A stretch of DNA of 61,338 nt, counting the filler, from Sphacelaria rigidula (Eukaryota): the NCBI GenBank assembly GCA_964200075.2. It is 8 parts of 8 records of this genome, joined end to end, with 100 filler letters (N's around TTAATTAATTAA, not from the genome) between each part and the next. Parts side by side here need not be neighbours in the genome. Positions count along the whole stretch, not along the records: positions 7,681 to 15,260 come from CAXNAA020014240.1; 7 more parts are not named here. The stretch is one strand, 5' to 3'. Both the position numbers and the translations under genes were made by a program. The notes beneath the pieces were generated by a model. The model saw only the letters and a list, made by a program, of their open reading frames with translations. It was not told where the DNA came from and made no database searches. This document shows, one piece after another, positions 1 through 61,338 of the stretch (position 1 is the stretch's first letter; the number at the start of each line of letters is the position of its first letter).

Positions 1-529
1 CGCCAGTTGAGGGGGGCGTATGAGAGGTCAAACACTTGTAGGGACCTTTTTGACATGCGGAGTGAAAAAAGATACCTATGGTGGTGACCTAACTGTTGCT
101 AGCGTGGCGCATAGGCAATCTGCAGCACACATACGGTGGCCGCGTCGACAGCTCGGTACAGCACGAGTACCTTCCCATAAGTAATGATTACTCCGATGTC
201 AGGAGGTCATGGATTATCACAACTGAGTCATCCTACGATAGGAAAGTGGTATTTGATTGCAGGTAAAAAAGTATATGGGAGGGGTCACGTTTTGGGCATT
301 TGTTTTTTTCAATTCTGTTTTTTTTCAAAAAGTTCTGACTGGTTCTGAAAATATTGATTGCCCTGTGTCCAGGGCGCTTCCAATTTCAATTTATTTCGGT
401 GTTCGTGACGTTGCCGTCTCGGATTTCGGCGGTGAAACCGGAGTGGTCTCGGCTGGGCCTTTCTACTCTGAAGTGAAAAGATCTGCCCGTAACTTATTTT
501 GTAATTTACACGTGGTATCTACCTTCCGT

Positions 530-780
530 GGTTCGGACGAATCATCGCCGATTTGAATAACCAAATCCACGATTTCTTAGACCTGGTTGCTCTAAAAAGA
601 GAAAACAGTCGACCGCTGGTCAAACAGGTCTCCACGCAACTGTTGCGCCATTCCACGTGCCCGGGCTACGCGTACCTGGGTTGCAACGCTGAAAACAAAG
701 CCTAAGGGTTGATTCGTACGGTGTGAATCAATTACACTAAAAATCGAATATTTTCTGGACGAATCATTGATTCGTCCCCT
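530..780 (+). repeat. Dispersed ~250-bp repeat (copy 1 of 2; other copy ~19850-20093)
   Basis: TTCGGACGAATCATCGCC...CCACGATTT...CCACGTGCC...GTACCTGGGTTG...CTGAAAACAAAGCC...GATTCGTAC is shared colinearly with contig 3. Probably a non-autonomous DNA element; termini not resolved. Confidence 0.75.
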
Positions 781-1739
781 GCTATCTTCGTACGGTAGGC
801 AGTGGAGGGACTAGTGGACTTGCTTCAGTACCAAAACGCCCAGGTATTTGTCATATATATGTAAATGTTTCGTCTTGTGTCTCGTTCGAATCACGTGTTT
901 CATACGGCCTGTACTGCAGTATGGTTGCGTCCTAGCATTCCCTGCCAAAAACTACGCTTCCCGCGCCTCGTACACAGTTCATGATAACCAGAGCATGTCG
1001 GTGGCGTACATATAATGCATATCCGTTTTTGAACTGGTACGGTGTATACTATTTAGTACAACACGCAGCATGCGGGGGTTCTATCGAAAAACAAGTGGTT
1101 CACCACAATCCAAGCGTAACAACGATGGACTCGCTGGCATCTCGTCTGCGTGTTTTCGAATGAAGCGTGATAAACATGAGGAGCACTACCGTGACGGGCT
1201 GCACAAGGGAGTACAGCGCTTTACGCACAAGCTCGCTGGCACGATGTCGACAACACGGAAACGCTAGCGCGCGTGCCGCTCGAAAATAACACTCTCCGCG
1301 CGTGTAATTTAATTCAATGCGTTTTATTGAATTCAATGCAGAGGTCACCCTAGGGATGTGGAGCTGACACTCCTGTGTACCAACCGCATCATGAGGCATT
1401 CGGCGGTACTACCTGCTCACTGCACAGCAGTAGGGTGCAGGGTGACAAAGCACACCGCAGGACGTGACATCCTTAGCCTATTCCTGTCCTGCATTTATTT
1501 CGCGTTGTCCTATGCAGTTCGCCACATCATGAACGCAGCCGCTTGTATCTGCGGCAAACGTGTAGGCGGGATATCACGCCACGCGCCACAGTATATCGCC
1601 ACATCACATTTTATAAAGCTGTCCGTGTTGCAGCTACAGCGTGCGTTTGCCCCAGGTGGCGCACGCAGGAGTGAAAGGCCGCCTCCGCCGCGGTAATGGC
1701 TGCCTGTATCTTGGGCGAAGTGAAATGGTAACACAGCCG

Positions 1740-1817
1740 CGGCTGGTGCGCCCACATATACCGAAAGGTGGAGACGGGCGTCCAGAATAGATGGGACGAC
1801 AACACACACAACACACT
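1740..1817 (+). mobile_element. 3' fragment of SINE family A with (CA)-rich tail
   Basis: CGGCTGGTGCGCCCACATATACCGAAAGGTG...CGTCCAGAATAGATGGGACGACAACACACAC matches the 3' end of the full copy at 22291-22656. Confidence 0.8.
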
Positions 1818-1929
1818 GTACGCATTACACCTCCAACATCGTGTTCGTACTGACTGTAAAGATCTTCGTCTACGGTTGGGTGCATTTCCATATATACTGC
1901 AGGGTCTGGTAGGTTTCCACCTGTTCATG

Positions 1930-3540
1930 TAGATGTACAGTGTTATTCCTTTTCAATAATATAGAGGCGGTATTTTTGGAGATTAGGCGCCCCAAAACAG
2001 TACACTAGGCGTCTGGTGATACTGAAACTTGACGTATGTGTGGGCTGAAGCCGCAGGTGTTACGGATCGCAGCGTGGCGTGATGGAGATAGTACGATGAT
2101 GGGCCGTCGGTTTCAAAACGACACTATGCCCCGAGGGCTGATCGCGGGAACTAGCTAGTAGTACCGTGGTCAGGGGTGAAGGCGGTGTAATCCGTCAAAA
2201 GACGGCATAAATAAACATGCCTCTTTGCATCTGGTTGGATCCGGTTCTTCACAAGAATCGATCCAGCTGGCACCCTGGGATTCACTCTCTTTTGAGTGCT
2301 GAGGTAAATCCCACCAAGTGGAAAAAGAAATAGAATCGATCTAAAGCGGTGATCAAGATATCGTGACGTTCGTCGTGTATCGTTCTGCATTGGACTTTCC
2401 CACGTGCTGTGAGCTTGCTCTTGTTTCAGGCATAACGGTGAGACTGTAACGAGGCTGATTCAGGCAACGAGCAGATAGATGCAAGAAGATCGGCATGATA
2501 GTAAAACGAACTTTGTGCACAAATGGAATGGTGAAATGTGTAACCCTATAGTAAAAGTAAGTCATATCATGCATGAGCTAGCGAGACATCGTAACTTGCA
2601 TGATCGAAATGCTATTGTTGTTCGCTTTAGTGCTCGACTTGTACAGTAGAGACATGCATGTGGACGACCACTATGGCCAACACTATTCCGTTTGTATCAA
2701 TACACCTATGTAAACCCCCAGAGCAACGCAGACAGATGGCACCCAGGACCAGGACTGACTGAAGGACGTGGGCGATAGACGCACAGTTGCCCGGGGTGCA
2801 CACTTGTACTCGCATAACCTAGGTCATTATACATTATTCCTCTGATTGGTTACCTAATCCTCCGCAATCGCAACGTGGTTGATGCTACTTGAACCGCACT
2901 ATCCTGTATCAATCTTGTTCATAACAGAGCGTGAGCATATTCGTTTATACCATCGAAGTAGACACACTTGGCCGCCCGTATATGCAGTTGACCGGCCACG
3001 CCGATGCGCAGGGCGGTCTCTGGGGAGCTGGATCCTGACCACGGGCGCATGGACTCCCCCTGGCTGTGGCGTGGTACGAAAGTAAAGATGCCCGAGCTCG
3101 TGTCCGAATGCGCAGAAGAATGGCATAGCCGACATCAAGAGAGGACCGTTCCGGCCAGACTCGTACCGTGGAGGAGATTGCACATTTTGGACCACACGTT
3201 CAACATGAAGGAGCTCCTAGAGTTAGGAGCTACACAACAGTATGGATCAGGGCATGCATTTTCCAAATACATTCGAGCCATCCCTAGCCCACTGACTGGG
3301 ATGAAAATCGTGACACGCTCTCACATACGTGATAAGTCGTTTTCAGATGAGACAAAGGGTCCGACTGATTGTTTCGCTCATGATATCCGAGAAAGAGTTA
3401 GTGCAACCCTACCGTGGCATGACTCGCCCCCGAGTCGTTGCCGATCGATGGGTATGACCAACACAACATTGCGGGAGTATATCCACAGGGATATGTGGGA
3501 TGTTGAGACCCTCGGAAATTTGCAAATATACGAATAGAAA
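1930..3540 (+). pseudogene. Highly degenerate Ty3/gypsy pol relic (RT to integrase)
   Basis: LKLDVCVG (~2022) resembles SKLDLxxG, and GRRFQNDTMPRGL (2102-2140) resembles the RT MPFGL motif. ORF 3004..3537 has WLWRG...LVSECAE...PARLVPWRRLHILD...AFSKYIRAIP, resembling the integrase Zn-finger end and PW..I.MD...DxFSKY..xIP core. Many stops and frameshifts. Confidence 0.45.
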
Positions 3541-4749
3541 ATTTTCATTATCCACCTAAGGTTTGAGAACGAGCGGGGCCACGGAATTCGGAGGAGAGGA
3601 GCGCACTCGCAACCACGCGAAGGGGCATCACTGCCGGTGCCGGTGCGTTCTTTACTCTGGAGCTGAAAGCAGCTCTTTAGTTCGAAACTTCCCTTGGAAT
3701 CGACTCAACTAAAACAAAGCAACTCGAAACGCCACCGCTGGTATCTCTCGGACGGTGAACGCGCTCGCCTACTCAAAAGTTCAGGCCTAACTTCTAAACT
3801 TAGTGAACGATCGTCGGAGACGCTTTTTTCTTGTCTCGATTGGAGCGACCAGCTTTGAAAGACACCGTAGATAGAAAGTGTGCAAAAACTGAAAGCTTGG
3901 TGGGAACCACCAGTGTTCATCGTGAGTGGTGCCGCAGCAATCCTCTCTGTCCAAAACTCTTTCACTGCCAAATGACCAAACAACGCATCGAGATGGTTGC
4001 TGGTTTCAAAAACAGGCTTTCGATAATAGTATCAAGAGTGGAGATGTACCGTAGCTGGCTTCAGCAACCAGGTCCAAACACATCACATGTCGACTTTGTC
4101 TCGAACTCCATTACCACTTTTCGGGGGCGGGTACCTCGGCTTCTGGACGCGATCCACTACTTGGATTCAGATCGCAACACCCATCGGCGACGATAGCTCA
4201 ATTCCTTGACTGGTAACGAGCTTTATCATCCTGCGGGGCGAAGGTGATACGTGGCACAGGTACCCTCGAGAAAACGAAGAAGATTACTCTGAAAACGAAC
4301 GTAGCGCCATTACTTTCGACGGTGACGAGCGAGTGGGTATGATGCAGTCATCGCGTGACAATCAACCGCGGGCGCTTTCTCCCAGCTTTCAGACCCCGGG
4401 TTCTCAGGCAGGAGGCAGATGAGTGAAATCAGCTAGGGAAGGTATAACGACCTTATCGCCACTTCACTGCCTGGGGATTCGTTATCCTTGGTGTTCTCGC
4501 CACCGCTCATGATAGATATAGGGATGTATACCAGAGGAACTCATGTTTATTGGGCATATATATATATATATATAGGAGAAAATATGTCGGCATCATATCA
4601 ACGGCTGGATTCGGAACAATCAATTTACCCGCCAATCAAGTACGGCAACGGATTGGCTACGTAGATCCTGCTGAACATTAATAGTTTTGCAGAGGGTGGG
4701 AAGTGGGAGGAACGTGCCAGTGTACTATTCAGCGGTCAAGGTGCAAAAT

Positions 4750-5060
4750 TTGCGGGTGGTGCACCAAGTATTCAGTCATGCAATGCTCGAAGGTACTTGG
4801 TCCTGTGGCCCCTCACAAATCGACGACTATAACCACAGTCCTTGATTAGACTTGGGGAGCACTAGCACTGAGTTGGCGATTCACTCATCCATCGTATCAT
4901 GGTCCCGATTCAACCAATCGCACAAGTTCTTGATAAAGGGGTTCGGCATGAACGTTGTATCTCAAACTGTCGTCAGGCCCGTCGACTGTGTTTTGTATGT
5001 GTCCCTTCAGCCGAGCGATGTTCCGGCCGACTGAACAACGTGCCTTCAAATGTATTATTC
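4750..5060 (-). pseudogene. Degenerate Ty3/gypsy RT N-terminal fragment, opposite orientation
   Basis: Minus strand reads EPLYQELVRLVESG, then after a frameshift ANSVLVLPKSNQGL, and after another VVD. This resembles EL..L...G.I....S.WASPVV.VPK..G.LRL.VD. Confidence 0.45.
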
Positions 5061-7140
5061 GTCATTTTATCTGTTGGTTGTAGTTTCAAACAGTTTCGTC
5101 GCGTGGCAAACGTCGGCAACTTTGCACGTTCGCAGTGACACGTGGATATCAAGCAAGGGTGTTCCTCGTGATCTGTTCACCCATCCAATTGCCCATGCGT
5201 ACTTGAACCACTCCTGTAGCTAGTGCTCCCGCTTGCACAGGCCTATAGTCGGCTTTTACATCGTCCAATGTGCAAAATAGCCCTGGAATGTAAAATAGAC
5301 GTGGGGAGGGGAGGAGGTTATGCCGGAACTGATAGACGTGTCACTCCTTCCTTGTGATATGAGAATCCATTCAATCCAAACATATATTGCGCGAGAAGTT
5401 AAAGCCTACCTCGCTCGTCCAGTATCGCGAGTGTCATCGGATTGGCCAAGAAGTCACGTGTTGAACTCGTTTGGCCGGTTTTGACGGGGACAAGGCTGCA
5501 TTTGCTTGCGCACAGTCTGCTTTTATCTGTACAAACGAGGGATTTTCAGCCTCTTGACCACCGTTTTTCCCCGCAGATTGAGAATTGGAGGCCAGTCCAT
5601 CGGAAAATGTTCCACAAGTCCAACGACTCTTCATTGAGTCGTGATTCTCCACTCCGACGACTAATTTCAGGAATGGAGACGACTGAGAGTCAATTTCAGC
5701 GAACGAGATCGGGAAATGTCGACGCCTAGCGGTCGACTTCTACGACTTCGAAAGATGACGACGACTAAGGGTCGACTCCTACGACTATATTGTAAACGGC
5801 GACGACTGTTTGGCCGAACACAAGCCCCCCGACTCATATTCGTAGTTGTTGGACGTGTCTAATGATTTTCGGCTAGTCGTGACAAAACCAGAGCAACTCT
5901 CCGAGTCTCTGGATGTTGAGCCTGACCCGAAAATGTGTGTACAAAAAAGACATTTGCGGTCCACATCTGACTCTTGCGCGCAGATATTACGCATTGTCTC
6001 AATCCGACCAACGACAGGGAGTGCATGGATCAACGTCCAGAGAGTCGGAGAACGGATGGATCTGGCTACGTCGCAGCCAGCGGAGAAACACTGCCCAACG
6101 GACTGGTGTCCGGAAACGAAATCCGCGGGGAAAATCGTTTTCAGAGTTACTCGAATCTCCAGTTTCGTACAAACCCAGACATGTAGTGCCTATGAAAAGT
6201 GGTCTGGTCCGTGTAGGTTTCTGCCAGCACCTCGTGGTGGAGAATTGTAGTGTTGCGGTAGTATTGGTGCGAGTACTTCAGTTAATATTAGTAATGCGCA
6301 AGTAGTGTGGTCTGTCGGGGCGACGCAATAACACGCGCCAAACCTATCTTCGCCGTATGCGAGAGACCACCGTGTCGGGAGCTGCCAATCAGAGAGCCGG
6401 CACCGCCGACACGGCAACAGCGATCATTCGCGATAAGTTTACGATGGAAATGATCTGTCGAGGGAGTGGCCCGTGTTTTAGCCGACTAGAGGTGAGTGGG
6501 GGGGAGCGAGTTCAACACTGGAACTGATCTACCCCCGCCTTCTCTTCTCACTTGTCAATGTTTTCCTTGGTGCCTGACCTAGCGGTGTGCCCGGTGGTGC
6601 ACGTACATGTTCCACTTCGTCATTAGGCTCCATCGCTACGATATATTGCTTGCTCTCGGGTCTCTCTCGGTTCTCTTCCAATCTCATGTTCCCCCTTGAC
6701 ACTAGGCTCCATCACTGCGGTATCTTACCTCTCCTGTGGTCTCTTTGTCTTTTCCCCTCCCTCGCCGTTTTTCCCCGCTTCCAAGTTCCAGCGTTATGCA
6801 GTAGCCAAGTTCGTGCCTTCCTTTCACAGGGTTCGTGAGTGAGAGGTCACACGCAAACCGTGCGGTTCCCAAGTAGCTGAGCCCCAACCTGCTTCCATAG
6901 CCTTTCCCTGGGTTTGAGTGTATTTTGCGCACAGCCTTCTTCACCTAAAGCCCTGCTGCAGGGTGTGACAATTTTTCGCATCAAAACATTACATTCCATC
7001 GAGACCAGTTCTTCTGTTTGCTTTCTCTTCTTTGCTTTTGTTGTCCTCTTTCCCTTCCCTTGCCTTCCTGCTCTGTTCTCATTTGTTCTTACTCGTTTTG
7101 CCGTTTTCTTTCACTTTTCTTTCCAGAGAGTGTTTGGGTT

Positions 7141-7396
7141 GAGGGATGCTACGGTAGGGGCGCACAAATATTTTATGAGGTTAGATTTATTAGGAGCCCT
7201 TCATCTCATACCAAACACGGCGTATGGAAAATATGAGAGTACACCAGGATTACTATTCTGATGTTCTAGGGATGTTTCGAATAAGTTTGCAAACGGGGTT
7301 GCCCTGACCCATGTTTTTGTGAATCTAAAATCTTGAGGAGCCCCTGAACGAGACACGATTTCGCGCAAAAAGGGCACCCCTACCGTAGCATTGCTC
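7141..7396. mobile_element. 256-bp MITE, GAG...CTC termini, 4-bp TSD GGTT (Sola2-like)
   Basis: TIRs GAGGGATGCTACGGTAGGGG / CCCCTACCGTAGCATTGCTC. GGTT lies at 7137-7140 and 7397-7400. The interior is homologous to 39932-40189. Confidence 0.85.
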
Positions 7397-7400
7397 GGTT

Positions 7401-7500
7401 GTTTCTTTGTACGTTGGGTGCGTCCATCTTCTGACCACGGCTGGATCCCTCGGAGACCAGCCCATGTTCGACAATCGATCCACCGAGCAATCAAAACAAC
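7401..7500 (+). repeat. Repeat family C, probable LINE/SINE 3' end (GACCACGGCTGGATCC followed by an AATC-like tail)
   Basis: Same motif recurs near 20985, 35520 and 54252, most clearly with a pyrimidine-rich tract before and CAAT/AATC-rich sequence after at 54252. Confidence 0.55.
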
Positions 7501-7580
7501 ACAAAACAACAAATTGTGCGAATTGAGGTTTAACCCCGAGATGAGGTTCAAGCCTAAAACAGTGCTTTCCCCACACTTTT

Positions 7581-7680
7581 NNNNNNNNNNNNNNNNNNNN
7601 NNNNNNNNNNNNNNNNNNNNNNNNTTAATTAATTAANNNNNNNNNNNNNNNNNNNNNNNNNNNNNNNNNNNNNNNNNNNN
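7581..7680. other. Artificial contig linker (N-TTAATTAATTAA-N)
   Basis: 100-bp N spacer with a six-frame stop cassette. Confidence 0.98.
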
Positions 7681-9165
7681 AAACTGCGAAGAAGCAAGTA
7701 CACATGACTCGAGATGAACACCGTTTGTCTCGCCCGAAGCACTCTCACCTCCACTGTGTATCCGAACGGCTGCACGGCGGTCTTCATGACCTCTTCAGCA
7801 GAAGTACCGGGGGCAGGAATCCGCAATGCCGGCGGGGTCGTGTCGACCGGCAGCTTCGACGGGAGCAACTCTGGGCCCACATACACTGCGCCGCCGATAT
7901 CATGCTGTCGAAAAATAGAGGGTGAAAACGAGCCGTTGGCAGTTGGAAAGATTGGTGAAAGTTCATGACACCTCTCACAAACGAAAACCTGTGACACCTA
8001 CATGAAGATCCGCCGCTACGGTAATCGGGGAACACGACTATTATGTTCACACGTCTACCGCCTAGCCGTGGTGTGGCTCTCTGTACCTTGAAGAGCCCAG
8101 AGGAGAATGCTTTATGGAACGTCTTCTCTTCGTGATCAGGCACCTCGCCGGAGAGACTGGCATCTGAGAGAAAGAGCTCGATAGGGCGCCCGCCTTGGAG
8201 GGCGATCTCCAGCCGTTGCGTCCTCTCGAGTCCAACACCAAGGACAGCGTCGCCCATGTTGGTGAACCTTCATGGATATGAAGAGGCAACGACGCTGCAT
8301 TAACGACGCAGAAGTGAGACCTCGCTATCCGCGCGGAGTGGTCGATTGCGAGGTTCGTCGCTCAACGAATGAATGAGCGCTTTTTGTGACACGCACCCTG
8401 ATATAGCAGTACATACAACAACCCGCTTGTCGCGTGACGCGTTGCCTTTCACTCGTATGATGGAGAAAAAACAAGACTCAACAGTTTAGTGATGGAACAT
8501 ATCGGAGGAGAAAGTAGAAAAGGACCGAGTGTACACGGTTTGAAAAACTACCAATCCATACAAATATAGACTATGCCTGAGCCGTCTGATAACATCACGA
8601 AGGGTGGAGTAATGCCTTTCATTAACCACCGGACACGCCATCACCTCCAAACGAAGGTGCGCAACAATCCCGGGGGGAAAGAATTTTCGGGGCCACCGGC
8701 CAGAGCTCCTTGCTTGTACGTCAACATCTCGGTGTGCCCGCCGCCGATCTTCTGCCAGCAGTCTGGCATTTTCCCCCTGATTGTGCTGCCGTAGGGGTCT
8801 TCAAATGTGGCCCTCTGATTCACCGTGAAACATTTCCCCTCTTGCTCTGACCGTTTGTGGGCCACCATGATGGCTTCGTGATGTGGGTAGAAATATATTT
8901 TCTCTTCTCTCTTCCGAGAGCCCCCGTGTTTGCTTGAATATTCGATGAGGATAGGGTCTTCTTCAAGCGCCATGGTGTGGTCTTGAGTGATGGCGTCTGT
9001 GACGTGGTGCAGGCGGGTCGGCGACAGCGAGGGCCGGGCCGGGGTGGGCGGTAGGGCGGGGGGGGGGGCATGGTCTTTTTTTGCTCGCCTTCGCCGTTTG
9101 ACCATTGACCGCGCGACACTCAGCCGGAGCACCGTTCCTACACCTGATGAATAAATACTTCCCAC
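7681..9165 (-). pseudogene. Decayed coding relic, possibly a Mutator-like (FAR1/SWIM) transposase
   Basis: ORF 8641..9165 (IYFYPHHEAIMVAHKRSEQEGKCFTV) loosely resembles a FAR1-type N-terminus. ORF 7784..8257 (FKV...VNIIV...SCRCHRF) loosely resembles the start of a SWIM finger. No DDE core seen. Confidence 0.25.
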
Positions 9166-9445
9166 CTTTCGGAACTCATGATGCTTCTTCCATATATGAC
9201 ACGAAGATTTTACAGACTTTATCCCCTTCCTGCTTCACCTTCTGTGGCCACCATCTATCTCCGAGTGTAGCGATCGTTATCTCGCTACAATTCTAGGTGC
9301 CAAACGATGCCATACCACCTTCATTTAAATCCCGAATTTCCCCCTCTATGTATCGCGTGTGGGGTGGTACCTCTGATTCTATTTCCATGCGGGAACCACG
9401 GCCGCGGCACGGCAAATGCGATCGTCCCCGAAGGATGCAAGGCGC

Positions 9446-10186
9446 TCAGCAGTTTGCCCACGAACCGCTTGAAATGCCCTTCACGTGGTCGTCTGTTTGT
9501 GACAGGATACTTTTCTCGGCATCCAAGGAGACGAGGATGAGCTTCGGCTGGCGTGCCACAGACAGGGGGTCGCCTCCATCGATGAGCTCACACCCTCTGC
9601 GAAGTAGGTTTACCGCGTGCGTGGTAGAACTCTTGCGCCTGTGCGGAAAAACAAAGGCCATTCCACACGGTACATGTCGATATCCCACGGAAGAACGCGA
9701 GTGAAGTGCGATCCTGAGGCAGACAACCGAAGACTTAATCTGCGTGCTTACCTTTCCTGCGCATGCGACGTCTATCACCAGTAGCATCGCATCGACCGTC
9801 ACTGGAAATGCCCTGCTACCGCCTTCGGATGAGCTGGTTGTCCAAATCGTTCTAATGGAACCCAACATGAGGTACTTCCAGGCCATCCGAGTCATGTTAG
9901 ACTTCTCGGCAGGCGTACTGTTGGATTGTACTGTGGCTACAATACGTGACTCAGCTCCCATACCGACAGCCCCTCGATTGACGACAGAACATAACGAATC
10001 TAGTCTAGTTTTCAACACTCTTATCTGAGCATCATTCGACCTACAGACAGCTGTCAGCTCTCGTATAGCGTCCAGTATAGTATGCATGGTAAATCCAACA
10101 TCATCCGAATCGTTCTCATATGACTCCACCGGAGGTTCTGGTACCAAGTTAGACACGAACTCTTCTGTTGGTCTCGGCTCTGCCAT
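9446..10186 (-). CDS. Intronless hypothetical protein (acidic N-terminus plus coiled coil), divergent partner of the TFIIS-ribbon ORF
   Basis: 246-aa ORF with an ATG 30 bp from the ATG of 10217..11818. ILDAIRELTAVCRSNDAQIRVLKTRLDSL shows a heptad pattern. The last ~90 aa may be read-through into unrelated flank. Confidence 0.6.
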   Translation of the reverse strand: MAEPRPTEEFVSNLVPEPPVESYENDSDDVGFTMHTILDAIRELTAVCRSNDAQIRVLKTRLDSLCSVVNRGAVGMGAESRIVATVQSNSTPAEKSNMTRMAWKYLMLGSIRTIWTTSSSEGGSRAFPVTVDAMLLVIDVACAGKVSTQIKSSVVCLRIALHSRSSVGYRHVPCGMAFVFPHRRKSSTTHAVNLLRRGCELIDGGDPLSVARQPKLILVSLDAEKSILSQTDDHVKGISSGSWANC

Positions 10187-10216
10187 AGTTTAGGATTTGC
10201 TGTAGCTGTTAGCTCA

Positions 10217-11818
10217 ATGGTAGACTCAGCAATGAAAGGTGAAGGCAACTGCGACTTGTGCGGAACGAAGCTATCGTCTGTGAGGTTTCAAATTAGATCG
10301 TTGGATGAGGCAGCTACTGAGGTTATGTCATGTCCCGACTGTGGGCCGGCTGCAGCAAAGTTGTCCTCTTACTCACCAGAGAGACGATCTGTCTTGCTCA
10401 ACAGCGTCCTGCTACAACCTATACCTACTCGTAAGCAGTACGAGGACCTACAACAGTCCATCCAAAGCACTGCAATAAGACAGTCGCTGGACCCTACAAC
10501 AGACACTTTCAGATCCACCATTGCAGGTTGGCAATCCCTACAGGTGGTTGTTCTACAAGGCAGGGCATCTTCATCAATCGCTCGCTCACTGAGATTGACT
10601 AGCCGAGGTCGACAACAGGGAGCTGGACGTTACTCTAGGTCCATCTACTCGCCTGTAGACCCTGACAATAAGGTGGGCCTAGTAACAATGGAACACACTG
10701 TGAAAAGGAGACTGAGCAGACTACCAGCAATGGGATTGGCCTACCTTATGTACACAGAGCAAGTGTTGACCACTCTGTCCGATGACGTTCAGGTTCTGTC
10801 TAGACAGAGGGTGGAGCCCACAAGGTGTGCAGGTCATCTATTGAACGATCAGTGGACCTACACAAGGACCGTGAAGAAGGACGTTGCTGACGTTAATGGT
10901 GATGCTTACGATGTAGAGGTCCTGTCCAGTCAAGGTGATGTAATGAGAGCAACACTGACCTATGTGAGATCAACAGTGAGCAGACCCGTCGGATGCAAAC
11001 TGGCTACGGTGTGCTCATGGGCAGCCAATGTCTGCATGTATCTCCGCGTTGATCTCAGAACAGTCGACGAATGTGTAGCCTATGTCGACTACTGTCGGTC
11101 ACTGATAATGACTAGCACCGATGAGTCACTGGTTGTCATATCAGGTGTGGTACACGCATTCCTTCCTACAGTCGGTAAAATCAACCGACAGGGATCTGTA
11201 AGTTCGCTGGGTAGGAAGATTAAGTGGTCTCCCAACGTTACGGACCTACCACACAATGATGGTACGGTATCCATCTACTCGCGATTGGATATTAACAGTG
11301 CCACCGGTATGCCTCAGCTTTCCAGTGCAATTACAGGTGTGTTGGTAGATCATGGTGGAAACATTGCTATCATCGATCATGACAGACAGGTGTACATGAG
11401 TGTATGTGCTAGGGCTGCCCGAGTTCTGCCAGGTCATATATGCTCACCTCTAGCTGACAGCCTGTGCTACACCGGACGGACCACGAATGGTCTGTTGAAC
11501 ACTCTGACATCCAATAGAAAGAGGGCTATAGTCAGACCCGGAGTCACAGTCGAGGACCTAGTCTTCGAGCTGCTATCAGATGAGCTGATCAACATGTCGG
11601 AGCTCACACCGTTGATGCTAGTACTGATGGCCCATGTGAAGTCTCCTCATCTACACCGTGTTGCCAAGAGTATGATGGTACTGCATGGCATGGAGAGAGC
11701 ACCGTCGAAACACACACCCTACCCGACGGGTCATCATTACGTATTTCCGCTTTTATTTTTATTAGCTTGCAGTTATCACCGACTCCCTTTAATGTACGAT
11801 CTCATTGTCTTCACCTGA
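10217..11818 (+). CDS. Intronless 533-aa protein with N-terminal TFIIS-C/RPA12/RPC11-type zinc ribbon; virus- or plasmid-like
   Basis: CDLCG-TKLSSVRFQIRSLDEAATEVMS-CPDCG (10250-10345) matches CxxC...Q(T/I)RSxDE..T....CxxC. The ORF is long, complex and uninterrupted. The last ~35 aa may be read-through. Confidence 0.75.
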   Translation: MVDSAMKGEGNCDLCGTKLSSVRFQIRSLDEAATEVMSCPDCGPAAAKLSSYSPERRSVLLNSVLLQPIPTRKQYEDLQQSIQSTAIRQSLDPTTDTFRSTIAGWQSLQVVVLQGRASSSIARSLRLTSRGRQQGAGRYSRSIYSPVDPDNKVGLVTMEHTVKRRLSRLPAMGLAYLMYTEQVLTTLSDDVQVLSRQRVEPTRCAGHLLNDQWTYTRTVKKDVADVNGDAYDVEVLSSQGDVMRATLTYVRSTVSRPVGCKLATVCSWAANVCMYLRVDLRTVDECVAYVDYCRSLIMTSTDESLVVISGVVHAFLPTVGKINRQGSVSSLGRKIKWSPNVTDLPHNDGTVSIYSRLDINSATGMPQLSSAITGVLVDHGGNIAIIDHDRQVYMSVCARAARVLPGHICSPLADSLCYTGRTTNGLLNTLTSNRKRAIVRPGVTVEDLVFELLSDELINMSELTPLMLVLMAHVKSPHLHRVAKSMMVLHGMERAPSKHTPYPTGHHYVFPLLFLLACSYHRLPLMYDLIVFT

Positions 11819-13793
11819 GCTGTGTTTTGGTTGCGAACACAACTCTTGGGGGGGGGGGGGGGGGGGGGTACATCGGCACATTGTCAAATTCGAAGAATCG
11901 CGGCACAAACAAACCGCAAGTATTATAGGCGTGGAAACAAACACAGTATAGAAGATGACGATATGTTTCGAGTGCTGGGGTCTGATCAAGACCTACGGTA
12001 CTGCCTTACGCCGCCACACCCCTCCCCTCCCCCACCCTGACGTAGGAACACTCTCACGGTGTACACCGAAAGTATGAACGCGACGCAGCCATAGTTGCCA
12101 ACCAATCGGTCGTTTCTCGCGTTGGTGTTCCCGCGGGGGGGGCAAGGGTTATGTGACCAACTACACTCACTGAGAGACACGTGCCGAAAAGATGGCATTC
12201 ACGGGCAACTGTTTTCACACGAGGAAACGCTCGGCTCGATCTGCGATCATCGCACCTTTGCTCTTTCATAGTGGCGCCGGCGGGAGGTCGGGGAACGCTT
12301 GCCTTCCTCGCTTTCTTCCCGCTATTTGATGTGACGCCGTCTCCGGCTGGTGCCTGAGATTCTTTCCTCTTCCGGCGCTCTGGGTCGCCCTCGCACGATA
12401 TGCAAAGGCGCTTTCTTCCCTCGGCCAGAGTCGCATCTTATGAGATAGGGACGAGCAGGTCGCAGAAAGTATGGTGTGCAACCCCGCAGTGCGTGTATCG
12501 GTACCTGTGGGAATGAGGACAGAGGAATATATGTCGGCGGCGAATCGATCGACAGTCTCGCGAGCAATGCCTTCATCGATGGGTGTGTACCTCGGTGCCC
12601 GCCCTCCGACTAGATACTCTATGTGTGCTATTTTCACTCTCACCTGACGTGTAGGGTGGGTTTGCACGACTCGCACACTTTGCCCTCGCGACTACCCGCT
12701 GCTGGGCGGTCCCTGGCCTCCTCACCCTCGCCGTCGGCCTCCCGAACGGATGCGTTGTTCACATCTCCCTCGCCGCCGCTACACACGAGTTTTAAACGCG
12801 CTGTCTTGTCGTTTATCGCGTTCCATTTTTTTCTCCACGTTTCGCTGAAAGACTTGAGGGTCCCTCTTTGTGTCATCTGCGATCGGGGGTGACGGCACTA
12901 TCTCTGGTATATCAAGTACGAACCAAGATACAGAAGAAGGGACGACCGGCAGCAAGTCTCTGCTTTGTCTCTGGAGTGCAAATGTACGTGGGTGGTGGTG
13001 GTGTTTTACTCTCCTCGACCAGTATTACCGGGAAAGATACAGTTGACTTCCGTGCCTGAGCAGCGACGGCGGTCACTGATCAGCTCGCGACAGCAAATAT
13101 ATGTCTCCACTTTCTTAGGATAAAGTCAACTATCGACGGGGAGCAACGTACCAGCTCCAAGGGCCGTGGAAGTCTTCCCTTGTAGACCGCCTCGAATTCC
13201 TTCATGGTTTCGCCTTCCTGTTCTTCGGCCGGCAGGCTTTCTCTGATATCGTCTTGTCTACGGACGATATGTGGTCCCCCACGAACAGCTGGAAATCTTC
13301 CAACCCGTACGTACCGTTTATCATTTTGTGCACGCCACTGTTCGCAGAAATCGGAATCGAAAACATCGAACGTCGCACCACAGTCTGTGATGGGTCGACT
13401 AGTGTGCAGAGATAGTCACACACACGGCGGCGCATTCTAACGTGGTCTCGATATGGGCAGAGTGCCTTACCTCGGGCGGTGGCCGGGCTACAGATTAACG
13501 GCACTCACTCCTTGAACCTGTCCGTCCAAGCAAGACGAGGGATCACGCTCTCGATTCTCTACACCAGGTTGTGCGCGATTCGGGCGTTTTTGGTGACCCG
13601 ATCCCAATCTTTCGGTGTGAGTGTCATCTTGTTCGCCCTCGAATGTCTGGCGTGGCACGGTCGAAAATCGAGGATGAATGTTGTCTGGGTACCGCCCTTG
13701 GGATCTTTCATGAGCATCGCGATATATTCGAAATAAACACACATCTGCACTCTCCGCCTGTCATATGTGGCCTCGCTCATTCTCGAAAACAGC

Positions 13794-14069
13794 CATCTGC
13801 AATTCGCGACCCCCGGCGTTTATACGGGTCGATATTGTCTTTCCTTTGTCCAAAAAATAAAATGCAACCAACCATCCAACCAACCATCCTCAACCAATCT
13901 TTAATTGATCAAGAATTAATTTTTATATACAGTTTCAAATTATATTCAAAATTCAACCAACCATTCAACCAACCATCCAACCGTCCATCCTCAAGCAATT
14001 TATAATTAAGTAATAACTAATTTTTACATCTGCAATTCGTGACCCCCCGGCGTTTATACGGGTCGATAT
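13794..14069 (+). repeat. Local direct duplication (CATCTGCAATTCG...GGCGTTTATACGGGTCGATAT twice; CAACCAACCAT blocks twice)
   Basis: ~42-bp block at ~13794 and ~14027, with AT-rich sub-repeats between. Confidence 0.7.
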
Positions 14070-15260
14070 CGCCCTCCAGCGATTCCGGTGCAAAAAACTG
14101 TTCATCTCATATTTTGTTTTGCTACGATGACTGAGGTCATACATCCCAACCGGAGAATGCTTTTGTATTTTGATTTTGAAACCTTTTCAATGTTGATGAA
14201 GGTTCCCGAGGTTGGTCCTTTACCAAAAGTCTATCCTCAATTTTGAAAGTAGACTGCTTCGCGCGGAGGTGGGGGGTATGTGTGGTTATACCTTGGATAA
14301 ATTGGTTATGACGGTCTATCAACCAGGACATACCACATGACACACTCTCGTCATCCTTCGGTGCGGCGAATTAATGGAAGATAACTCTAGATTATCACAA
14401 CAAGCGACTGGATGGACCAGCGGTGCATACCTTATGAGCATATTGACGGCGATCAATGCGCTGCGGGTTTGGCGTGTAGATCACTGTAAGCCTTGCTCTT
14501 CAGGTACTTTAGCAAAACACATTTTGCGTCGATACCAGGGTCCGACGTCTGGAACGCCCAGGCAATGACCTTCATTGCTTCCGGTGTAGTGGAGAAGCAG
14601 GCCTTCCGCCAGTGCCGCATCGTCACGAGCGACAGAGAATTCAAACCCAGCTGTTTTCGGTAACAAGGGGGCACCATCGGACCGTGCAGAAAAACATACA
14701 GCAGATGCGGTGAATGTCGTGTTCGCTGCACACTGGATTGTTTCTCGGCGTACGAGTGGGTGGGAGACGCAGTGCACGCGCCGTAAACCGTCCGGCAACT
14801 AGTCTAACCCAATACAAGTGGACTTGACTCGGTTCCGAGATGTAACGTACATGATCCGCAGTGCACATATGATACAATACGACTTGAAACTTCACCCAAT
14901 GCCCACTATCGTCCCCGTGTAATGCAGACCCGGTTTTGTAGTACCCCTTGTTTCACATTCCACTACTCACGTTCGTGAACTCCTTTGCTATTGGTTTCCC
15001 CGTGACGGCATCGCTCCCCGTCCTCTCCTGGACCGAGGTTATGATCCAGACGAATATGTAAAGCTTGTCGTACGTGTTGCGGGGAAACAGAGTTTCGCTG
15101 ACATCGTTTAAAGCTGTTCGAAGGCATACAGGCAGCAGCAACGGTTGACGCGGTTATTATTCTCCGATGTTCAAGACCTGTTTTTCGGAAACATTTCCTC
15201 TCTGACACAGCTGATAACAGTGTTGCCAGAAAAATGAGAACGTATTTTGAAATGAGAATC

Positions 15261-15360
15261 NNNNNNNNNNNNNNNNNNNNNNNNNNNNNNNNNNNNNNNN
15301 NNNNTTAATTAATTAANNNNNNNNNNNNNNNNNNNNNNNNNNNNNNNNNNNNNNNNNNNN
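15261..15360. other. Artificial contig linker
   Basis: N-TTAATTAATTAA-N, 100 bp. Confidence 0.98.
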
Positions 15361-15774
15361 TGGGTGGGGAGGAGGGCGGGGGGGGGTAGCGTCGGGTTTT
15401 GGTGTTTTGGTGGTGGGGGGGGGGGGGGGGGGGGGCGTCCATATTAAGGTCATTTACCATGCCTTCACTGTAGGTCAGGGAGCTGTTTCGGGGTTGAACC
15501 TCATTTTTATGTTCAACTCTATTTATCAGGATCTGCCTTATCGATTGCTCATAGGACCAAATACCCTGGACATTGGACTACATTGTAAAAACAACGCACT
15601 GGGTACAGTACGGAATCTTTTGTCTATTACATGTCCAGGGTGTGCATTAGACTCCTACGAGTATCTTACACAGCTAGGACATTGTCAGTGACGACGATGG
15701 ACATGCGAAACGAAATGGTCCATATTCAATTTACTTGTGGAAACTCTTCTGATTACAATATCCTGTTGTCTTGG

Positions 15775-15878
15775 GTTGTTGTTGTTGTCTTCACTCGAAA
15801 ATCCGCTCCGATGTCTGCTTAGTACTCCCTTGTGGGCATCTGATGCGGACGCCTTCAGTTCAGTGGTCACAGGCTCAC
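15775..15878 (-). mobile_element. Retroposon 3' end, family B, (AAC)n tail
   Basis: GTTGTTGTTGTCTTCAC...GGGCATCTGATGCGGACGCCTTC...GTGGTCACAGGCT matches 22662-22771 and 38401-38475. Confidence 0.7.
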
Positions 15879-17299
15879 CATTCACAACACTAAGGTGAAC
15901 GGAAACGAAGAACATAAAATCAGCCCTCAGAAATCTTCACAGTCATGATACGGTAGGGGGGCCGGATTTTGGGCCATTTCTTCCACGAAATGCGGGAAAC
16001 TCCCAAAAACCGTTTTTAGGGAGGTCGGGGGGAAAGAGGTCGTCCATGTGAAAGTCATTCGTCATGATTTCAGGCCCGGGAAAGCACTGCTTCGGAGTTG
16101 AGCATCATGTTGATCATGTTCAATCCCATTTCTCAGAATCCTGTGTACTATACCCGCAACCATTGGATGGTTACAGAGCAAAGCTGGAACCTTAGAGACA
16201 TGCGAGGAAAGGAATGAGTTACCCTCTCTTTCCTCTTCTCCCTTCCTGGTGCTAGACGTAGCCCAAGCCTCACTCAGGCAGATGGATACCTGTGCGACAA
16301 ACTTTCGTATATTTACATTCGCGAAGTAGACTACAATAATGTCTACAGAGCTAGTAAGTAGTACACGTCAAATTAGTGATCAGCCGTGAACATGATTATT
16401 GTGACAACACTTGTGGGCACAAACCTTGTTTCGAAACATCACTGATTGACCTCCAAGGCTGGCAACCCTGACGCGCTTTTGCTGAGCAGCTCGTATCTGT
16501 TTGCGGGTATCAGTCCCAATGGCAACACAACGTGTACTACGTAATCCTTGACCCCCAACTCAATAATGGGCATTCAAAAGAGTGTCTGATATTTCCAAGG
16601 GTCTACCCAGCGTCCGAATCTATGACGCCAAGCAAGGTTCAAGCATAGTCAGTTTCCACCACCACATTCCAGCACTTCTGGCACTTTTCAACCGCACCAA
16701 AGCCATTATTTTTTGTGGCGTGACCACAAAAACCTGAAGGCAAATCTCGTGAATCTCCACAATAGACCACACCGAAGGTCCTCGAGTTAATCGTGCGCGC
16801 GCGTGTCGTACTTTTGTGTCCCCGAAAAGAACGGCACTTCCACTTGTAAATGTTACGAGTGCACATATTTCTTTAGTCACCATGCGTCGGTTTGAAGCAG
16901 AATAACGTCTTTTTTTTTCGTGCACAGTGCGCACGCACAAGGTCCTTAGGAGGGAAGATCAGTCCACTATCTACTACCGCCGTGCACATCATCAGCATCA
17001 AAATCACTGCACGGGCAACATGACATTTTCCACATGTTGAACGAGTGCGGGTCCCGGGTACTGAAATTACTCAGTGTATCCGTTTAGCTCTCATGAGCTC
17101 GTCTCTTCTTCAATGAAGTAGCCGCATGGATCAAGATATCACTGAAGACTAGTTGGACGTGGTTAAAGAACATGGCCACAGCAGTCACACTGGCCAATCA
17201 TCTGTCCATCACCACGACAGCAGATCACGCCATATCAATGTCAATGAATCACGAAGACGATGGCTGAACGACGCTACACTTTCAAAATTCGCTTTTTCT

Positions 17300-19470
17300 T
17301 TATCAAATATCGATCATCGACGCTTCTCTATTCTCTTCCGACGTGCCGGTCCAAGCAGCAGCACCACCATCACTGCCCTGCGTCTCTGCGCCCTCCTCGT
17401 TGGCAGTTATATTCTGGACCCCACTAACTCCTTCGACAGATACAGCAGCAGCAACGCCCTCAGCGCCCTGCGACACCGTCAGTGTCTTGACCTTCAGTCG
17501 CGACCTCCTCCGCTGGCGCTTCCACCTCTTCCTCTGCCTCTTCAGCGTCATCTTTTACCTCAACTTCGGCTGAAGCCGCCTGCACAGCGGCTGCCATTTT
17601 CACCGCCGCTTCCGCCGCAGCCGCCTCCTCTTGAGCGACAGCCTTGGCCCTGGCCGTGGCGGCCTCGGCATCAGCAGCGGCCTTCTCGTCGGCCGCGCGT
17701 TTCGCTTCCAACTTTTGTTGGTGCTTGAAAGCTTTCACCTTCCGGAAGATTACCTTCGAGCGGGGGTTCACGGGTTGGAGATTCACGTTCGCGTCTCTGA
17801 TGGCCTGGGAAAGTTCTGGAGTGTGGTAGAGTTGACGTTGTTTGCGGAGCAATGGAAGAAGTCGGGATTATGGACTTGAAGTTGAGCGCGATCCCTGAAC
17901 GTACAGGGACTCGGCATATGGGTTGCCCTTCTTGAGACTGAACGTAACTCTAGAATAACATCTAAATATTTCATCAACTCAAAACCCACATGCCATCAAG
18001 TCAGCCGTCCGATGAACACCCACACTTGTGGGTACACATCAATGCATTGGCACCTGTCCAACCATCAATGAGATACAACAAGAGAACCTGCAACCTCAGC
18101 GGAGTCCCGAGGATACAGGCGGCGACGGTAGGTTTTTCACGAAGCGAGAGGAACTTGCACGCCGCGAAAACGAAAAAGCAGGAGCAGCCACTGTCTAGGT
18201 CCAGCAAAACATCGGTGGGCACAGGAATGATAACGCAGCCTGTCGAAATAAGGCGCAACGATGACTGCGATAGCTCACCCTCAATATGTCCACGCTTGTG
18301 GAGCTGCGTCAGAAGATAGTTGAAATCTTCGGGGTCCACGGCGCTGGTTCGATATAATCCCATACTTTTGTCAGACAAAGCCCGAACGGCGACCATGGGG
18401 TCCTCCACCTTGCAGCACCTCTGTGATTGCAAATGGGGATTTCGATAAACATGGCACAGTGGGGGTTCAGCGGGTGCGATCCATGGCCAATTCAAGTTAT
18501 ATACTCGAGGAGGGCAACGACTCAAGAAGGCGGGTCAGAATAATCGTCTACCTGGTGACAGCGAAGGGGGTTCAAGTGGCGTGACATGACCTACGTAGAA
18601 ATTGGGGTAAGCTTGCTGTGACGCAACACAAGTGAAGAGCACATTTTCACTGTTCGCCGCTTTATCAGGGTCACACGCTGTGAAGCGATGTACGCTCGTT
18701 ACCGCTTCTTTGCGTTCAACATGGCTGCAAAAATTACACGGAGCTGTTAACTTGAGTACATCAACGTTGTTGCAATGCTCCAGCGTAGCTGCCACCGCTA
18801 CCCACATCTCACCAAGCATGCGCACAAGCACATGAACAGCTTCAAGTATAGTAGATATACAACACGATGGGAGGGCCTATCAGGTGTGCTGATACAACAT
18901 GGCCGAACGACACGGTTGTCTCACCCCAATGAAGAGTCTCGCCGTCGTCCGCCTGAGAGGGATCTCGCGTGCGTGGAATAGCCTCAGTGCCAACTCGGCG
19001 TACTTGAGCTGATCCCTTGACTCGATCCGCGTCAATAACTCGTCAAGCATCCTGTATTTTATCTGTCGTGTGCGTGATAAAAAGCCATGAGAGGGGCATA
19101 ACGCAATCTGGAGCTATTTTAGGGTGGGTGGCACGGTCGCCTGGAGATGTAGCTTTCGAATGCAGCAATAGCTGGCACTCTTCGAGGTCCCTTTACGCTC
19201 AAGTTTTACACATCAAATATCAAGAAGATCATGAATCCCATTCACACCATAACATAGATGCCATCACCTTCATGCCACCCCTCCCACGGTACTGTATTTC
19301 CGCAAACAACCCGCCCACAGTCTGCTCCTTTCCGGGACCGGGTGCACCCACAGGGTGGTTGAAGGTGGACTTCTTCTGTACACCAAAACCCTCCGCCTCG
19401 TCTGAATCGTCTCCGTGCCCCCTTGCCTCAATATCGCCGTCCCCATCTTCCTCCTCATCAAGACGGAGAC
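17300..19470 (-). pseudogene. Unidentified decayed long coding sequence ending in an Ala/Glu/Lys-rich helix
   Basis: Successive minus-strand ORFs (19229..19864 in part, 18535..18831, 18001..18525, 17783..17989, 17460..17852) tile the region with protein-like composition. The C-terminal part reads KLEAKRAADEKAAADAEAA...EEAEEEVEAPAEE. Confidence 0.4.
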
Positions 19471-19849
19471 TCTTGGCGTGATTTGTGCTGGAAAACCCTC
19501 GCCTGATGACGGTGTTTGAAAGGCATGTTTGTATTTGGGTGCTACTCCCAGCAACGATGCATTGGGATATTGGTTGATGACTCTTAGTGACGGGTGACCA
19601 TTGGCGTTGGTGTACCCTTTCTGTTTGCGCAGTTGATGAGAACAATCCTCGCGCTTGTTGTTGATTTGGTTCTTGCTGCTGCCGTCGTAGCCGCGTGCCT
19701 ACACCTGAGGATTCGGAGCATTGCGGGTACATGCAACAGGAGGTTGTGATGTGGCGCGCCCTACAGTATAGAGGGCAGCTGCGGACCTTGTGTACGAAAC
19801 TGTACTGCACCTGACATATATACCATGCAGTGACAGGGAATGTATCACG

Positions 19850-20093
19850 CTTCGGACGAATCATCGCCAGTTTGAATCACCTAATCCACGATTTTTCAGG
19901 CCTGATTGCTCGAAAGAGAAAAAAATTGACCGGTGGTCAAAAAGCTCTCCAATTCTTGCGCCACACCACGTGCCTAGGCTGCGTGTACCTGGGTTGGAAC
20001 TCTGAAAACAAAGCCAAAGGATTGATTCGTACAGTACGAATCAATCGGACTAAAACGAAGCAATTTCCAGACGAATAATCAATTCGTCACACC
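19850..20093 (+). repeat. Dispersed ~250-bp repeat (copy 2; see 530-780)
   Basis: Colinear similarity to 530-780. Confidence 0.75.
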
Positions 20094-21850
20094 TTTGGAA
20101 TGTATCGCAAGAGGGGCTCGAGGTATGGCACAAAATGGGCGTGACTTTTGTCGCTGCTTTGTACGAAACCGGCACGCGTGATTTTGACGGATACACAGGG
20201 CCCTGTGACAGTTTTGGATGCGCACTCGCCCACTTTACGCCATCTCGGCGGAGTACCCTCACTGCAACCACGGCACGTATATCATACAGCCAACAAGTCG
20301 AGTGTTCTGTCCTCCACTGACGGTAAAGCAGAACCGCGGGATGAAAAATTTTGCTTGTCAAAGTGACAAGCTGAAGCACTGCAGAAGGAGCGAAGCCGCA
20401 CATAGTGGACCTACGCTGCACAGCCAGCAAAATCAGAGCGGGTCTGTCCAGGATACACTGTCAACAACCACTTGTCCTGCCAACATACTCCGCATCGGGG
20501 TCACACGGATCACAGAGCAAGGACGTCAGTCACGTTACTGGTGCACTTACACGAACTTGTGGTTGGCTGCCCGCCCGAGAAGACAGAGGAAGCTCTAATT
20601 AAAGCCTTAGCACCATCCGTGGAAGACGAAATGCGGCGCAGCATCATGCTACAGGGCGCTGAACGAGGCATGAACATAACCCGGCGCTGGGGCAGTGACC
20701 AACACCCTGTTACTAGTCGTTCAGACCCGCGGTGCGAACTTCATCCGATTGGTGCGCTCTGAAAAAGGTACAATACAATACAAACCTGAAAAACATAATA
20801 CGATCAACTGCTGTACTGGACGCTATAATGACTATGACTACTTGAGCAGTCCCGGGTTTCTCTGCGAAAAATTTGGCCGTGGCGCTGAGACTTGACAGTG
20901 GCGCTGGGAATTAGTGTTCTTTCCTGGACATATTATCTCCATGACATGTTTCAGTTTCGTTTTTCTTGGGTACGTCTATCTTGAGACCACGGCTGGACCC
21001 CTGGGGGGTCAGTTAAATTGCGACAATTAAACAATCAAATATTTATGAAGCTCAAGTCTTTCAATAACTGATCCGCAATAACGGTCGCATCTCCATCGAT
21101 GTGGGCGTCAACCGCGATGTGCTATGGATACTCGTGTTGGGACCTCGCGTATTGCACCGTTAGTTTTATGCCAGGTGCTGGTATGCAGCTAAGACGACGC
21201 AGCAGCTAGGGCAGAACTGAACAACAACAGTACAGTGAACTCTATCACGGAAGCAACAAACACACACTTTTAGAAAATGTTAGCTATGTTTGGATAGTCA
21301 TTTATAAAAATGAGATTTCATGCTCGACAGCTGATAGTCTTACAGAGTCTTATCCTAACGGAACAAAAGTGCTCATTTTGGCGACCGTGATTGGTCAGAA
21401 TGGTCCTCACGCGCCTCTCGGGCCTCGCGCACGGCTCATAATTTTCCGCGGGAAGCTTCCAAATACACATGGTTGAGTGCGTGAGCTGCTCTGCTGCTCT
21501 GCTGCTCCGCGGAGAGAAACCCCCCCCCTCAAACCCCCCCCCCCCCGAGCTCTGGAAACCCCCGGATGTCTCGGGACTGTCGGCCTGTACAACAACTGTT
21601 CCGAGGCGATGCTCGCTGTCAAAGGGTTAAGTGGCGTGTCCGCCACAGTACAACAGTAGTATTGATAGTAACAGTTATGAGGGAATTTAAAATTTGGGAT
21701 ACTCGCCGCTCAAATATAGCAGGCAGGAATAAACCTGGGAAAGTGCCTTTTTGGAGCTTCAACGTCGTTTCATGCTCTATCTAGAAGAGAGCTACTGTAG
21801 GCAGGTCTTGACACCTTGGAATGCCTTGCTATACTCGTGGTGATGGTTCC

Positions 21851-22090
21851 AGCACACCTGGGTTTTCCCGGTGGCCGCAGTTTTTTCCTTGCCCAAACTT
21901 GCGTTTTTCTCGAAGATCGGTGTTTTCCCTCGGAGACCCGATCAAGTCTTGAAAAAATTCCGAAATTTGTCTAGGCTTGATCGGTCTCCGAGAAAAATTA
22001 GCGGTCTCCGAGAAAATTAGCGGTCTCCGAGATATATGCGAGGTCGGCCAAGAAAAAGTGCGACCGCCGGAAAAAACGCACGGGTATGCT
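21851..22090. mobile_element. ~240-bp fold-back MITE-like element
   Basis: AGCACACCTGGGTTTTCCCGGTGGCCGCAG... is an imperfect inverse of ...GTGCGACCGCCGGAAAAAACGCACGGGTATGCT. Inner pair CTCGGAGACCCGATCAAG / CTTGATCGGTCTCCGAG; three tandem CGGTCTCCGAGA units. Confidence 0.65.
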
Positions 22091-22290
22091 AAAACTGTCT
22101 CAACGTGTACAGCAAGGCAATCCGTCAAAATCTGCCCAACTCTCTGTTGTTCGGGTGTATCAAACGACGGAGAAACTCCAAAAAGGCACTATCCTCCACA
22201 TTTTTTTCTTGTCTGATAATATAAGGAGCGGCGATCAGTTCTTATTTTGAATATACCGTCACCGGGGACAGTCTTGACTGGTCTTGCGCC

Positions 22291-22656
22291 TGTGTGTGTG
22301 TGTGTGTGTGTGTGTTGCCGTCCTATCTATTCTGGACGCCGGTCTACACATTTCGGTATATGTGCGCACATCAGCCGGGGTCACACAGGAGGAAGGTCAT
22401 CAGACGAGTTTTTATTTTTCTAATTTTTTTCATGTGTTTAGTACTCCTCCTTACTTCTGCGGTGCTCGCTTTTATTTTTTATCGCGAGAGGGTTTCAGCA
22501 GCCCCTTTTCCTCGTCGACTGTTGAGTCGATTTTTGTGCACAACACCGTCGCTCTTCACTGTTGGGCATGGTGTGAGAAAAAATGCCAATCGCTTCGAGG
22601 TTTGAACCCACAACCCAATCGTCAGAAGCATTCGAGTCAGCCACCGGGGCGACCGG
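22291..22656 (-). mobile_element. Near full-length tRNA-derived SINE (family A)
   Basis: Minus strand starts CCGGTCGCCCCGGTGGCTGA (A-box-like), has B-box GGTTCAAACC (22599-22608), a body shared with four other copies in the window, and a (CA)n tail at 22291-22314. Confidence 0.75.
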
Positions 22657-22661
22657 TTTCC

Positions 22662-22771
22662 TGTTGTTGTTGTTGTTGTTGTTGTCTTCACATTAAAAGC
22701 CGTTCCGATATCTGCGCGGTACATTGGTACTGGGCATCTTATGCGGACGCCTTCCGTGGTCACAGGCTAGC
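22662..22771 (-). mobile_element. Retroposon 3' end, family B, (AAC)n tail
   Basis: (TGT)n followed by CTTCACATTAAAAGCCGTTCCGATATCTGCGCGGTAC...GTGGTCACAGGCTAGC; near-identical to 38401-38475. Confidence 0.75.
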
Positions 22772-22877
22772 AGAAGAAATTCCTGTGCAACATAATAATT
22801 TCAAAATCGAGCATTTGGCGTTTTGCCCCTCTTCAAAAGAAAGAAAGAAAGTAAAGGATCGGAGGGTAGCGGGATCT

Positions 22878-22940
22878 GTGTTGTGTGTGTGTTGTCGTCC
22901 CATTTATTATTCTGGGCACCAGTCTACACCTTTCGGTGTA
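22878..22940 (-). mobile_element. SINE family A 3' end, cut by the contig end
   Basis: GTGTGTGTGTTGTCGTCCCATTTATTATTCTGGGCACCAGTCTACACCTTTCGGT. Confidence 0.75.
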
Positions 22941-23040
22941 NNNNNNNNNNNNNNNNNNNNNNNNNNNNNNNNNNNNNNNNNNNNTTAATTAATTAANNNN
23001 NNNNNNNNNNNNNNNNNNNNNNNNNNNNNNNNNNNNNNNN
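22941..23040. other. Artificial contig linker
   Basis: N-TTAATTAATTAA-N, 100 bp. Confidence 0.98.
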
Positions 23041-26000
23041 GCAGCAAACCGTCCTTGTTCTTTAACCTACTTTAACACAGCCAGGACATAGACCTGAAAT
23101 AGAGAAACAAACCCTCCTTTCTTTTTCACCTACTGTAACACAGCCAGGCCATAGACATGAAATAGAGAAGCTCACCCTCCTTTGTATTTCAATTACTATA
23201 ACGCAGTCCAGAGATTGACCTGGAATGGAGAAGCTCACCCTCCTTTTGATTTCATCTACTATGATGCAGTCCAAACATTCATCTCAAATAGAGAAGCTAA
23301 CCCTCTTTTGTTATCAATCTACTATAACACAGACCGGACATAAACATGAAATAGGGCAGCGAACCGTCCTTGTTCTTTAACCTACTTTAACACAGCCAGG
23401 ACATAGACCTGAAATAGAGAAACAAACCCTCCTTTCTTTTTCACCTACTGCAACACAGCCAGGCCAAAGACATGGAATATAGAAGCTCACCCTCCCCTTG
23501 TTATCAACTTACGGTAACGCCGTCCGGATGAAAACATGGAATGGAGAGGCTAACCCTCTCTTTTTTTCAACCTACTCTAACACAGCCGGGACATAAAGAT
23601 GAAATAAAGAAACAAACCCTCCTCTTCTTTTCACCTACTATAACATGGCCAGGACATATACATGGGTTAGAAAAGCTTATCCTCCTTGTCATTCAACCTA
23701 CTATAACACAGCCCGAATATAAACATGAATTAGAGAAGCTCACCACCTTTTTTATTCAACCTACTACAACACAGGCCGGATATGAACATAAAATAGAGGA
23801 GCTAACCCTCCCTTTTACTCAACCTACTATAACACAGCCCGGATATAGACATGAAATAGAGAAGCTAACGGTCCTTTTTCTTCAATATTCTATAACACAG
23901 CCAGGACATAGACATGAAATAGAGAAGCTCACCCTCCTTTGTATTTCATCTATTATAACGTAGTCCAGAGATTGACATGGAATAGAGAAGCTCACCCTCC
24001 TTTTGATTTCATCTACTATGATGTAGTCCAGACATTCACCTTAAATAGAGAAGCTAACCCTCTTTTGTTATCAATCTACTGTAACACAGACCAGACATAA
24101 ACATGAAATAGGGCAGAAAACCGTCCTTGTTCTTTAACCTACTTTAACACAGCCAGGACATAGACCTGAAATAGAGAAACAAACCCTCCTTTCTTTTTCA
24201 CCTACTGTAACACAGCCAGGCCAAAGACATGGAATATAGAAGCTCACCCTCCCCTTGTTATCAACCTACTGTAACGCCGTCCGGATGAAAACATGAAATA
24301 GAGAAGCTAGTCCTCCTCTTTCTCCAACCTACTCTAACACAGCCGGGACATAGAGATGAAATAAAGAAACAAACCCTCTTCTTTTTCACCTACTATAACA
24401 CAGCCAGGACATAGACATGAAATATAGAAGCTTACCCTCCTTTCTATTTCGCCTACTATAACGCAGTCCAGACATTGACCTGAAATAATGGAGCTCACCC
24501 TTCCTTTTTATTAACCTACTATAACACAACCCGAACATAGACATGGAATAGAGGAGCTATCCGTCCTCTTTCTTGAACCTACTATAACACAGCCCGGCTA
24601 TAGACATGAAATAGAGAAGTTCACCTACCTTTTTATTCGACCTACTACAACGCAGTCCAGACATTGACCTGAAACAGAGAAACTAACACTCCTTTGAATT
24701 CAACCTACTATAAAACAGACCGGACATAGACATGAAATAGAGAGGCTAACCCTTTCTTTGGATAAACCTACTATAACACGGCCCGGACATAGACATGAAA
24801 TAGAGGAGCTAACCCTTCCTTTCTTTCAACCTACTATAACACAGCCCGGATATAGACATGATATAGGAGAGCTGACCCTCCTTTCTTATCAACCTGTAAC
24901 GCCGTCCGAATGAAAACATGGAATAGAGAAGCTAACCCTCCTTTTCTTCAACCTACTATAACACAGCCGGGACATAAAGATGAAATAGAGAAACAAACCC
25001 TCCTTTTTTATCTACTATAACACAGCCAGGACATAGACATGAAATAGAGAAGCTCAGCCTCCTTTTTATTCAACCTACTATAACGCAGTCCAGACACTGA
25101 CCTGAAATAGAGAAGCTAACCCTTCTTTTTATTTAACCTACTATAACACAGCCCGGACATAGACATGAAATAGAGAAGCTAACCCTTCCTTTTAATCAAC
25201 CTACTACAACACAGCCCGGATATAGACATGGAGTAGAGAAGCTGACCCTCCTTTCTTATCAACCTACTGTAACGCCGCCCAGACACTGACCTAAAATAGA
25301 GAAGTTGACCCTCCTTTTTATTTAACCTACTATAACACAGCCCGGACATAGACATGGAATAGAGAAGCTAACCCTTCCTTTTCATCAACCTACTATAACA
25401 CAGCCCGGATATAGACATGGAGTAGAGAAGCTGACCCTCCTTTCTTATCAACCTACTGTAACGCCGTCCGGATGAAAACATGGAATAGAGAAGCTAACCC
25501 TCCTTTTCATTCCACCTACGATAACACAGTTTGGGTATAGACATGAAATAGAGAAGCCCAACGTCCCTTTCCTCTCACCTGACTGCTGCCGAGATAGCCC
25601 CCCCCCGAACCGGCCAAAAACGTGCACGGAGGCGATGAAACAAATGCCGTTAGAAATGATTTCGTGCTGCACGACGCGACGTATTTGGGCGTCATAGCTA
25701 ATTTCGAACTGCTACACGCCTTTCATTTGTGCGAAATTGCTGCGAACGAGCCCAAACGTCGGGATTGCAGCCGGTTTGTCGTACGGTCTCCGGTGCACTT
25801 TTCGTGCAGGGGCTATCTCGGCATAAGTCACCTACTATAACACAGCCCGGACATAGACATCAAATAGAGGAGCTTACCCTCCTTCATATCTCACCTACTG
25901 TAACACAGCCCGGACATGGACATGACATAGAAAAACAAACCCTCTCTTTTCTCTCACCTACTATAACACAGCCAGGACATAGACATGAGATAGAGAAGCT

Positions 26001-29000
26001 TACCCTCCTCTTTATTTCATCTACTATAACGCAGTCCAGACATTGACCTGAAATAAAGGAGCTAACCCTTCGTTTCTATCAACCTACTCTAACACATCCC
26101 GGACATAGACATGAAGCAGAGCAGCTAACCGTCCTTTTTCTTTGACCTACTATGCCACAGCCAGGACATAGACTTGGGATAGAGAAGCTTACCCTTCTTT
26201 TTATTTCATCTACTATGACGCAGTTCAGACATTGACCTGAAATAGAGGAGCTAACCCTTCTTTTCTAACAACCTACTTTATCACAGCCCGGACATAGACA
26301 TCAAATAGAGCAGCGAACCGTCCTTTTCTTTAACCTACTCTAACACATCCCGGACATGGACATGAAGCAGAGCAGCTAACCGTCCTTCTTCTTTGACCTA
26401 CTATAACACAGCCAGGACATAGACATGAAATATATGAGCTCACCCTCCTTTATATTTCATCTACTATAACGCAGTTCAGACATTGACCTGAAATGGAGAA
26501 GCTAACCCTTCTTTTTTATCAACCTACTATAACACAGCCCGGACATAGACATGGAATAGAGGAGCTATCCGTCCTTTTTCTTGAACCTACTACAACACAG
26601 CTAGGACATAGACATGAAATAGAGAAGCTCACCCTCCTTTTCTTTTCATTTACTATAACACAGCCCGGACATAGACATGGAATGGAGCAGCTTACCCTCC
26701 CTTTTATTCAACCTACTATAACACAGCCAGGATATGAACATGAAATAGAGAAGCCTACCCTCCCTTTTATTCAACCAACTATAACATAGCCCGGATATAG
26801 ACATGAAATGGAGAAGCTCATACTCCTTTCTATTCGACCTACTAAAACACAGCGCGGATATAGACAGGAAATAGAGCAGCTAACCCCACTTTTTCTTGAA
26901 TCTACTATAACACAGCCAGCACATAGACATGAAATGGATAAGCTTACCCTTCTTTTTCTATAACCTACTATAACGCAGGCCAGACATTGACATGACATAG
27001 AGAAGCTAACCCTCCCTTATTTTACCCACTGAAACACGGACTGGACATAGACATGACATAGAGAAGCTGACCCTCCCCTATTTTACCCACTCAAACACAG
27101 ACGAACATACACATGATATATCGAAGCTAACCCTCCCTTTTATTCAACCTACTATGACACAGTCAGGACATAGACATGGAATGGAGCAGCTAACCCTCCC
27201 TTTTATTCAACCAACTATAACAGCCCGGATATAGACATGAAATGGAGAAGCTCATACTCCTTTCTATTCGACCTACTAAAACACAGCCCGGACATAGACA
27301 TGAAATAGAGCAGCTAACTCCGCTTTTTCTTGAATCTACTATAACACAGCCAGCACATAGACATGAAATGGAGAAGCTTTCCCTCCTTTTTCTTTAACCT
27401 AGTCTAACACAGCCCGGATGTGAACATGAAATAGAGAAGCTCACCCTCCTTTTCATTTCATTTACTATAACACAGCCCGGACATAGACATGGAATGGAGC
27501 AGCTTACCCTCCCTTTTATTCAACCTACAATAACACAGCCAGGATATGAACATGAAATAGAAAAGCTTACCCTCCCTTTTATTCAACCTACTATAACACA
27601 GCCAGGGTATCAACATGAAATAGAAATGCGTACCCTCCCTTTTATTCAGCCTACTATAACAGCCCGGATATAGACATGAAATGGAGAAGCTCATACTCCT
27701 TTCTATTCGACCTACTAAAACACAGCCCGGACATAGACATGAAATAGAGCAGCTAACCCCGCTTTTTCTTGAATCTACTATAACACAGCCAGCTCATAGA
27801 CATGAAATGGAGAAGCTTTCCCTCCTTTTTCTTTAACCTAGTCTAACACAGCCCGGATGTGAACATGAAATGGAGAAGCTCACCCTCCTTTTCATTTTAT
27901 CTACTATAACGCAGTCCAAACATTGACATGACATAGAGAAGCTAACCCTCCCATATTTTACCCACTAAAACACAGCCTAGACATGATATATAGAAGATAA
28001 CTCTCCTTTTTATTCACCCTACTATAACAGCCCGGACATAGACATGAAATGGAGAAGCTCATACTCGATTTATTTCACCTACTGTAACACAGCCCGGATA
28101 TAGACATGAAAAAGAGCAGCTAACCCTCCTTTTTCCTCAACCTACTTTAACACAGCCCGGACAAAGAGCCACGAAAAATAGAGAAGCTAACTCTCCTTTT
28201 TATTTTACCTACTATAACCTGCCCGGACATAGACATGAAATAGAGCAGCTAACTGTCCTTTTTCTTCAACCTACTATAACACAGCCAGGACATAGACATG
28301 AAATAGAGAAGCTCACCCTCTTTTTTGTTCAACCTACTATAACACAGCCCGGATATAAACATGAAATAGAGAAACAAACCCTCCTTTTTGTTCAACGTAC
28401 TGTAACACAGCCCGGAGATAGACATGGAATAGAGCAGCTTACCCTCCCTTTTATTCAACCTACTATAACACAGCCAGGATATCAACATGAAATAGAAAAG
28501 CTTACCCTCCCTTTTATTCAACCTACTATAACATAGCCCGGATATAGACATGAAATGGAGAAGCTCACCCTCCTTTTCATTTCATCTACTATAACGCAGT
28601 CCAGACATTGTAATGACATAGAGCAGCTTACCCTCCCTAATTTTACCCACTAAAACACAGACTGGACATAGACATGATATATAGAAGCTAACCCTCCTTT
28701 TTTTCACCCTACTATAACACAGCCCGGACATAGACATGGAATAGAGCAGCTTACCCTCCCTTTTATTCAACCTACTATAACACAGCCAGGATATCAACAT
28801 GAAATAAAAATGCTTACCCTCCCTTTTATTCAACCTACTATAACATAGCCCGGATATAGACATGGAATGAAGAAGCTCACCCTCCTTTCTATACAACCAA
28901 CTAAAACGCAGCCCAGATAGAGACAGGAAATAGAGCAGCTAACCCCCCTTTTTCTTGAATCTACTATAACACAGCCAGGACATAGACATGAAATGGATAA

Positions 29001-30620
29001 GCTTACCCTCCATTTTCTATAACCTACTCTTACACAGCCCGGATGTGAAAATGAAATAGAGGAGCTCACCCTCCTTTTCATTTCATCTACTATAACGCAG
29101 TCCAGACATTGACATGACATAGGGCAGCTAACCCTCCCTACTTGTACCCACTGAAACACAGACTGGACATAGACATGATATATAGAAGCTAACCCTCCTT
29201 TTTTTCACCCTACTATAACACAGCCCGGACATAGACATGGAATGGAGCAGCGAACACTCCTTTTTATTCACCCTACTATAACACAGCCAGGATATCAACA
29301 TGAAATAGAAATGCTTACCCTCCCTTTTATTCAACCTACTATAACAGCCCGGATATAGACATGAAATGGAGAAGATCATCCTCCCTTCTTTTCAACCTAC
29401 TAAGACACAGCCCGGACATAGACATGAAATGGAGCAGCTAACCCTGCTTTTTCTTGAATCTACTATAACACAGCCAGAACATCGACATGAAATGGAGAAG
29501 CTTTCCCTCTTTTTTCTTTAACCTAGTCTAACACAGCCCGGATGTGAACATGAAATAGAGAAGCTCACCCTCCTTTTCATTTCATCTACTATAACGCAGT
29601 CCAGACATTGACATGACATAGAGCAGCTAACCCTCCTTTTTCCTCAACCTACTATAACACAGCCCGGACAAAGAGCCACGAAAAATAGAGAAGCTAACTC
29701 TCCTTTTTATTTTACCTACTATAACCTGCCCGGACATAGACATGAAATAGAGCAGCTAACTGTCCTTTTTCTTCAACCTACTATAACACAGCCAGGACAT
29801 AGACATGAAATAGAGAAGCTCACCCTCTTTTTTGTTCAACCTACTATAACACAGCCCGGATATAAACATGAAATAGAGAAACAAACCCTCCTTTTTGTTC
29901 AACGTACTGTAACACAGCCCGGAGATAGACATGGAATAGAGAAGCTAACCCTCCCATTTATTCAACCTACTATAACACAGCCCGGATATAGACATGAAGT
30001 AGAGATAGATGCTGACTTTCCTTACTTATCGACCTACTATAACGCAGTCGGGATGAAAACATGGAATAGAGGAGCTAATCCTCCTCCTTATTCCACCTAC
30101 TATAACACAGTCCGGACATAGACATGAAATAGAGAAGCCAACCCTCCTTCTTCTTTAGCCTACTATAACACAGCCAGGATATAGAGATGACATTAAAAAA
30201 CTAACCCTCTTTTTTTTCCAACCTACTATTACACAGCCCGGAGATAGACATGGAATAGAGCAGCTTACCCTCCCTTTTATTCAACCTACTATAACACAGC
30301 CAGGATATCAACATGAAATAGAAAAGCTTACCATCCCTTTTATTCAACCTACTATAACATAGCCCGGATATAGACATGAAATGGAGAAGCTCACCCTCCT
30401 TTCTATATAACCAACTAAGACACAGCCCAGATAGAGACAGGAAATAGAGCAGCTAACCCCCCTTTTTCTTGAATCTACTATAACACAGCCAGGACATAGA
30501 CATGAAATGGATAAGCTTACCCTCCATTTTCTATAACCTACTCTTACACAGCCCGGATGTGAAAATGAAATAGAGGAGCTCACCCTCCTTTTCATTTCAT
30601 CTACTATAACGCAGTCCAGA
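23041..30620. repeat. 63-bp tandem satellite (~116 diverged monomers) with higher-order repeats; fills the whole contig
   Basis: Approximate consensus CCTACTATAACACAGCCCGGACATAGACATGAAATAGAGAAGCTAACCCTCCTTTTTATTCAA. Variant blocks recur at 315 bp (23041/23356), 757 bp (23356/24113), ~439 bp (~27217/27656) and ~1.51 kb (28161/29668, 29041/30555). Confidence 0.95.
25581..25829. mobile_element. 249-bp MITE inserted in the satellite, 4-bp TSD ACCT
   Basis: TIRs GACTGCTGCCGAGATAGCCCC / GGGGCTATCTCGGCATAAGTC (2 mismatches in 21). ACCT lies at 25577-25580 and 25830-25833; removing the element restores a monomer. Confidence 0.9.
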
Positions 30621-30720
30621 NNNNNNNNNNNNNNNNNNNNNNNNNNNNNNNNNNNNNNNNNNNNTTAATTAATTAANNNNNNNNNNNNNNNNNNNNNNNN
30701 NNNNNNNNNNNNNNNNNNNN
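30621..30720. other. Artificial contig linker
   Basis: N-TTAATTAATTAA-N, 100 bp. Confidence 0.98.
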
Positions 30721-30988
30721 AAAGAGTGCCGAATAAATTAAAAAAAGGCATTCATTTTTTTTTTTTTCATGGAGGTTAGGGCGTTTTAGTGAATAAATGG
30801 TCTTCGCCATGGTAAAACGCCCTAAACCAGTGACAAAAATTGAAAAAAATCAACCTGACCCACTTTTTCTTGTTAATTATGCCTCAAAGAGCGCCCACAC
30901 AATTTTTCAATACACGAAAACCAAACATGGGCCGGTGAGTGGCCTGCGAAATACTGTTCCGAATTTCTACCGACCCAGTTTTTGAAAG

Positions 30989-31257
30989 GCCCATGCTCCC
31001 GCGAGTATTTAGAGTTGGACCCTGAAATTTGGTATGGACAATGAATAGGGCATGAAAAAAAATTTATAGGAGCAACAGAGTTTTTATTTTTTCACGTAAG
31101 TTTTGGGCAATAATCACTTTTCAGGTATCAGTAAAATGCCTTCAACTCATGAAAAAAAAAAAAAACTCTGGTGCTCCTGTAATTGTCTTTTTCATGCCCT
31201 ATCATTGTCCATACCAAATTTCAGGGTCCAACTCTAAATACTCGCGGGAGCATGGGC
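30989..31257. repeat. Long inverted repeat (hairpin) with ~100-bp arms, outer ~55 bp perfect
   Basis: GCCCATGCTCCCGCGAGTATTTAGAGTTGGACCCTGAAATTTGGTATGGACAATGA pairs with TCATTGTCCATACCAAATTTCAGGGTCCAACTCTAAATACTCGCGGGAGCATGGGC. Confidence 0.9.
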
Positions 31258-32926
31258 TTGCAAACCTCAAATCCGTCTCTAGGCTGGCCCAGCTCGTAGC
31301 CGGAATCACTTCTTTCGGACAAGTATTTAAACCCTTTTGGGACCGGGCCTCCAGAACGACCAATGAGGTTGGTGAGGAATGACGTGTCTGGCGTCTGCAC
31401 GAAACAGTGGCTTCATGTGAAAATCCACGCATGTAACCGCCGCATGCAGGGTTAGGAGGAAGACCAAAAGTTTCATCCAATCTATTTTTAGGTGCAGATA
31501 CAAACTGTAATTCGGGTGGAGTGCACATTAGGTGATGTACATCTCATGAACGAGCAGTATGGGTCGCCCTAGAGAGCTTCCAAGAGGATGCGGCGACCGG
31601 GAGGCCGCCCGCCACTTGTGGCCTTTGGATGATATTATTGTCCCCATCACCTTGCCACACAGCCCTTTGTGGTCCGGGGTGGGCCGCGATTTCCCTCTTT
31701 GTTGCAAGCGGCAAATTATCTTCGGAAGGTGTGGGCGTTGCGGCGCACAGACATGCAGTACAGCACAGTACAGTGCAGTACGCCTCTCCGACTGCAGCAG
31801 CAGGTACTGTTGCATACTCCCTTGCACGTTCTGGGTAGTTCTCAGCGACGGAAATCAGCTTCCCATACACAGCTTGTTCATCTCCGCCCAAAAGATACAT
31901 CTTAACTGCACACTGCAAGTAATCGGCAGAGGGATAAACAGAATTAATGACGGTAGCTCATTTTGTCTTTCCACGGCCCACCTGGTTTTAGTGTCTCGTG
32001 AAAATGACCACATTGTGGCATGTACACTCCTTCCCGTTTTTTTCCGGTCCACCCTGTGTTGGTGTAATTACTACGTTTTAGTATAGAATTGCGACCCAAC
32101 CCCCCCTCCCGGAAAATCTCGGGAACTCTTTACTGAATGCAAGTAATACCATAAAACCAAGCTGCGACCACCCTTCACTTGGAAACCTGGGAAGGTTTAT
32201 CTGGGCCAGAGATGGGGCCCCCACACGATCTTTGCAGTGGCATCACAGTCGACAGCAATCCCCGCGCTGGTCGTTCGGGTCTGGTCGATAAATTTCGCCT
32301 CGCCGTGACTGGGCAGGTCGCTCCCTGACTTATTATTTTTTTTATTTCACCAACACAGGGGCAACCCTGTGTTGTTGGGGGGTCGGTCCCAACAGGCTTA
32401 AGGACCGTTGTTAACGGGGCTGTTTTTTCTTCACACCATTCCTACTTTTTCTGAAGAAAAATGTGACGACGGAATTCTCAACCAGGTCAAGGAATAGAAC
32501 ACTTTGAGACTGGCTACAGATCAATCGGAAAATTCTAACGTTGAATCTGTTCATCAGCATTTCTTGTTTCGAAAACTCGGAAACACTTCCGAAAAAGTCG
32601 AAAGTGTCGAATAAAAGGTCCCGTTTATAACGACCTAAAGCACGTTCGTTGAGTAGGTGAAGAATCAAGTAAACAAACGGTCTTACGGTCATGAAATGGA
32701 CCAAATTTGACTCCTTTACGATCTACTGTAGTTCGTCAATCGTGGCATGAAATTCGAAAATCAACGAGCTTCTGATATTTTCCCTGTGCGGCGTGTATTT
32801 CTTCTCCACGGTTTTTATGTTGTTGTTCAACATTTACTTTCTGAAATCGTTTAGTCGATCCGACCGTTTCGTGAAGAGCTCTCTCGAGAGCGGTTAAGCG
32901 AGAGATTCCTGAGGTTTTTATTTACG

Positions 32927-33165
32927 GTGTCTGTATGTGTTGTGTGTGTTGTCGTCCCATCTATTCTGGACGCCGGTCTACACCCTTCGGTATATGTGGG
33001 CGCACCAGCCGGGTTCACACAGGAGGAAGGTCAACACAGGAGGAGCTTTTTCTTTTTTATTTGTTTTAGTACCTCACCTTCCTTCTGCGGTGCTTCCCTT
33101 TCTTTTTTATCGCGAGGGGGGTACAGCAGTTCCTTTCCCTCGTCGACCGTTAAGTCGAATTCTGT
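32927..33165 (-). mobile_element. SINE family A, 5'-truncated copy
   Basis: GTTGTCGTCCCATCTATTCTGGACGCCGGTCTACAC...CACACAGGAGGAAGGTCA...CCTCGTCGACCG. Confidence 0.85.
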
Positions 33166-33418
33166 CGAGATGAAAATTGCTCGATTGTTTTCATCGGAAG
33201 GTGATGGATAGCCGACTAGCCTCTAAATGACGAAGGGACATCTCAAGCACTTCACGCCTGTACAGCTGTATCTCCACGGCATGAATATAAATGCTAGCTC
33301 TATGTGACCACGGGTTCGCGAGATCGGACTAATGTGCGGAAATAGTAAACAATATTAATAATCGCTTGTGTGAACTTGTCCGTCTCACCCTCTCACCCGT
33401 CTGTGGTCCACCGTGCAG

Positions 33419-34123
33419 GTGGACGCTCGCGTGCTGTCGTACGTGGAGGAGGTTCGGAAGCTCGGACTGCCCGTAACGCGCGCCACCATTCAGTCGTTCG
33501 GGCATGCCGCTAAGAAAGCCCTACTGGCTTCCTCAAGGCCCACGGTGGAGCCTCCTGCGGCAACACCCCCCAAGACAGCTGCACCAACGAGGGCACCAAC
33601 AACCGCAACACCTCCAACAACACCACCAGCAAGCACAGCAGCAACAGCAGCAGGACACACCAACACAACACCAAAGCCGAAGGCAACGCCGACATCAACA
33701 CCAACGCCAACACCAACAAGGCCAACAACTGCAACAGGACCACCAGCGACGGCGACGACCCAAGACGAGAAGATGAAGAGACTGGAAGCTTTTGGGGCGA
33801 GCGTGAAATGGGCCAAGAATTTCATCGCGCGCAACGGCATGGTCAGCCGCATCCTGAAGCAAGGCGAAGGTGAGGCCGGCTGCGGCGTGGGCGCTGCCGC
33901 CGCCGCCGCGGCGGCGGCAGCAGCGGCGGCCGTTGAGTCAAAGGGCGTGCTGGAGGAAATACGTCAGATGTGCAAGATATCATCCCACTTGCGGGATATG
34001 TTCAACGTCGACGAGACAACAGGTCTCATCGCGTACAAGGTATTGCCACGGCGCACGTACCTCATCAGCGGCGAGAGGGATTGGAAAACGGAGTCGGGTA
34101 CGAAAGGCTCGGGTGGGGAATAA
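33419..34123 (+). CDS. pogo/Tigger (Tc5, CENP-B-like) transposase exon: HTH plus start of the DDE domain, truncated
   Basis: VDARVLSYVEEVRKLGLPVTRATIQ...FGASVKWAKNFIARNG is a CENP-B-type HTH. DMFNVDETTGLIAYKVLPRRTY matches IFNxDETGLFY..LP.RT. Preceded by a pyrimidine tract and CAG acceptor (33416-33418). A stop occurs before the rest of the DDE domain. Confidence 0.85.
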   Translation: MDARVLSYVEEVRKLGLPVTRATIQSFGHAAKKALLASSRPTVEPPAATPPKTAAPTRAPTTATPPTTPPASTAATAAGHTNTTPKPKATPTSTPTPTPTRPTTATGPPATATTQDEKMKRLEAFGASVKWAKNFIARNGMVSRILKQGEGEAGCGVGAAAAAAAAAAAAAVESKGVLEEIRQMCKISSHLRDMFNVDETTGLIAYKVLPRRTYLISGERDWKTESGTKGSGGE

Positions 34124-36007
34124 TATTCCCCGCCTGCTCTAGCCCTCCACCCCCCACCCCCTACGCCCCTCATGCATATGCACAAGCATCTCCGTCTTCG
34201 AGTTACGCTGGATTCCTTTTTTGTTATCGCAGCTTCCGAGAAGCTGCCCTGCTCAGCGCACATACCTTGTCAAAGGTGAGACCCATAAGGGCAGGAACGG
34301 GTAGCGAAGACAAGAACACGGATAAAATTTTGAAGGTGTATATATATATGTATATATGTGATACATGCATGCCGAGGCCATCCGCTGGTACGCTTGCTCA
34401 AGTGAACCGCATGGCGAAGATTTTATTTCGACATGATATCAAGCAAGTCCCCCGCCCCCCCCTGCGGGTCCTTCCGCCGGAAGCATTCGCCGGTCGAATA
34501 TGCACTGCCCGGCGTGTTCGGATGGGGCTCAACGATTTGGCAACACGGCATGGTCAAGGGATGTTCTCACCATTTCTTGCTGCTGCGGCAGTGGACGTTC
34601 GCACGAACCTGTAATGTTCCTGCGGTGGATGGCTGCTCCATCACGCGACCAAGGGGAGAGCGGCATGGGGCAAGGCAGGGTTAATGGCTGGCATACGTAC
34701 TTCCCGCCATGAAGATCCAGACGTGATCACGAAACTACCGTGAGGACGAGGAAATGAAGACAATCGCCGCCACGGCGTTGCACTGCCGCACTACGTGAGC
34801 AAGTAGACGGCACGGATTCGGATATGGGTCCATCATGGTATTTTCAAAGGGCCGCCCTTCGGGCATGGTGTGCGAAAGTGGCGCGCGATGATTACCAGCA
34901 TAGCGGAATTTGCGACCCCTTTTCTGACGTACGGCTTGCCGATGAAGATGTTCGGCCTCTGCTTCCCCCCTCCCCTTCTACCCTCGCCACCTCTCTTCTA
35001 CCAAAACGCTCGACCTCCTTGCCCGCTTTCGGTGTCCTTGCTGTTTTCCGCGACTCCTGGCACCTGCTACATACCACCAACCAAGTAATCCCATCCCGTA
35101 TCTCCGGACGTACCCGAGCGACTTCTTCCTCCACGCTGTACGGATGAAGGTGCTCATATCTTCGCAGTTGGTTGATTGTGTGTGTACAACGTTGTAGCAG
35201 CAGCAGCAGCAGCAGCAGTAGTGGTAGTAGCACGTACTTTCTCCTTTGTCTTTGAGGGCACAGGCTACTGCGCTCGTTGTTCGGGAGGAAGGCAGTCGAC
35301 CGATAGTAACGGATGACGTGAGGATTGGGCCTTCAAAAAACGTTACATCGCCGCATTTTTTTCACTACAGGCCTTGTCCGGTGTGTCGGAGGATCAGGCA
35401 AACGAGGATCTCGGTCTTGACTTTTGGCAAAAAACATATTATTTGCTCTAATAAGGGTGTTCGTTGAAGACCGCAGGCTAATGATTATTGCAACACTGTT
35501 GTTACTCTATAATAGTTGTGACCACGGGTGAATCCCTCGGCCATCAGTTAAGGGGTGTGGCAAACCAATTTATCAATCGATGTGATGAGGAAGGATTTAG
35601 TTCAGTGTCTTCATCATCGAGGAACTCAGCCCTGCCCCAACGTCATGTTTCTCAATAGCGAGCCGGGTCTGTGTTTGCGCTGCATGTTGCGGTCGTGCCT
35701 TTGACATACCCCACCGATGTCTGGTCGGAGGTGAACCACCGAGTCAAGTTTTTATTGCGAGATTCCATGGGATTGACGAACTACTACGACTGAAACACGG
35801 TCGTCTCACGACATTTACCGCACGTTGATGCCCCGCTCCGTCTCCCCTCCCCCCTCTACGCACACCGGTACAGGGTCAACGGACATACGGAAGATCACCC
35901 TACCGTGCACCCGTGCAACTCTCGCAAGGCTTGCGCGGAACACGAAGATGGATGCAACTACGGAGGCGGGAGATTTCGAGAAGGGCAATGGGGGAAGATG
36001 GAAGGGA

Positions 36008-36140
36008 TGGGGTGTATCCATGATCATGCATGTCATCATGACACCATTGACCTCGCATCCCTACAAAGCCGGGGCGGAGCACGCTGGGTTTTCGCCGGAC
36101 CAGGCTCGCACTCGATCACCAAGCGCGAAGCGCCGTGGGG
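36008..36140 (+). repeat. Repeat family E (other copies on the minus strand at ~56230-56370 and ~57155-57250)
   Basis: CATGATCATGC...CGCATCCCTAC...GGGTTTTCGCCGGACCAGGCT...CACCAAGCGCGAAGCG is shared. Confidence 0.8.
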
Positions 36141-37270
36141 GGGCGAGGGGGGGGGGGGGGGCTCGAGTATGTACTTACGTCTTACGCACGCGAAACGGTC
36201 ACCTTCGCTGTTGTAGGATTGAAAATGCGATTTTTCATTGCTAGGCGACATCTTGTTGAGTACGCCCGAAAATCGTTTTTTGTTTTCTACGTGACGGAAC
36301 ACGATGACGCGTGAACCCAATTTTTGAGGAACGTCCGTGAGGAACGTCCGGGATGTAGGTGGAGGAAATGCCTCGAAATTGACGGGTGGAGAAAATTTTG
36401 TGTGGCTATAATAGTCGCTAAAAACAACGTAATTGGAGTGTTGGTTGCAGGAGCGGTGGTACATTTTCAAAAAAAAAAGAAGCACATTGTGATGTAAATA
36501 CTTTCAGGGATCTTCATGGGACAGCGTGTTGATGTAAATCGTAGCGCGGGAGGTCGAGAGGGGAACGCCCATGTGCAACACGCTTTGGTCGGTCCGTGAT
36601 GTCCCCTTCCGGGGGTGGGAGGTGAGGTGATGGGGGTTCTGTGACCTCTTCTGTACTGTGGGTGTACGAGGTGCTGGTCATTTGACGTGCTTAATCTTGA
36701 CCACAGTTGGAGGGTCGATAAGATTAGAGAAGATTAGAGGAGATTGGAGGCGAGGCGCCCAATTTCATGGAAACCGGACTCGGACAATGAACGGTTTACC
36801 ACGCGAATAAGCAAGTCATAAATCATATAAGCAATCACCTCACGAAAATAGCTGACTGTAACCCTCGCGTTATCCTTTGCTGAAATGCACAGCGTAGGGC
36901 ACGGTGAGATGCGGCGTGTGTGTGCTTACGATACCACAACGTAATTACTTTCCATTCATTTGGCGAGGCCATCTCTTACGGGACCTCGGATCTCTTTTGC
37001 TTGGTTGAAATTTTAGGTTTTGGGACATTGATCGCAGTTTTTAGCTCTCAAACAGGGGGTATCACCGCCGCATGTCATAAGACACTTTTACTTTGCTTCA
37101 CTGAGAAGAATCTAGCCCAATTTTCAGATTCGCTCGATTCCGGGGTTTCGAGGATGGCCTTTGAACAAATGAAATCTAACTCTGGACATCGGAAAATGCG
37201 AAGACAAAATACTATGGAGTTTTTGGAACTACCACCTCACTTCTATGTCTACCACCTCTTTTACTCGACC

Positions 37271-37488
37271 AGCACAAAACTCGACTCAACGATCGATGAG
37301 GGAAAGGGACTGCTGAACACCTCTTGCAATAAAAAATAAAAAGGCAAGCACCGCGGAAGGAAGGTGGGGTACTACAATAAAAACAAAAAAAAAAGTTCCC
37401 GTATTGACTTTCCTCTGTGACCCCGGCTGGTGCGCTCACATATACCGAAAGGTGTAGACCGGCGTCCATAATAGATGGGACAACACAC
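37271..37488 (+). mobile_element. SINE family A, 5'-truncated copy
   Basis: TGTGACCCCGGCTGGTGCGCTCACATATACCGAAAGGTGTAGACCGGCGTCCATAATAGATGGGACAACACAC. Confidence 0.85.
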
Positions 37489-38233
37489 TCGACCCGCATG
37501 TTGATAACCAGGGCCAGTCAACCCGGAACTGTCATCCTGGATCTGTCAACCCCAGGAATACCATCCTGGAATCCCCCGTCCGGACTATGGTCTACTCTGG
37601 GTTTTGGTGTCCAGCACCTCCACAGTCTCGTCTCCAATTTCAAGTACTGCATCCGCAAGGCTTGTCAACTTTACTACACGCCGAGTGAGAACCTAGAACC
37701 TATACACCCGCTGTCCTGGGTTAGATGGCCGTCCACGAGTCCTATTCATGATACTTGGACTCCACATTTTTCATGTCTAGTTGGATTTTTTGTTCCTCAG
37801 AGTCTTTTTCCTCTCGAATCCTTCGAGCTGAGCGAATCGGAAAAGTGACTCGACTCTTGTCAGTGAGGTAATGCAACGTGTGAGGCACATGGTGACGATA
37901 TTCTTCCCTGTTTTATGGCCAAAAACTGTGTCATATACCCCATAGCTCAACAGGCCAACGAGAAAACATCCGACAATCCCATGACAGGTGGTGGGCGAGG
38001 TGGCGAAACCCTCCCCCCCCGGAGAAAGTGGCTAGTTTGACGAGGAAAAATCTACATGCCAAAAGCCGAGCATACCGAGCAGCTGGAAAAACTCTCAAGC
38101 TTGGGATCGTTTTCGCAAATGCCTTTCATATGAGGCGCCTCATGCAGTCTAAAACCAAATTTCAGACGCTATATAAAAAACATTTTCGTGTCAGACCGAG
38201 ATTGCCCAAAAGAAAACATCCGAGACCCTATGT

Positions 38234-38270
<37 letters not shown>

Positions 38271-38300
38271 CCTGCCCCTCTCTCCCCCTCCCCACCCCCC

Positions 38301-38400
38301 NNNNNNNNNNNNNNNNNNNNNNNNNNNNNNNNNNNNNNNNNNNNTTAATTAATTAANNNNNNNNNNNNNNNNNNNNNNNNNNNNNNNNNNNNNNNNNNNN
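38301..38400. other. Artificial contig linker
   Basis: N-TTAATTAATTAA-N, 100 bp. Confidence 0.98.
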
Positions 38401-38475
38401 AAGCCGTTCCGATATCTGCGCGGTACATTCGTGCTGGGTATCTGATGCGGATGCCTTCCGTGGTCACAGGCTAGC
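38401..38475 (-). mobile_element. Retroposon 3' end, family B (tail cut by the contig start)
   Basis: AAGCCGTTCCGATATCTGCGCGGTACATT...CCTTCCGTGGTCACAGGCTAGC. Confidence 0.75.
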
Positions 38476-39200
38476 AAAAAAACAAATAAGAAAGTAGACG
38501 CAGATGAAAAATCACAACACGCGAGTCAAGCGAAACAGAGATAAATAAGAAAGAAGAAAGAGATTACGCATGGCTAACCTCAGAAGATTAGGTGCCGCAG
38601 GTGGCCATTCGAACTTCAGGAGGTGGCACCCGGTTTTCCAACTCGACGCGCGACGTCAAGTAGAAATAAACACAGGGTCCGACTGCGGGCGAGACTTAAG
38701 GCTCCAGATACCGCCAACCAAAGAACTAAGAATCGCAAGGTTCCATCTTTCGGCCTCTCGAGGGACAGCCGCACGTACAAGCATACAAGGTGTATCAAGA
38801 CAAGCACTGCATGACATAACGACACGCCTCATCGGGGCGGTTCACCCCCCACCCCCCCCTTCTCTGGGCCGTCGTAATTGCTGTGCTGTTTAGGCTTCGT
38901 TGGTCTCCCATCTAATCGCACGCAGTCGGCTGGCCTCCTTTTCATCTTCGATGCATTAGACAGTAGGGACAAAACGAAGGCTATACTCGGAGATAGATGG
39001 TGGCCACAGACGGCGAAACAGGACGGGGATAAGATATATGTAGGTTTTGTGTAATGTATGGAAGAAACTTAATGAGCTATGGAAGAAGCGTAATGAGCGC
39101 CGGAATGTTGGAGGTGTCTCTATTAGGAGTAGGAACGGTNNNNNNNNNNGCGCAAACGCCTTTGGCAAGAACAAACGGGGTCCCCCCCCCCCCCCGGTCA

Positions 39201-42200
39201 CTACCTCCCCGCAGAGGGATGTTTGATATGGCTCTCACCTCCTTTAAAATTCGGGAAACTGAACGGGACATACGCCCCTCGTTTGATAAGCACCCTCTCC
39301 TTCTCCTCCTGGGAAATATTGGGCGCTCCCACGATCCCGCGCAATGCTGTCAGCAGCTTCTGCGTGTACATCATGTTGTTCTTCGTGTTGGACTTCAATG
39401 CCGAGCTTCTGCCCTGCGTGTTCGTGGGTTTGATCGCGCCATTCCGGGATGGGATCGTATATACTTTTTGCTTTGTTGCGCCCTTTTTGGTCTTCTCGCC
39501 CAACACGTAACAGGCGATATTATCCTGCAGCTTCTTCTGAGATACTCCGGAGCACGACAGAACGATCGCTGCATGTGGACCACTTAACACTCGCCCGTCT
39601 AGCGCATGCAGAACCTCTGTGCCAGCCGCCATGAAGGCAGGAGTACCGTGTAGCCTCTGATACGCCTGTGTCACGTGGGGTTCACGCTTGAGATATAGCT
39701 CTCTTGCGGGGTTCCGCCCGGCACTTTCCCCGAAGAACAGTTGTTCCTTCACTTCTTGTTCGGCAGCAAGCTTCTCCACCGCAGTAGGGGTCGTCTTTGT
39801 GACGACTTTTTTGAAGAACGTGTTCGCCATCTCCTGCCGCTCGTCGAGCCCCACTCTCGCCCGACTCCTGTTGTCACGCAACGTCACGGAAAACAACTGC
39901 TCCACGATCTTCAAGTCGGATTCCGGCATCTGAGTGATGCTGCGATAGGGTCAGCACTTTTACGGCCTGAGAGTAGAATTGTTAGGAATCCTTCATCTCA
40001 TCCAAAACACGACTTTCGAAATAGGTGAGAGTACGCCAGGGTTTTTCTTCCAATTTGCTAGGGATATCCAGAATGAATTTGCAAACGGGGATATCCTGAC
40101 CCATATTCTTGTGTAGTTTCTAATTTTAGGAACCCCTGAATCAGGCCGGTTTTGGCCCCAAAAGTGCAAACCCTATCGCAGCATCAATCATCTGCGCCAT
40201 GTGCATGAGATGAAGGACCATCAGCCACTGGTAACAGTCCTTACCGGTCACGCAGAATATGGCTGCCATGCGGCGAAGGCCTGCCAGTTGAAGCAGGAAG
40301 CTGCCCGTGCGCAAGCCCGTCCGAAACGCCATGCACGCTGGATAATGGTGAAGAACGAAGCTCTCCCACACCCGGCAGCTCTTGTGGTTTTCTGCACGCG
40401 TCCGAACCCAAGCTCGAATAGAAAGGATGTCTTCCTTCCTCGCATGTATCTTCACCTTGCTCGCTGTGTCGTGGATTTCTTACGTTAACTGCTCACCATT
40501 TTTTATCAAGGGGATCATGATCGTCATCATGTTCGCGACGCCGACCCTCAGCCGCCGTTGCAGCTGCCCCGGTGCTAGGGGGTGCCACTGATGCGGTGTC
40601 GGCTGTGGACTCTGGTCGACTATCACCCGCCGCGGCTGGTTCTGCGCAGTCGGTAGGGGATGATTCCATGCTGACGGCGACCGATGCTTCGGCGGCAGGG
40701 CCGCCTGCCACATCGGCGCTCCCGGCGCCCGCCGGCGCTCTTCCGCTGTCGGCGGTGGAGACGAACTGCACAGGTCCAGATTCTCGGAAGTCTACCAGTT
40801 TCGTACTGGCGTGGAAGACGCAGAATACCGGTGCATCGAGGCCCACGATGTCATGCGTCGCTTCCCAGGAACAATCCTCCCCACGACACATGAACTGCTC
40901 GGTAACTATGAGATCGGAAAGCGGAGGGCACGGCGATCGCAATGGTTGGTGCTGACGACGTTTAATGGATGCGCAGGACCCGGGGCCGCTGTGGTGGGAG
41001 AAGCGGATGCCAGGTTATTATCGAATAAGGTGCCGCTCTCTGCTCATTCCTCATGGGTGATGCGGGGGTGGAGCGCGCACGTTGTTCTCCAGTGGGGGCG
41101 TTCGGCGGTACGGGACTTCCTCCTGCGGCGCCCTGCAGCGGAGCGGCTGACTCCGCGGGGTCTGACACTGGCCCTGAGGCGGCAGCCGCAGCTTCGGCAA
41201 TCGATCCCGCCGCAACCCCAGGATTGGTGTCTTTCACACTGGGTCTACGCTCGGAGTAGTACATGGTCACCGTTTTGTCCCCCATGACTCCGAAGAACAC
41301 GCAGATTGTGTGGTGCGCAACGCGGTAGTTGCTAGCCTCCGATGATTTCCTCCCGTCCAGTCCAAGCGCCTCCGCTACGTACTCTATCCCTACCCCCCAA
41401 TATCGCGTCATGGTCGCCTTCGCCATGTGATATAGGAGATGCCAGTCACCCACGTATACCCGGAGCCATTGGTTTTCGCGGGGGTCGCTCCGAATGAGGT
41501 AGTACATGAACCGCAAGATCTCCTCGTTACCGGCAACCATACACGCCGCAGGCGCGCCCCTCCCACCCACGCGGCGTATATCAGCAATGCGGGCAATCGA
41601 GGCTTTCGAGTCGGCCCAGCTCTTCGTGCTCCCCAACTGCATGAGAAGGTACTTGAACACTTGGGGCTCCCGCTGCATCGTAGGTACTGCCTGCCTCACA
41701 ATTTCAACCGTGCGGCGGAGAGAGGGCTGATGAGGTCGCTGTTGCACAGTGTTGCATATCTTCAAACCACGATTTAAACCCCGACCCCGCGGTGACAGTA
41801 TCCGCCGGGTCAAAGGATCATGCCGCAACTTCGCTGTTGAAAGCCATGCACATCGGCATAATGCGCTGGGCAATCATTCCATATCGACTGCCATTGCTAC
41901 CTCGGGCGTCACCGCCGAAGGCAGCAGATACACGAACTTTTGTCGGTCATCATCTGCAGCCTCCCCAACCCCGCTCACCTCTTTCATCTTGGCGTGGGCT
42001 GTGCCGCCCCTCACCACCGTGTCGAGAATTGCCATAGCCTGATCCCGCTTGCGCCGGTCGCCGACAGTCCGGGCCCGTGCGGCCCCCCTAGCTTCTGTCA
42101 GCCACGATTGGACCTGTCCCAGGCTCACTATTCGCCCCGCCTCAAGGTTCGCTATGACTGTCCCGCGTACTTCTACGACGAAGTACGGGTCGGCAGGGGT

Positions 42201-43814
42201 AGGGTCAGGAGTGAGGTCTACCGTTAGAGGTGTGGGACAACGCGCACGAGTGAACTTGGTCTCTTGCCTATCGCTCTTGCGTCTGTACCGCTCGAAGGAG
42301 GGCAGAAAACTAGGTTGGTAGCTCGGAGAAGCACAGCGGGGCGCGCTAGTGCCATCCGCACACTGGAGGGATATCTCCGCCTCTGCAACCCACGCTGGAC
42401 CTAGATGAAGCCAGCTTTTTCCTTCGCCGGGCCCCGGTCGATGGCACGCCACGCATAGCCGCGATGCAGGGTCGTGTGTTTGACCACAAGATGGGCACAT
42501 ATACCACTGCCCTTCTACAAGGGGGTACGTGATCCCGCACTCCTCGCGACCACAGGCCCGCTTCGGTTGTCGACGCCAGCTGCTTCCGCTAACGGGTTTC
42601 GAGTGAGCCGGCGCTGACTGCTCCATCATATAGCTGTCACGACTTTCGGGATGACCCTGTGCACCACTGCGTCGCATCGTTACCCTCGTTCGTTCACCGT
42701 GCCGTCGATGCCTACCACAACCACCTTTGGCGGGGGAGGTTTGCTTTTCCCGATCCCTCATGACATCGGCGCTAGCCCCAGTCGTTGGCGTGGACGTAAC
42801 CCACTCGTCATCACGCCCCGCCGTAGATGCGCTGCCGCCGTCTCGACACGTCCCTGGGACGAGGTTAGGCGCAGCAGCACAAGAATCCCTCTTGTATTCT
42901 TCCGCTTCGATCTTGATCTCGAAGCTGTGGATGGTGTTGGTTTTGAGGAGGACGGTGAGCCGGGTCGCTTGCTGCTGTGTCTCGAGGGCATTAAAAAGCC
43001 ATCCGGCAACCCAAGTGGAGGCTCCAGTGATGTGTTGCATGGGGATACGGGTGTCGTAGCCACCCGAGGAGAATTTGTGTTCCTTTGCTCGATCCCTGTG
43101 CTGTAATGCAGCCTCCTGCTGCTCAGTCCATGTTCCCCATGCGCTACTCACATCCGGGTGGTTAATCATGTTCCCCTTCCGTCTTGACGCCGATACGTGG
43201 GCATACCGAGGTGTGCCTCTACCGGACCTAGGCGGGGCACGTATTTTATTTGTCTTGGAAGGTGAAGTAGATCTCCCCACCTCACGGGGTATCCTGCCCG
43301 TAGTTTCTCGGCTTTCGCGAGTTGTGGTGCCCACTTCGTGGAGAGTTGCCATCGGCACAGTGGATGCCGATAGCTCCCGTGTGTTCACCTCCGACGCGCA
43401 GGTACTAGAGACTGTGTGCGTCGGGCCTTCCCTGGGCGATCGCCTCTCTACTTTTTCATTCTGCGAGCTTTGCCCATCGTTGCTTCCACCCACCGCCCCC
43501 TCGGTCTGTATGGGTGCACCATCGACGGCCGCGCCTGGCGTTCGAGATTCACAAAACAGTGTGATCGCCCTGTGATACGATTGGGGCCTGGGCTCCTCTC
43601 CTCCCGCGTCTTCGTCGCCGACGTGGCCGCCAGCAATTTCCCTCATATTTGACATCGGCACTGCAGGTTCTACGCCTGCCGGCCAGGAACTTCTCTCAAC
43701 CACATTTGCGGCATGTGCCGAGGGGGATGGCAGTCGAAAGTACGCAGGTGTTTCACTCCCTGCCCGCATGACATGCAACAGCGCGCATGTGTGCAAAAAC
43801 TTAGTTTTGTGCAA
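39201..43814 (-). pseudogene. Large Academ/DUF6589-like DNA transposase pseudogene
   Basis: Motifs occur in the order I recall for Academ-type transposases: VAGNEE...WLRVYVGDWHLLYH...RYWGVGI..VAEALG...NYRVAHH; then W.SFV...AFRTGLRTG...LRRMAAIF...YQWL..LHL; then FSVTL...VGLDERQEM. 41874..43814 and 40962..41873 share a frame separated by one TGA. Upstream Cys cluster CGREEC...CPSC...CVAC. Confidence 0.6.
39932..40189. mobile_element. 258-bp MITE, 4-bp TSD ATCT (same family as 7141-7396), inserted in the transposase
   Basis: TIRs GAGTGATGCTGCGATAGGGT / ACCCTATCGCAGCATCAATC (1 mismatch in 20). ATCT lies at 39928-39931 and 40190-40193. Confidence 0.92.
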
Positions 43815-44557
43815 TATTTGACGTTTAATGTGTCAGGGTCGGGGGTTCTTGTGCACATATTTATATTTATATATATATATATATTCCACGCATGCTCACG
43901 TCCTGCGATTGGTTCGAAAGCCACTATCATCGCCTAAAAGAAAGCAGTGAGGAGCGTGCGATCATCACCTTCGATAGCTCGCAGGGTTACTACAAGAGTG
44001 AATTAAAGATGCTCATACCTCGGGATCGGTTCTGGTGTCGTATGTGACGCTCGGTCTACCTCGGGCGGCGTCTCAGCAGGCGTTCGGACGTTACATCCCA
44101 TGAGTTAGCCCTGGGGATCTTCCACACCTGCCGCCAGTGTATGAACAGGGGGGGTGGTCGGGTGGGGAGTTGAATACCAACGCTTCTGATCGAGCGTGTC
44201 ATCCACGCTGCCGTTCTCATGTTCTCGCCTGCTGTGACGACGGAGGTATATGTTCTCTGTCGCTTTTAGCGGTCGCGGCGTCCTATCGTGATACTGAAGT
44301 ATCTCTAAAATCGAGAAGTCGAAATCTATGTCCATGTCAACGCCGGAAATCTCGACCCACGCCATGATTTACTTATTTGATTCCGGGTGTCAGATTACGA
44401 ACTTGAACTCCTTCTCTTGCTCGGGACAGACACTAAGTGCGAGTCGTACATTGGCTTGTGTACAAAGCGAGCCGTCGATTTATTGCGGCCCCGCTGTTTG
44501 CGGGAAGTGATGTAGATACGTCTTCGTCACATTGCTACATACACATTTGTACTCGTA

Positions 44558-45040
44558 TATATAGCGTTTTCTTCGAAACAGGCAATTCTACAAAATGACG
44601 ATTGTACGATGAAATGGTTCAAGCCCCGAAACAGTGCTTTCTCCACACTTTCAGCGATGGTGCCAAACTACGTTTTTGTCAGTCTAATGCCCCTTGATCG
44701 CGTAAATACTTCTTCGGGGCATTTTACCGACCCTGTGAGCGTACAACGCTGACCGAAACCGTCTCTTCCCCTGATGTTTTCAGGGGGGGTGATATCAGGG
44801 GAAACGACGATTTCGGTCAGCGCCGTAAGCTCGCAGAGTCGGGAAAATACGCTGAAGAAGTATCTACGCGATCAAGGGGTATTAGGCTAAAAAAAAAGTC
44901 ATTTGGAACCATCGCTGAAAGTGCGGAGAGAACACTGTTTTGGATTTGAACCCCATTTCCCATTTCATATTACAACCTCGTTTTGTAGAATTGCTTGTTT
45001 TTTGCTGTAAACGCCTTCAGCACAAAGCTATTGCTATATA
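44558..45040. mobile_element. ~480-bp fold-back element (imperfect palindrome, ~200-bp arms)
   Basis: GCAATTCTACAAAA...CACTTTCAGCGATGG...CCCCTTGATCGCGTA...CGCTGACCGAAA...CCCCTGAT is mirrored on the right, with outer TATATAGC/GCTATATA. An arm fragment also occurs at ~7545-7580. Confidence 0.85.
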
Positions 45041-45063
45041 CTTCGCCGGCAGCACATTACTCT

Positions 45064-45160
45064 GTACCGCACTGTACTGTACTGTACTGTACTGTACTGT
45101 ACTGTACTACACTATACGGTACTGTGCTGTACTATACTGTACTAGGATGAACTGTGCTGT
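45064..45160. repeat. (ACTGT)n microsatellite
   Basis: Direct reading of the sequence. Confidence 0.95.
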
Positions 45161-45980
45161 GCTGCGCTGCGCTCTGGTGTGCTCTGTCTTGCTGCTATGT
45201 GCTGTTGTCGCAGTGCACGGTAGTCCAGATGACCCATGTACTGGTGCGGATAAAAGGTTTAAACCTTCCCAAACTGCAGCCACGTCGTTTAACGTACGGC
45301 ATGGATGGATTTCAACACGATATTTTGTTGCATGGAAAGATTGATATCTCTAAATGATGAAAACACCCTTCTAGTATCTGCCGGTGGCGTCATGCGAGCG
45401 CCGTGCTCTGCCATGACACCGAAGGTGAGGTTCGACGGGGGGGGTGGTGTTCGCCCAGGTTGCACGGATTCTGCAAATGCGCCGAGCAGACAGCACCATT
45501 ATCGATGCAACTTGCGAGAGGAACTGCTTGTCAGTATATTAACACACCTCGATCACTTTCGAGCCCACTCCTTCTACCTGTGCGATGCTTTCAGGTCCGC
45601 AGCTGCATGCAAAAGGTGTGCGGAACCTCGGGGTGAAATTAGGATATTTGCCATCATCCACTGTTTCTCGCGAAGGCGTCCATTTCGCTATGAAAAAGCA
45701 AAACTTTCCCCAGCCAACCACTGCCGGATTAAACCCGTTTGAAAATCATGGAAAACAACGAAAAAATAGCTGATTTGAGTATACTTATTATATAACGATC
45801 CGTACGCATGAACTCGGGGTCAAAGAAATCTGTCATCGACACTGCAGCCGTGGATATAAGAAACTGGTCCCAGACCTATCAGCCCCTCGACGCAAGGATG
45901 CCCCACCATTCTACCCCCCCCCCCCCCCCCCCCCCAAAACCACCACCACCGACAACTAGACGCAAACCTCCAGAACAACG

Positions 45981-46080
45981 NNNNNNNNNNNNNNNNNNNN
46001 NNNNNNNNNNNNNNNNNNNNNNNNTTAATTAATTAANNNNNNNNNNNNNNNNNNNNNNNNNNNNNNNNNNNNNNNNNNNN
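45981..46080. other. Artificial contig linker
   Basis: N-TTAATTAATTAA-N, 100 bp. Confidence 0.98.
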
Positions 46081-48161
46081 GTCTTCCGTGCAAGAGAGAT
46101 ATGCCACTTCAGCCCCATATTTTGTATGAACCCCGAAATTTAAAATCGGCTGTTAACTGCTCCCCTCTGCTAGCCAGCATAAGGAAGTCTAACCATCGGT
46201 GAGGGATATTGGCTGGTCTGGATTGGATTGATTGAGTGGGTATCGAAGTTAGAATCAAGATAATTAAGAGAGAAATCAAGAACCGATTGCGTGAACCGCG
46301 GCTGATATTTGGATACTGATCAGGTTACACGGTATGTACAAGTTGTAACAGCCTGACGGTTGTACACTTGCCTGCCAAGCTTGTGCCCTGGGTTGCAAGC
46401 TGTGTCCTTGCATTATACTGCCGCTTGCTCTTTATCACATCGGCGTCGACGGTAGTACTCTTTATTACATTGGCGTTTGACTAAGTAGCTTCCTCTTTGG
46501 CTATTGCGTTTCTTTGTTGTACCGATTTTTACACCTGGCTGCCAGCTGTGTACTGCAGCTTTTGATCAATTGCCCTTTTCCCTTCGGCGTTGTAGTCAAA
46601 CCTACCGCGAGATAGTCAGTAGCTCTCGAGCTTCTGACCCGTGTGCTCCTCGGTAATGTGTATTCGTGCCCTGCTACTTGTAATTGCTGTAGCGTTCGAC
46701 GCCACATCTTGTGTGGTCAACGTGGGATCAACGCGCACTGCTTGCTGTTCTTGCCGTGCTGTCAATTTGGCACCACCTGCACAAGTCCCAACGATATCAA
46801 TCCCGCCTGCACGACTTTTGAATCTTTCCTTGATTCAACAGCCCGGCGCGACCCCCCGCACCAAGCCATCGTTGGCTCGTGTATTTGGCCTTGTGGCCCC
46901 TTTCCTTCTGCAGAATAAATACTCTACTACAGGTTTGTACAGAACACCGATGCACAAAGGCGCACTGTTCTTCATAGCCAGCCGCTGTTCCCAACCCGAA
47001 CTCCTGCCAAGCTGGCACGCTACTGCTCTTATTTTTCAGTATCGATTGTACGCGATTGTTATGTCTTTCCTTCACGAAATTACTGAAGTAAGTACAGACC
47101 GTGTCTACACAGTGTGATAACGGACGTCTGCACCAAACTTTGGATTGTTCCGGTACTTTACCTTCGTTACTCGAGCGACCTTGTTGTTGTAGCTTTAACT
47201 TCGTTGCTTGTGGCTAAGTTGTTCTTGTTGTCCTCTTGTGTACTTCGCACAGCTGTAAGGCAACGCGATACATCACCGTGGGAAGTAGCAATACACAGCA
47301 TACCGCATTGTGAGTTTTTTCTCCTTTGAAAACTTCTCGAACGAACAACTTTATTGTTCCAGGACGGTTACTACTAGTTGAAACATTTCGACCTCCGTTA
47401 CGTGCTCATTTGAACAGACAGCACTCGAAATCGGTGCCCCTTGCCTGTGCACTACAAATGTTTCGGCACCCGCTTCCAGCGTTGCCCCTGTTGTGCAGCA
47501 CATCACCTTTGTTCCACAAACATACGTTGTCTCAACTTCGTTGGATAACAAGCCTTCGCTCTGCACTACGCAGTCCGAGTTCGCGGTCTACTACCGAAGC
47601 TTTGTAAAAGCTTTTGTGCTGCCTTGCGCTGCACAGTTTTCGTGCGCATTTGAGTATATCTATATCTTTGGTCCTTTTCATTTGCACACCGCCAGTTGTT
47701 CCTCAACTTGTACTGGGATCATATAGTTATAGTCTACCCGTGACGCTACACCCGGAACACGAGTAAGTTGTTTTCCCACGCACCAGCGCCGCTACAGACA
47801 CTCGGGTCTTCGCTTGTCTTCGGTGACATACGCCTGTTCTGCGCACAATGCAGTGCTAGCTATTACCGCCACGACTTGAATCAAGTTGTATTCATCAGAC
47901 CAGGACACAGTTGTTTTCAAACCGCAATTCGCTTGAATAAATTACTCAAGTAAATCAGGTCCTGCGGTCCCCTCAGGCGCTATTAGGCTTCATTATCCAA
48001 TATTTTCCGGATCAAGCTTCGGCTTCTGCACGTAGCATCCCCTGGTGTCACGCTCCTTTGATTAGAGCCGCAAACCAGACATACTGCACCTTTCTTTTTA
48101 AGCACAAAGTCCGCGTACGCTCATTATATCGCATAAAAATAACGCTGGCTCTTCCCCTCAA

Positions 48162-51100
48162 TTGGGAAACCAACTGATTCGCCGGACCCGGAGTCAAACT
48201 ACTGGCGGTTCAAAATCTTTCAAGATGAGCGGCACGCCACCTTCAACACATCGCCGCACGTATGCGAGCGCTGTTCGTTCTTCGGGATCTAAAGACCAAC
48301 ATTCCAGCGAAGCTCATATTTCAACACTTGAAGACCAGACTTTGACGCCGAGACCTGTTCTCTCACGTTCCGACTCGGACTCAGAGAACATGGTAGTGCA
48401 CCCGGCGGGGTCATTGGTTCCTGACGCGCATGTCAGTGAGCGCATAACGGTGGATTCCGTCGCACACCTCTCGCTGGCCCCTGCTCCCCCGAATCCCAAT
48501 GTGGAACCCGGAGTGAGGATTATGCCCTCAGTCGAGTCGTTGCCCCTGGATACACGTGTCCAGCTCAACCCTGCCACGGTTGCGTTAACCATGGCATCCC
48601 GTCGCTTGACGGCTGACAACTCTCGAGACGATTCTGTACCGACAAAGCGCATCGCTTCTGGAGCAAGAGACTTTGTCACACGGGCTGCTTCCGTTACGGA
48701 CCCCCTTCGCACGCCTCTTGATAGTCCCATGCGCCCTACTGCGCAGTCCAATGTCGGACCTGCAGTTGCGGCCATGCATGCTGCCATGCAAACTCTGCAT
48801 CGCACGTTCTCGGCGTCATCGCCATCGCCAGCGCCAGCTCTCATCGACGCATTTACAGTTTTTTTTCACGCCACGCTCCAAGACCAGTCGGCGTCTGCTC
48901 ATGTGCGGTTCAATGATGATTCTGCACCTGCCACGCCCAAACCCGTACGTCTGGCGACCCGTTCGGCGACATCGCGTCCTCCGTTCGTCACTCATGATAA
49001 ATTCAACGAACATGAACCCGGCCCTTTCTCAACGTCGCAGCAGAGCCGTACTCGTGCTTCTGACCGGCACCGCACACCGAGACTTGGTCATGACCATGTC
49101 TCCCGGTCTAGCAGTTCTAAGGGCCACTCCCAGCAAAGCTTGAATTCGTCGCGCACTTCTACACGCCCGAAGAATATCGCTCATGGACACAGCAATGAAG
49201 GTAGTTCACGCCATACTTCCAATTCATCTCGCGCTCCAAAGCGCCCGGTAAATGCTAACCATGGTCGTACTCACGAGGATTCCTTGCGGCCCAGATCAAG
49301 TTCTTCGCGCGTTAACTCGCGTTCGAACAATTCCGATCATGCACCTTCGCGCATCTCTACTGCTCAGCCTTTGTCACACAACCGTTATGTACGGAATGAT
49401 AACACGGTACATGCTGACGATATCCAAAACATATTTTCGGACATATCACCGACCCCGGAATCTTCACTTGCAGGATCCGACCGCACCTCATCGCACAAAC
49501 GACGACAATGCACTGACCGCGAACCACCGTCCCGTTCCGACGCTGCGCTTATTCGTTCTCTGCAACAACGTTTGACAGATGTTGAACGACAACTGGCAAC
49601 AGCAACAATGGACACCAAGGGCACTACCGCTGCTACTAAGCCTACGAGGAAGACCACCAACGCCGCTCCCACTACCGCCGCAGCCGCCACTACCGTGGTC
49701 ACTGCGCCTTCTGCAGCAGCCACTGCAGCCACGGCCCCGACTCTTGCTGCCGCCCAGCTTTCAGTAGATACTGATCCGGATAGTGGTCCCACCACTGCCC
49801 CTGTCGGGGACGTCTCCGTGCGCTCACCTCCTTCGGTGGAGGATCTGCCTCCGCTCGGCGTCGAGCATTGCCCCGCCGGGCTGCTCTTGCGATTGTTCCA
49901 GGACCTCCCTCGCGCGGAACAAGAACAGCTCATCCGTGACTATGAGCGCCAAGCCCCGGCGCTAACTCGCGGTCTACTCGCCCAGCAACGCAGTGCTGAC
50001 GAGGCTACCGCCCACCTCCTTTCGGAGGAACATGCTGCTAAGCTGAAGGATTTTCAGCGACAGGCTTAACTCGCCCAAGCCACCAAAACGGCGGCACACA
50101 GAGCATTGTAGGAAGGGGAGACTGCAGCCTTGACGGCACAAAAAAGGGTCCGCGAGCTACAAGAGCATGTTCGGCGCACTACGCAAGAAGCTGAATCGTC
50201 GATGGCGCGGGTGACTCACCATCAAGCCGCTCCGCCTTCCACCGACAACTTGCTCAGGCCCCACCTGCCGGCGTCCAACAGAGCGTCGTATGTCATCCCT
50301 CGCAAGTCCAACAGGACGTCGCCTGCTGCGGCCGCTGCCGCCACCACGACGCCTCCGACACCGCCGCGTCACGGAGTTAGCTCGGTGCCTCACACAGTTT
50401 TTTCGCCAAACTTGCGACTGGTGTCTCACGAACGAGAATGGCTTTCTCGTCCTGTGTCGACCTATACCGGTCCCTTCGACCGGTGAAACCTCCTGCACTG
50501 CTCCCCAACCGCCTGAGCCTTGATATCCCAACGTATTTTCTACACGGTTGGGGTGTATGTCGACCAGAACGGCTTCCTCCCCAAGGCAGGCGTCTCGGTG
50601 CTCACCTTGGGCCAACTAATTTTGCAGACTACCGTTGGCGATCACCAGGATCACCACACTTACGTTGAAGCGGTCGGGGAACTTTTTGCGGCGCTTTGCG
50701 CTGCCTACAAAACTCATCCCGGCGCTACCCTCAACGGAGACGAAGATGAAGATGGGTGGACCCCTGCAACATCCAACCGCCGGGGACCGAAAAAAACCAC
50801 CAACGCGACGACGATGATACTGATGGAGGGAATCCACGCCGCCGCCATGGCGGTGGAGGATCGTCTTCAAGCAGCTCCGGACCGGACCGCCCGCCCCGCA
50901 AGCCGAAAGGCAAGCACGCTGGAGGCAACTCTTCCGGCTCATCCGCATCGGCCTGGAACCGGTCCGGTGCAGCTCTTCCCGCCTCGGGCTCGGAGACCCC
51001 CAGGAGAGTGGTTCCTAAGTTGGCTGATGTTTCGGTCCGCATTTTAGGTTTGTCCGATACGGATACACCTGACCGTCCTTTGTCTTCTACTGCAGCCCGC

Positions 51101-52557
51101 GCTTTAGCTACCGCCGCGGCTGACAAAGAACGTTCGGAAGCTAGCAAAACAGCAGTTTCCGATAGAGTTGGGTCTGCCCGAGTAGCTGCAATACAGAGGC
51201 AGTACATTCAGATGGATGTGAAAAAACCCTGGCACATCAAAACCATGCCTGCCGCGGATAACGAAGATTCGGGCCAGTTTACTTCTACCCTCGTCACGTC
51301 CATCCGCCGCACTGTTTGTAACATCCTTCACTTGGCGGATGTGACTGGCACACAACGTTCCGAAGACTCAGACTGGGTACAGGGCTGGCAGACTCCCTTG
51401 CACAAAGCAATGCATCGATCGATCAGCCGCCGCTCTCCCGACCTCTTTGCTTCTTTGACGCAGGTGCTCGACGGATTCCTCGCCGACATGGATCCGGATC
51501 GTTCCCAAGGGAAGACAGGCCCGCAATTACTCTCTGGTTTGAAAAGGCGTCTCATAGGTTACTTTGACAAAAGTGATCAAGCCAGCGTCATCCAGAGGCT
51601 GAGTTCTTTTGTCGTCGCATCTGATGTCCCCTTCGCGGAGCATCTCCGCGAATTTAAGCTTTTGGTTTCGGGTACGACGGGTGTCGGATGGCAGAATGGA
51701 CCGAGCGATGCAATGTGTCAGACTTACGCTCGCAATAGCGTTGCTCAACAGTATCCGGCTCTGATGCCGTCGTTGTTTCCGGGTGTCTTGGCGCATCGCG
51801 AGGTGCCTTTCGCCTCCGTTGAATCTATGTGGTAAGCGTTTGTACACCAGGAGAGTAATCTAACACCTGCCATACGTGGCAAACCTTTGACGTCTGTGCG
51901 TTCACAACCTACGGTTGTGTCCTCCGCTCATGCCCAGGGGCTCGCGGCAGGAATTCGAGTTCGTCTTGCGCTTCATGGATCCCCGACTCAGTCGCCGGTT
52001 CAGTTATGCATGTTCAGAGTACCAGAGATGCACTTAGCGCGAGTTTTGACGATTGGCCGTTTTCCGAGGAAACTTGGGATGATGTTTATCTTACTTCAAC
52101 CACGGCATTCATAACCGATTACCCCCATTTATGGAACCCACTTCTTTCGTCTTCCGCCAGACGCAATGCCTGCAGCAGTCATGCCAGCAGTTGCATCAAC
52201 TGCAGGGTTCAAGGCCACAGCATGCGCGACTGTGACAGTCCATGCATCAATGCCTTTGATCTCATGAACCCTGAATTGCAGGACAACGAACCCGCGTGGC
52301 GCCGATGGCAAAAACGCATGCGCGATTATCGTCCACCAACTCGAAATTACCGCAGCAATTCGAACCAACGTGGCAACAAAAGCTCTAATCGCGGTCGCCG
52401 ACACAACAACAATCACGGAAACCCTCGCCAGAACGATCAGAATTCTCGCGACAACAAATGTTCCGCTGATAGACACCAGCGGACGGGGCCGACACAAAGT
52501 TCTAATCCCAACACCAGAAACCCTGGTACCTTCAACTCGGATCGCGTAGACCTATGA
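48162..52557 (+). pseudogene. Very long decayed gag/ORF1-like retrotransposon protein with a CCHC zinc knuckle
   Basis: ORFs 48162..50069, 50130..50486 and 50520.. share one frame broken only by point stops, then shift to 50756..51835 and 52006..52557. CINCRVQGHSMRDC (52192-52233) is CX2CX4HX4C, followed by an R/N-rich tail. No introns evident. Confidence 0.7.
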
Positions 52558-52599
52558 CGTGCCGACGCCGGCGTTCTTCGGTCTTCCACACCGTCGATA

Positions 52600-53659
52600 G
52601 CACGAGCGAAGACTTTTTCAACACAGCCCGAGAAGTCCGTGTCAAAAATTGCTGACTGGACTGCCCCGGCACTATCCAGGAGCGTAACTGACGGCCGTTC
52701 ATATCGACCCCCGTCTCGAACCTCCACAAAGTTTTCAACACAGTCCACAGAGCCCGCGACCAAGATTGTCCGCCCGGCTCTCCCGGCACTATGCAGGAGT
52801 GCATCTGACGGCCGTTCAACCCAACCCCCGTCTCCATCCCTCCACACACCGCGTAACAGTTGTGTCACACCGCGACTCAGATCTACACCCGGCACTGAAC
52901 TTGGTCCTTCAGTACCGAGTATAAGTCTGAGGTGTGGGAAGACCAGAGTGTTGCTGATTTGAACCTGACCACATCGGATCATGTAATTCCCAATCAGTTC
53001 GATCGGGCTCCTTCCCCGCGCTTTTCAAAACGCACGGACCTACCTTCGGCCGGTTTTATTAACAATCGCCCCAATATATCTTCGGCTATGCCCCAACAGC
53101 CAAACTTGCCTACGGAAAGCAGCCCAAAAGTTTCGCTCCATCATGCCCCGATGCTGACCACATCCACGCAACTGGACGCAGTTGTGGTATCATCCCCAAA
53201 TGTTTTGGAAGTTCCCCGACCTTTGTCACGGCGAAAGAGAAAGCCCCGTAAACATGCCCCCAAGGACGCGCGGGCATCATTACGTACATCTCTCTCGAGC
53301 GGAAATCCTCGACCTCAATCTCTCCAAAATGCGACGACCTTGAGCTCGACGGCTCTATCAAGTATCCCGGAAGAAACAAAATCACAAAATTCTGACGGCA
53401 CTACTTCTCCAATCGACGACTCCAGCCCCGCACATCCTGGATCCCCCTTAGACGGTGATCCCTGTCAACCAAAGACGATAATTTACGAAATCGCCCATGA
53501 CCGTGCCGCACCTGAAAATAATATACCGTCCACCCCCTTCTCTGGTGAGACATCTGAACCACCGGCGGATCACCCGCCGTGCGTTTTTGCTGTCAGCCCC
53601 GCTGATCCTGACCAATTTACCTTGCCGGAACACGGTCCGGATCTTGTCGGCGGCAAAGT
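52600..53659 (+). pseudogene. Ser/Pro/Thr-rich continuation (possible start of pol/ORF2), cut by the contig end
   Basis: ORFs 52639..52962 and 52932.. stay open up to the linker; no catalytic motif is reached. Confidence 0.4.
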
Positions 53660-53759
53660 NNNNNNNNNNNNNNNNNNNNNNNNNNNNNNNNNNNNNNNNN
53701 NNNTTAATTAATTAANNNNNNNNNNNNNNNNNNNNNNNNNNNNNNNNNNNNNNNNNNNN
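53660..53759. other. Artificial contig linker
   Basis: N-TTAATTAATTAA-N, 100 bp. Confidence 0.98.
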
Positions 53760-54822
53760 TATGCTCCTTGCACTCTGTGACCACGGGTTCGAGAGATCGA
53801 GATAATGTGATGGATATAATAATGATAAAAAAATAGGACGCATTAGGCTGTGTCCATGTCTACTTGGGAGTTTTATCTGAGATGTCAAATCCACCTGAGA
53901 TGCCCATCCGAGCTTTGGATATCCTAGATAGAAGACAAATTGGAATATGAACATCTACCTGGGACACCGGTCCTCAAGTCCAACCCTTAACCCCAAGGCA
54001 GAATATGCCGGATGGATGTCCTCTGTGAATCTGACATTCTAGGCAAATGTTGTACGATAATGGAAGGTCGCGTGAGTTTGTGTCCAGCCTCGTTCTTGAG
54101 TCTTTTTCTTTGATCGATCTTTGTTTTGTTTCTCTTACTCTCTTAGTCTACTCTGTTATTATAGTCTGTTCTACCTTTTTCTGTCCTTCTCTTCACTTTT
54201 CTTCAGCGAGTTTTTCCTACATATGGTTTGTCTGGGGTACGTCCATCACGTGACCACGGCTGGATCCTTGGGGGATCACTCCAAGTGCAAGAATCAGATC
54301 GATCAATCGAATCCATAAAATCAGTCAGTCGATCGATCAACAAATCAACAAATCACCACCAAATTAATGAATTAATGAATCCATCAATAAATCAATCAAT
54401 AATTTATGTTCATGGATGTATGGAGAGGTCAAGAGCACGACTGTTTCTACAGTAGTCAGCGTCAGAAGTATGCAGAATTCGTAATTTCTTAGTTTCTCAA
54501 AGATTTTCCAAATTTGTTTCGCTTGACACTGCTCATCACGGTGACTGTTGGATGCAAAAAAATGGGCAACAGCAGATATTTCAATCCTCCTGACAAATAT
54601 TGAAAGAAAAAAAATCTGTGATCAATATTGAGTGTCTTACGGGCTTGTACGATCTTCGGGGGTCCTGCAAAAGTGCAACCCCAGGTTCTAGCTTTTCGGT
54701 ATTTCCGGTGGACCGACTCGATCCTGATTATGTAAGTCAAGACTCAAAAATGATTGTTTTTTTGAAATTCCACCTCTTTACTGCGCTAAAGCCGGAAAAC
54801 TATGTTTTTTGCGCTATTCACA

Positions 54823-55272
54823 TGGTCAATAACACCCTCCTGATAAACGGGGTATCTAGTCCATATCGCCCCCACGACACCAACTTGGGCATTGTGATTT
54901 GAGCACGGTCCGCTTATTTCGCCAAAACTGTCGACGCTAGCACTTTCGACTGCTCATTAAAAATGTTATGCGAAAACCCCTCGAAAAGAGGTCATCCGCA
55001 GAAAATGTTAGACTGAGATCTGTGCAGTATAGAAGGGAAACACGATCTCGATCGTTATTGTGAAGATTTTTAGACGTATTCATTTATCTGAATATTTACC
55101 GTTTCGTTGCGGAAGAGCCGGGAAGCTGTGTTTATTGGACCAACAACAGTCAATAACACCCCCTGATAAACGGGGTATCTAGCCCGTATCGCCCCACAAA
55201 CACCAACTTAGGCACTGCAGTTGAGTGCGGCCTACGCTTTCCCCCTACATATACCGGCGCTAGCACTTTCAA
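54823..55272 (+). repeat. Diverged ~125-bp direct repeat pair
   Basis: GTCAATAACACCC..CTGATAAACGGGGTATCTAG...ACACCAACTT.GGCA...CGCTAGCACTTTC occurs at ~54824 and ~55149. Confidence 0.8.
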
Positions 55273-55445
55273 GTAGTATGAAAACTAGTACTCAAGAAAA
55301 ACTCAAAAGCTACAACAACTACGAATTCTACTAAAGCTGACTACTAAAGCTCGAAGATGAAACGATGTTCTCGCTCGCGTTACTTATTTTTCACAGGCAA
55401 GAACAGGAACATAAAAAAAAATGAGAAAACAAAAATAGCGTCCAC

Positions 55446-55531
55446 CCGTCGGATCTTTCTTGCCTGATCTTCTCGACAGCCTTGGACAAGAAGCCCAGAG
55501 CTTTGCGAGCGCGCTGGACGTTCGCGTGTAC
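55446..55531 (-). CDS. Host gene, exon 4 (VHANVQRARKALGFLSKAVEKIRQERSD)
   Basis: TTGACAG acceptor after a pyrimidine tract; phase 0 matches exon 3; GT donor at 55445-55444. Confidence 0.6.
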
Positions 55532-57513
55532 CTGTCAACGTCGACGCATACGAAATAAACAGGCGAAAAAGAGGAGGGGGCGGGCGGAACGGCATACACG
55601 TCACATTGCATACAGAGAGAATTTCAAACATATTGTATACAGAACACAGAATCGTATTCATTGCACACACACAATACAAGACTTGGCATCGGTTCAGTGT
55701 TCAACCATTCACAAAATATTGAAGGCATCAATTTTCTGTTGTGTAATACTGCATGTAAATTTTTAAACGCACACGAACAGCGCCCCCCAACCCCTTGAAA
55801 TGAAAAGATCCTTCAAAACGCTTCGTCTGTGGAAAGCTGCTCGATCACCTCGGTACCTGATGACCTCCTATGCAATTTGCCATTTGCATCATAATACGAT
55901 GGCAGGAACCATAACATGCCCGAAGAGATATAGGAATAACTGATCAATTAGTGGGCGTCATCCGCAATCTCTCGAAGACGCTGGCAACAGATCAGTTTAT
56001 TCTCGTGCTAAGGAGTTAGTTCCTCCTCGTAGTACCTCGTTATGCCTTTCGATCCCCCACTGGTTAGACACCCATGAGGCAGCGTAAAAGCCGTGGCTGT
56101 CTCTGGAAGGGGCGATACCATATAATAAAGCAACTCATTGTTGGCTGTCATTCAAATGCAAAACTATAAGTAGGCTTCGGGCCGAACAATCTGAGCAGGA
56201 TACAGCTCATCCTTCATGCGACTAGCGGAACACACCACCGCGCTTCGCGCTTGGTGGTTTGAGTGCAAGCCTGGTCCGGCGAAAACCCGGCATGCTCCGA
56301 TCCGGCATTGTAGGGATGCGGGGTCGATGGTCTCATGACCATGGCAGGCATGATCATGAGTACATCCCTCCCCCACCCCCCCCGCACACACACTCCTCCT
56401 GACGACGAATCCGGAGTCTCACGAAAACAACTCCTCTATCCCCTGGTACATACAATGCGCGTCATTATCTAGCATTGGATCGGCAGCCTTTTAGACGTTA
56501 ACTTTCTCCCAAAATTTTATGGAGCATGAAAAACAAAATGAAAACTCGACTAAATGCGCTCGGCAGGTACAGTGACGGTAACCGCACACAACCATCTTAG
56601 TGCGGTACCGTACTGCAGAGTGGAACGCACCATAGTACTGCACCGCACAATTACGGCATCAAACCCTGTACGGGGCCTGCAGTCCCCTGTACGGGACCGC
56701 GCAACAACTCTCGGTGAGCATCAACATGCAACACACCACGGGAGACACCAATATTCTAACGGGGGGGGGCATACTCATTTGTTGCTTGCCTTAGTCGTTT
56801 GACCATTGACCACGCATCCCTTTCGAGACGGAATATTCTAACGGGGAGCGAAAGATAATATACCCGACGATCCTTGCAGTCTATTCACCCCGCCTTCTAC
56901 TAAACGGTGAGACACCCATGAGGAAATGTCACCCGTGGCTGTCTCTCGAAGTGGCGATACCAGAAAATGAAGCAACTCATTCGAGGCTGCCATCCATATA
57001 CAACAGCCGATTATCATAGGTTGGGGTCGTCATCTTAACAAAAGGCTGCATCCTCAATTTTGAAAATCGGCTGTTTTGCAAGATGGCCAGTACGCTTTGG
57101 GCCGAGCAATCTCAGCAGGATGCAGCTTACTCCTCATGCGACTCACTGGAAATATCACGGCGTTTCGCGCTTGGTGATTGCAAGCCTGGTCGGGCGAAAA
57201 ACCGGCGTGCTCTGTCCCGGCTTCGTAGGAATGCGACGCCAATGGTCTCATTACTAAGGCACGCAAGATTATGAAAACACCCGCATCTACTACAGCATTA
57301 CGGGGAGGTACAGGAGAAAGTGGCATATACTAGAATCCACATCACCCGTTCCGTGGGAGAGAGGGTTGATGAAGTCGCAGTAGGTCTGGCACAACAAGTT
57401 CAAGACGGTTCATAGGCTTGATTGAAGTTTATATTTTCGACGTTCAGAATTGAAAATAGAACAGCCCATCTTTCATATCCTCCCGCCAACAGCCTACTCT
57501 CCCCTTTACGTAC

Positions 57514-57595
57514 CTCTCTCGCAGCTTTCCTGGAGGCTCGTGAGGCATCTTCAGCTTGTGCCTCCGCCACCAGCATCTCCACCATTAGTTTGACC
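57514..57595 (-). CDS. Host gene, exon 3 (RVKLMVEMLVAEAQAEDASRASRKAARE)
   Basis: ACCAG acceptor; phase 2 matches exon 2 (AG+G = Arg); donor GAG|GTACGT. Confidence 0.7.
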
Positions 57596-58018
57596 CTGGT
57601 TTTTACAGGTCACCGTTTCCAAGCATTGCACATCATGTGCATAATCGTCAGTAGTCAGAAGAAATGGATTGACTCCATGGCACATATTCCCGTAAAAGAA
57701 CAGGGAGGAGAAAAGAGAGGACGAATACAATAAAATCTGTGCTGCTTGTTCCTTTGCCTCCCCCCTCGGGCCCCTCTCCTCATCTTGTCGCCCGATGTTT
57801 GCGGCCTTATTCCGTGGACGCTGTTTGTAACGCCAAAACACTGGTATGATACCCAACTAAACATTATACCGACCACGACGGCGACAAAAGCATCGCCTAC
57901 AGCAACACCCACTAGCCGCAGCACCACAAACAGTAGCAACGGTACAGCGTCGTATCAACATATAAAGAGAATGAAAAAAACTCGATCGACGTCGACATCA
58001 CAAGAAAAACAAAATCAC

Positions 58019-58173
58019 CTCTTCATATTGAGGCTGTCGATGCGCTTCGACTCTAGCTCCCGGAAAAGTCCCTGCTCTTCTGCCTCCACGGCATCCGTGA
58101 GTCTGGCGCAGCATGTTAGCACTACCAACAGTCGCTCGTCGATAGTGCTCACGCTCTCCAGCAGAGACACCAT
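58019..58173 (-). CDS. Host gene, exon 2 (MVSLLESVSTIDERLLVVLTCCARLTD...LNMK)
   Basis: TCCGCAG acceptor after a (GTT)-rich tract; donor AG|GTGATT; 155 bp. Confidence 0.75.
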
Positions 58174-58740
58174 CTGCGGACGAAACAACAACAGCAACAA
58201 CATCAAACAGCAGCAGCAGCCATCGGTTTCGAGAGCAGAGACGACAGGATGATGACACCGAGGAAAATGAACGGATTAAGAAAATAACATGAAACAAACA
58301 GGAGCATCATGAGAAAAAAAGGATCATCCGAGTCGAAACTATCATGGTGAGAAACAAAAAACAGCTGCACCACATTAAACAGGCGAAGGCACGACGACAA
58401 GACGCACACGCGTGCGCTCATTCGACACGTGCCCCGTTTTCACCTCAGAAATCGTCGTTACCTTGTGCATAAAACCTTAGATTGGACCCCTCAATAAATC
58501 GTAACCTCCCCCCCCTTCAGACAGGACCTGCGCACAAACACACGTTGGTGGGCAGACACGAGAACATGGAGACATGCGCCTTGCCCCCTCCCACATGCGC
58601 GCGCGCACACACACACACCAGACACGGACGTGCGGTAGACGCACATGTCCCCTCATCCAGCCATCCCACGTACACATGCAACACACCTACATCTACACAC
58701 CCCTCACGCCAAGCCACCAATACATGATGGGCCTGCACAC

Positions 58741-58896
58741 CTGGTAGCAGCGAACGCGCTTGTCTTCCAAGAAGCTGTCCACTTCCTTCATGCGCTCGAT
58801 CCTGGGACGTTTATCCTCCCCCATGTGCTGTATGAAGTGATCGAGATCTTCGGGCCTGAGCTCATCCAACGCCATCAGTTGCGCTGCAGTCGGCAT
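58741..58896 (-). CDS. Host gene, first visible coding exon (MPTAAQLMALDELRPEDLDHF...RVRCYQ); helical protein, possibly DUF4476-like
   Basis: 52 codons from ATG to a CAG|GTGTGC donor, with GC-rich third positions. A TAG acceptor 7 nt upstream of the ATG suggests an earlier exon. Confidence 0.75.
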
Positions 58897-61338
58897 CGTG
58901 AATCTACACGCGGGGCATCCACCAACACCAGCAGCAGAAACACCAGCAGATAACAGCATTGTCAGCGAGAACATTGACAATTTTCGGTGGTCGTCAACTC
59001 GGACTGTGCTTCATTCTCGATAAACCTGACGCTCGTCTATCTTGTGGCTGACCGCATCTGGGTCCGTACCGGGTCATTTGAGTTCGAGACGAATCACGCA
59101 CTCAATCAATGGAGTATCACCCCATCGGTCGATTAATAGCTGAACAAAAAAATATGAAAACACCGATCACCAGCCACACACAAAATGAAAAAACATCGAA
59201 CTCCTATAAAATAATGTTCACATAGCCTGCCGCTGATAAGCACGAGCACACGCCGTACGGTAAGTTCCACTTCGACGGTTTCGTGGTATCGTAGAACACG
59301 GTGTATCCTTTCCTACCCCTGGGAGAATAGCTTTTCGGGTTCGAGAACTCATCCCTAGAATGCGACGTTTGAAGTAGTAGGTCATGTACCGCGCACTCCA
59401 GTGATGGCGTTGTAACCTGGGTGCTCGTAATTTGGATAGTACGACCCTCCCTTAGCATGCAGGACGTGGGGGCAAGAGGAGCCCTTTGAAATGCCAAATA
59501 CTAGGCCAGGGTCCATGCGCGCGGCGGTAGAACCATGCCGTACCCTGTTTTACCACCTCCACGTGTTGCCTTCCATGCCTACTGCTGTAGCAACCCACCG
59601 CAGGATGCGACAGCACACGTCCTCAACGATAGCCCCCCCCCCCAAAAAAAAAAATCACCACGTTTGACGCGTGACCAATCGGTACAGTCAACACCCATGA
59701 GTCATGAAGTAAATGATGGGCCCATTGCCAGACAAGGGACGGGACGCAACAGACGCGGGATGATATTCGATGTGGTATAAAAATTTCCATAAGTCGTCAC
59801 CCTGGGTAGGTACGTACCCACAGGGGCAGCGGCGGAGGCCGGGGGGTGGGGGGGGGGAATGATCCACGATGTACGGGTTATATTGTGTTCAAGCGTAGAA
59901 CCATCATAAAGTGATCACGCGGGGGAGGTACTCACAGGGGCGGCGGCGGCGGCGGCGGCGGCGGCGGGGGTGGGTGGGGGGGGAAAAATGGGTCATCTAC
60001 GACGTACGGGTAATGATAAATGAATTCGTACGACAGACCAGATCTTGCACGAGTGAATTGTTCTGAGTTTACTGCTTTTACTGCTCACCAAGCAGAATGC
60101 TGGGTATCCAATTTATGTCAAGTATACCATCATCAGTGTGTAAGTGAACAGCAGGTCGTTCCATTGTGTCGTAGAACTGTGCTAGGGACAAAAAAACTTC
60201 CTTCGCGTTCGTCCAAGACATGTACTCGCATACCACACCCACCTATCGTAAGCATAAGCGGTGGGGATTGGCCATGGCTAGGAGTCCACATATAATAGCA
60301 GCCCCAACGAAAACCCCAGAAGCAGTTAATCTCGGGTTGTCAGGGACACGCGCAACCAAGACAACATAGAGCGCTGTTCATCACTCCTTCGTAGAGACGC
60401 AGAGTTGCACACCACCACATGAGCTTTCAAATATCTCGTGGACACGAATAGTCGTCATATCACGATTAATGATGTCACAGAGCGCGACCTGAGCTTAGTG
60501 GGCACAAAAGCTACGCTGTCGCAGAGCCAGAGGTAAATTCCGCCGTTATACGGAAAGAACAAGAAAAACTAGCAGCACAACATTGGAATTTCGTATAAAC
60601 GAACAAAATCTACACACACCACGTCACATCGCATATGGAAGAAAAAAGAGTGAAAGTCTCATTACGGAGGTTGCAGAGAAGGCGCCACTCCCCACCAAAA
60701 CGTTCAGTTAACACACAAGAAGCAGCATGATTCGAACGTCCTGCACTCTTCGTACGTGTCGCCCTACAAAACACCCATCCCTGGTCCAGCACCACCATCC
60801 ACATCGTACATCGCGGCGAGGGGTCGGTGGGATGCACCGCGTTAGATAATTGGATACATACACCGCGATGAAAACGGCGCGGCCTATTTTCAGGTAGGGT
60901 ATGCAAAAAAGAGCTTGCAGGTCGCGAACGCCCCCACAACCAGATCTACAAGGAACCTCATTTCAGATATTTTGTATACACGAAAACAACAGTCGTACTC
61001 CAGGGCAGTCCACAGCAGGGCAGTGACACATCACAGATATCGTCATGGCGCAGGAGACCACACACGTAGGCGTCAATAACTCGCTGATCGATATGAACAA
61101 CCCAACTGTCATACTGTGGTCTTCGGCCAGCCGAGCACCGGGCATGCTCGATGGTGTGGATACGCTGAAGACAACGACTACATACGTAGCAGCTGCTTGC
61201 TATCGAGAGAACCACAGCATCATATTGTTGCACAGTCTGTTAGCCACGACACCACGCTGTCTATTGAGGACCGACGCCCGGATGGGTAGGGTGACTCGTG
61301 TCCAGAATCGAGCTAGGGGGCATTGTAGGAGGTTTGGT

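Follow-up and report, generated by a model that had tools for sequence, protein, structure and literature searches.

A foreign, doubly truncated gene pair in a high-copy repeat of Sphacelaria rigidula, probably derived from a very divergent DNA virus or virus-like element

Introduction

The cytoplasmic linear plasmids of yeast, virus-like elements of the pGKL2 type, are compact, have no capsid and encode a multi-subunit RNA polymerase that is divergent and split into rearranged pieces. They are AT-rich and carry a protein-primed family B DNA polymerase (PolB).

In brown algae, surveys find phaeoviruses to be the dominant viruses, together with minor traces of Imitervirales and Algavirales, according to the accessible part of the source (10.1101/2024.02.19.579948). 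Fragmented giant-virus insertions are described there, and in a portion of a further account, as common in these genomes (10.1101/2024.02.19.579948; PMC12993054). The same part of the survey states a filter by which only contigs longer than 10 kb were kept, with marker matches of 1e-20 or better (10.1101/2024.02.19.579948). A near-complete phaeovirus element of Undaria is, in the accessible part of its description, without RNA polymerase subunits and TFIIS (10.1101/2025.02.06.636530). PolB, a D5-like helicase, RNA polymerase subunits and TFIIS are given as core genes of the Nucleocytoviricota in the portions available of two sources (10.64898/2026.08.29.747986; 10.1101/2025.02.06.636530).

Here we analyse a stretch of 61,338 nucleotides from the Sphacelaria rigidula assembly GCA_964200075.2, referred to below as the window. 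It consists of contig pieces whose joins, and not any biology, appear as paired N gaps every 7680 bases from position 7581. An initial annotation had read a head-to-head pair of open frames in this window as ~2 kb from a densely packed genome, viral or plasmid-like, lying in repeat DNA. Empty sites, further copies, purifying selection between copies and linked replication and transcription genes all bear that reading out.

Results

Where does the foreign DNA begin and end? The two frames had been thought to run out into host-like sequence at ~9720 and ~11700. We searched the genome with positions 9700–11750, which gave 35 matches; 20 loci were examined, and 16 of these were copies of the surrounding repeat. 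In every one of the 16, the sequence to the left of 9733 is joined directly to the sequence to the right of 11697 and the insert is absent. The foreign DNA accordingly ends at 9732/9733 and 11697/11698, close to the positions first proposed. No target DNA was lost at the insertion site, the dinucleotide AG flanks the insert on both sides, and no terminal repeats were found at its ends. Given these features and the bases shared at the left end (table 1), the anatomy appears to be that of DNA captured at a break and not that of a transposon. We did consider a transposable element and rejected it: end repeats are lacking, both genes are cut, and other copies end at different points. The island is real, foreign and truncated at both ends.

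The receiving repeat spans at least the two flanks listed in table 1. It is longer than 5.5 kb and very abundant, with a summed contig depth that exceeds the insert's several hundredfold. Four candidate ORFs of the repeat have no match in Pfam or NCBIfam. A ParB-like motif was seen by eye in an ORF near two repeat copies (L107 9222–9998 and L109 671–1306), without a Pfam match.

Table 1. Positions of the insert, its genes and the flanking host repeat in the window.
Feature	Position	Strand	Remarks
Left part of high-copy host repeat (unclassified)	7681..9732	.	84–97% identity to other copies
Tail of ORF A, read-through into host repeat DNA, not viral	9446..9732	-	matches repeat copies
Left junction	9729..9732	.	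2–4 bases common to repeat and donor; empty-site alignment, donor-like copy L035, allele counts
Foreign insert	9733..11697	.	1,965 bp, of which 1,935 bp (98%) coding; absent from 16/16 other repeat copies examined
Gene A, probably virus-derived 5' part, 151 codons	9734..10186	-	family not recognised; C-terminally truncated; own-genome matches, dN/dS, L035
Spacer between the two start codons, 30 bp; putative shared control region	10187..10216	.	conserved geometry
Gene B, probably virus-derived 5' part, 493 codons	10217..11697	+	C-terminally truncated; L032 pieces 71–73% identical
Zinc ribbon of TFIIS/RPA12/RPC11 type, four Cys and acidic DE hairpin	10250..10345	+	PF01096, PDB, hhalign
Tail of ORF B, read-through into host repeat DNA, not viral	11698..11818	+	matches repeat copies
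High-copy host repeat, right part	11698..15215	.	colinear in other copies up to N gap

The first description holds for the start codons at 10186 (minus strand) and 10217 (plus strand), for the spacer between them and for the open frames, which are 246 and 533 codons long. How much of each frame belongs to the insert? In ORF A the last ~95 codons match the repeat, and in ORF B the last ~40. The frame of the former tail is open for 111–151 codons in 13 of the 16 empty copies, that of the latter for 7–98 codons in the 16. We conclude that the ends of both ORFs are read-through and that both genes are cut. The spacer is also 30 bp long in copy L032 and measures 34 bp in the distant gene pair of L042, a conserved geometry that suggests a putative bidirectional promoter; a sigma-70 scan is not applicable to it.

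The pair is not as isolated as had been stated. Nearly every other long ORF was said to be decayed, but the window also has ORFs of 631 codons (41874–43769) and 614 codons (48225–50069). The stretch 48225–53711 is retroelement-like, with a long low-complexity ORF, a weak zinc knuckle and ~70% identity to a gypsy-like element in L048. At 23043–30614 a 63-bp unit is repeated ~120 times in tandem, with strong GC skew; a related array is found in L044.

In composition, too, the insert stands apart from its host. Over 614 codons its third positions are evenly used (A 0.26, C 0.24, G 0.24, T 0.26), giving a GC3 of 0.48, against a GC3 of 0.725 and A of 0.13 in 349 codons from six pieces of host exons (chi-square p 8e-12). 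The codon endings are thus unlike those of host exons, as the initial annotation held; its impression that they are rich in A is not upheld, usage being even. The insert is depleted in CpG (0.68), AA (0.71) and TT (0.61), the corresponding flank values being close to 1. One dinucleotide signature is common to the insert and to loci L032, L045, L073 and L094, and is absent from the flanks. When a model trained on other virus-like fragments was applied to the window, its three top 500-bp bins fell inside the insert; the remaining 117 bins, on most of which the background model was itself trained, had a mean of -0.049 and a maximum of 0.010.

Were genes A and B ever real genes? Gene A has seven matches in its own genome, six of them besides the window copy, at 27–92% identity. 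The copy L032 is 79% identical and retains both starts and the spacer, with one stop and two frameshifts; its gene B runs ~150 codons past the right junction to a stop. In L035, gene A continues to its own stop and another ORF follows close behind. A contig of sequencing run X3 carries a third copy, ~90% identical, which likewise extends beyond the right junction and is distinct from L032, with 25 differences there against 52 in L032. Between the window and L032, dN/dS is 0.25 over 486 codons of gene B and 0.11 over 132 codons of gene A; between the window and L037 it is 0.03 over 58 codons of gene A. A shifted-frame control gave 1.2–1.5. The values of 0.25 and 0.11 between diverged copies indicate that A and B were real genes. 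Separately, the 3' end of L032 is duplicated together with ~5 kb of host flank in L123 (4–5026) at 92–94% identity.

The window copy itself behaves differently. Against the closest copy, L035, dN/dS is 0.95 at a dS of 0.10 (93 codons), a neutral-looking value. The changes specific to the window number 4 in 226 sites, all at codon positions 1–2; these four changes suggest ~2% drift since capture. In simulations of ~2% neutral divergence, both frames stayed open with a probability of 0.28 without indels and of 0.03 with one indel per ten substitutions, so that neutrality is somewhat strained in the latter case. Youth of the insert accounts tolerably for the open frames. Most likely the window copy is young and drifting neutrally, and the insert itself is probably a dead, non-functional fragment. 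Of the two options first offered, recent integration fits, and retention under selection finds no support in the ratio against L035.

Is the locus present outside the assembly? Near-identical insert sequence occurs in runs X1, X3 and X4, at low, even depth, the repeat being several hundred times deeper. The source sample may be X1; X3 and X4 are two further samples, X3 from another study. Among the differences listed for X4, three are synonymous and three nonsynonymous. In run X5 the insert is covered only in patches and at low depth. Among the runs listed as containing the sequence none is of RNA, which says nothing about expression. Among the contigs listed, one from X1 extends 30 letters over the right junction, a single letter under our criterion, and none crosses the left junction. 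Reads thus confirm the locus itself only in part.

What might gene B encode? Its N-terminus carries a zinc ribbon of TFIIS type, with C12, C15, C39 and C42 and an acidic hairpin at D30–E31. The match to PF01096 has an E-value of 0.0013 at 19 bits, below the cut-off of 21, and reaches 23.1 bits in the genome scan. The best PDB matches are RPA12, RPC10 and TFIIS (E 0.008–0.02). Aligned to the ribbons of L042 and L140, one of which passes Pfam on its own (E 1.2e-7), it gives an hhalign probability of 95.5%. Gene B is not a full TFIIS factor: the ribbon starts at residue 12, there is no central domain, and no other Pfam match lies under E 0.09. In L140, at 1430–2010 (G000:C921), two starts of TFIIS-ribbon genes lie inverted and facing each other.

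Beyond the ribbon, gene B has no relative among 5.8 billion proteins, among 1.84 billion representatives (0 matches) or in the Atlas, and an alignment of gene A found none among viral and metagenome contigs. Since word- and pattern-seeded searches miss distant relatives, such blanks are not proof of absence. The AlphaFold models are unusable (pLDDT 33 for gene B, 44 for gene A). A triphosphatase tunnel domain in gene B, an idea formed by eye, found no support, including in the Pfam scan. There is a hint of likeness over 35 residues between gene B and a protein of L073 and L076.

Which genes accompany the relatives of A and B? At L042 a homolog of gene A, 26% identical, faces a TFIIS-ribbon gene across its own 34-bp spacer (hhalign 95.9% and 95.5%). 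At L045 another, 55% identical to that of L042, abuts a piece of RPB2 domain 6 (PF00562, E 3.7e-5; phrog_3295, E 1.2e-5). The large gene opposite ends in a stretch that looks RPB2 clamp-like by eye and is weak in the PDB (E 1.9). At L045 4119–7146, RPB2-like sequence thus seems to be split over two genes on opposite strands. That large gene is 57% identical to one at L073 (G000:C19519; 453–6393), a ~6 kb piece, nearly all coding, and the longest of this virus-like family seen. L073 holds the large unrecognised gene, a 296-codon ORF and, head to head, a D5-like helicase (phrog_1156, E 1.6e-7) and PolB (phrog_262, E 3e-10). The helicase–PolB pair recurs in L096 and, at 29–36% identity, in L094. 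Matches in the genome number nine for PolB, four for D5 and three for the RPB2 piece.

All the hallmark-gene matches are weak, and the link from the window to a polymerase runs through homologs 26–35% identical to its gene A, no one contig having both the window genes and a polymerase. The RPB2 piece found nothing among 5.8 billion proteins, searches with the PolB pieces gave no database relatives, and none turned up in IMG/VR. When a PolB profile was scored against 8,000 candidates of at most 819 aa, the one protein it recovered was the genome's own.

Three further observations concern other loci. L137 has, at 1357–1704 (G000:C1475), a catalytic piece of RPB1 (motif ADFDGD, E 6.9e-5) that is very divergent, sits in rearranged DNA and is unlinked to other genes of the family. 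Upstream of a gene A homolog, L039 has an ORF of virus-like composition (5102–5917) with relatives in L072, L077 and L080. In L072 and L077 this ORF family is fused to a hAT dimerisation piece, which suggests carriage by a transposon.

Discussion

What is the insert, and how did it arrive? We read it, with a probability of about 0.78, as a young endogenous fragment, end-joined into a break in a repeat, of a compact, intronless and very divergent dsDNA virus or virus-like element that had an RNA polymerase of its own. Among the donor's genes would be those for PolB, a D5-like helicase, a factor of TFIIS type and this polymerase, a multi-subunit one. There, genes A and B would be transcribed divergently from a spacer of 30–35 bp, and gene B would most likely act, to judge from the motif at its N-terminus, as an aid to the viral polymerase in transcript cleavage or proofreading. 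The captured piece may have been taken from viral DNA directly or from an endogenous copy of greater age. The junctions are as observed; end joining at microhomologies of 2–4 bases would have patched the piece into the broken repeat. Both genes are without their 3' ends. Such pieces may be captured repeatedly at breaks, then decay and spread with the host repeats.

A donor without a capsid would be an alternative: a linear or circular, plasmid-like DNA element with its own RNA polymerase, like the virus-like elements in the yeast cytoplasm. General Pfam scans of the fragment ORFs gave no capsid, A32 ATPase or VLTF3, nor was a packaging ATPase or integrase identified in them, and extreme divergence and very tight packing would suit such an element. 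So would the Atlas result for the PolB piece, in whose top cluster 13% of members carry PF03175, the protein-primed type. The PolB pieces themselves, however, match PF03104 and PF00136 and not PF03175, and PolB stands head to head with a D5-like helicase, as in RNA-primed replication. The fragments are moreover so short that a missing capsid gene means little, several ORFs being unassigned (L073 2460–3347, L035 1769–2311). We hold a plasmid-like donor to be unlikely.

That the host has domesticated the window copy, keeping truncated genes with repeat-derived tails by selection, is decidedly improbable. The copy does have 644 codons free of stops and frameshifts, against the stop and two frameshifts of L032, the simulated chance of open frames with indels is small, and the sequence is common to at least three samples. 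Yet the ratio of 0.95 against the closest copy and the position of all four window-specific changes speak against it, as do tails that are open in empty copies also and an insert that lies within a repeat with both genes cut. An origin in a bacterial jumbo phage or symbiont, whether integrated or co-assembled, we find scarcely credible. The exonuclease stretch of PolB has T4/RB69 gp43 as its best solved structure (E 1e-8 over 97 positions) and, among phages, cyanophage gp43 at 28%, values of similarity and not of a tree; the RPB2-like gene is seemingly split, and a phiKZ chain is a weak match (E 0.5). But the ribbon matches eukaryotic and archaeal factors, the fragments lie on many contigs inside host repeats and beside host exons, and no relative turned up in IMG/VR. 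Nor is the repeat, restored exactly across the insert, what a chimera would leave.

If an endogenous fragment of a virus or virus-like element is the correct reading, to what group does it belong? A phaeovirus was rejected: gene B and the PolB profile gave no sequence match there in the searches made, RPB2 domain 6 lies beside a homolog of gene A, and there is the TFIIS ribbon. Ariadnavirales were rejected because they are without polymerases, TFIIS-like genes and D5 in the accessible part of their description (10.64898/2026.08.29.747986). More tentatively, and with rather less than even confidence, we propose that these are fossils of undescribed brown-algal dsDNA viruses, or capsid-less elements, at the level of an order or class. 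Their compact genomes would consist of gene pairs set head to head; the multi-subunit RNA polymerase would be rearranged, the PolB T4-like, and the TFIIS ribbon joined to a large new protein. At least three genotypes, 30–60% alike, would point to repeated infection, the latest recent. No such lineage is described in the mostly open-access literature searched; Table S19 (viral regions) of the bioRxiv survey may list some fragments.

Were this true, relatives of the group may still circulate, and a lineage so divergent and fragmented would slip through survey filters. The insert gives access to a virus-like lineage of great divergence. The fragments of the family (PolB, D5, RPB2, gene A and the TFIIS fusion) can serve as probes for the virus in other algal genomes and in seaweed viromes, and they allow a test of where the polymerases branch.

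How, finally, does the locus compare with known systems? Like the insert, endogenous phaeovirus regions are monoexonic, dense viral DNA and occur as scattered fragments from 2 kb up, in the accessible part of the survey (10.1101/2024.02.19.579948). The family to which the insert belongs has RPB2-like and TFIIS-like genes, however, and the Undaria element has none in the available portion of its description (10.1101/2025.02.06.636530).

From the pGKL2-type plasmids it differs in a GC content of 49% and in a PolB that pairs with a D5-like helicase. The ribbon of gene B is the four-Cys ribbon of the TFIIS/RPA12/RPC11 C-terminus, with its Q-x-R-S-x-D-E acidic hairpin, and the C-terminal domain of baculovirus LEF-5 (PF11792) is a weak match (E 0.097). 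Unlike these proteins, gene B has neither the TFIIS central domain nor an RPB9-type N-ribbon, and its ribbon is fused to ~600 unrecognised residues. A further comparison is with the cytoplasmic Nucleocytoviricota that have their own transcription and a poxvirus- or asfuvirus-like gene set. PolB and the D5-like helicase are shared with them, in the linked L073, L094 and L096 and not in the window; the weakly matched RPB2-like pieces and the TFIIS-type ribbon may correspond to their RNA polymerase subunits and TFIIS, and the family may belong to this phylum. Compared with known Nucleocytoviricota the family is far more divergent, its RPB2-like sequence is seemingly spread over two divergent genes, no capsid, A32 or VLTF3 is seen in Pfam scans, and its ribbon sits at the N-terminus of a protein of more than 600 residues.

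Follow-up and report, generated by a model that had tools for sequence, protein, structure and literature searches.

An open reading frame (ORF) of 533 codons in the alga Sphacelaria rigidula (assembly GCA_964200075.2) begins with a candidate TFIIS-type zinc ribbon and lies, except for its last codons, on a discrete low-copy segment of DNA set in very high-copy repeats. The reading that we prefer, at a probability of about 45%, is that this ORF is a recently intact gene on a piece of foreign or mobile DNA, that the piece is a fragment of an unclassified element, and that the gene encodes a protein with a TFIIS-type ribbon. The window, that is the whole stretch of DNA analyzed, comprises 61,338 nt from 8 records, which are joined by 100-N fillers and are not necessarily neighbors in the genome; its positions 7,681–15,260 correspond to CAXNAA020014240.1. 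Genomic context was obtained from contigs of four public sequencing runs, X1, X3, X4 and X5, the last being thin. The features discussed below are collected in Table 1.

Table 1. Features of the locus, in coordinates of the 61,338-nt window.
Feature	Position	Strand	Remarks
ORF of 533 codons plus stop	10217..11818	+	ATG at 10217, stop at 11816–11818; frame supported by codon periodicity; codons 1–494 inside the inserted segment, codons 495–533 read-through into the flanking repeat
Candidate TFIIS-type four-cysteine zinc ribbon, residues 12–43 (C12, C15, C39, C42)	10250..10345	+	Pfam PF01096 and PDB matches
Acidic-loop motif Q25-I-R-S-L-D30-E31	10289..10309	+	Read from the sequence; corresponds to the catalytic hairpin in TFIIS, RPA12 and RPC11
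Divergent ORF of 246 codons	9446..10186	-	No family match; frame supported by codon periodicity; codons 1–152 inside the segment, the remaining codons running on into the repeat beside it
Spacer separating the divergent start codons	10187..10216		30 bp
Discrete low-copy segment	9731..11697		1,967 bp; youngest insertion in the nest; boundaries uncertain by 2 bp (AG)
Left arm of the high-copy recipient repeat	9111..9730		Depth 1e4–2e5; joint 9110->11847
Hyper-abundant piece of about 70 bp within the left arm	9219–9288		Loose ends at 9219 and 9288
Right arm of the high-copy recipient repeat	11698..11846		Depth about 1.2e4 in X1; ends at a poly-G run
Outer nest, itself inserted into another repeat	8294..12860		4,567 bp; joint 8293->12861 (skips 4567), 4/4 runs

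Two divergent reading frames

The 533-codon ORF is present exactly where the initial annotation had placed it. Among the ORFs of the window starting with ATG, GTG or TTG, it is exceeded only by two GC-rich ones (646 and 635 aa). Because the remaining five frames across the same stretch contain 27 to 40 stops each, and because base use in its core varies with codon position (chi-square p = 7e-6), it is not a chance ORF. Its third codon positions within the segment use the four bases evenly. No periodicity was seen in the 118-nt read-through tail (p = 0.96), which is short and makes for a weak test. The divergent ORF behaves in the same way, with periodicity in the core (p = 1.6e-4) and none in the part lying in the flank (p = 0.49, again a weak test on a short stretch of 282 nt). 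The 246-aa product had no usable match in Pfam, NCBIfam, PHROGs or PDB. In a repeat-rich eukaryote, it is uncommon for a nuclear gene to stand head to head with another orphan ORF at a distance of 30 bp. The window holds no further copy of either the 533-aa or the 246-aa ORF (tblastn best E 3.7 and 0.31, respectively), and an internal duplication of the 533-aa protein was rejected (BLASTP of the N-half against the C-half, E 8.3).

Neither frame is closed by a stop inside the segment, and the coding signal does not continue beyond its edges; therefore, this copy of the segment is most likely a fragment of a longer element.

The N-terminal ribbon and the orphan remainder

The ribbon has the layout C-x2-C, nine residues, Q-I-R-S-L-D-E-A-A-T, four residues, C-x2-C-G, with 23 residues between the knuckles C12-x2-C15 and C39-x2-C42, which fits the spacer of about 22–25 residues of the family. 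The sequence Q-x-R-S-x-D-E defines the catalytic paralogues of TFIIS-type ribbons. When the whole 533-aa protein was searched, Zn_ribbon_TFIIS (PF01096) matched with 19 bits (E 0.0013), below the curated cutoff of 21, and when residues 1–60 were searched alone, it matched with 23.5 bits (E 4.8e-5), above this cutoff. The runner-up among the 16 ribbon families listed for residues 1–60 reached 16.3 bits, 7 bits below PF01096, and many ribbon families matched at 12–16 bits. In a phmmer search of the same residues against PDB, two C-ribbons of RPA12 ranked first (E 0.0061 and 0.03) and TFIIS-type ribbons made up 6 of the 17 matches listed; C2H2 fingers scored comparably to RPA12 (E 0.03–0.09; ZBTB24, E 0.031). 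The stretch Q25-I-R-S-L-D-E31 aligned to L-R-S-A-D-E of the RPA12 chains 7aoc_I and 4c2m_I, with an identical spacing from the loop to the second cysteine pair and a single one-residue gap upstream, the first hairpin being one residue shorter than in these chains.

A six-frame regex scan of the window gave 14 CxxC...CxxC ribbons, 12 of them within a 63-bp satellite, and the motif Q-x-R-[ST]-x-D-E was carried only by the one at residues 12–43 of the 533-aa ORF. A Pfam E-value of about 1e-3 is not rare among the junk ORFs of the window, as two other sub-cutoff matches at E < 0.001 were found in junk ORFs among the 282 ORFs scanned. The case for the ribbon thus depends on two points: the excised domain exceeds the cutoff, and the catalytic-loop motif is complete. 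We regard the significance of the ribbon match as borderline but positive. AlphaFold2, run without an alignment, gave low-confidence models: residues 29–66 were helical, with zero strands and a mean pLDDT of 58.8 over residues 1–70, and the mean pLDDT of the whole 533-aa protein was 36.0; at this confidence the models are not decisive, yet they lend no support to a three-stranded ribbon. One contig of run X3 fails to align over 10094–10273, a region which covers the first cysteine pair.

To our knowledge, all characterized TFIIS-type catalytic ribbons are C-terminal in small polymerase subunits or in cleavage factors. The C-ribbons of RPA12, RPC11 (RPC10), TFIIS and archaeal TFS share with the present protein the two CxxC knuckles and the Q-x-R-S-x-D-E-x-x-T loop between them, a likeness read from sequence only and at a borderline family score; however, they stand at the C-terminus, whereas here the ribbon occupies residues 12–43 of 533 and is followed by about 490 residues without an assignable match. 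Domain II and the linker of TFIIS are absent, as is the anchoring N-terminal ribbon of RPA12 and Rpb9: searched with Pfam up to E 1, the 533-aa protein matched neither TFIIS_M nor Med26 nor RNA_POL_M_15KD, nor did it show the N-terminal ribbon of RPA12/Rpb9. With an N-terminal ribbon and no anchoring module, the protein as a whole falls outside TFIIS, RPA12, RPC11, Rpb9 and TFS.

These observations could also be explained by a generic C4 zinc ribbon, binding nucleic acid or protein as in many transposases, on a mobile or viral protein without any role at a polymerase; Q-x-R-S-x-D-E would then be a coincidence, or the relic of a captured RPA12, RPC11 or TFIIS exon. We find this explanation rather unlikely, although several of the results above are on its side, namely the sub-cutoff score of the whole protein (19 vs 21 bits), the many ribbon families at 12–16 bits and the C2H2 fingers equal to RPA12 in PDB, the reversed architecture lacking an anchoring domain, and the AlphaFold2 models, which at their low confidence show no ribbon. 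Simple arithmetic also allows a few chance co-occurrences of four cysteines and the loop motif across about 250,000 windows. However, residues 1–60 pass the cutoff, 7 bits above the next ribbon family, the spacing from loop to second cysteine pair is that of RPA12 chains with one one-residue gap upstream, and the only one of the 14 ribbons to carry the motif stands at the very start of a real 533-codon ORF.

The roughly 490 residues beyond the ribbon matched nothing in any collection searched. A phmmer search of the 533-aa protein against 1,835,955,588 representative proteins returned 0 matches. The homologue search scored 7,996 candidates of similar length, none of them at E<=0.001, and 1,971 shorter proteins, none of which passed; with residues 1–60 only, it gave 22 candidates, none at E<=1. 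Pattern matches to the 533-aa protein numbered 1 in viral contigs and 48 in metagenome contigs, with 0 confirmed in both cases, and tblastn against a phage collection gave no match. There was no usable match in the ESM Atlas for the whole protein or residues 50–494 (recognition 1800), nothing usable in NCBIfam and PHROGs, no match in PDB for the whole protein or residues 51–494, and no Pfam family for 150-aa pieces of the remainder. The passages of the literature consulted held nothing relevant on an N-terminal TFIIS ribbon in transposable elements.

The initial annotation had described an N-terminal TFIIS-type ribbon keeping its D-E pair, without TFIIS domains I/II and followed by about 480 aa that it could not assign. 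All of this agrees with the scores on residues 1–60, the top-ranking RPA12 chains, the Pfam searches and the empty searches for relatives among 1.84 billion proteins and in Pfam, PDB, PHROGs and the ESM Atlas. It had also considered that the gene might turn out to be a known phaeovirus gene; by sequence comparison, with 0 matches among the 1,835,955,588 representatives, the 533-aa gene matches no known phaeovirus gene or other catalogued gene.

The inserted segment and its origin

The empty-site joint 9730->11698, which skips 1967 nt, was found in 4 of 4 runs and is commoner than the filled form (depth 65–1240). Summed depth inside the segment was 56–258 (seven bins, 10024–11311; X1, X3 and X4) and lower in X5, as against roughly 1e3–2e5 in the flanks, which are repeats present in hundreds to thousands of copies. 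The joints 9110->11847 and 8293->12861 are nested around it, and the segment is therefore the innermost and youngest layer. One X1 contig spans 11000–11766 with 1 difference and so crosses the right junction; this concerns the right edge and run X1 only, and X1 may be the sample from which the window itself was assembled. Neither terminal repeats nor a target-site duplication were found for the segment.

Part of the left arm, 9166–9288, recurs in inverted orientation at 38963–39085. Tandem or circular copies, suggested by joints that go back from 11871–11872 to 9077–9081, were rejected, the poly-G runs at both places being the better explanation. When the segment was closed into a circle, one frame had no stop over the junction of its ends, whereas the second ended after 16 codons; we regarded this as telling nothing, since what is gained in open frame simply runs antisense to the other ORF.

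The composition of the segment is foreign-looking. Its CpG o/e is 0.68, with TpG at 1.35 and CpA at 1.29, whereas CpG o/e is 1.02 and 1.12 in the flanks and 0.83–1.17 in all non-satellite 2-kb windows; this dinucleotide signature is unlike the rest of the window except the satellite. The segment is also a member of a small family with several paralogous loci in the same species. The 21 contig pieces listed within 9729–11696 differ from the window by 7–19% (81–93% identity), and 16 of them align without gaps, as expected for kept frames, a count that may be inflated since the aligner may break instead of gapping. The paralogue contigs carry 150–460 nt of unlike sequence past 9729 or past 11693–11696, and each has roughly single-copy depth.

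The 1,967 bp might instead be the inner coding part of an autonomous transposon, with the flanking repeats as its ends. The empty form would then be a multiplied internal-deletion derivative, as in Ac/Ds, and the 533-aa protein a transposase or an accessory protein. The identical breakpoint of the joint in all four runs, where the empty form outnumbers the filled one, would suit such a transposon, and so would the hundreds to thousands of copies of the flanks and the ORFs running 39 and 94 codons into them before a stop. However, these ORF tails are without codon periodicity, and several frames are open in the left flank in any case, so that the read-through is not telling. Composition shifts sharply at the edges of the segment, the paralogue contigs show unlike sequence beyond them, and there are no terminal inverted or direct repeats at 8294/12860 or 9111/11846 and no DDE, HUH, tyrosine-recombinase or reverse-transcriptase domain. 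We therefore consider an internal transposon region improbable.

For a cut-and-paste transposon, no inverted repeat was found at the ends of 9731–11697, 9111–11846 or 8294–12860, the joint having only the 2-bp AG, and Pfam found no transposase (DDE), HUH or tyrosine-recombinase domain in the segment proteins. Helitrons have 5'-TC ... CTRR-3' ends, insert between A and T, and encode a Rep/helicase protein. Allowing for the 2-bp ambiguity, the segment ends do not fit this pattern in either orientation, no Rep/helicase match was found, and a Helitron was rejected. An LTR or LINE retrotransposon was also rejected, with no reverse transcriptase or integrase match, and with ends that bear neither direct terminal repeats nor poly-A. 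A CRESS-type Rep/Cap element, an intron-generating element and a Crypton were dropped, each being without any defining feature.

That the segment represents a lineage-specific host gene family, possibly a domesticated mobile element, with an intact or recently decayed copy in repeat-rich DNA, is very doubtful: low copy number, the nearly single-copy depth of the paralogue contigs, apparently kept frames and a periodicity typical of coding sequence would all accord with it, but the exact empty site marks a recent insertion into a repeat, the dinucleotide signature, the satellite excepted, departs from the rest of the window, the four bases are used evenly at third positions, and head-to-head orphan pairs 30 bp apart are generally unusual for such nuclear genes.

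All 282 stop-to-stop ORFs of at least 75 aa in the window were scanned with Pfam. The only family above its curated cutoff was HTH_Tnp_Tc5, the helix-turn-helix of Tc5 transposases, at 33374–34120, and the scan found no RNA polymerase, PolB, helicase, capping enzyme or capsid. The window also has none of the Nucleocytoviricota-type hallmarks (major capsid protein, PolB, RNA polymerase subunits, packaging ATPase, VLTF3). The initial annotation had envisaged a component of an autonomous transcription system, of which there is no indication: these genes are absent from the window, the segment is only 2 kb long and both of its genes appear cut. The results speak neither for nor against the alternative that it had named, an effector docking on the host polymerase. 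For the transcription system it had thought of an uncharacterized DNA virus or a plasmid-like element. The wider idea of a foreign or mobile origin fits a discrete, compositionally distinct and recent insertion, although the window has no viral hallmark gene, and we infer such an origin for the segment.

Possible history and relation to known polymerase factors

Under our preferred reading, a recently intact gene on a fragment of foreign or mobile DNA, the piece of 1,967 bp would have been the latest arrival in a nest of very high-copy repeats of the algal nuclear genome, joined in by end-joining at the 2-bp microhomology. Its two genes would be transcribed outward from the 30-bp spacer, and its parent would be a longer, unclassified element, viral, plasmid-like or an unknown type of transposon. 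Endogenized fragments of large DNA viruses in algal and protist genomes, such as the GEVEs of Euglena (PMC12455990), are comparable: in the present case, too, foreign-looking DNA with orphans and tightly spaced genes on both strands lies between the transposable elements of an algal nuclear genome. The present piece differs from them in its 2 kb and two genes, with no viral hallmark in the 61-kb window and no relative in viral contigs.

The motif suggests that the ribbon may contact a polymerase. It would reach the secondary channel of a multisubunit RNA polymerase, that of the host or of the parent element itself, and the orphan part of about 450 residues behind it would act as an anchor, a second activity or both. 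A role of this kind has a parallel in archaeal TFS4, which the available parts of two reports describe as a paralogue of TFIIS that has become an inhibitor of RNA polymerase (PMC5715097; PMC8448823), with the TFIIS-type ribbon re-used as a plug of the secondary channel, for a non-cleavage function in a virus-host setting. In sequence, the relation to TFS4 is limited to the family ribbon, the protein described here retaining D-E in a wholly different architecture. The acidic residues of the loop are no longer present in TFS4, which keeps the two-ribbon TFS architecture. Baculovirus LEF-5 is likewise a viral protein with a TFIIS-like ribbon and without TFIIS domains I/II. However, its ribbon is C-terminal, the remainder of LEF-5 gave no match, and Baculo_LEF5_C (PF11792) scored 12.8–13.7 bits on residues 20–43 against a cutoff of 24, which leaves the present protein outside this family.

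A bolder proposal, which we hold only as a long shot, is that the protein would be a new class of secondary-channel factor from a DNA virus or plasmid-like element of algae not described before, with a catalytically competent N-terminal ribbon of TFIIS type that plugs into a multisubunit RNA polymerase, be it Pol I, II or III of the host or an enzyme of the element, and with a new fold of about 450 residues as anchor or second activity. Should the ribbon be just a generic zinc module, the locus would amount to one further orphan gene among nested repeats, interesting only locally. If the bolder proposal is true, the N-terminal position of the ribbon would be the reverse of the architecture of every known member of the TFIIS family. 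Provided that the N-terminal ribbon is real and functional, with its acidic loop intact and joined to a large orphan domain on foreign or mobile DNA, it would flag an unsampled family of elements, because the protein has no relatives among 1.84 billion representative proteins. It would also mean that viruses or selfish elements of algae have found a new use for the module that enters the polymerase pore, which might serve to hijack, inhibit or proofread transcription, or to tether another activity to the polymerase.

The ribbon and its orphan protein

The 533-aa ORF was recovered exactly as placed by the initial annotation. No earlier start is possible in its frame because a stop lies 31 codons 5′ of the ATG, and the other five frames over the same 1.6 kb contain 27–40 stops each. 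Base use differed between codon positions (G 0.32 and T 0.18 at position 1, T 0.30 at position 2; chi-square p = 7e-6), which is a coding-like pattern, and the ORF is not a chance one. Third positions used the four bases nearly equally, and the frame is therefore without codon bias.

Residues 12–43 read C-x2-C, nine residues, Q-I-R-S-L-D-E-A-A-T, four residues and C-x2-C-G. The best Pfam family for the whole protein was Zn_ribbon_TFIIS (PF01096), with 19 bits (E 0.0013) against a curated cutoff of 21 bits. With residues 1–60 alone the same family gave 23.5 bits (E 4.8e-5), above the cutoff, followed at 16.3 bits by the runner-up among 16 listed families; Baculo_LEF5_C gave 13.7 bits against a cutoff of 24. 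When residues 1–60 were compared with all PDB chains by phmmer, the top two matches were RPA12 C-terminal ribbons (E 0.0061 and 0.03), whose alignments contain one single-residue gap and, continuing past the L-R-S-A-D-E-G-x-T loop, reach the second knuckle. The next TFIIS-type matches were RPC10, two TFIIS chains and an Rpb9/RPC10 chimera (E 0.21–1.2). TFIIS-type ribbons made up 6 of the 17 PDB matches listed. The comparable scores of C2H2 fingers (ZBTB24 0.031, a consensus finger 0.089) and of MAT1 and LIM fingers count against this assignment. Also, the E-value by itself proves little, because two other sub-cutoff Pfam matches at E<0.001 occur in junk ORFs of the window. A six-frame regex scan of the window detected 14 four-Cys ribbons, 12 of them within a 63-bp satellite, and Q-x-R-[ST]-x-D-E was present in only one, that of the 533-aa ORF. 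AlphaFold2 without alignment gave low confidence for the whole protein (pLDDT 36.0) and for the ribbon region (helices at 29–66, mean pLDDT 58.8), which neither supports nor opposes a ribbon. The TFIIS-type ribbon of the initial annotation was retained with borderline statistics, and it is very probably a true one (about three chances in four).

The ribbon is the only functional handle on this protein, which has no internal repeat. Residues ~50–533 had no match in Pfam, either within the whole protein or as 150-aa pieces, nor in NCBIfam, PHROGs, PDB and ESM Atlas. A word-indexed search of 5.8 billion proteins was blank at near lengths, at shorter lengths and with the ribbon alone, phmmer found 0 matches among 1,835,955,588 representatives, and no relative was detected in viral contigs, JGI metagenome contigs or phage genomes.

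A low-copy segment within nested repeats

Logan contigs from four runs of two studies (X1, X3, X4 and X5) were aligned to positions 8000–13500. Summed k-mer depth was ~1e3–2e5 across 8000–9839 and 11680–13500, and 56–258 in seven bins at 10024–11311 (X1, X3, X4), being lower in the thin run X5. Single contigs identical to the window had depths of ~35 (X1), 16–23 (X3) and 13–17 (X4), similar to those of paralogue contigs. Thus the ORF region is present once or in few copies, and its flanks in hundreds to thousands. All four runs contained a joint 9730→11698 (depths 65–1240) that omits precisely 1,967 bp, its position being ambiguous by 2 bp (AG); therefore many copies of the flanking repeat lack the segment. 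Joints 9110→11847 (two of four runs) and 8293→12861 (four of four) show that the host repeat of the segment sits in a second repeat, and the second in a third. The segment is the innermost layer and hence would be the youngest.

The right junction of the segment was crossed by one X1 contig (11000–11766, 1 difference), X1 being possibly the source sample of the window; no contig crossed the left junction among the matches listed. Neither terminal inverted or direct repeats nor a target-site duplication were found at any of the three nested boundaries, and the segment ends do not fit the end rule of Helitrons. A ~70-bp piece in the left flank is the deepest of the examined region (up to ~2e5 summed). 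Its two sides show sharp loose ends in every run, and it is probably a very abundant miniature element. Poly-G/poly-C runs of 10–22 nt recur at repeat boundaries and give joints that go back in the aligned contigs, which could pass for circles.

Features of the window
Feature	Position	Strand	Remark
533-aa ORF	10217–11818	+	ATG 10217, stop 11816–11818
Divergent ORF	9446–10186	-	246 codons; head to head with 533-aa ORF, starts 30 bp upstream of it
Segment	9731–11697		1,967 bp
~70-bp piece	9219–9288		also inverted at 38963–39085
Poly-G/poly-C runs	9045–9071, 11847–11873, 15391–15430, 45914–45953, 56761–56770		
63-bp-period satellite	22980–30000		~80 or more registered copies, 60–88 % alike
Tc5-transposase HTH	33374–34120	+	24 bits vs 22.2
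Orphan frames	40962–43832	-	652 and 303 codons
Ser/Thr/Pro/Ala-rich frame	48102–50069	+	655 codons
Two consecutive open frames	50750–52557	+	361 and 232 codons
Pairs of 44-N runs	7581–7680, 15261–15360, 22941–23040, 30621–30720, 38301–38400, 45981–46080, 53660–53759 (and 39140–39149)		every 7,680 bases

Origin of the segment and its surroundings

Dinucleotide observed/expected ratios in the segment were CpG 0.68, TpG 1.35, CpA 1.29 and TpA 0.88, whereas its flanks had CpG 1.02 and 1.12 and TpA 0.65 and 0.78, and all 2-kb windows lying outside the satellite had CpG of 0.83–1.17; by composition the segment thus looks foreign to the DNA around it. Its 494-codon part of the 533-aa frame is intact, which argues that the copy is young or the family under selection, because, as we estimate, drift of several per cent in a dead copy should have introduced several stops. 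The divergent ORF has coding periodicity over its first 152 codons (p = 1.6e-4) and no match in Pfam, NCBIfam, PHROGs and PDB searches. Neither ORF has a stop within the segment: the 533-aa ORF continues for 39 codons into the repeat and the divergent ORF for 94. No periodicity was seen in these tails (p = 0.96 and 0.49), a test that is weak at lengths of only 118 and 282 nt; several frames of the left flank are open in any case.

Within 9729–11696, 21 contig pieces differ by 7–19 % from the window and represent paralogues at other loci of this species. Alignment was gap-free in 16 of them, and so few gaps at this divergence suggest that reading frames are kept, with the proviso that the aligner may break an alignment instead of gapping it. 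Alignments end at 9729 in three pieces and at 11693–11696 in five, beyond which the pieces run on for 150–460 nt with sequence unlike the window. These matching end points do not show that paralogues share the ends of the segment, because any longer relative stops aligning where this copy ends.

The segment is best read as part of a foreign or mobile element that is low in copy number and restricted to its lineage; this fragment would have entered the high-copy repeat recently. The fragment would carry the 5′ portions of two orphan genes transcribed in opposite directions, and it may have been joined by end-joining at the 2-bp microhomology. In the main structural rival, the segment would be the interior of an autonomous transposon, from which the abundant empty form arose by deletion and was then amplified; this is made less likely by the composition break at the segment edges, the non-coding look of the ORF tails, the absence of terminal repeats and the paralogue flanks, which are unlike the window. 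The parent of a foreign or mobile fragment could be viral, a plasmid-like episome or a transposon of unknown type, and one 2-kb piece cannot tell which. One report documents giant-virus DNA integrated among transposable elements in microalgae (PMC12455990). Of the traits tested for a giant-virus insertion and for the known classes of transposon, the locus showed none.

The autonomous transcription system proposed initially found no counterpart here: among all 282 stop-to-stop ORFs of at least 75 aa in the window, scanned with Pfam (thresholds E 0.01 or 0.001), there was no RNA polymerase, PolB, helicase, capping enzyme or capsid, nor any integrase or reverse transcriptase. The sole family above its curated cutoff was the Tc5-transposase HTH, which is a remnant of a pogo/Tc5-like transposon. 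Rfam gave no RNA family in the window at gathering thresholds. The window is repeat-rich eukaryotic DNA, and the public runs containing it carry the labels of one coded organism and of 'algae metagenome'. Its satellite is AT-richer (GC ~0.41), with strongly negative GC skew and CpG o/e of 0.40–0.68, and its translation gives repeated CxxC...CxxC strings mimicking zinc ribbons. The consecutive frames at 50750–52557 have no Pfam match; the second resembles a retroelement Gag in having a basic tail as well as a C-x2-C-x4-H-x4-C knuckle, and no reverse transcriptase or integrase was found nearby. The orphan frames on the minus strand, contiguous and in the same phase with one stop codon between them (jointly ~955 codons), lie in GC-rich DNA (0.58) without family match and may represent an orphan gene from another element, either decayed or using read-through. 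The Ser/Thr/Pro/Ala-rich frame matches no family, although its codon periodicity is strong (p = 9e-18); close to the C-terminus lies the only other Q-x-R-S-x-D-E string of the window, without cysteines and probably due to chance. The recurring N runs have the look of an artefact from masking or tiling of the record, not of biology.

Possible function of the ribbon protein

The ribbon is like the catalytic ribbons of RPA12, RPC11 and TFIIS, which carry the D-E pair, and the PDB matches listed for residues 1–60 include no plain Rpb9 chain, only the Rpb9/RPC10 chimera. This would make insertion into the polymerase secondary channel the likeliest mechanism, the downstream domain most likely serving as anchor or cargo. 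For archaeal TFS4, it has been described that a TFIIS-type ribbon can be turned into an inhibitor (PMC5715097, PMC8448823). Overall, contact of the protein with a polymerase is conceivable though doubtful, and a channel factor of a new class, derived from an unknown virus, appears improbable.

At the domain level, the ribbon is a borderline member of PF01096. The protein does not belong to the TFIIS/RPA12/RPC11/Rpb9/TFS group, since the position of the ribbon is reversed and the anchoring module absent, and it is not LEF-5. Thus, with modest confidence, the new feature would be a known module, the TFIIS-type ribbon, in a new architecture and a new setting.
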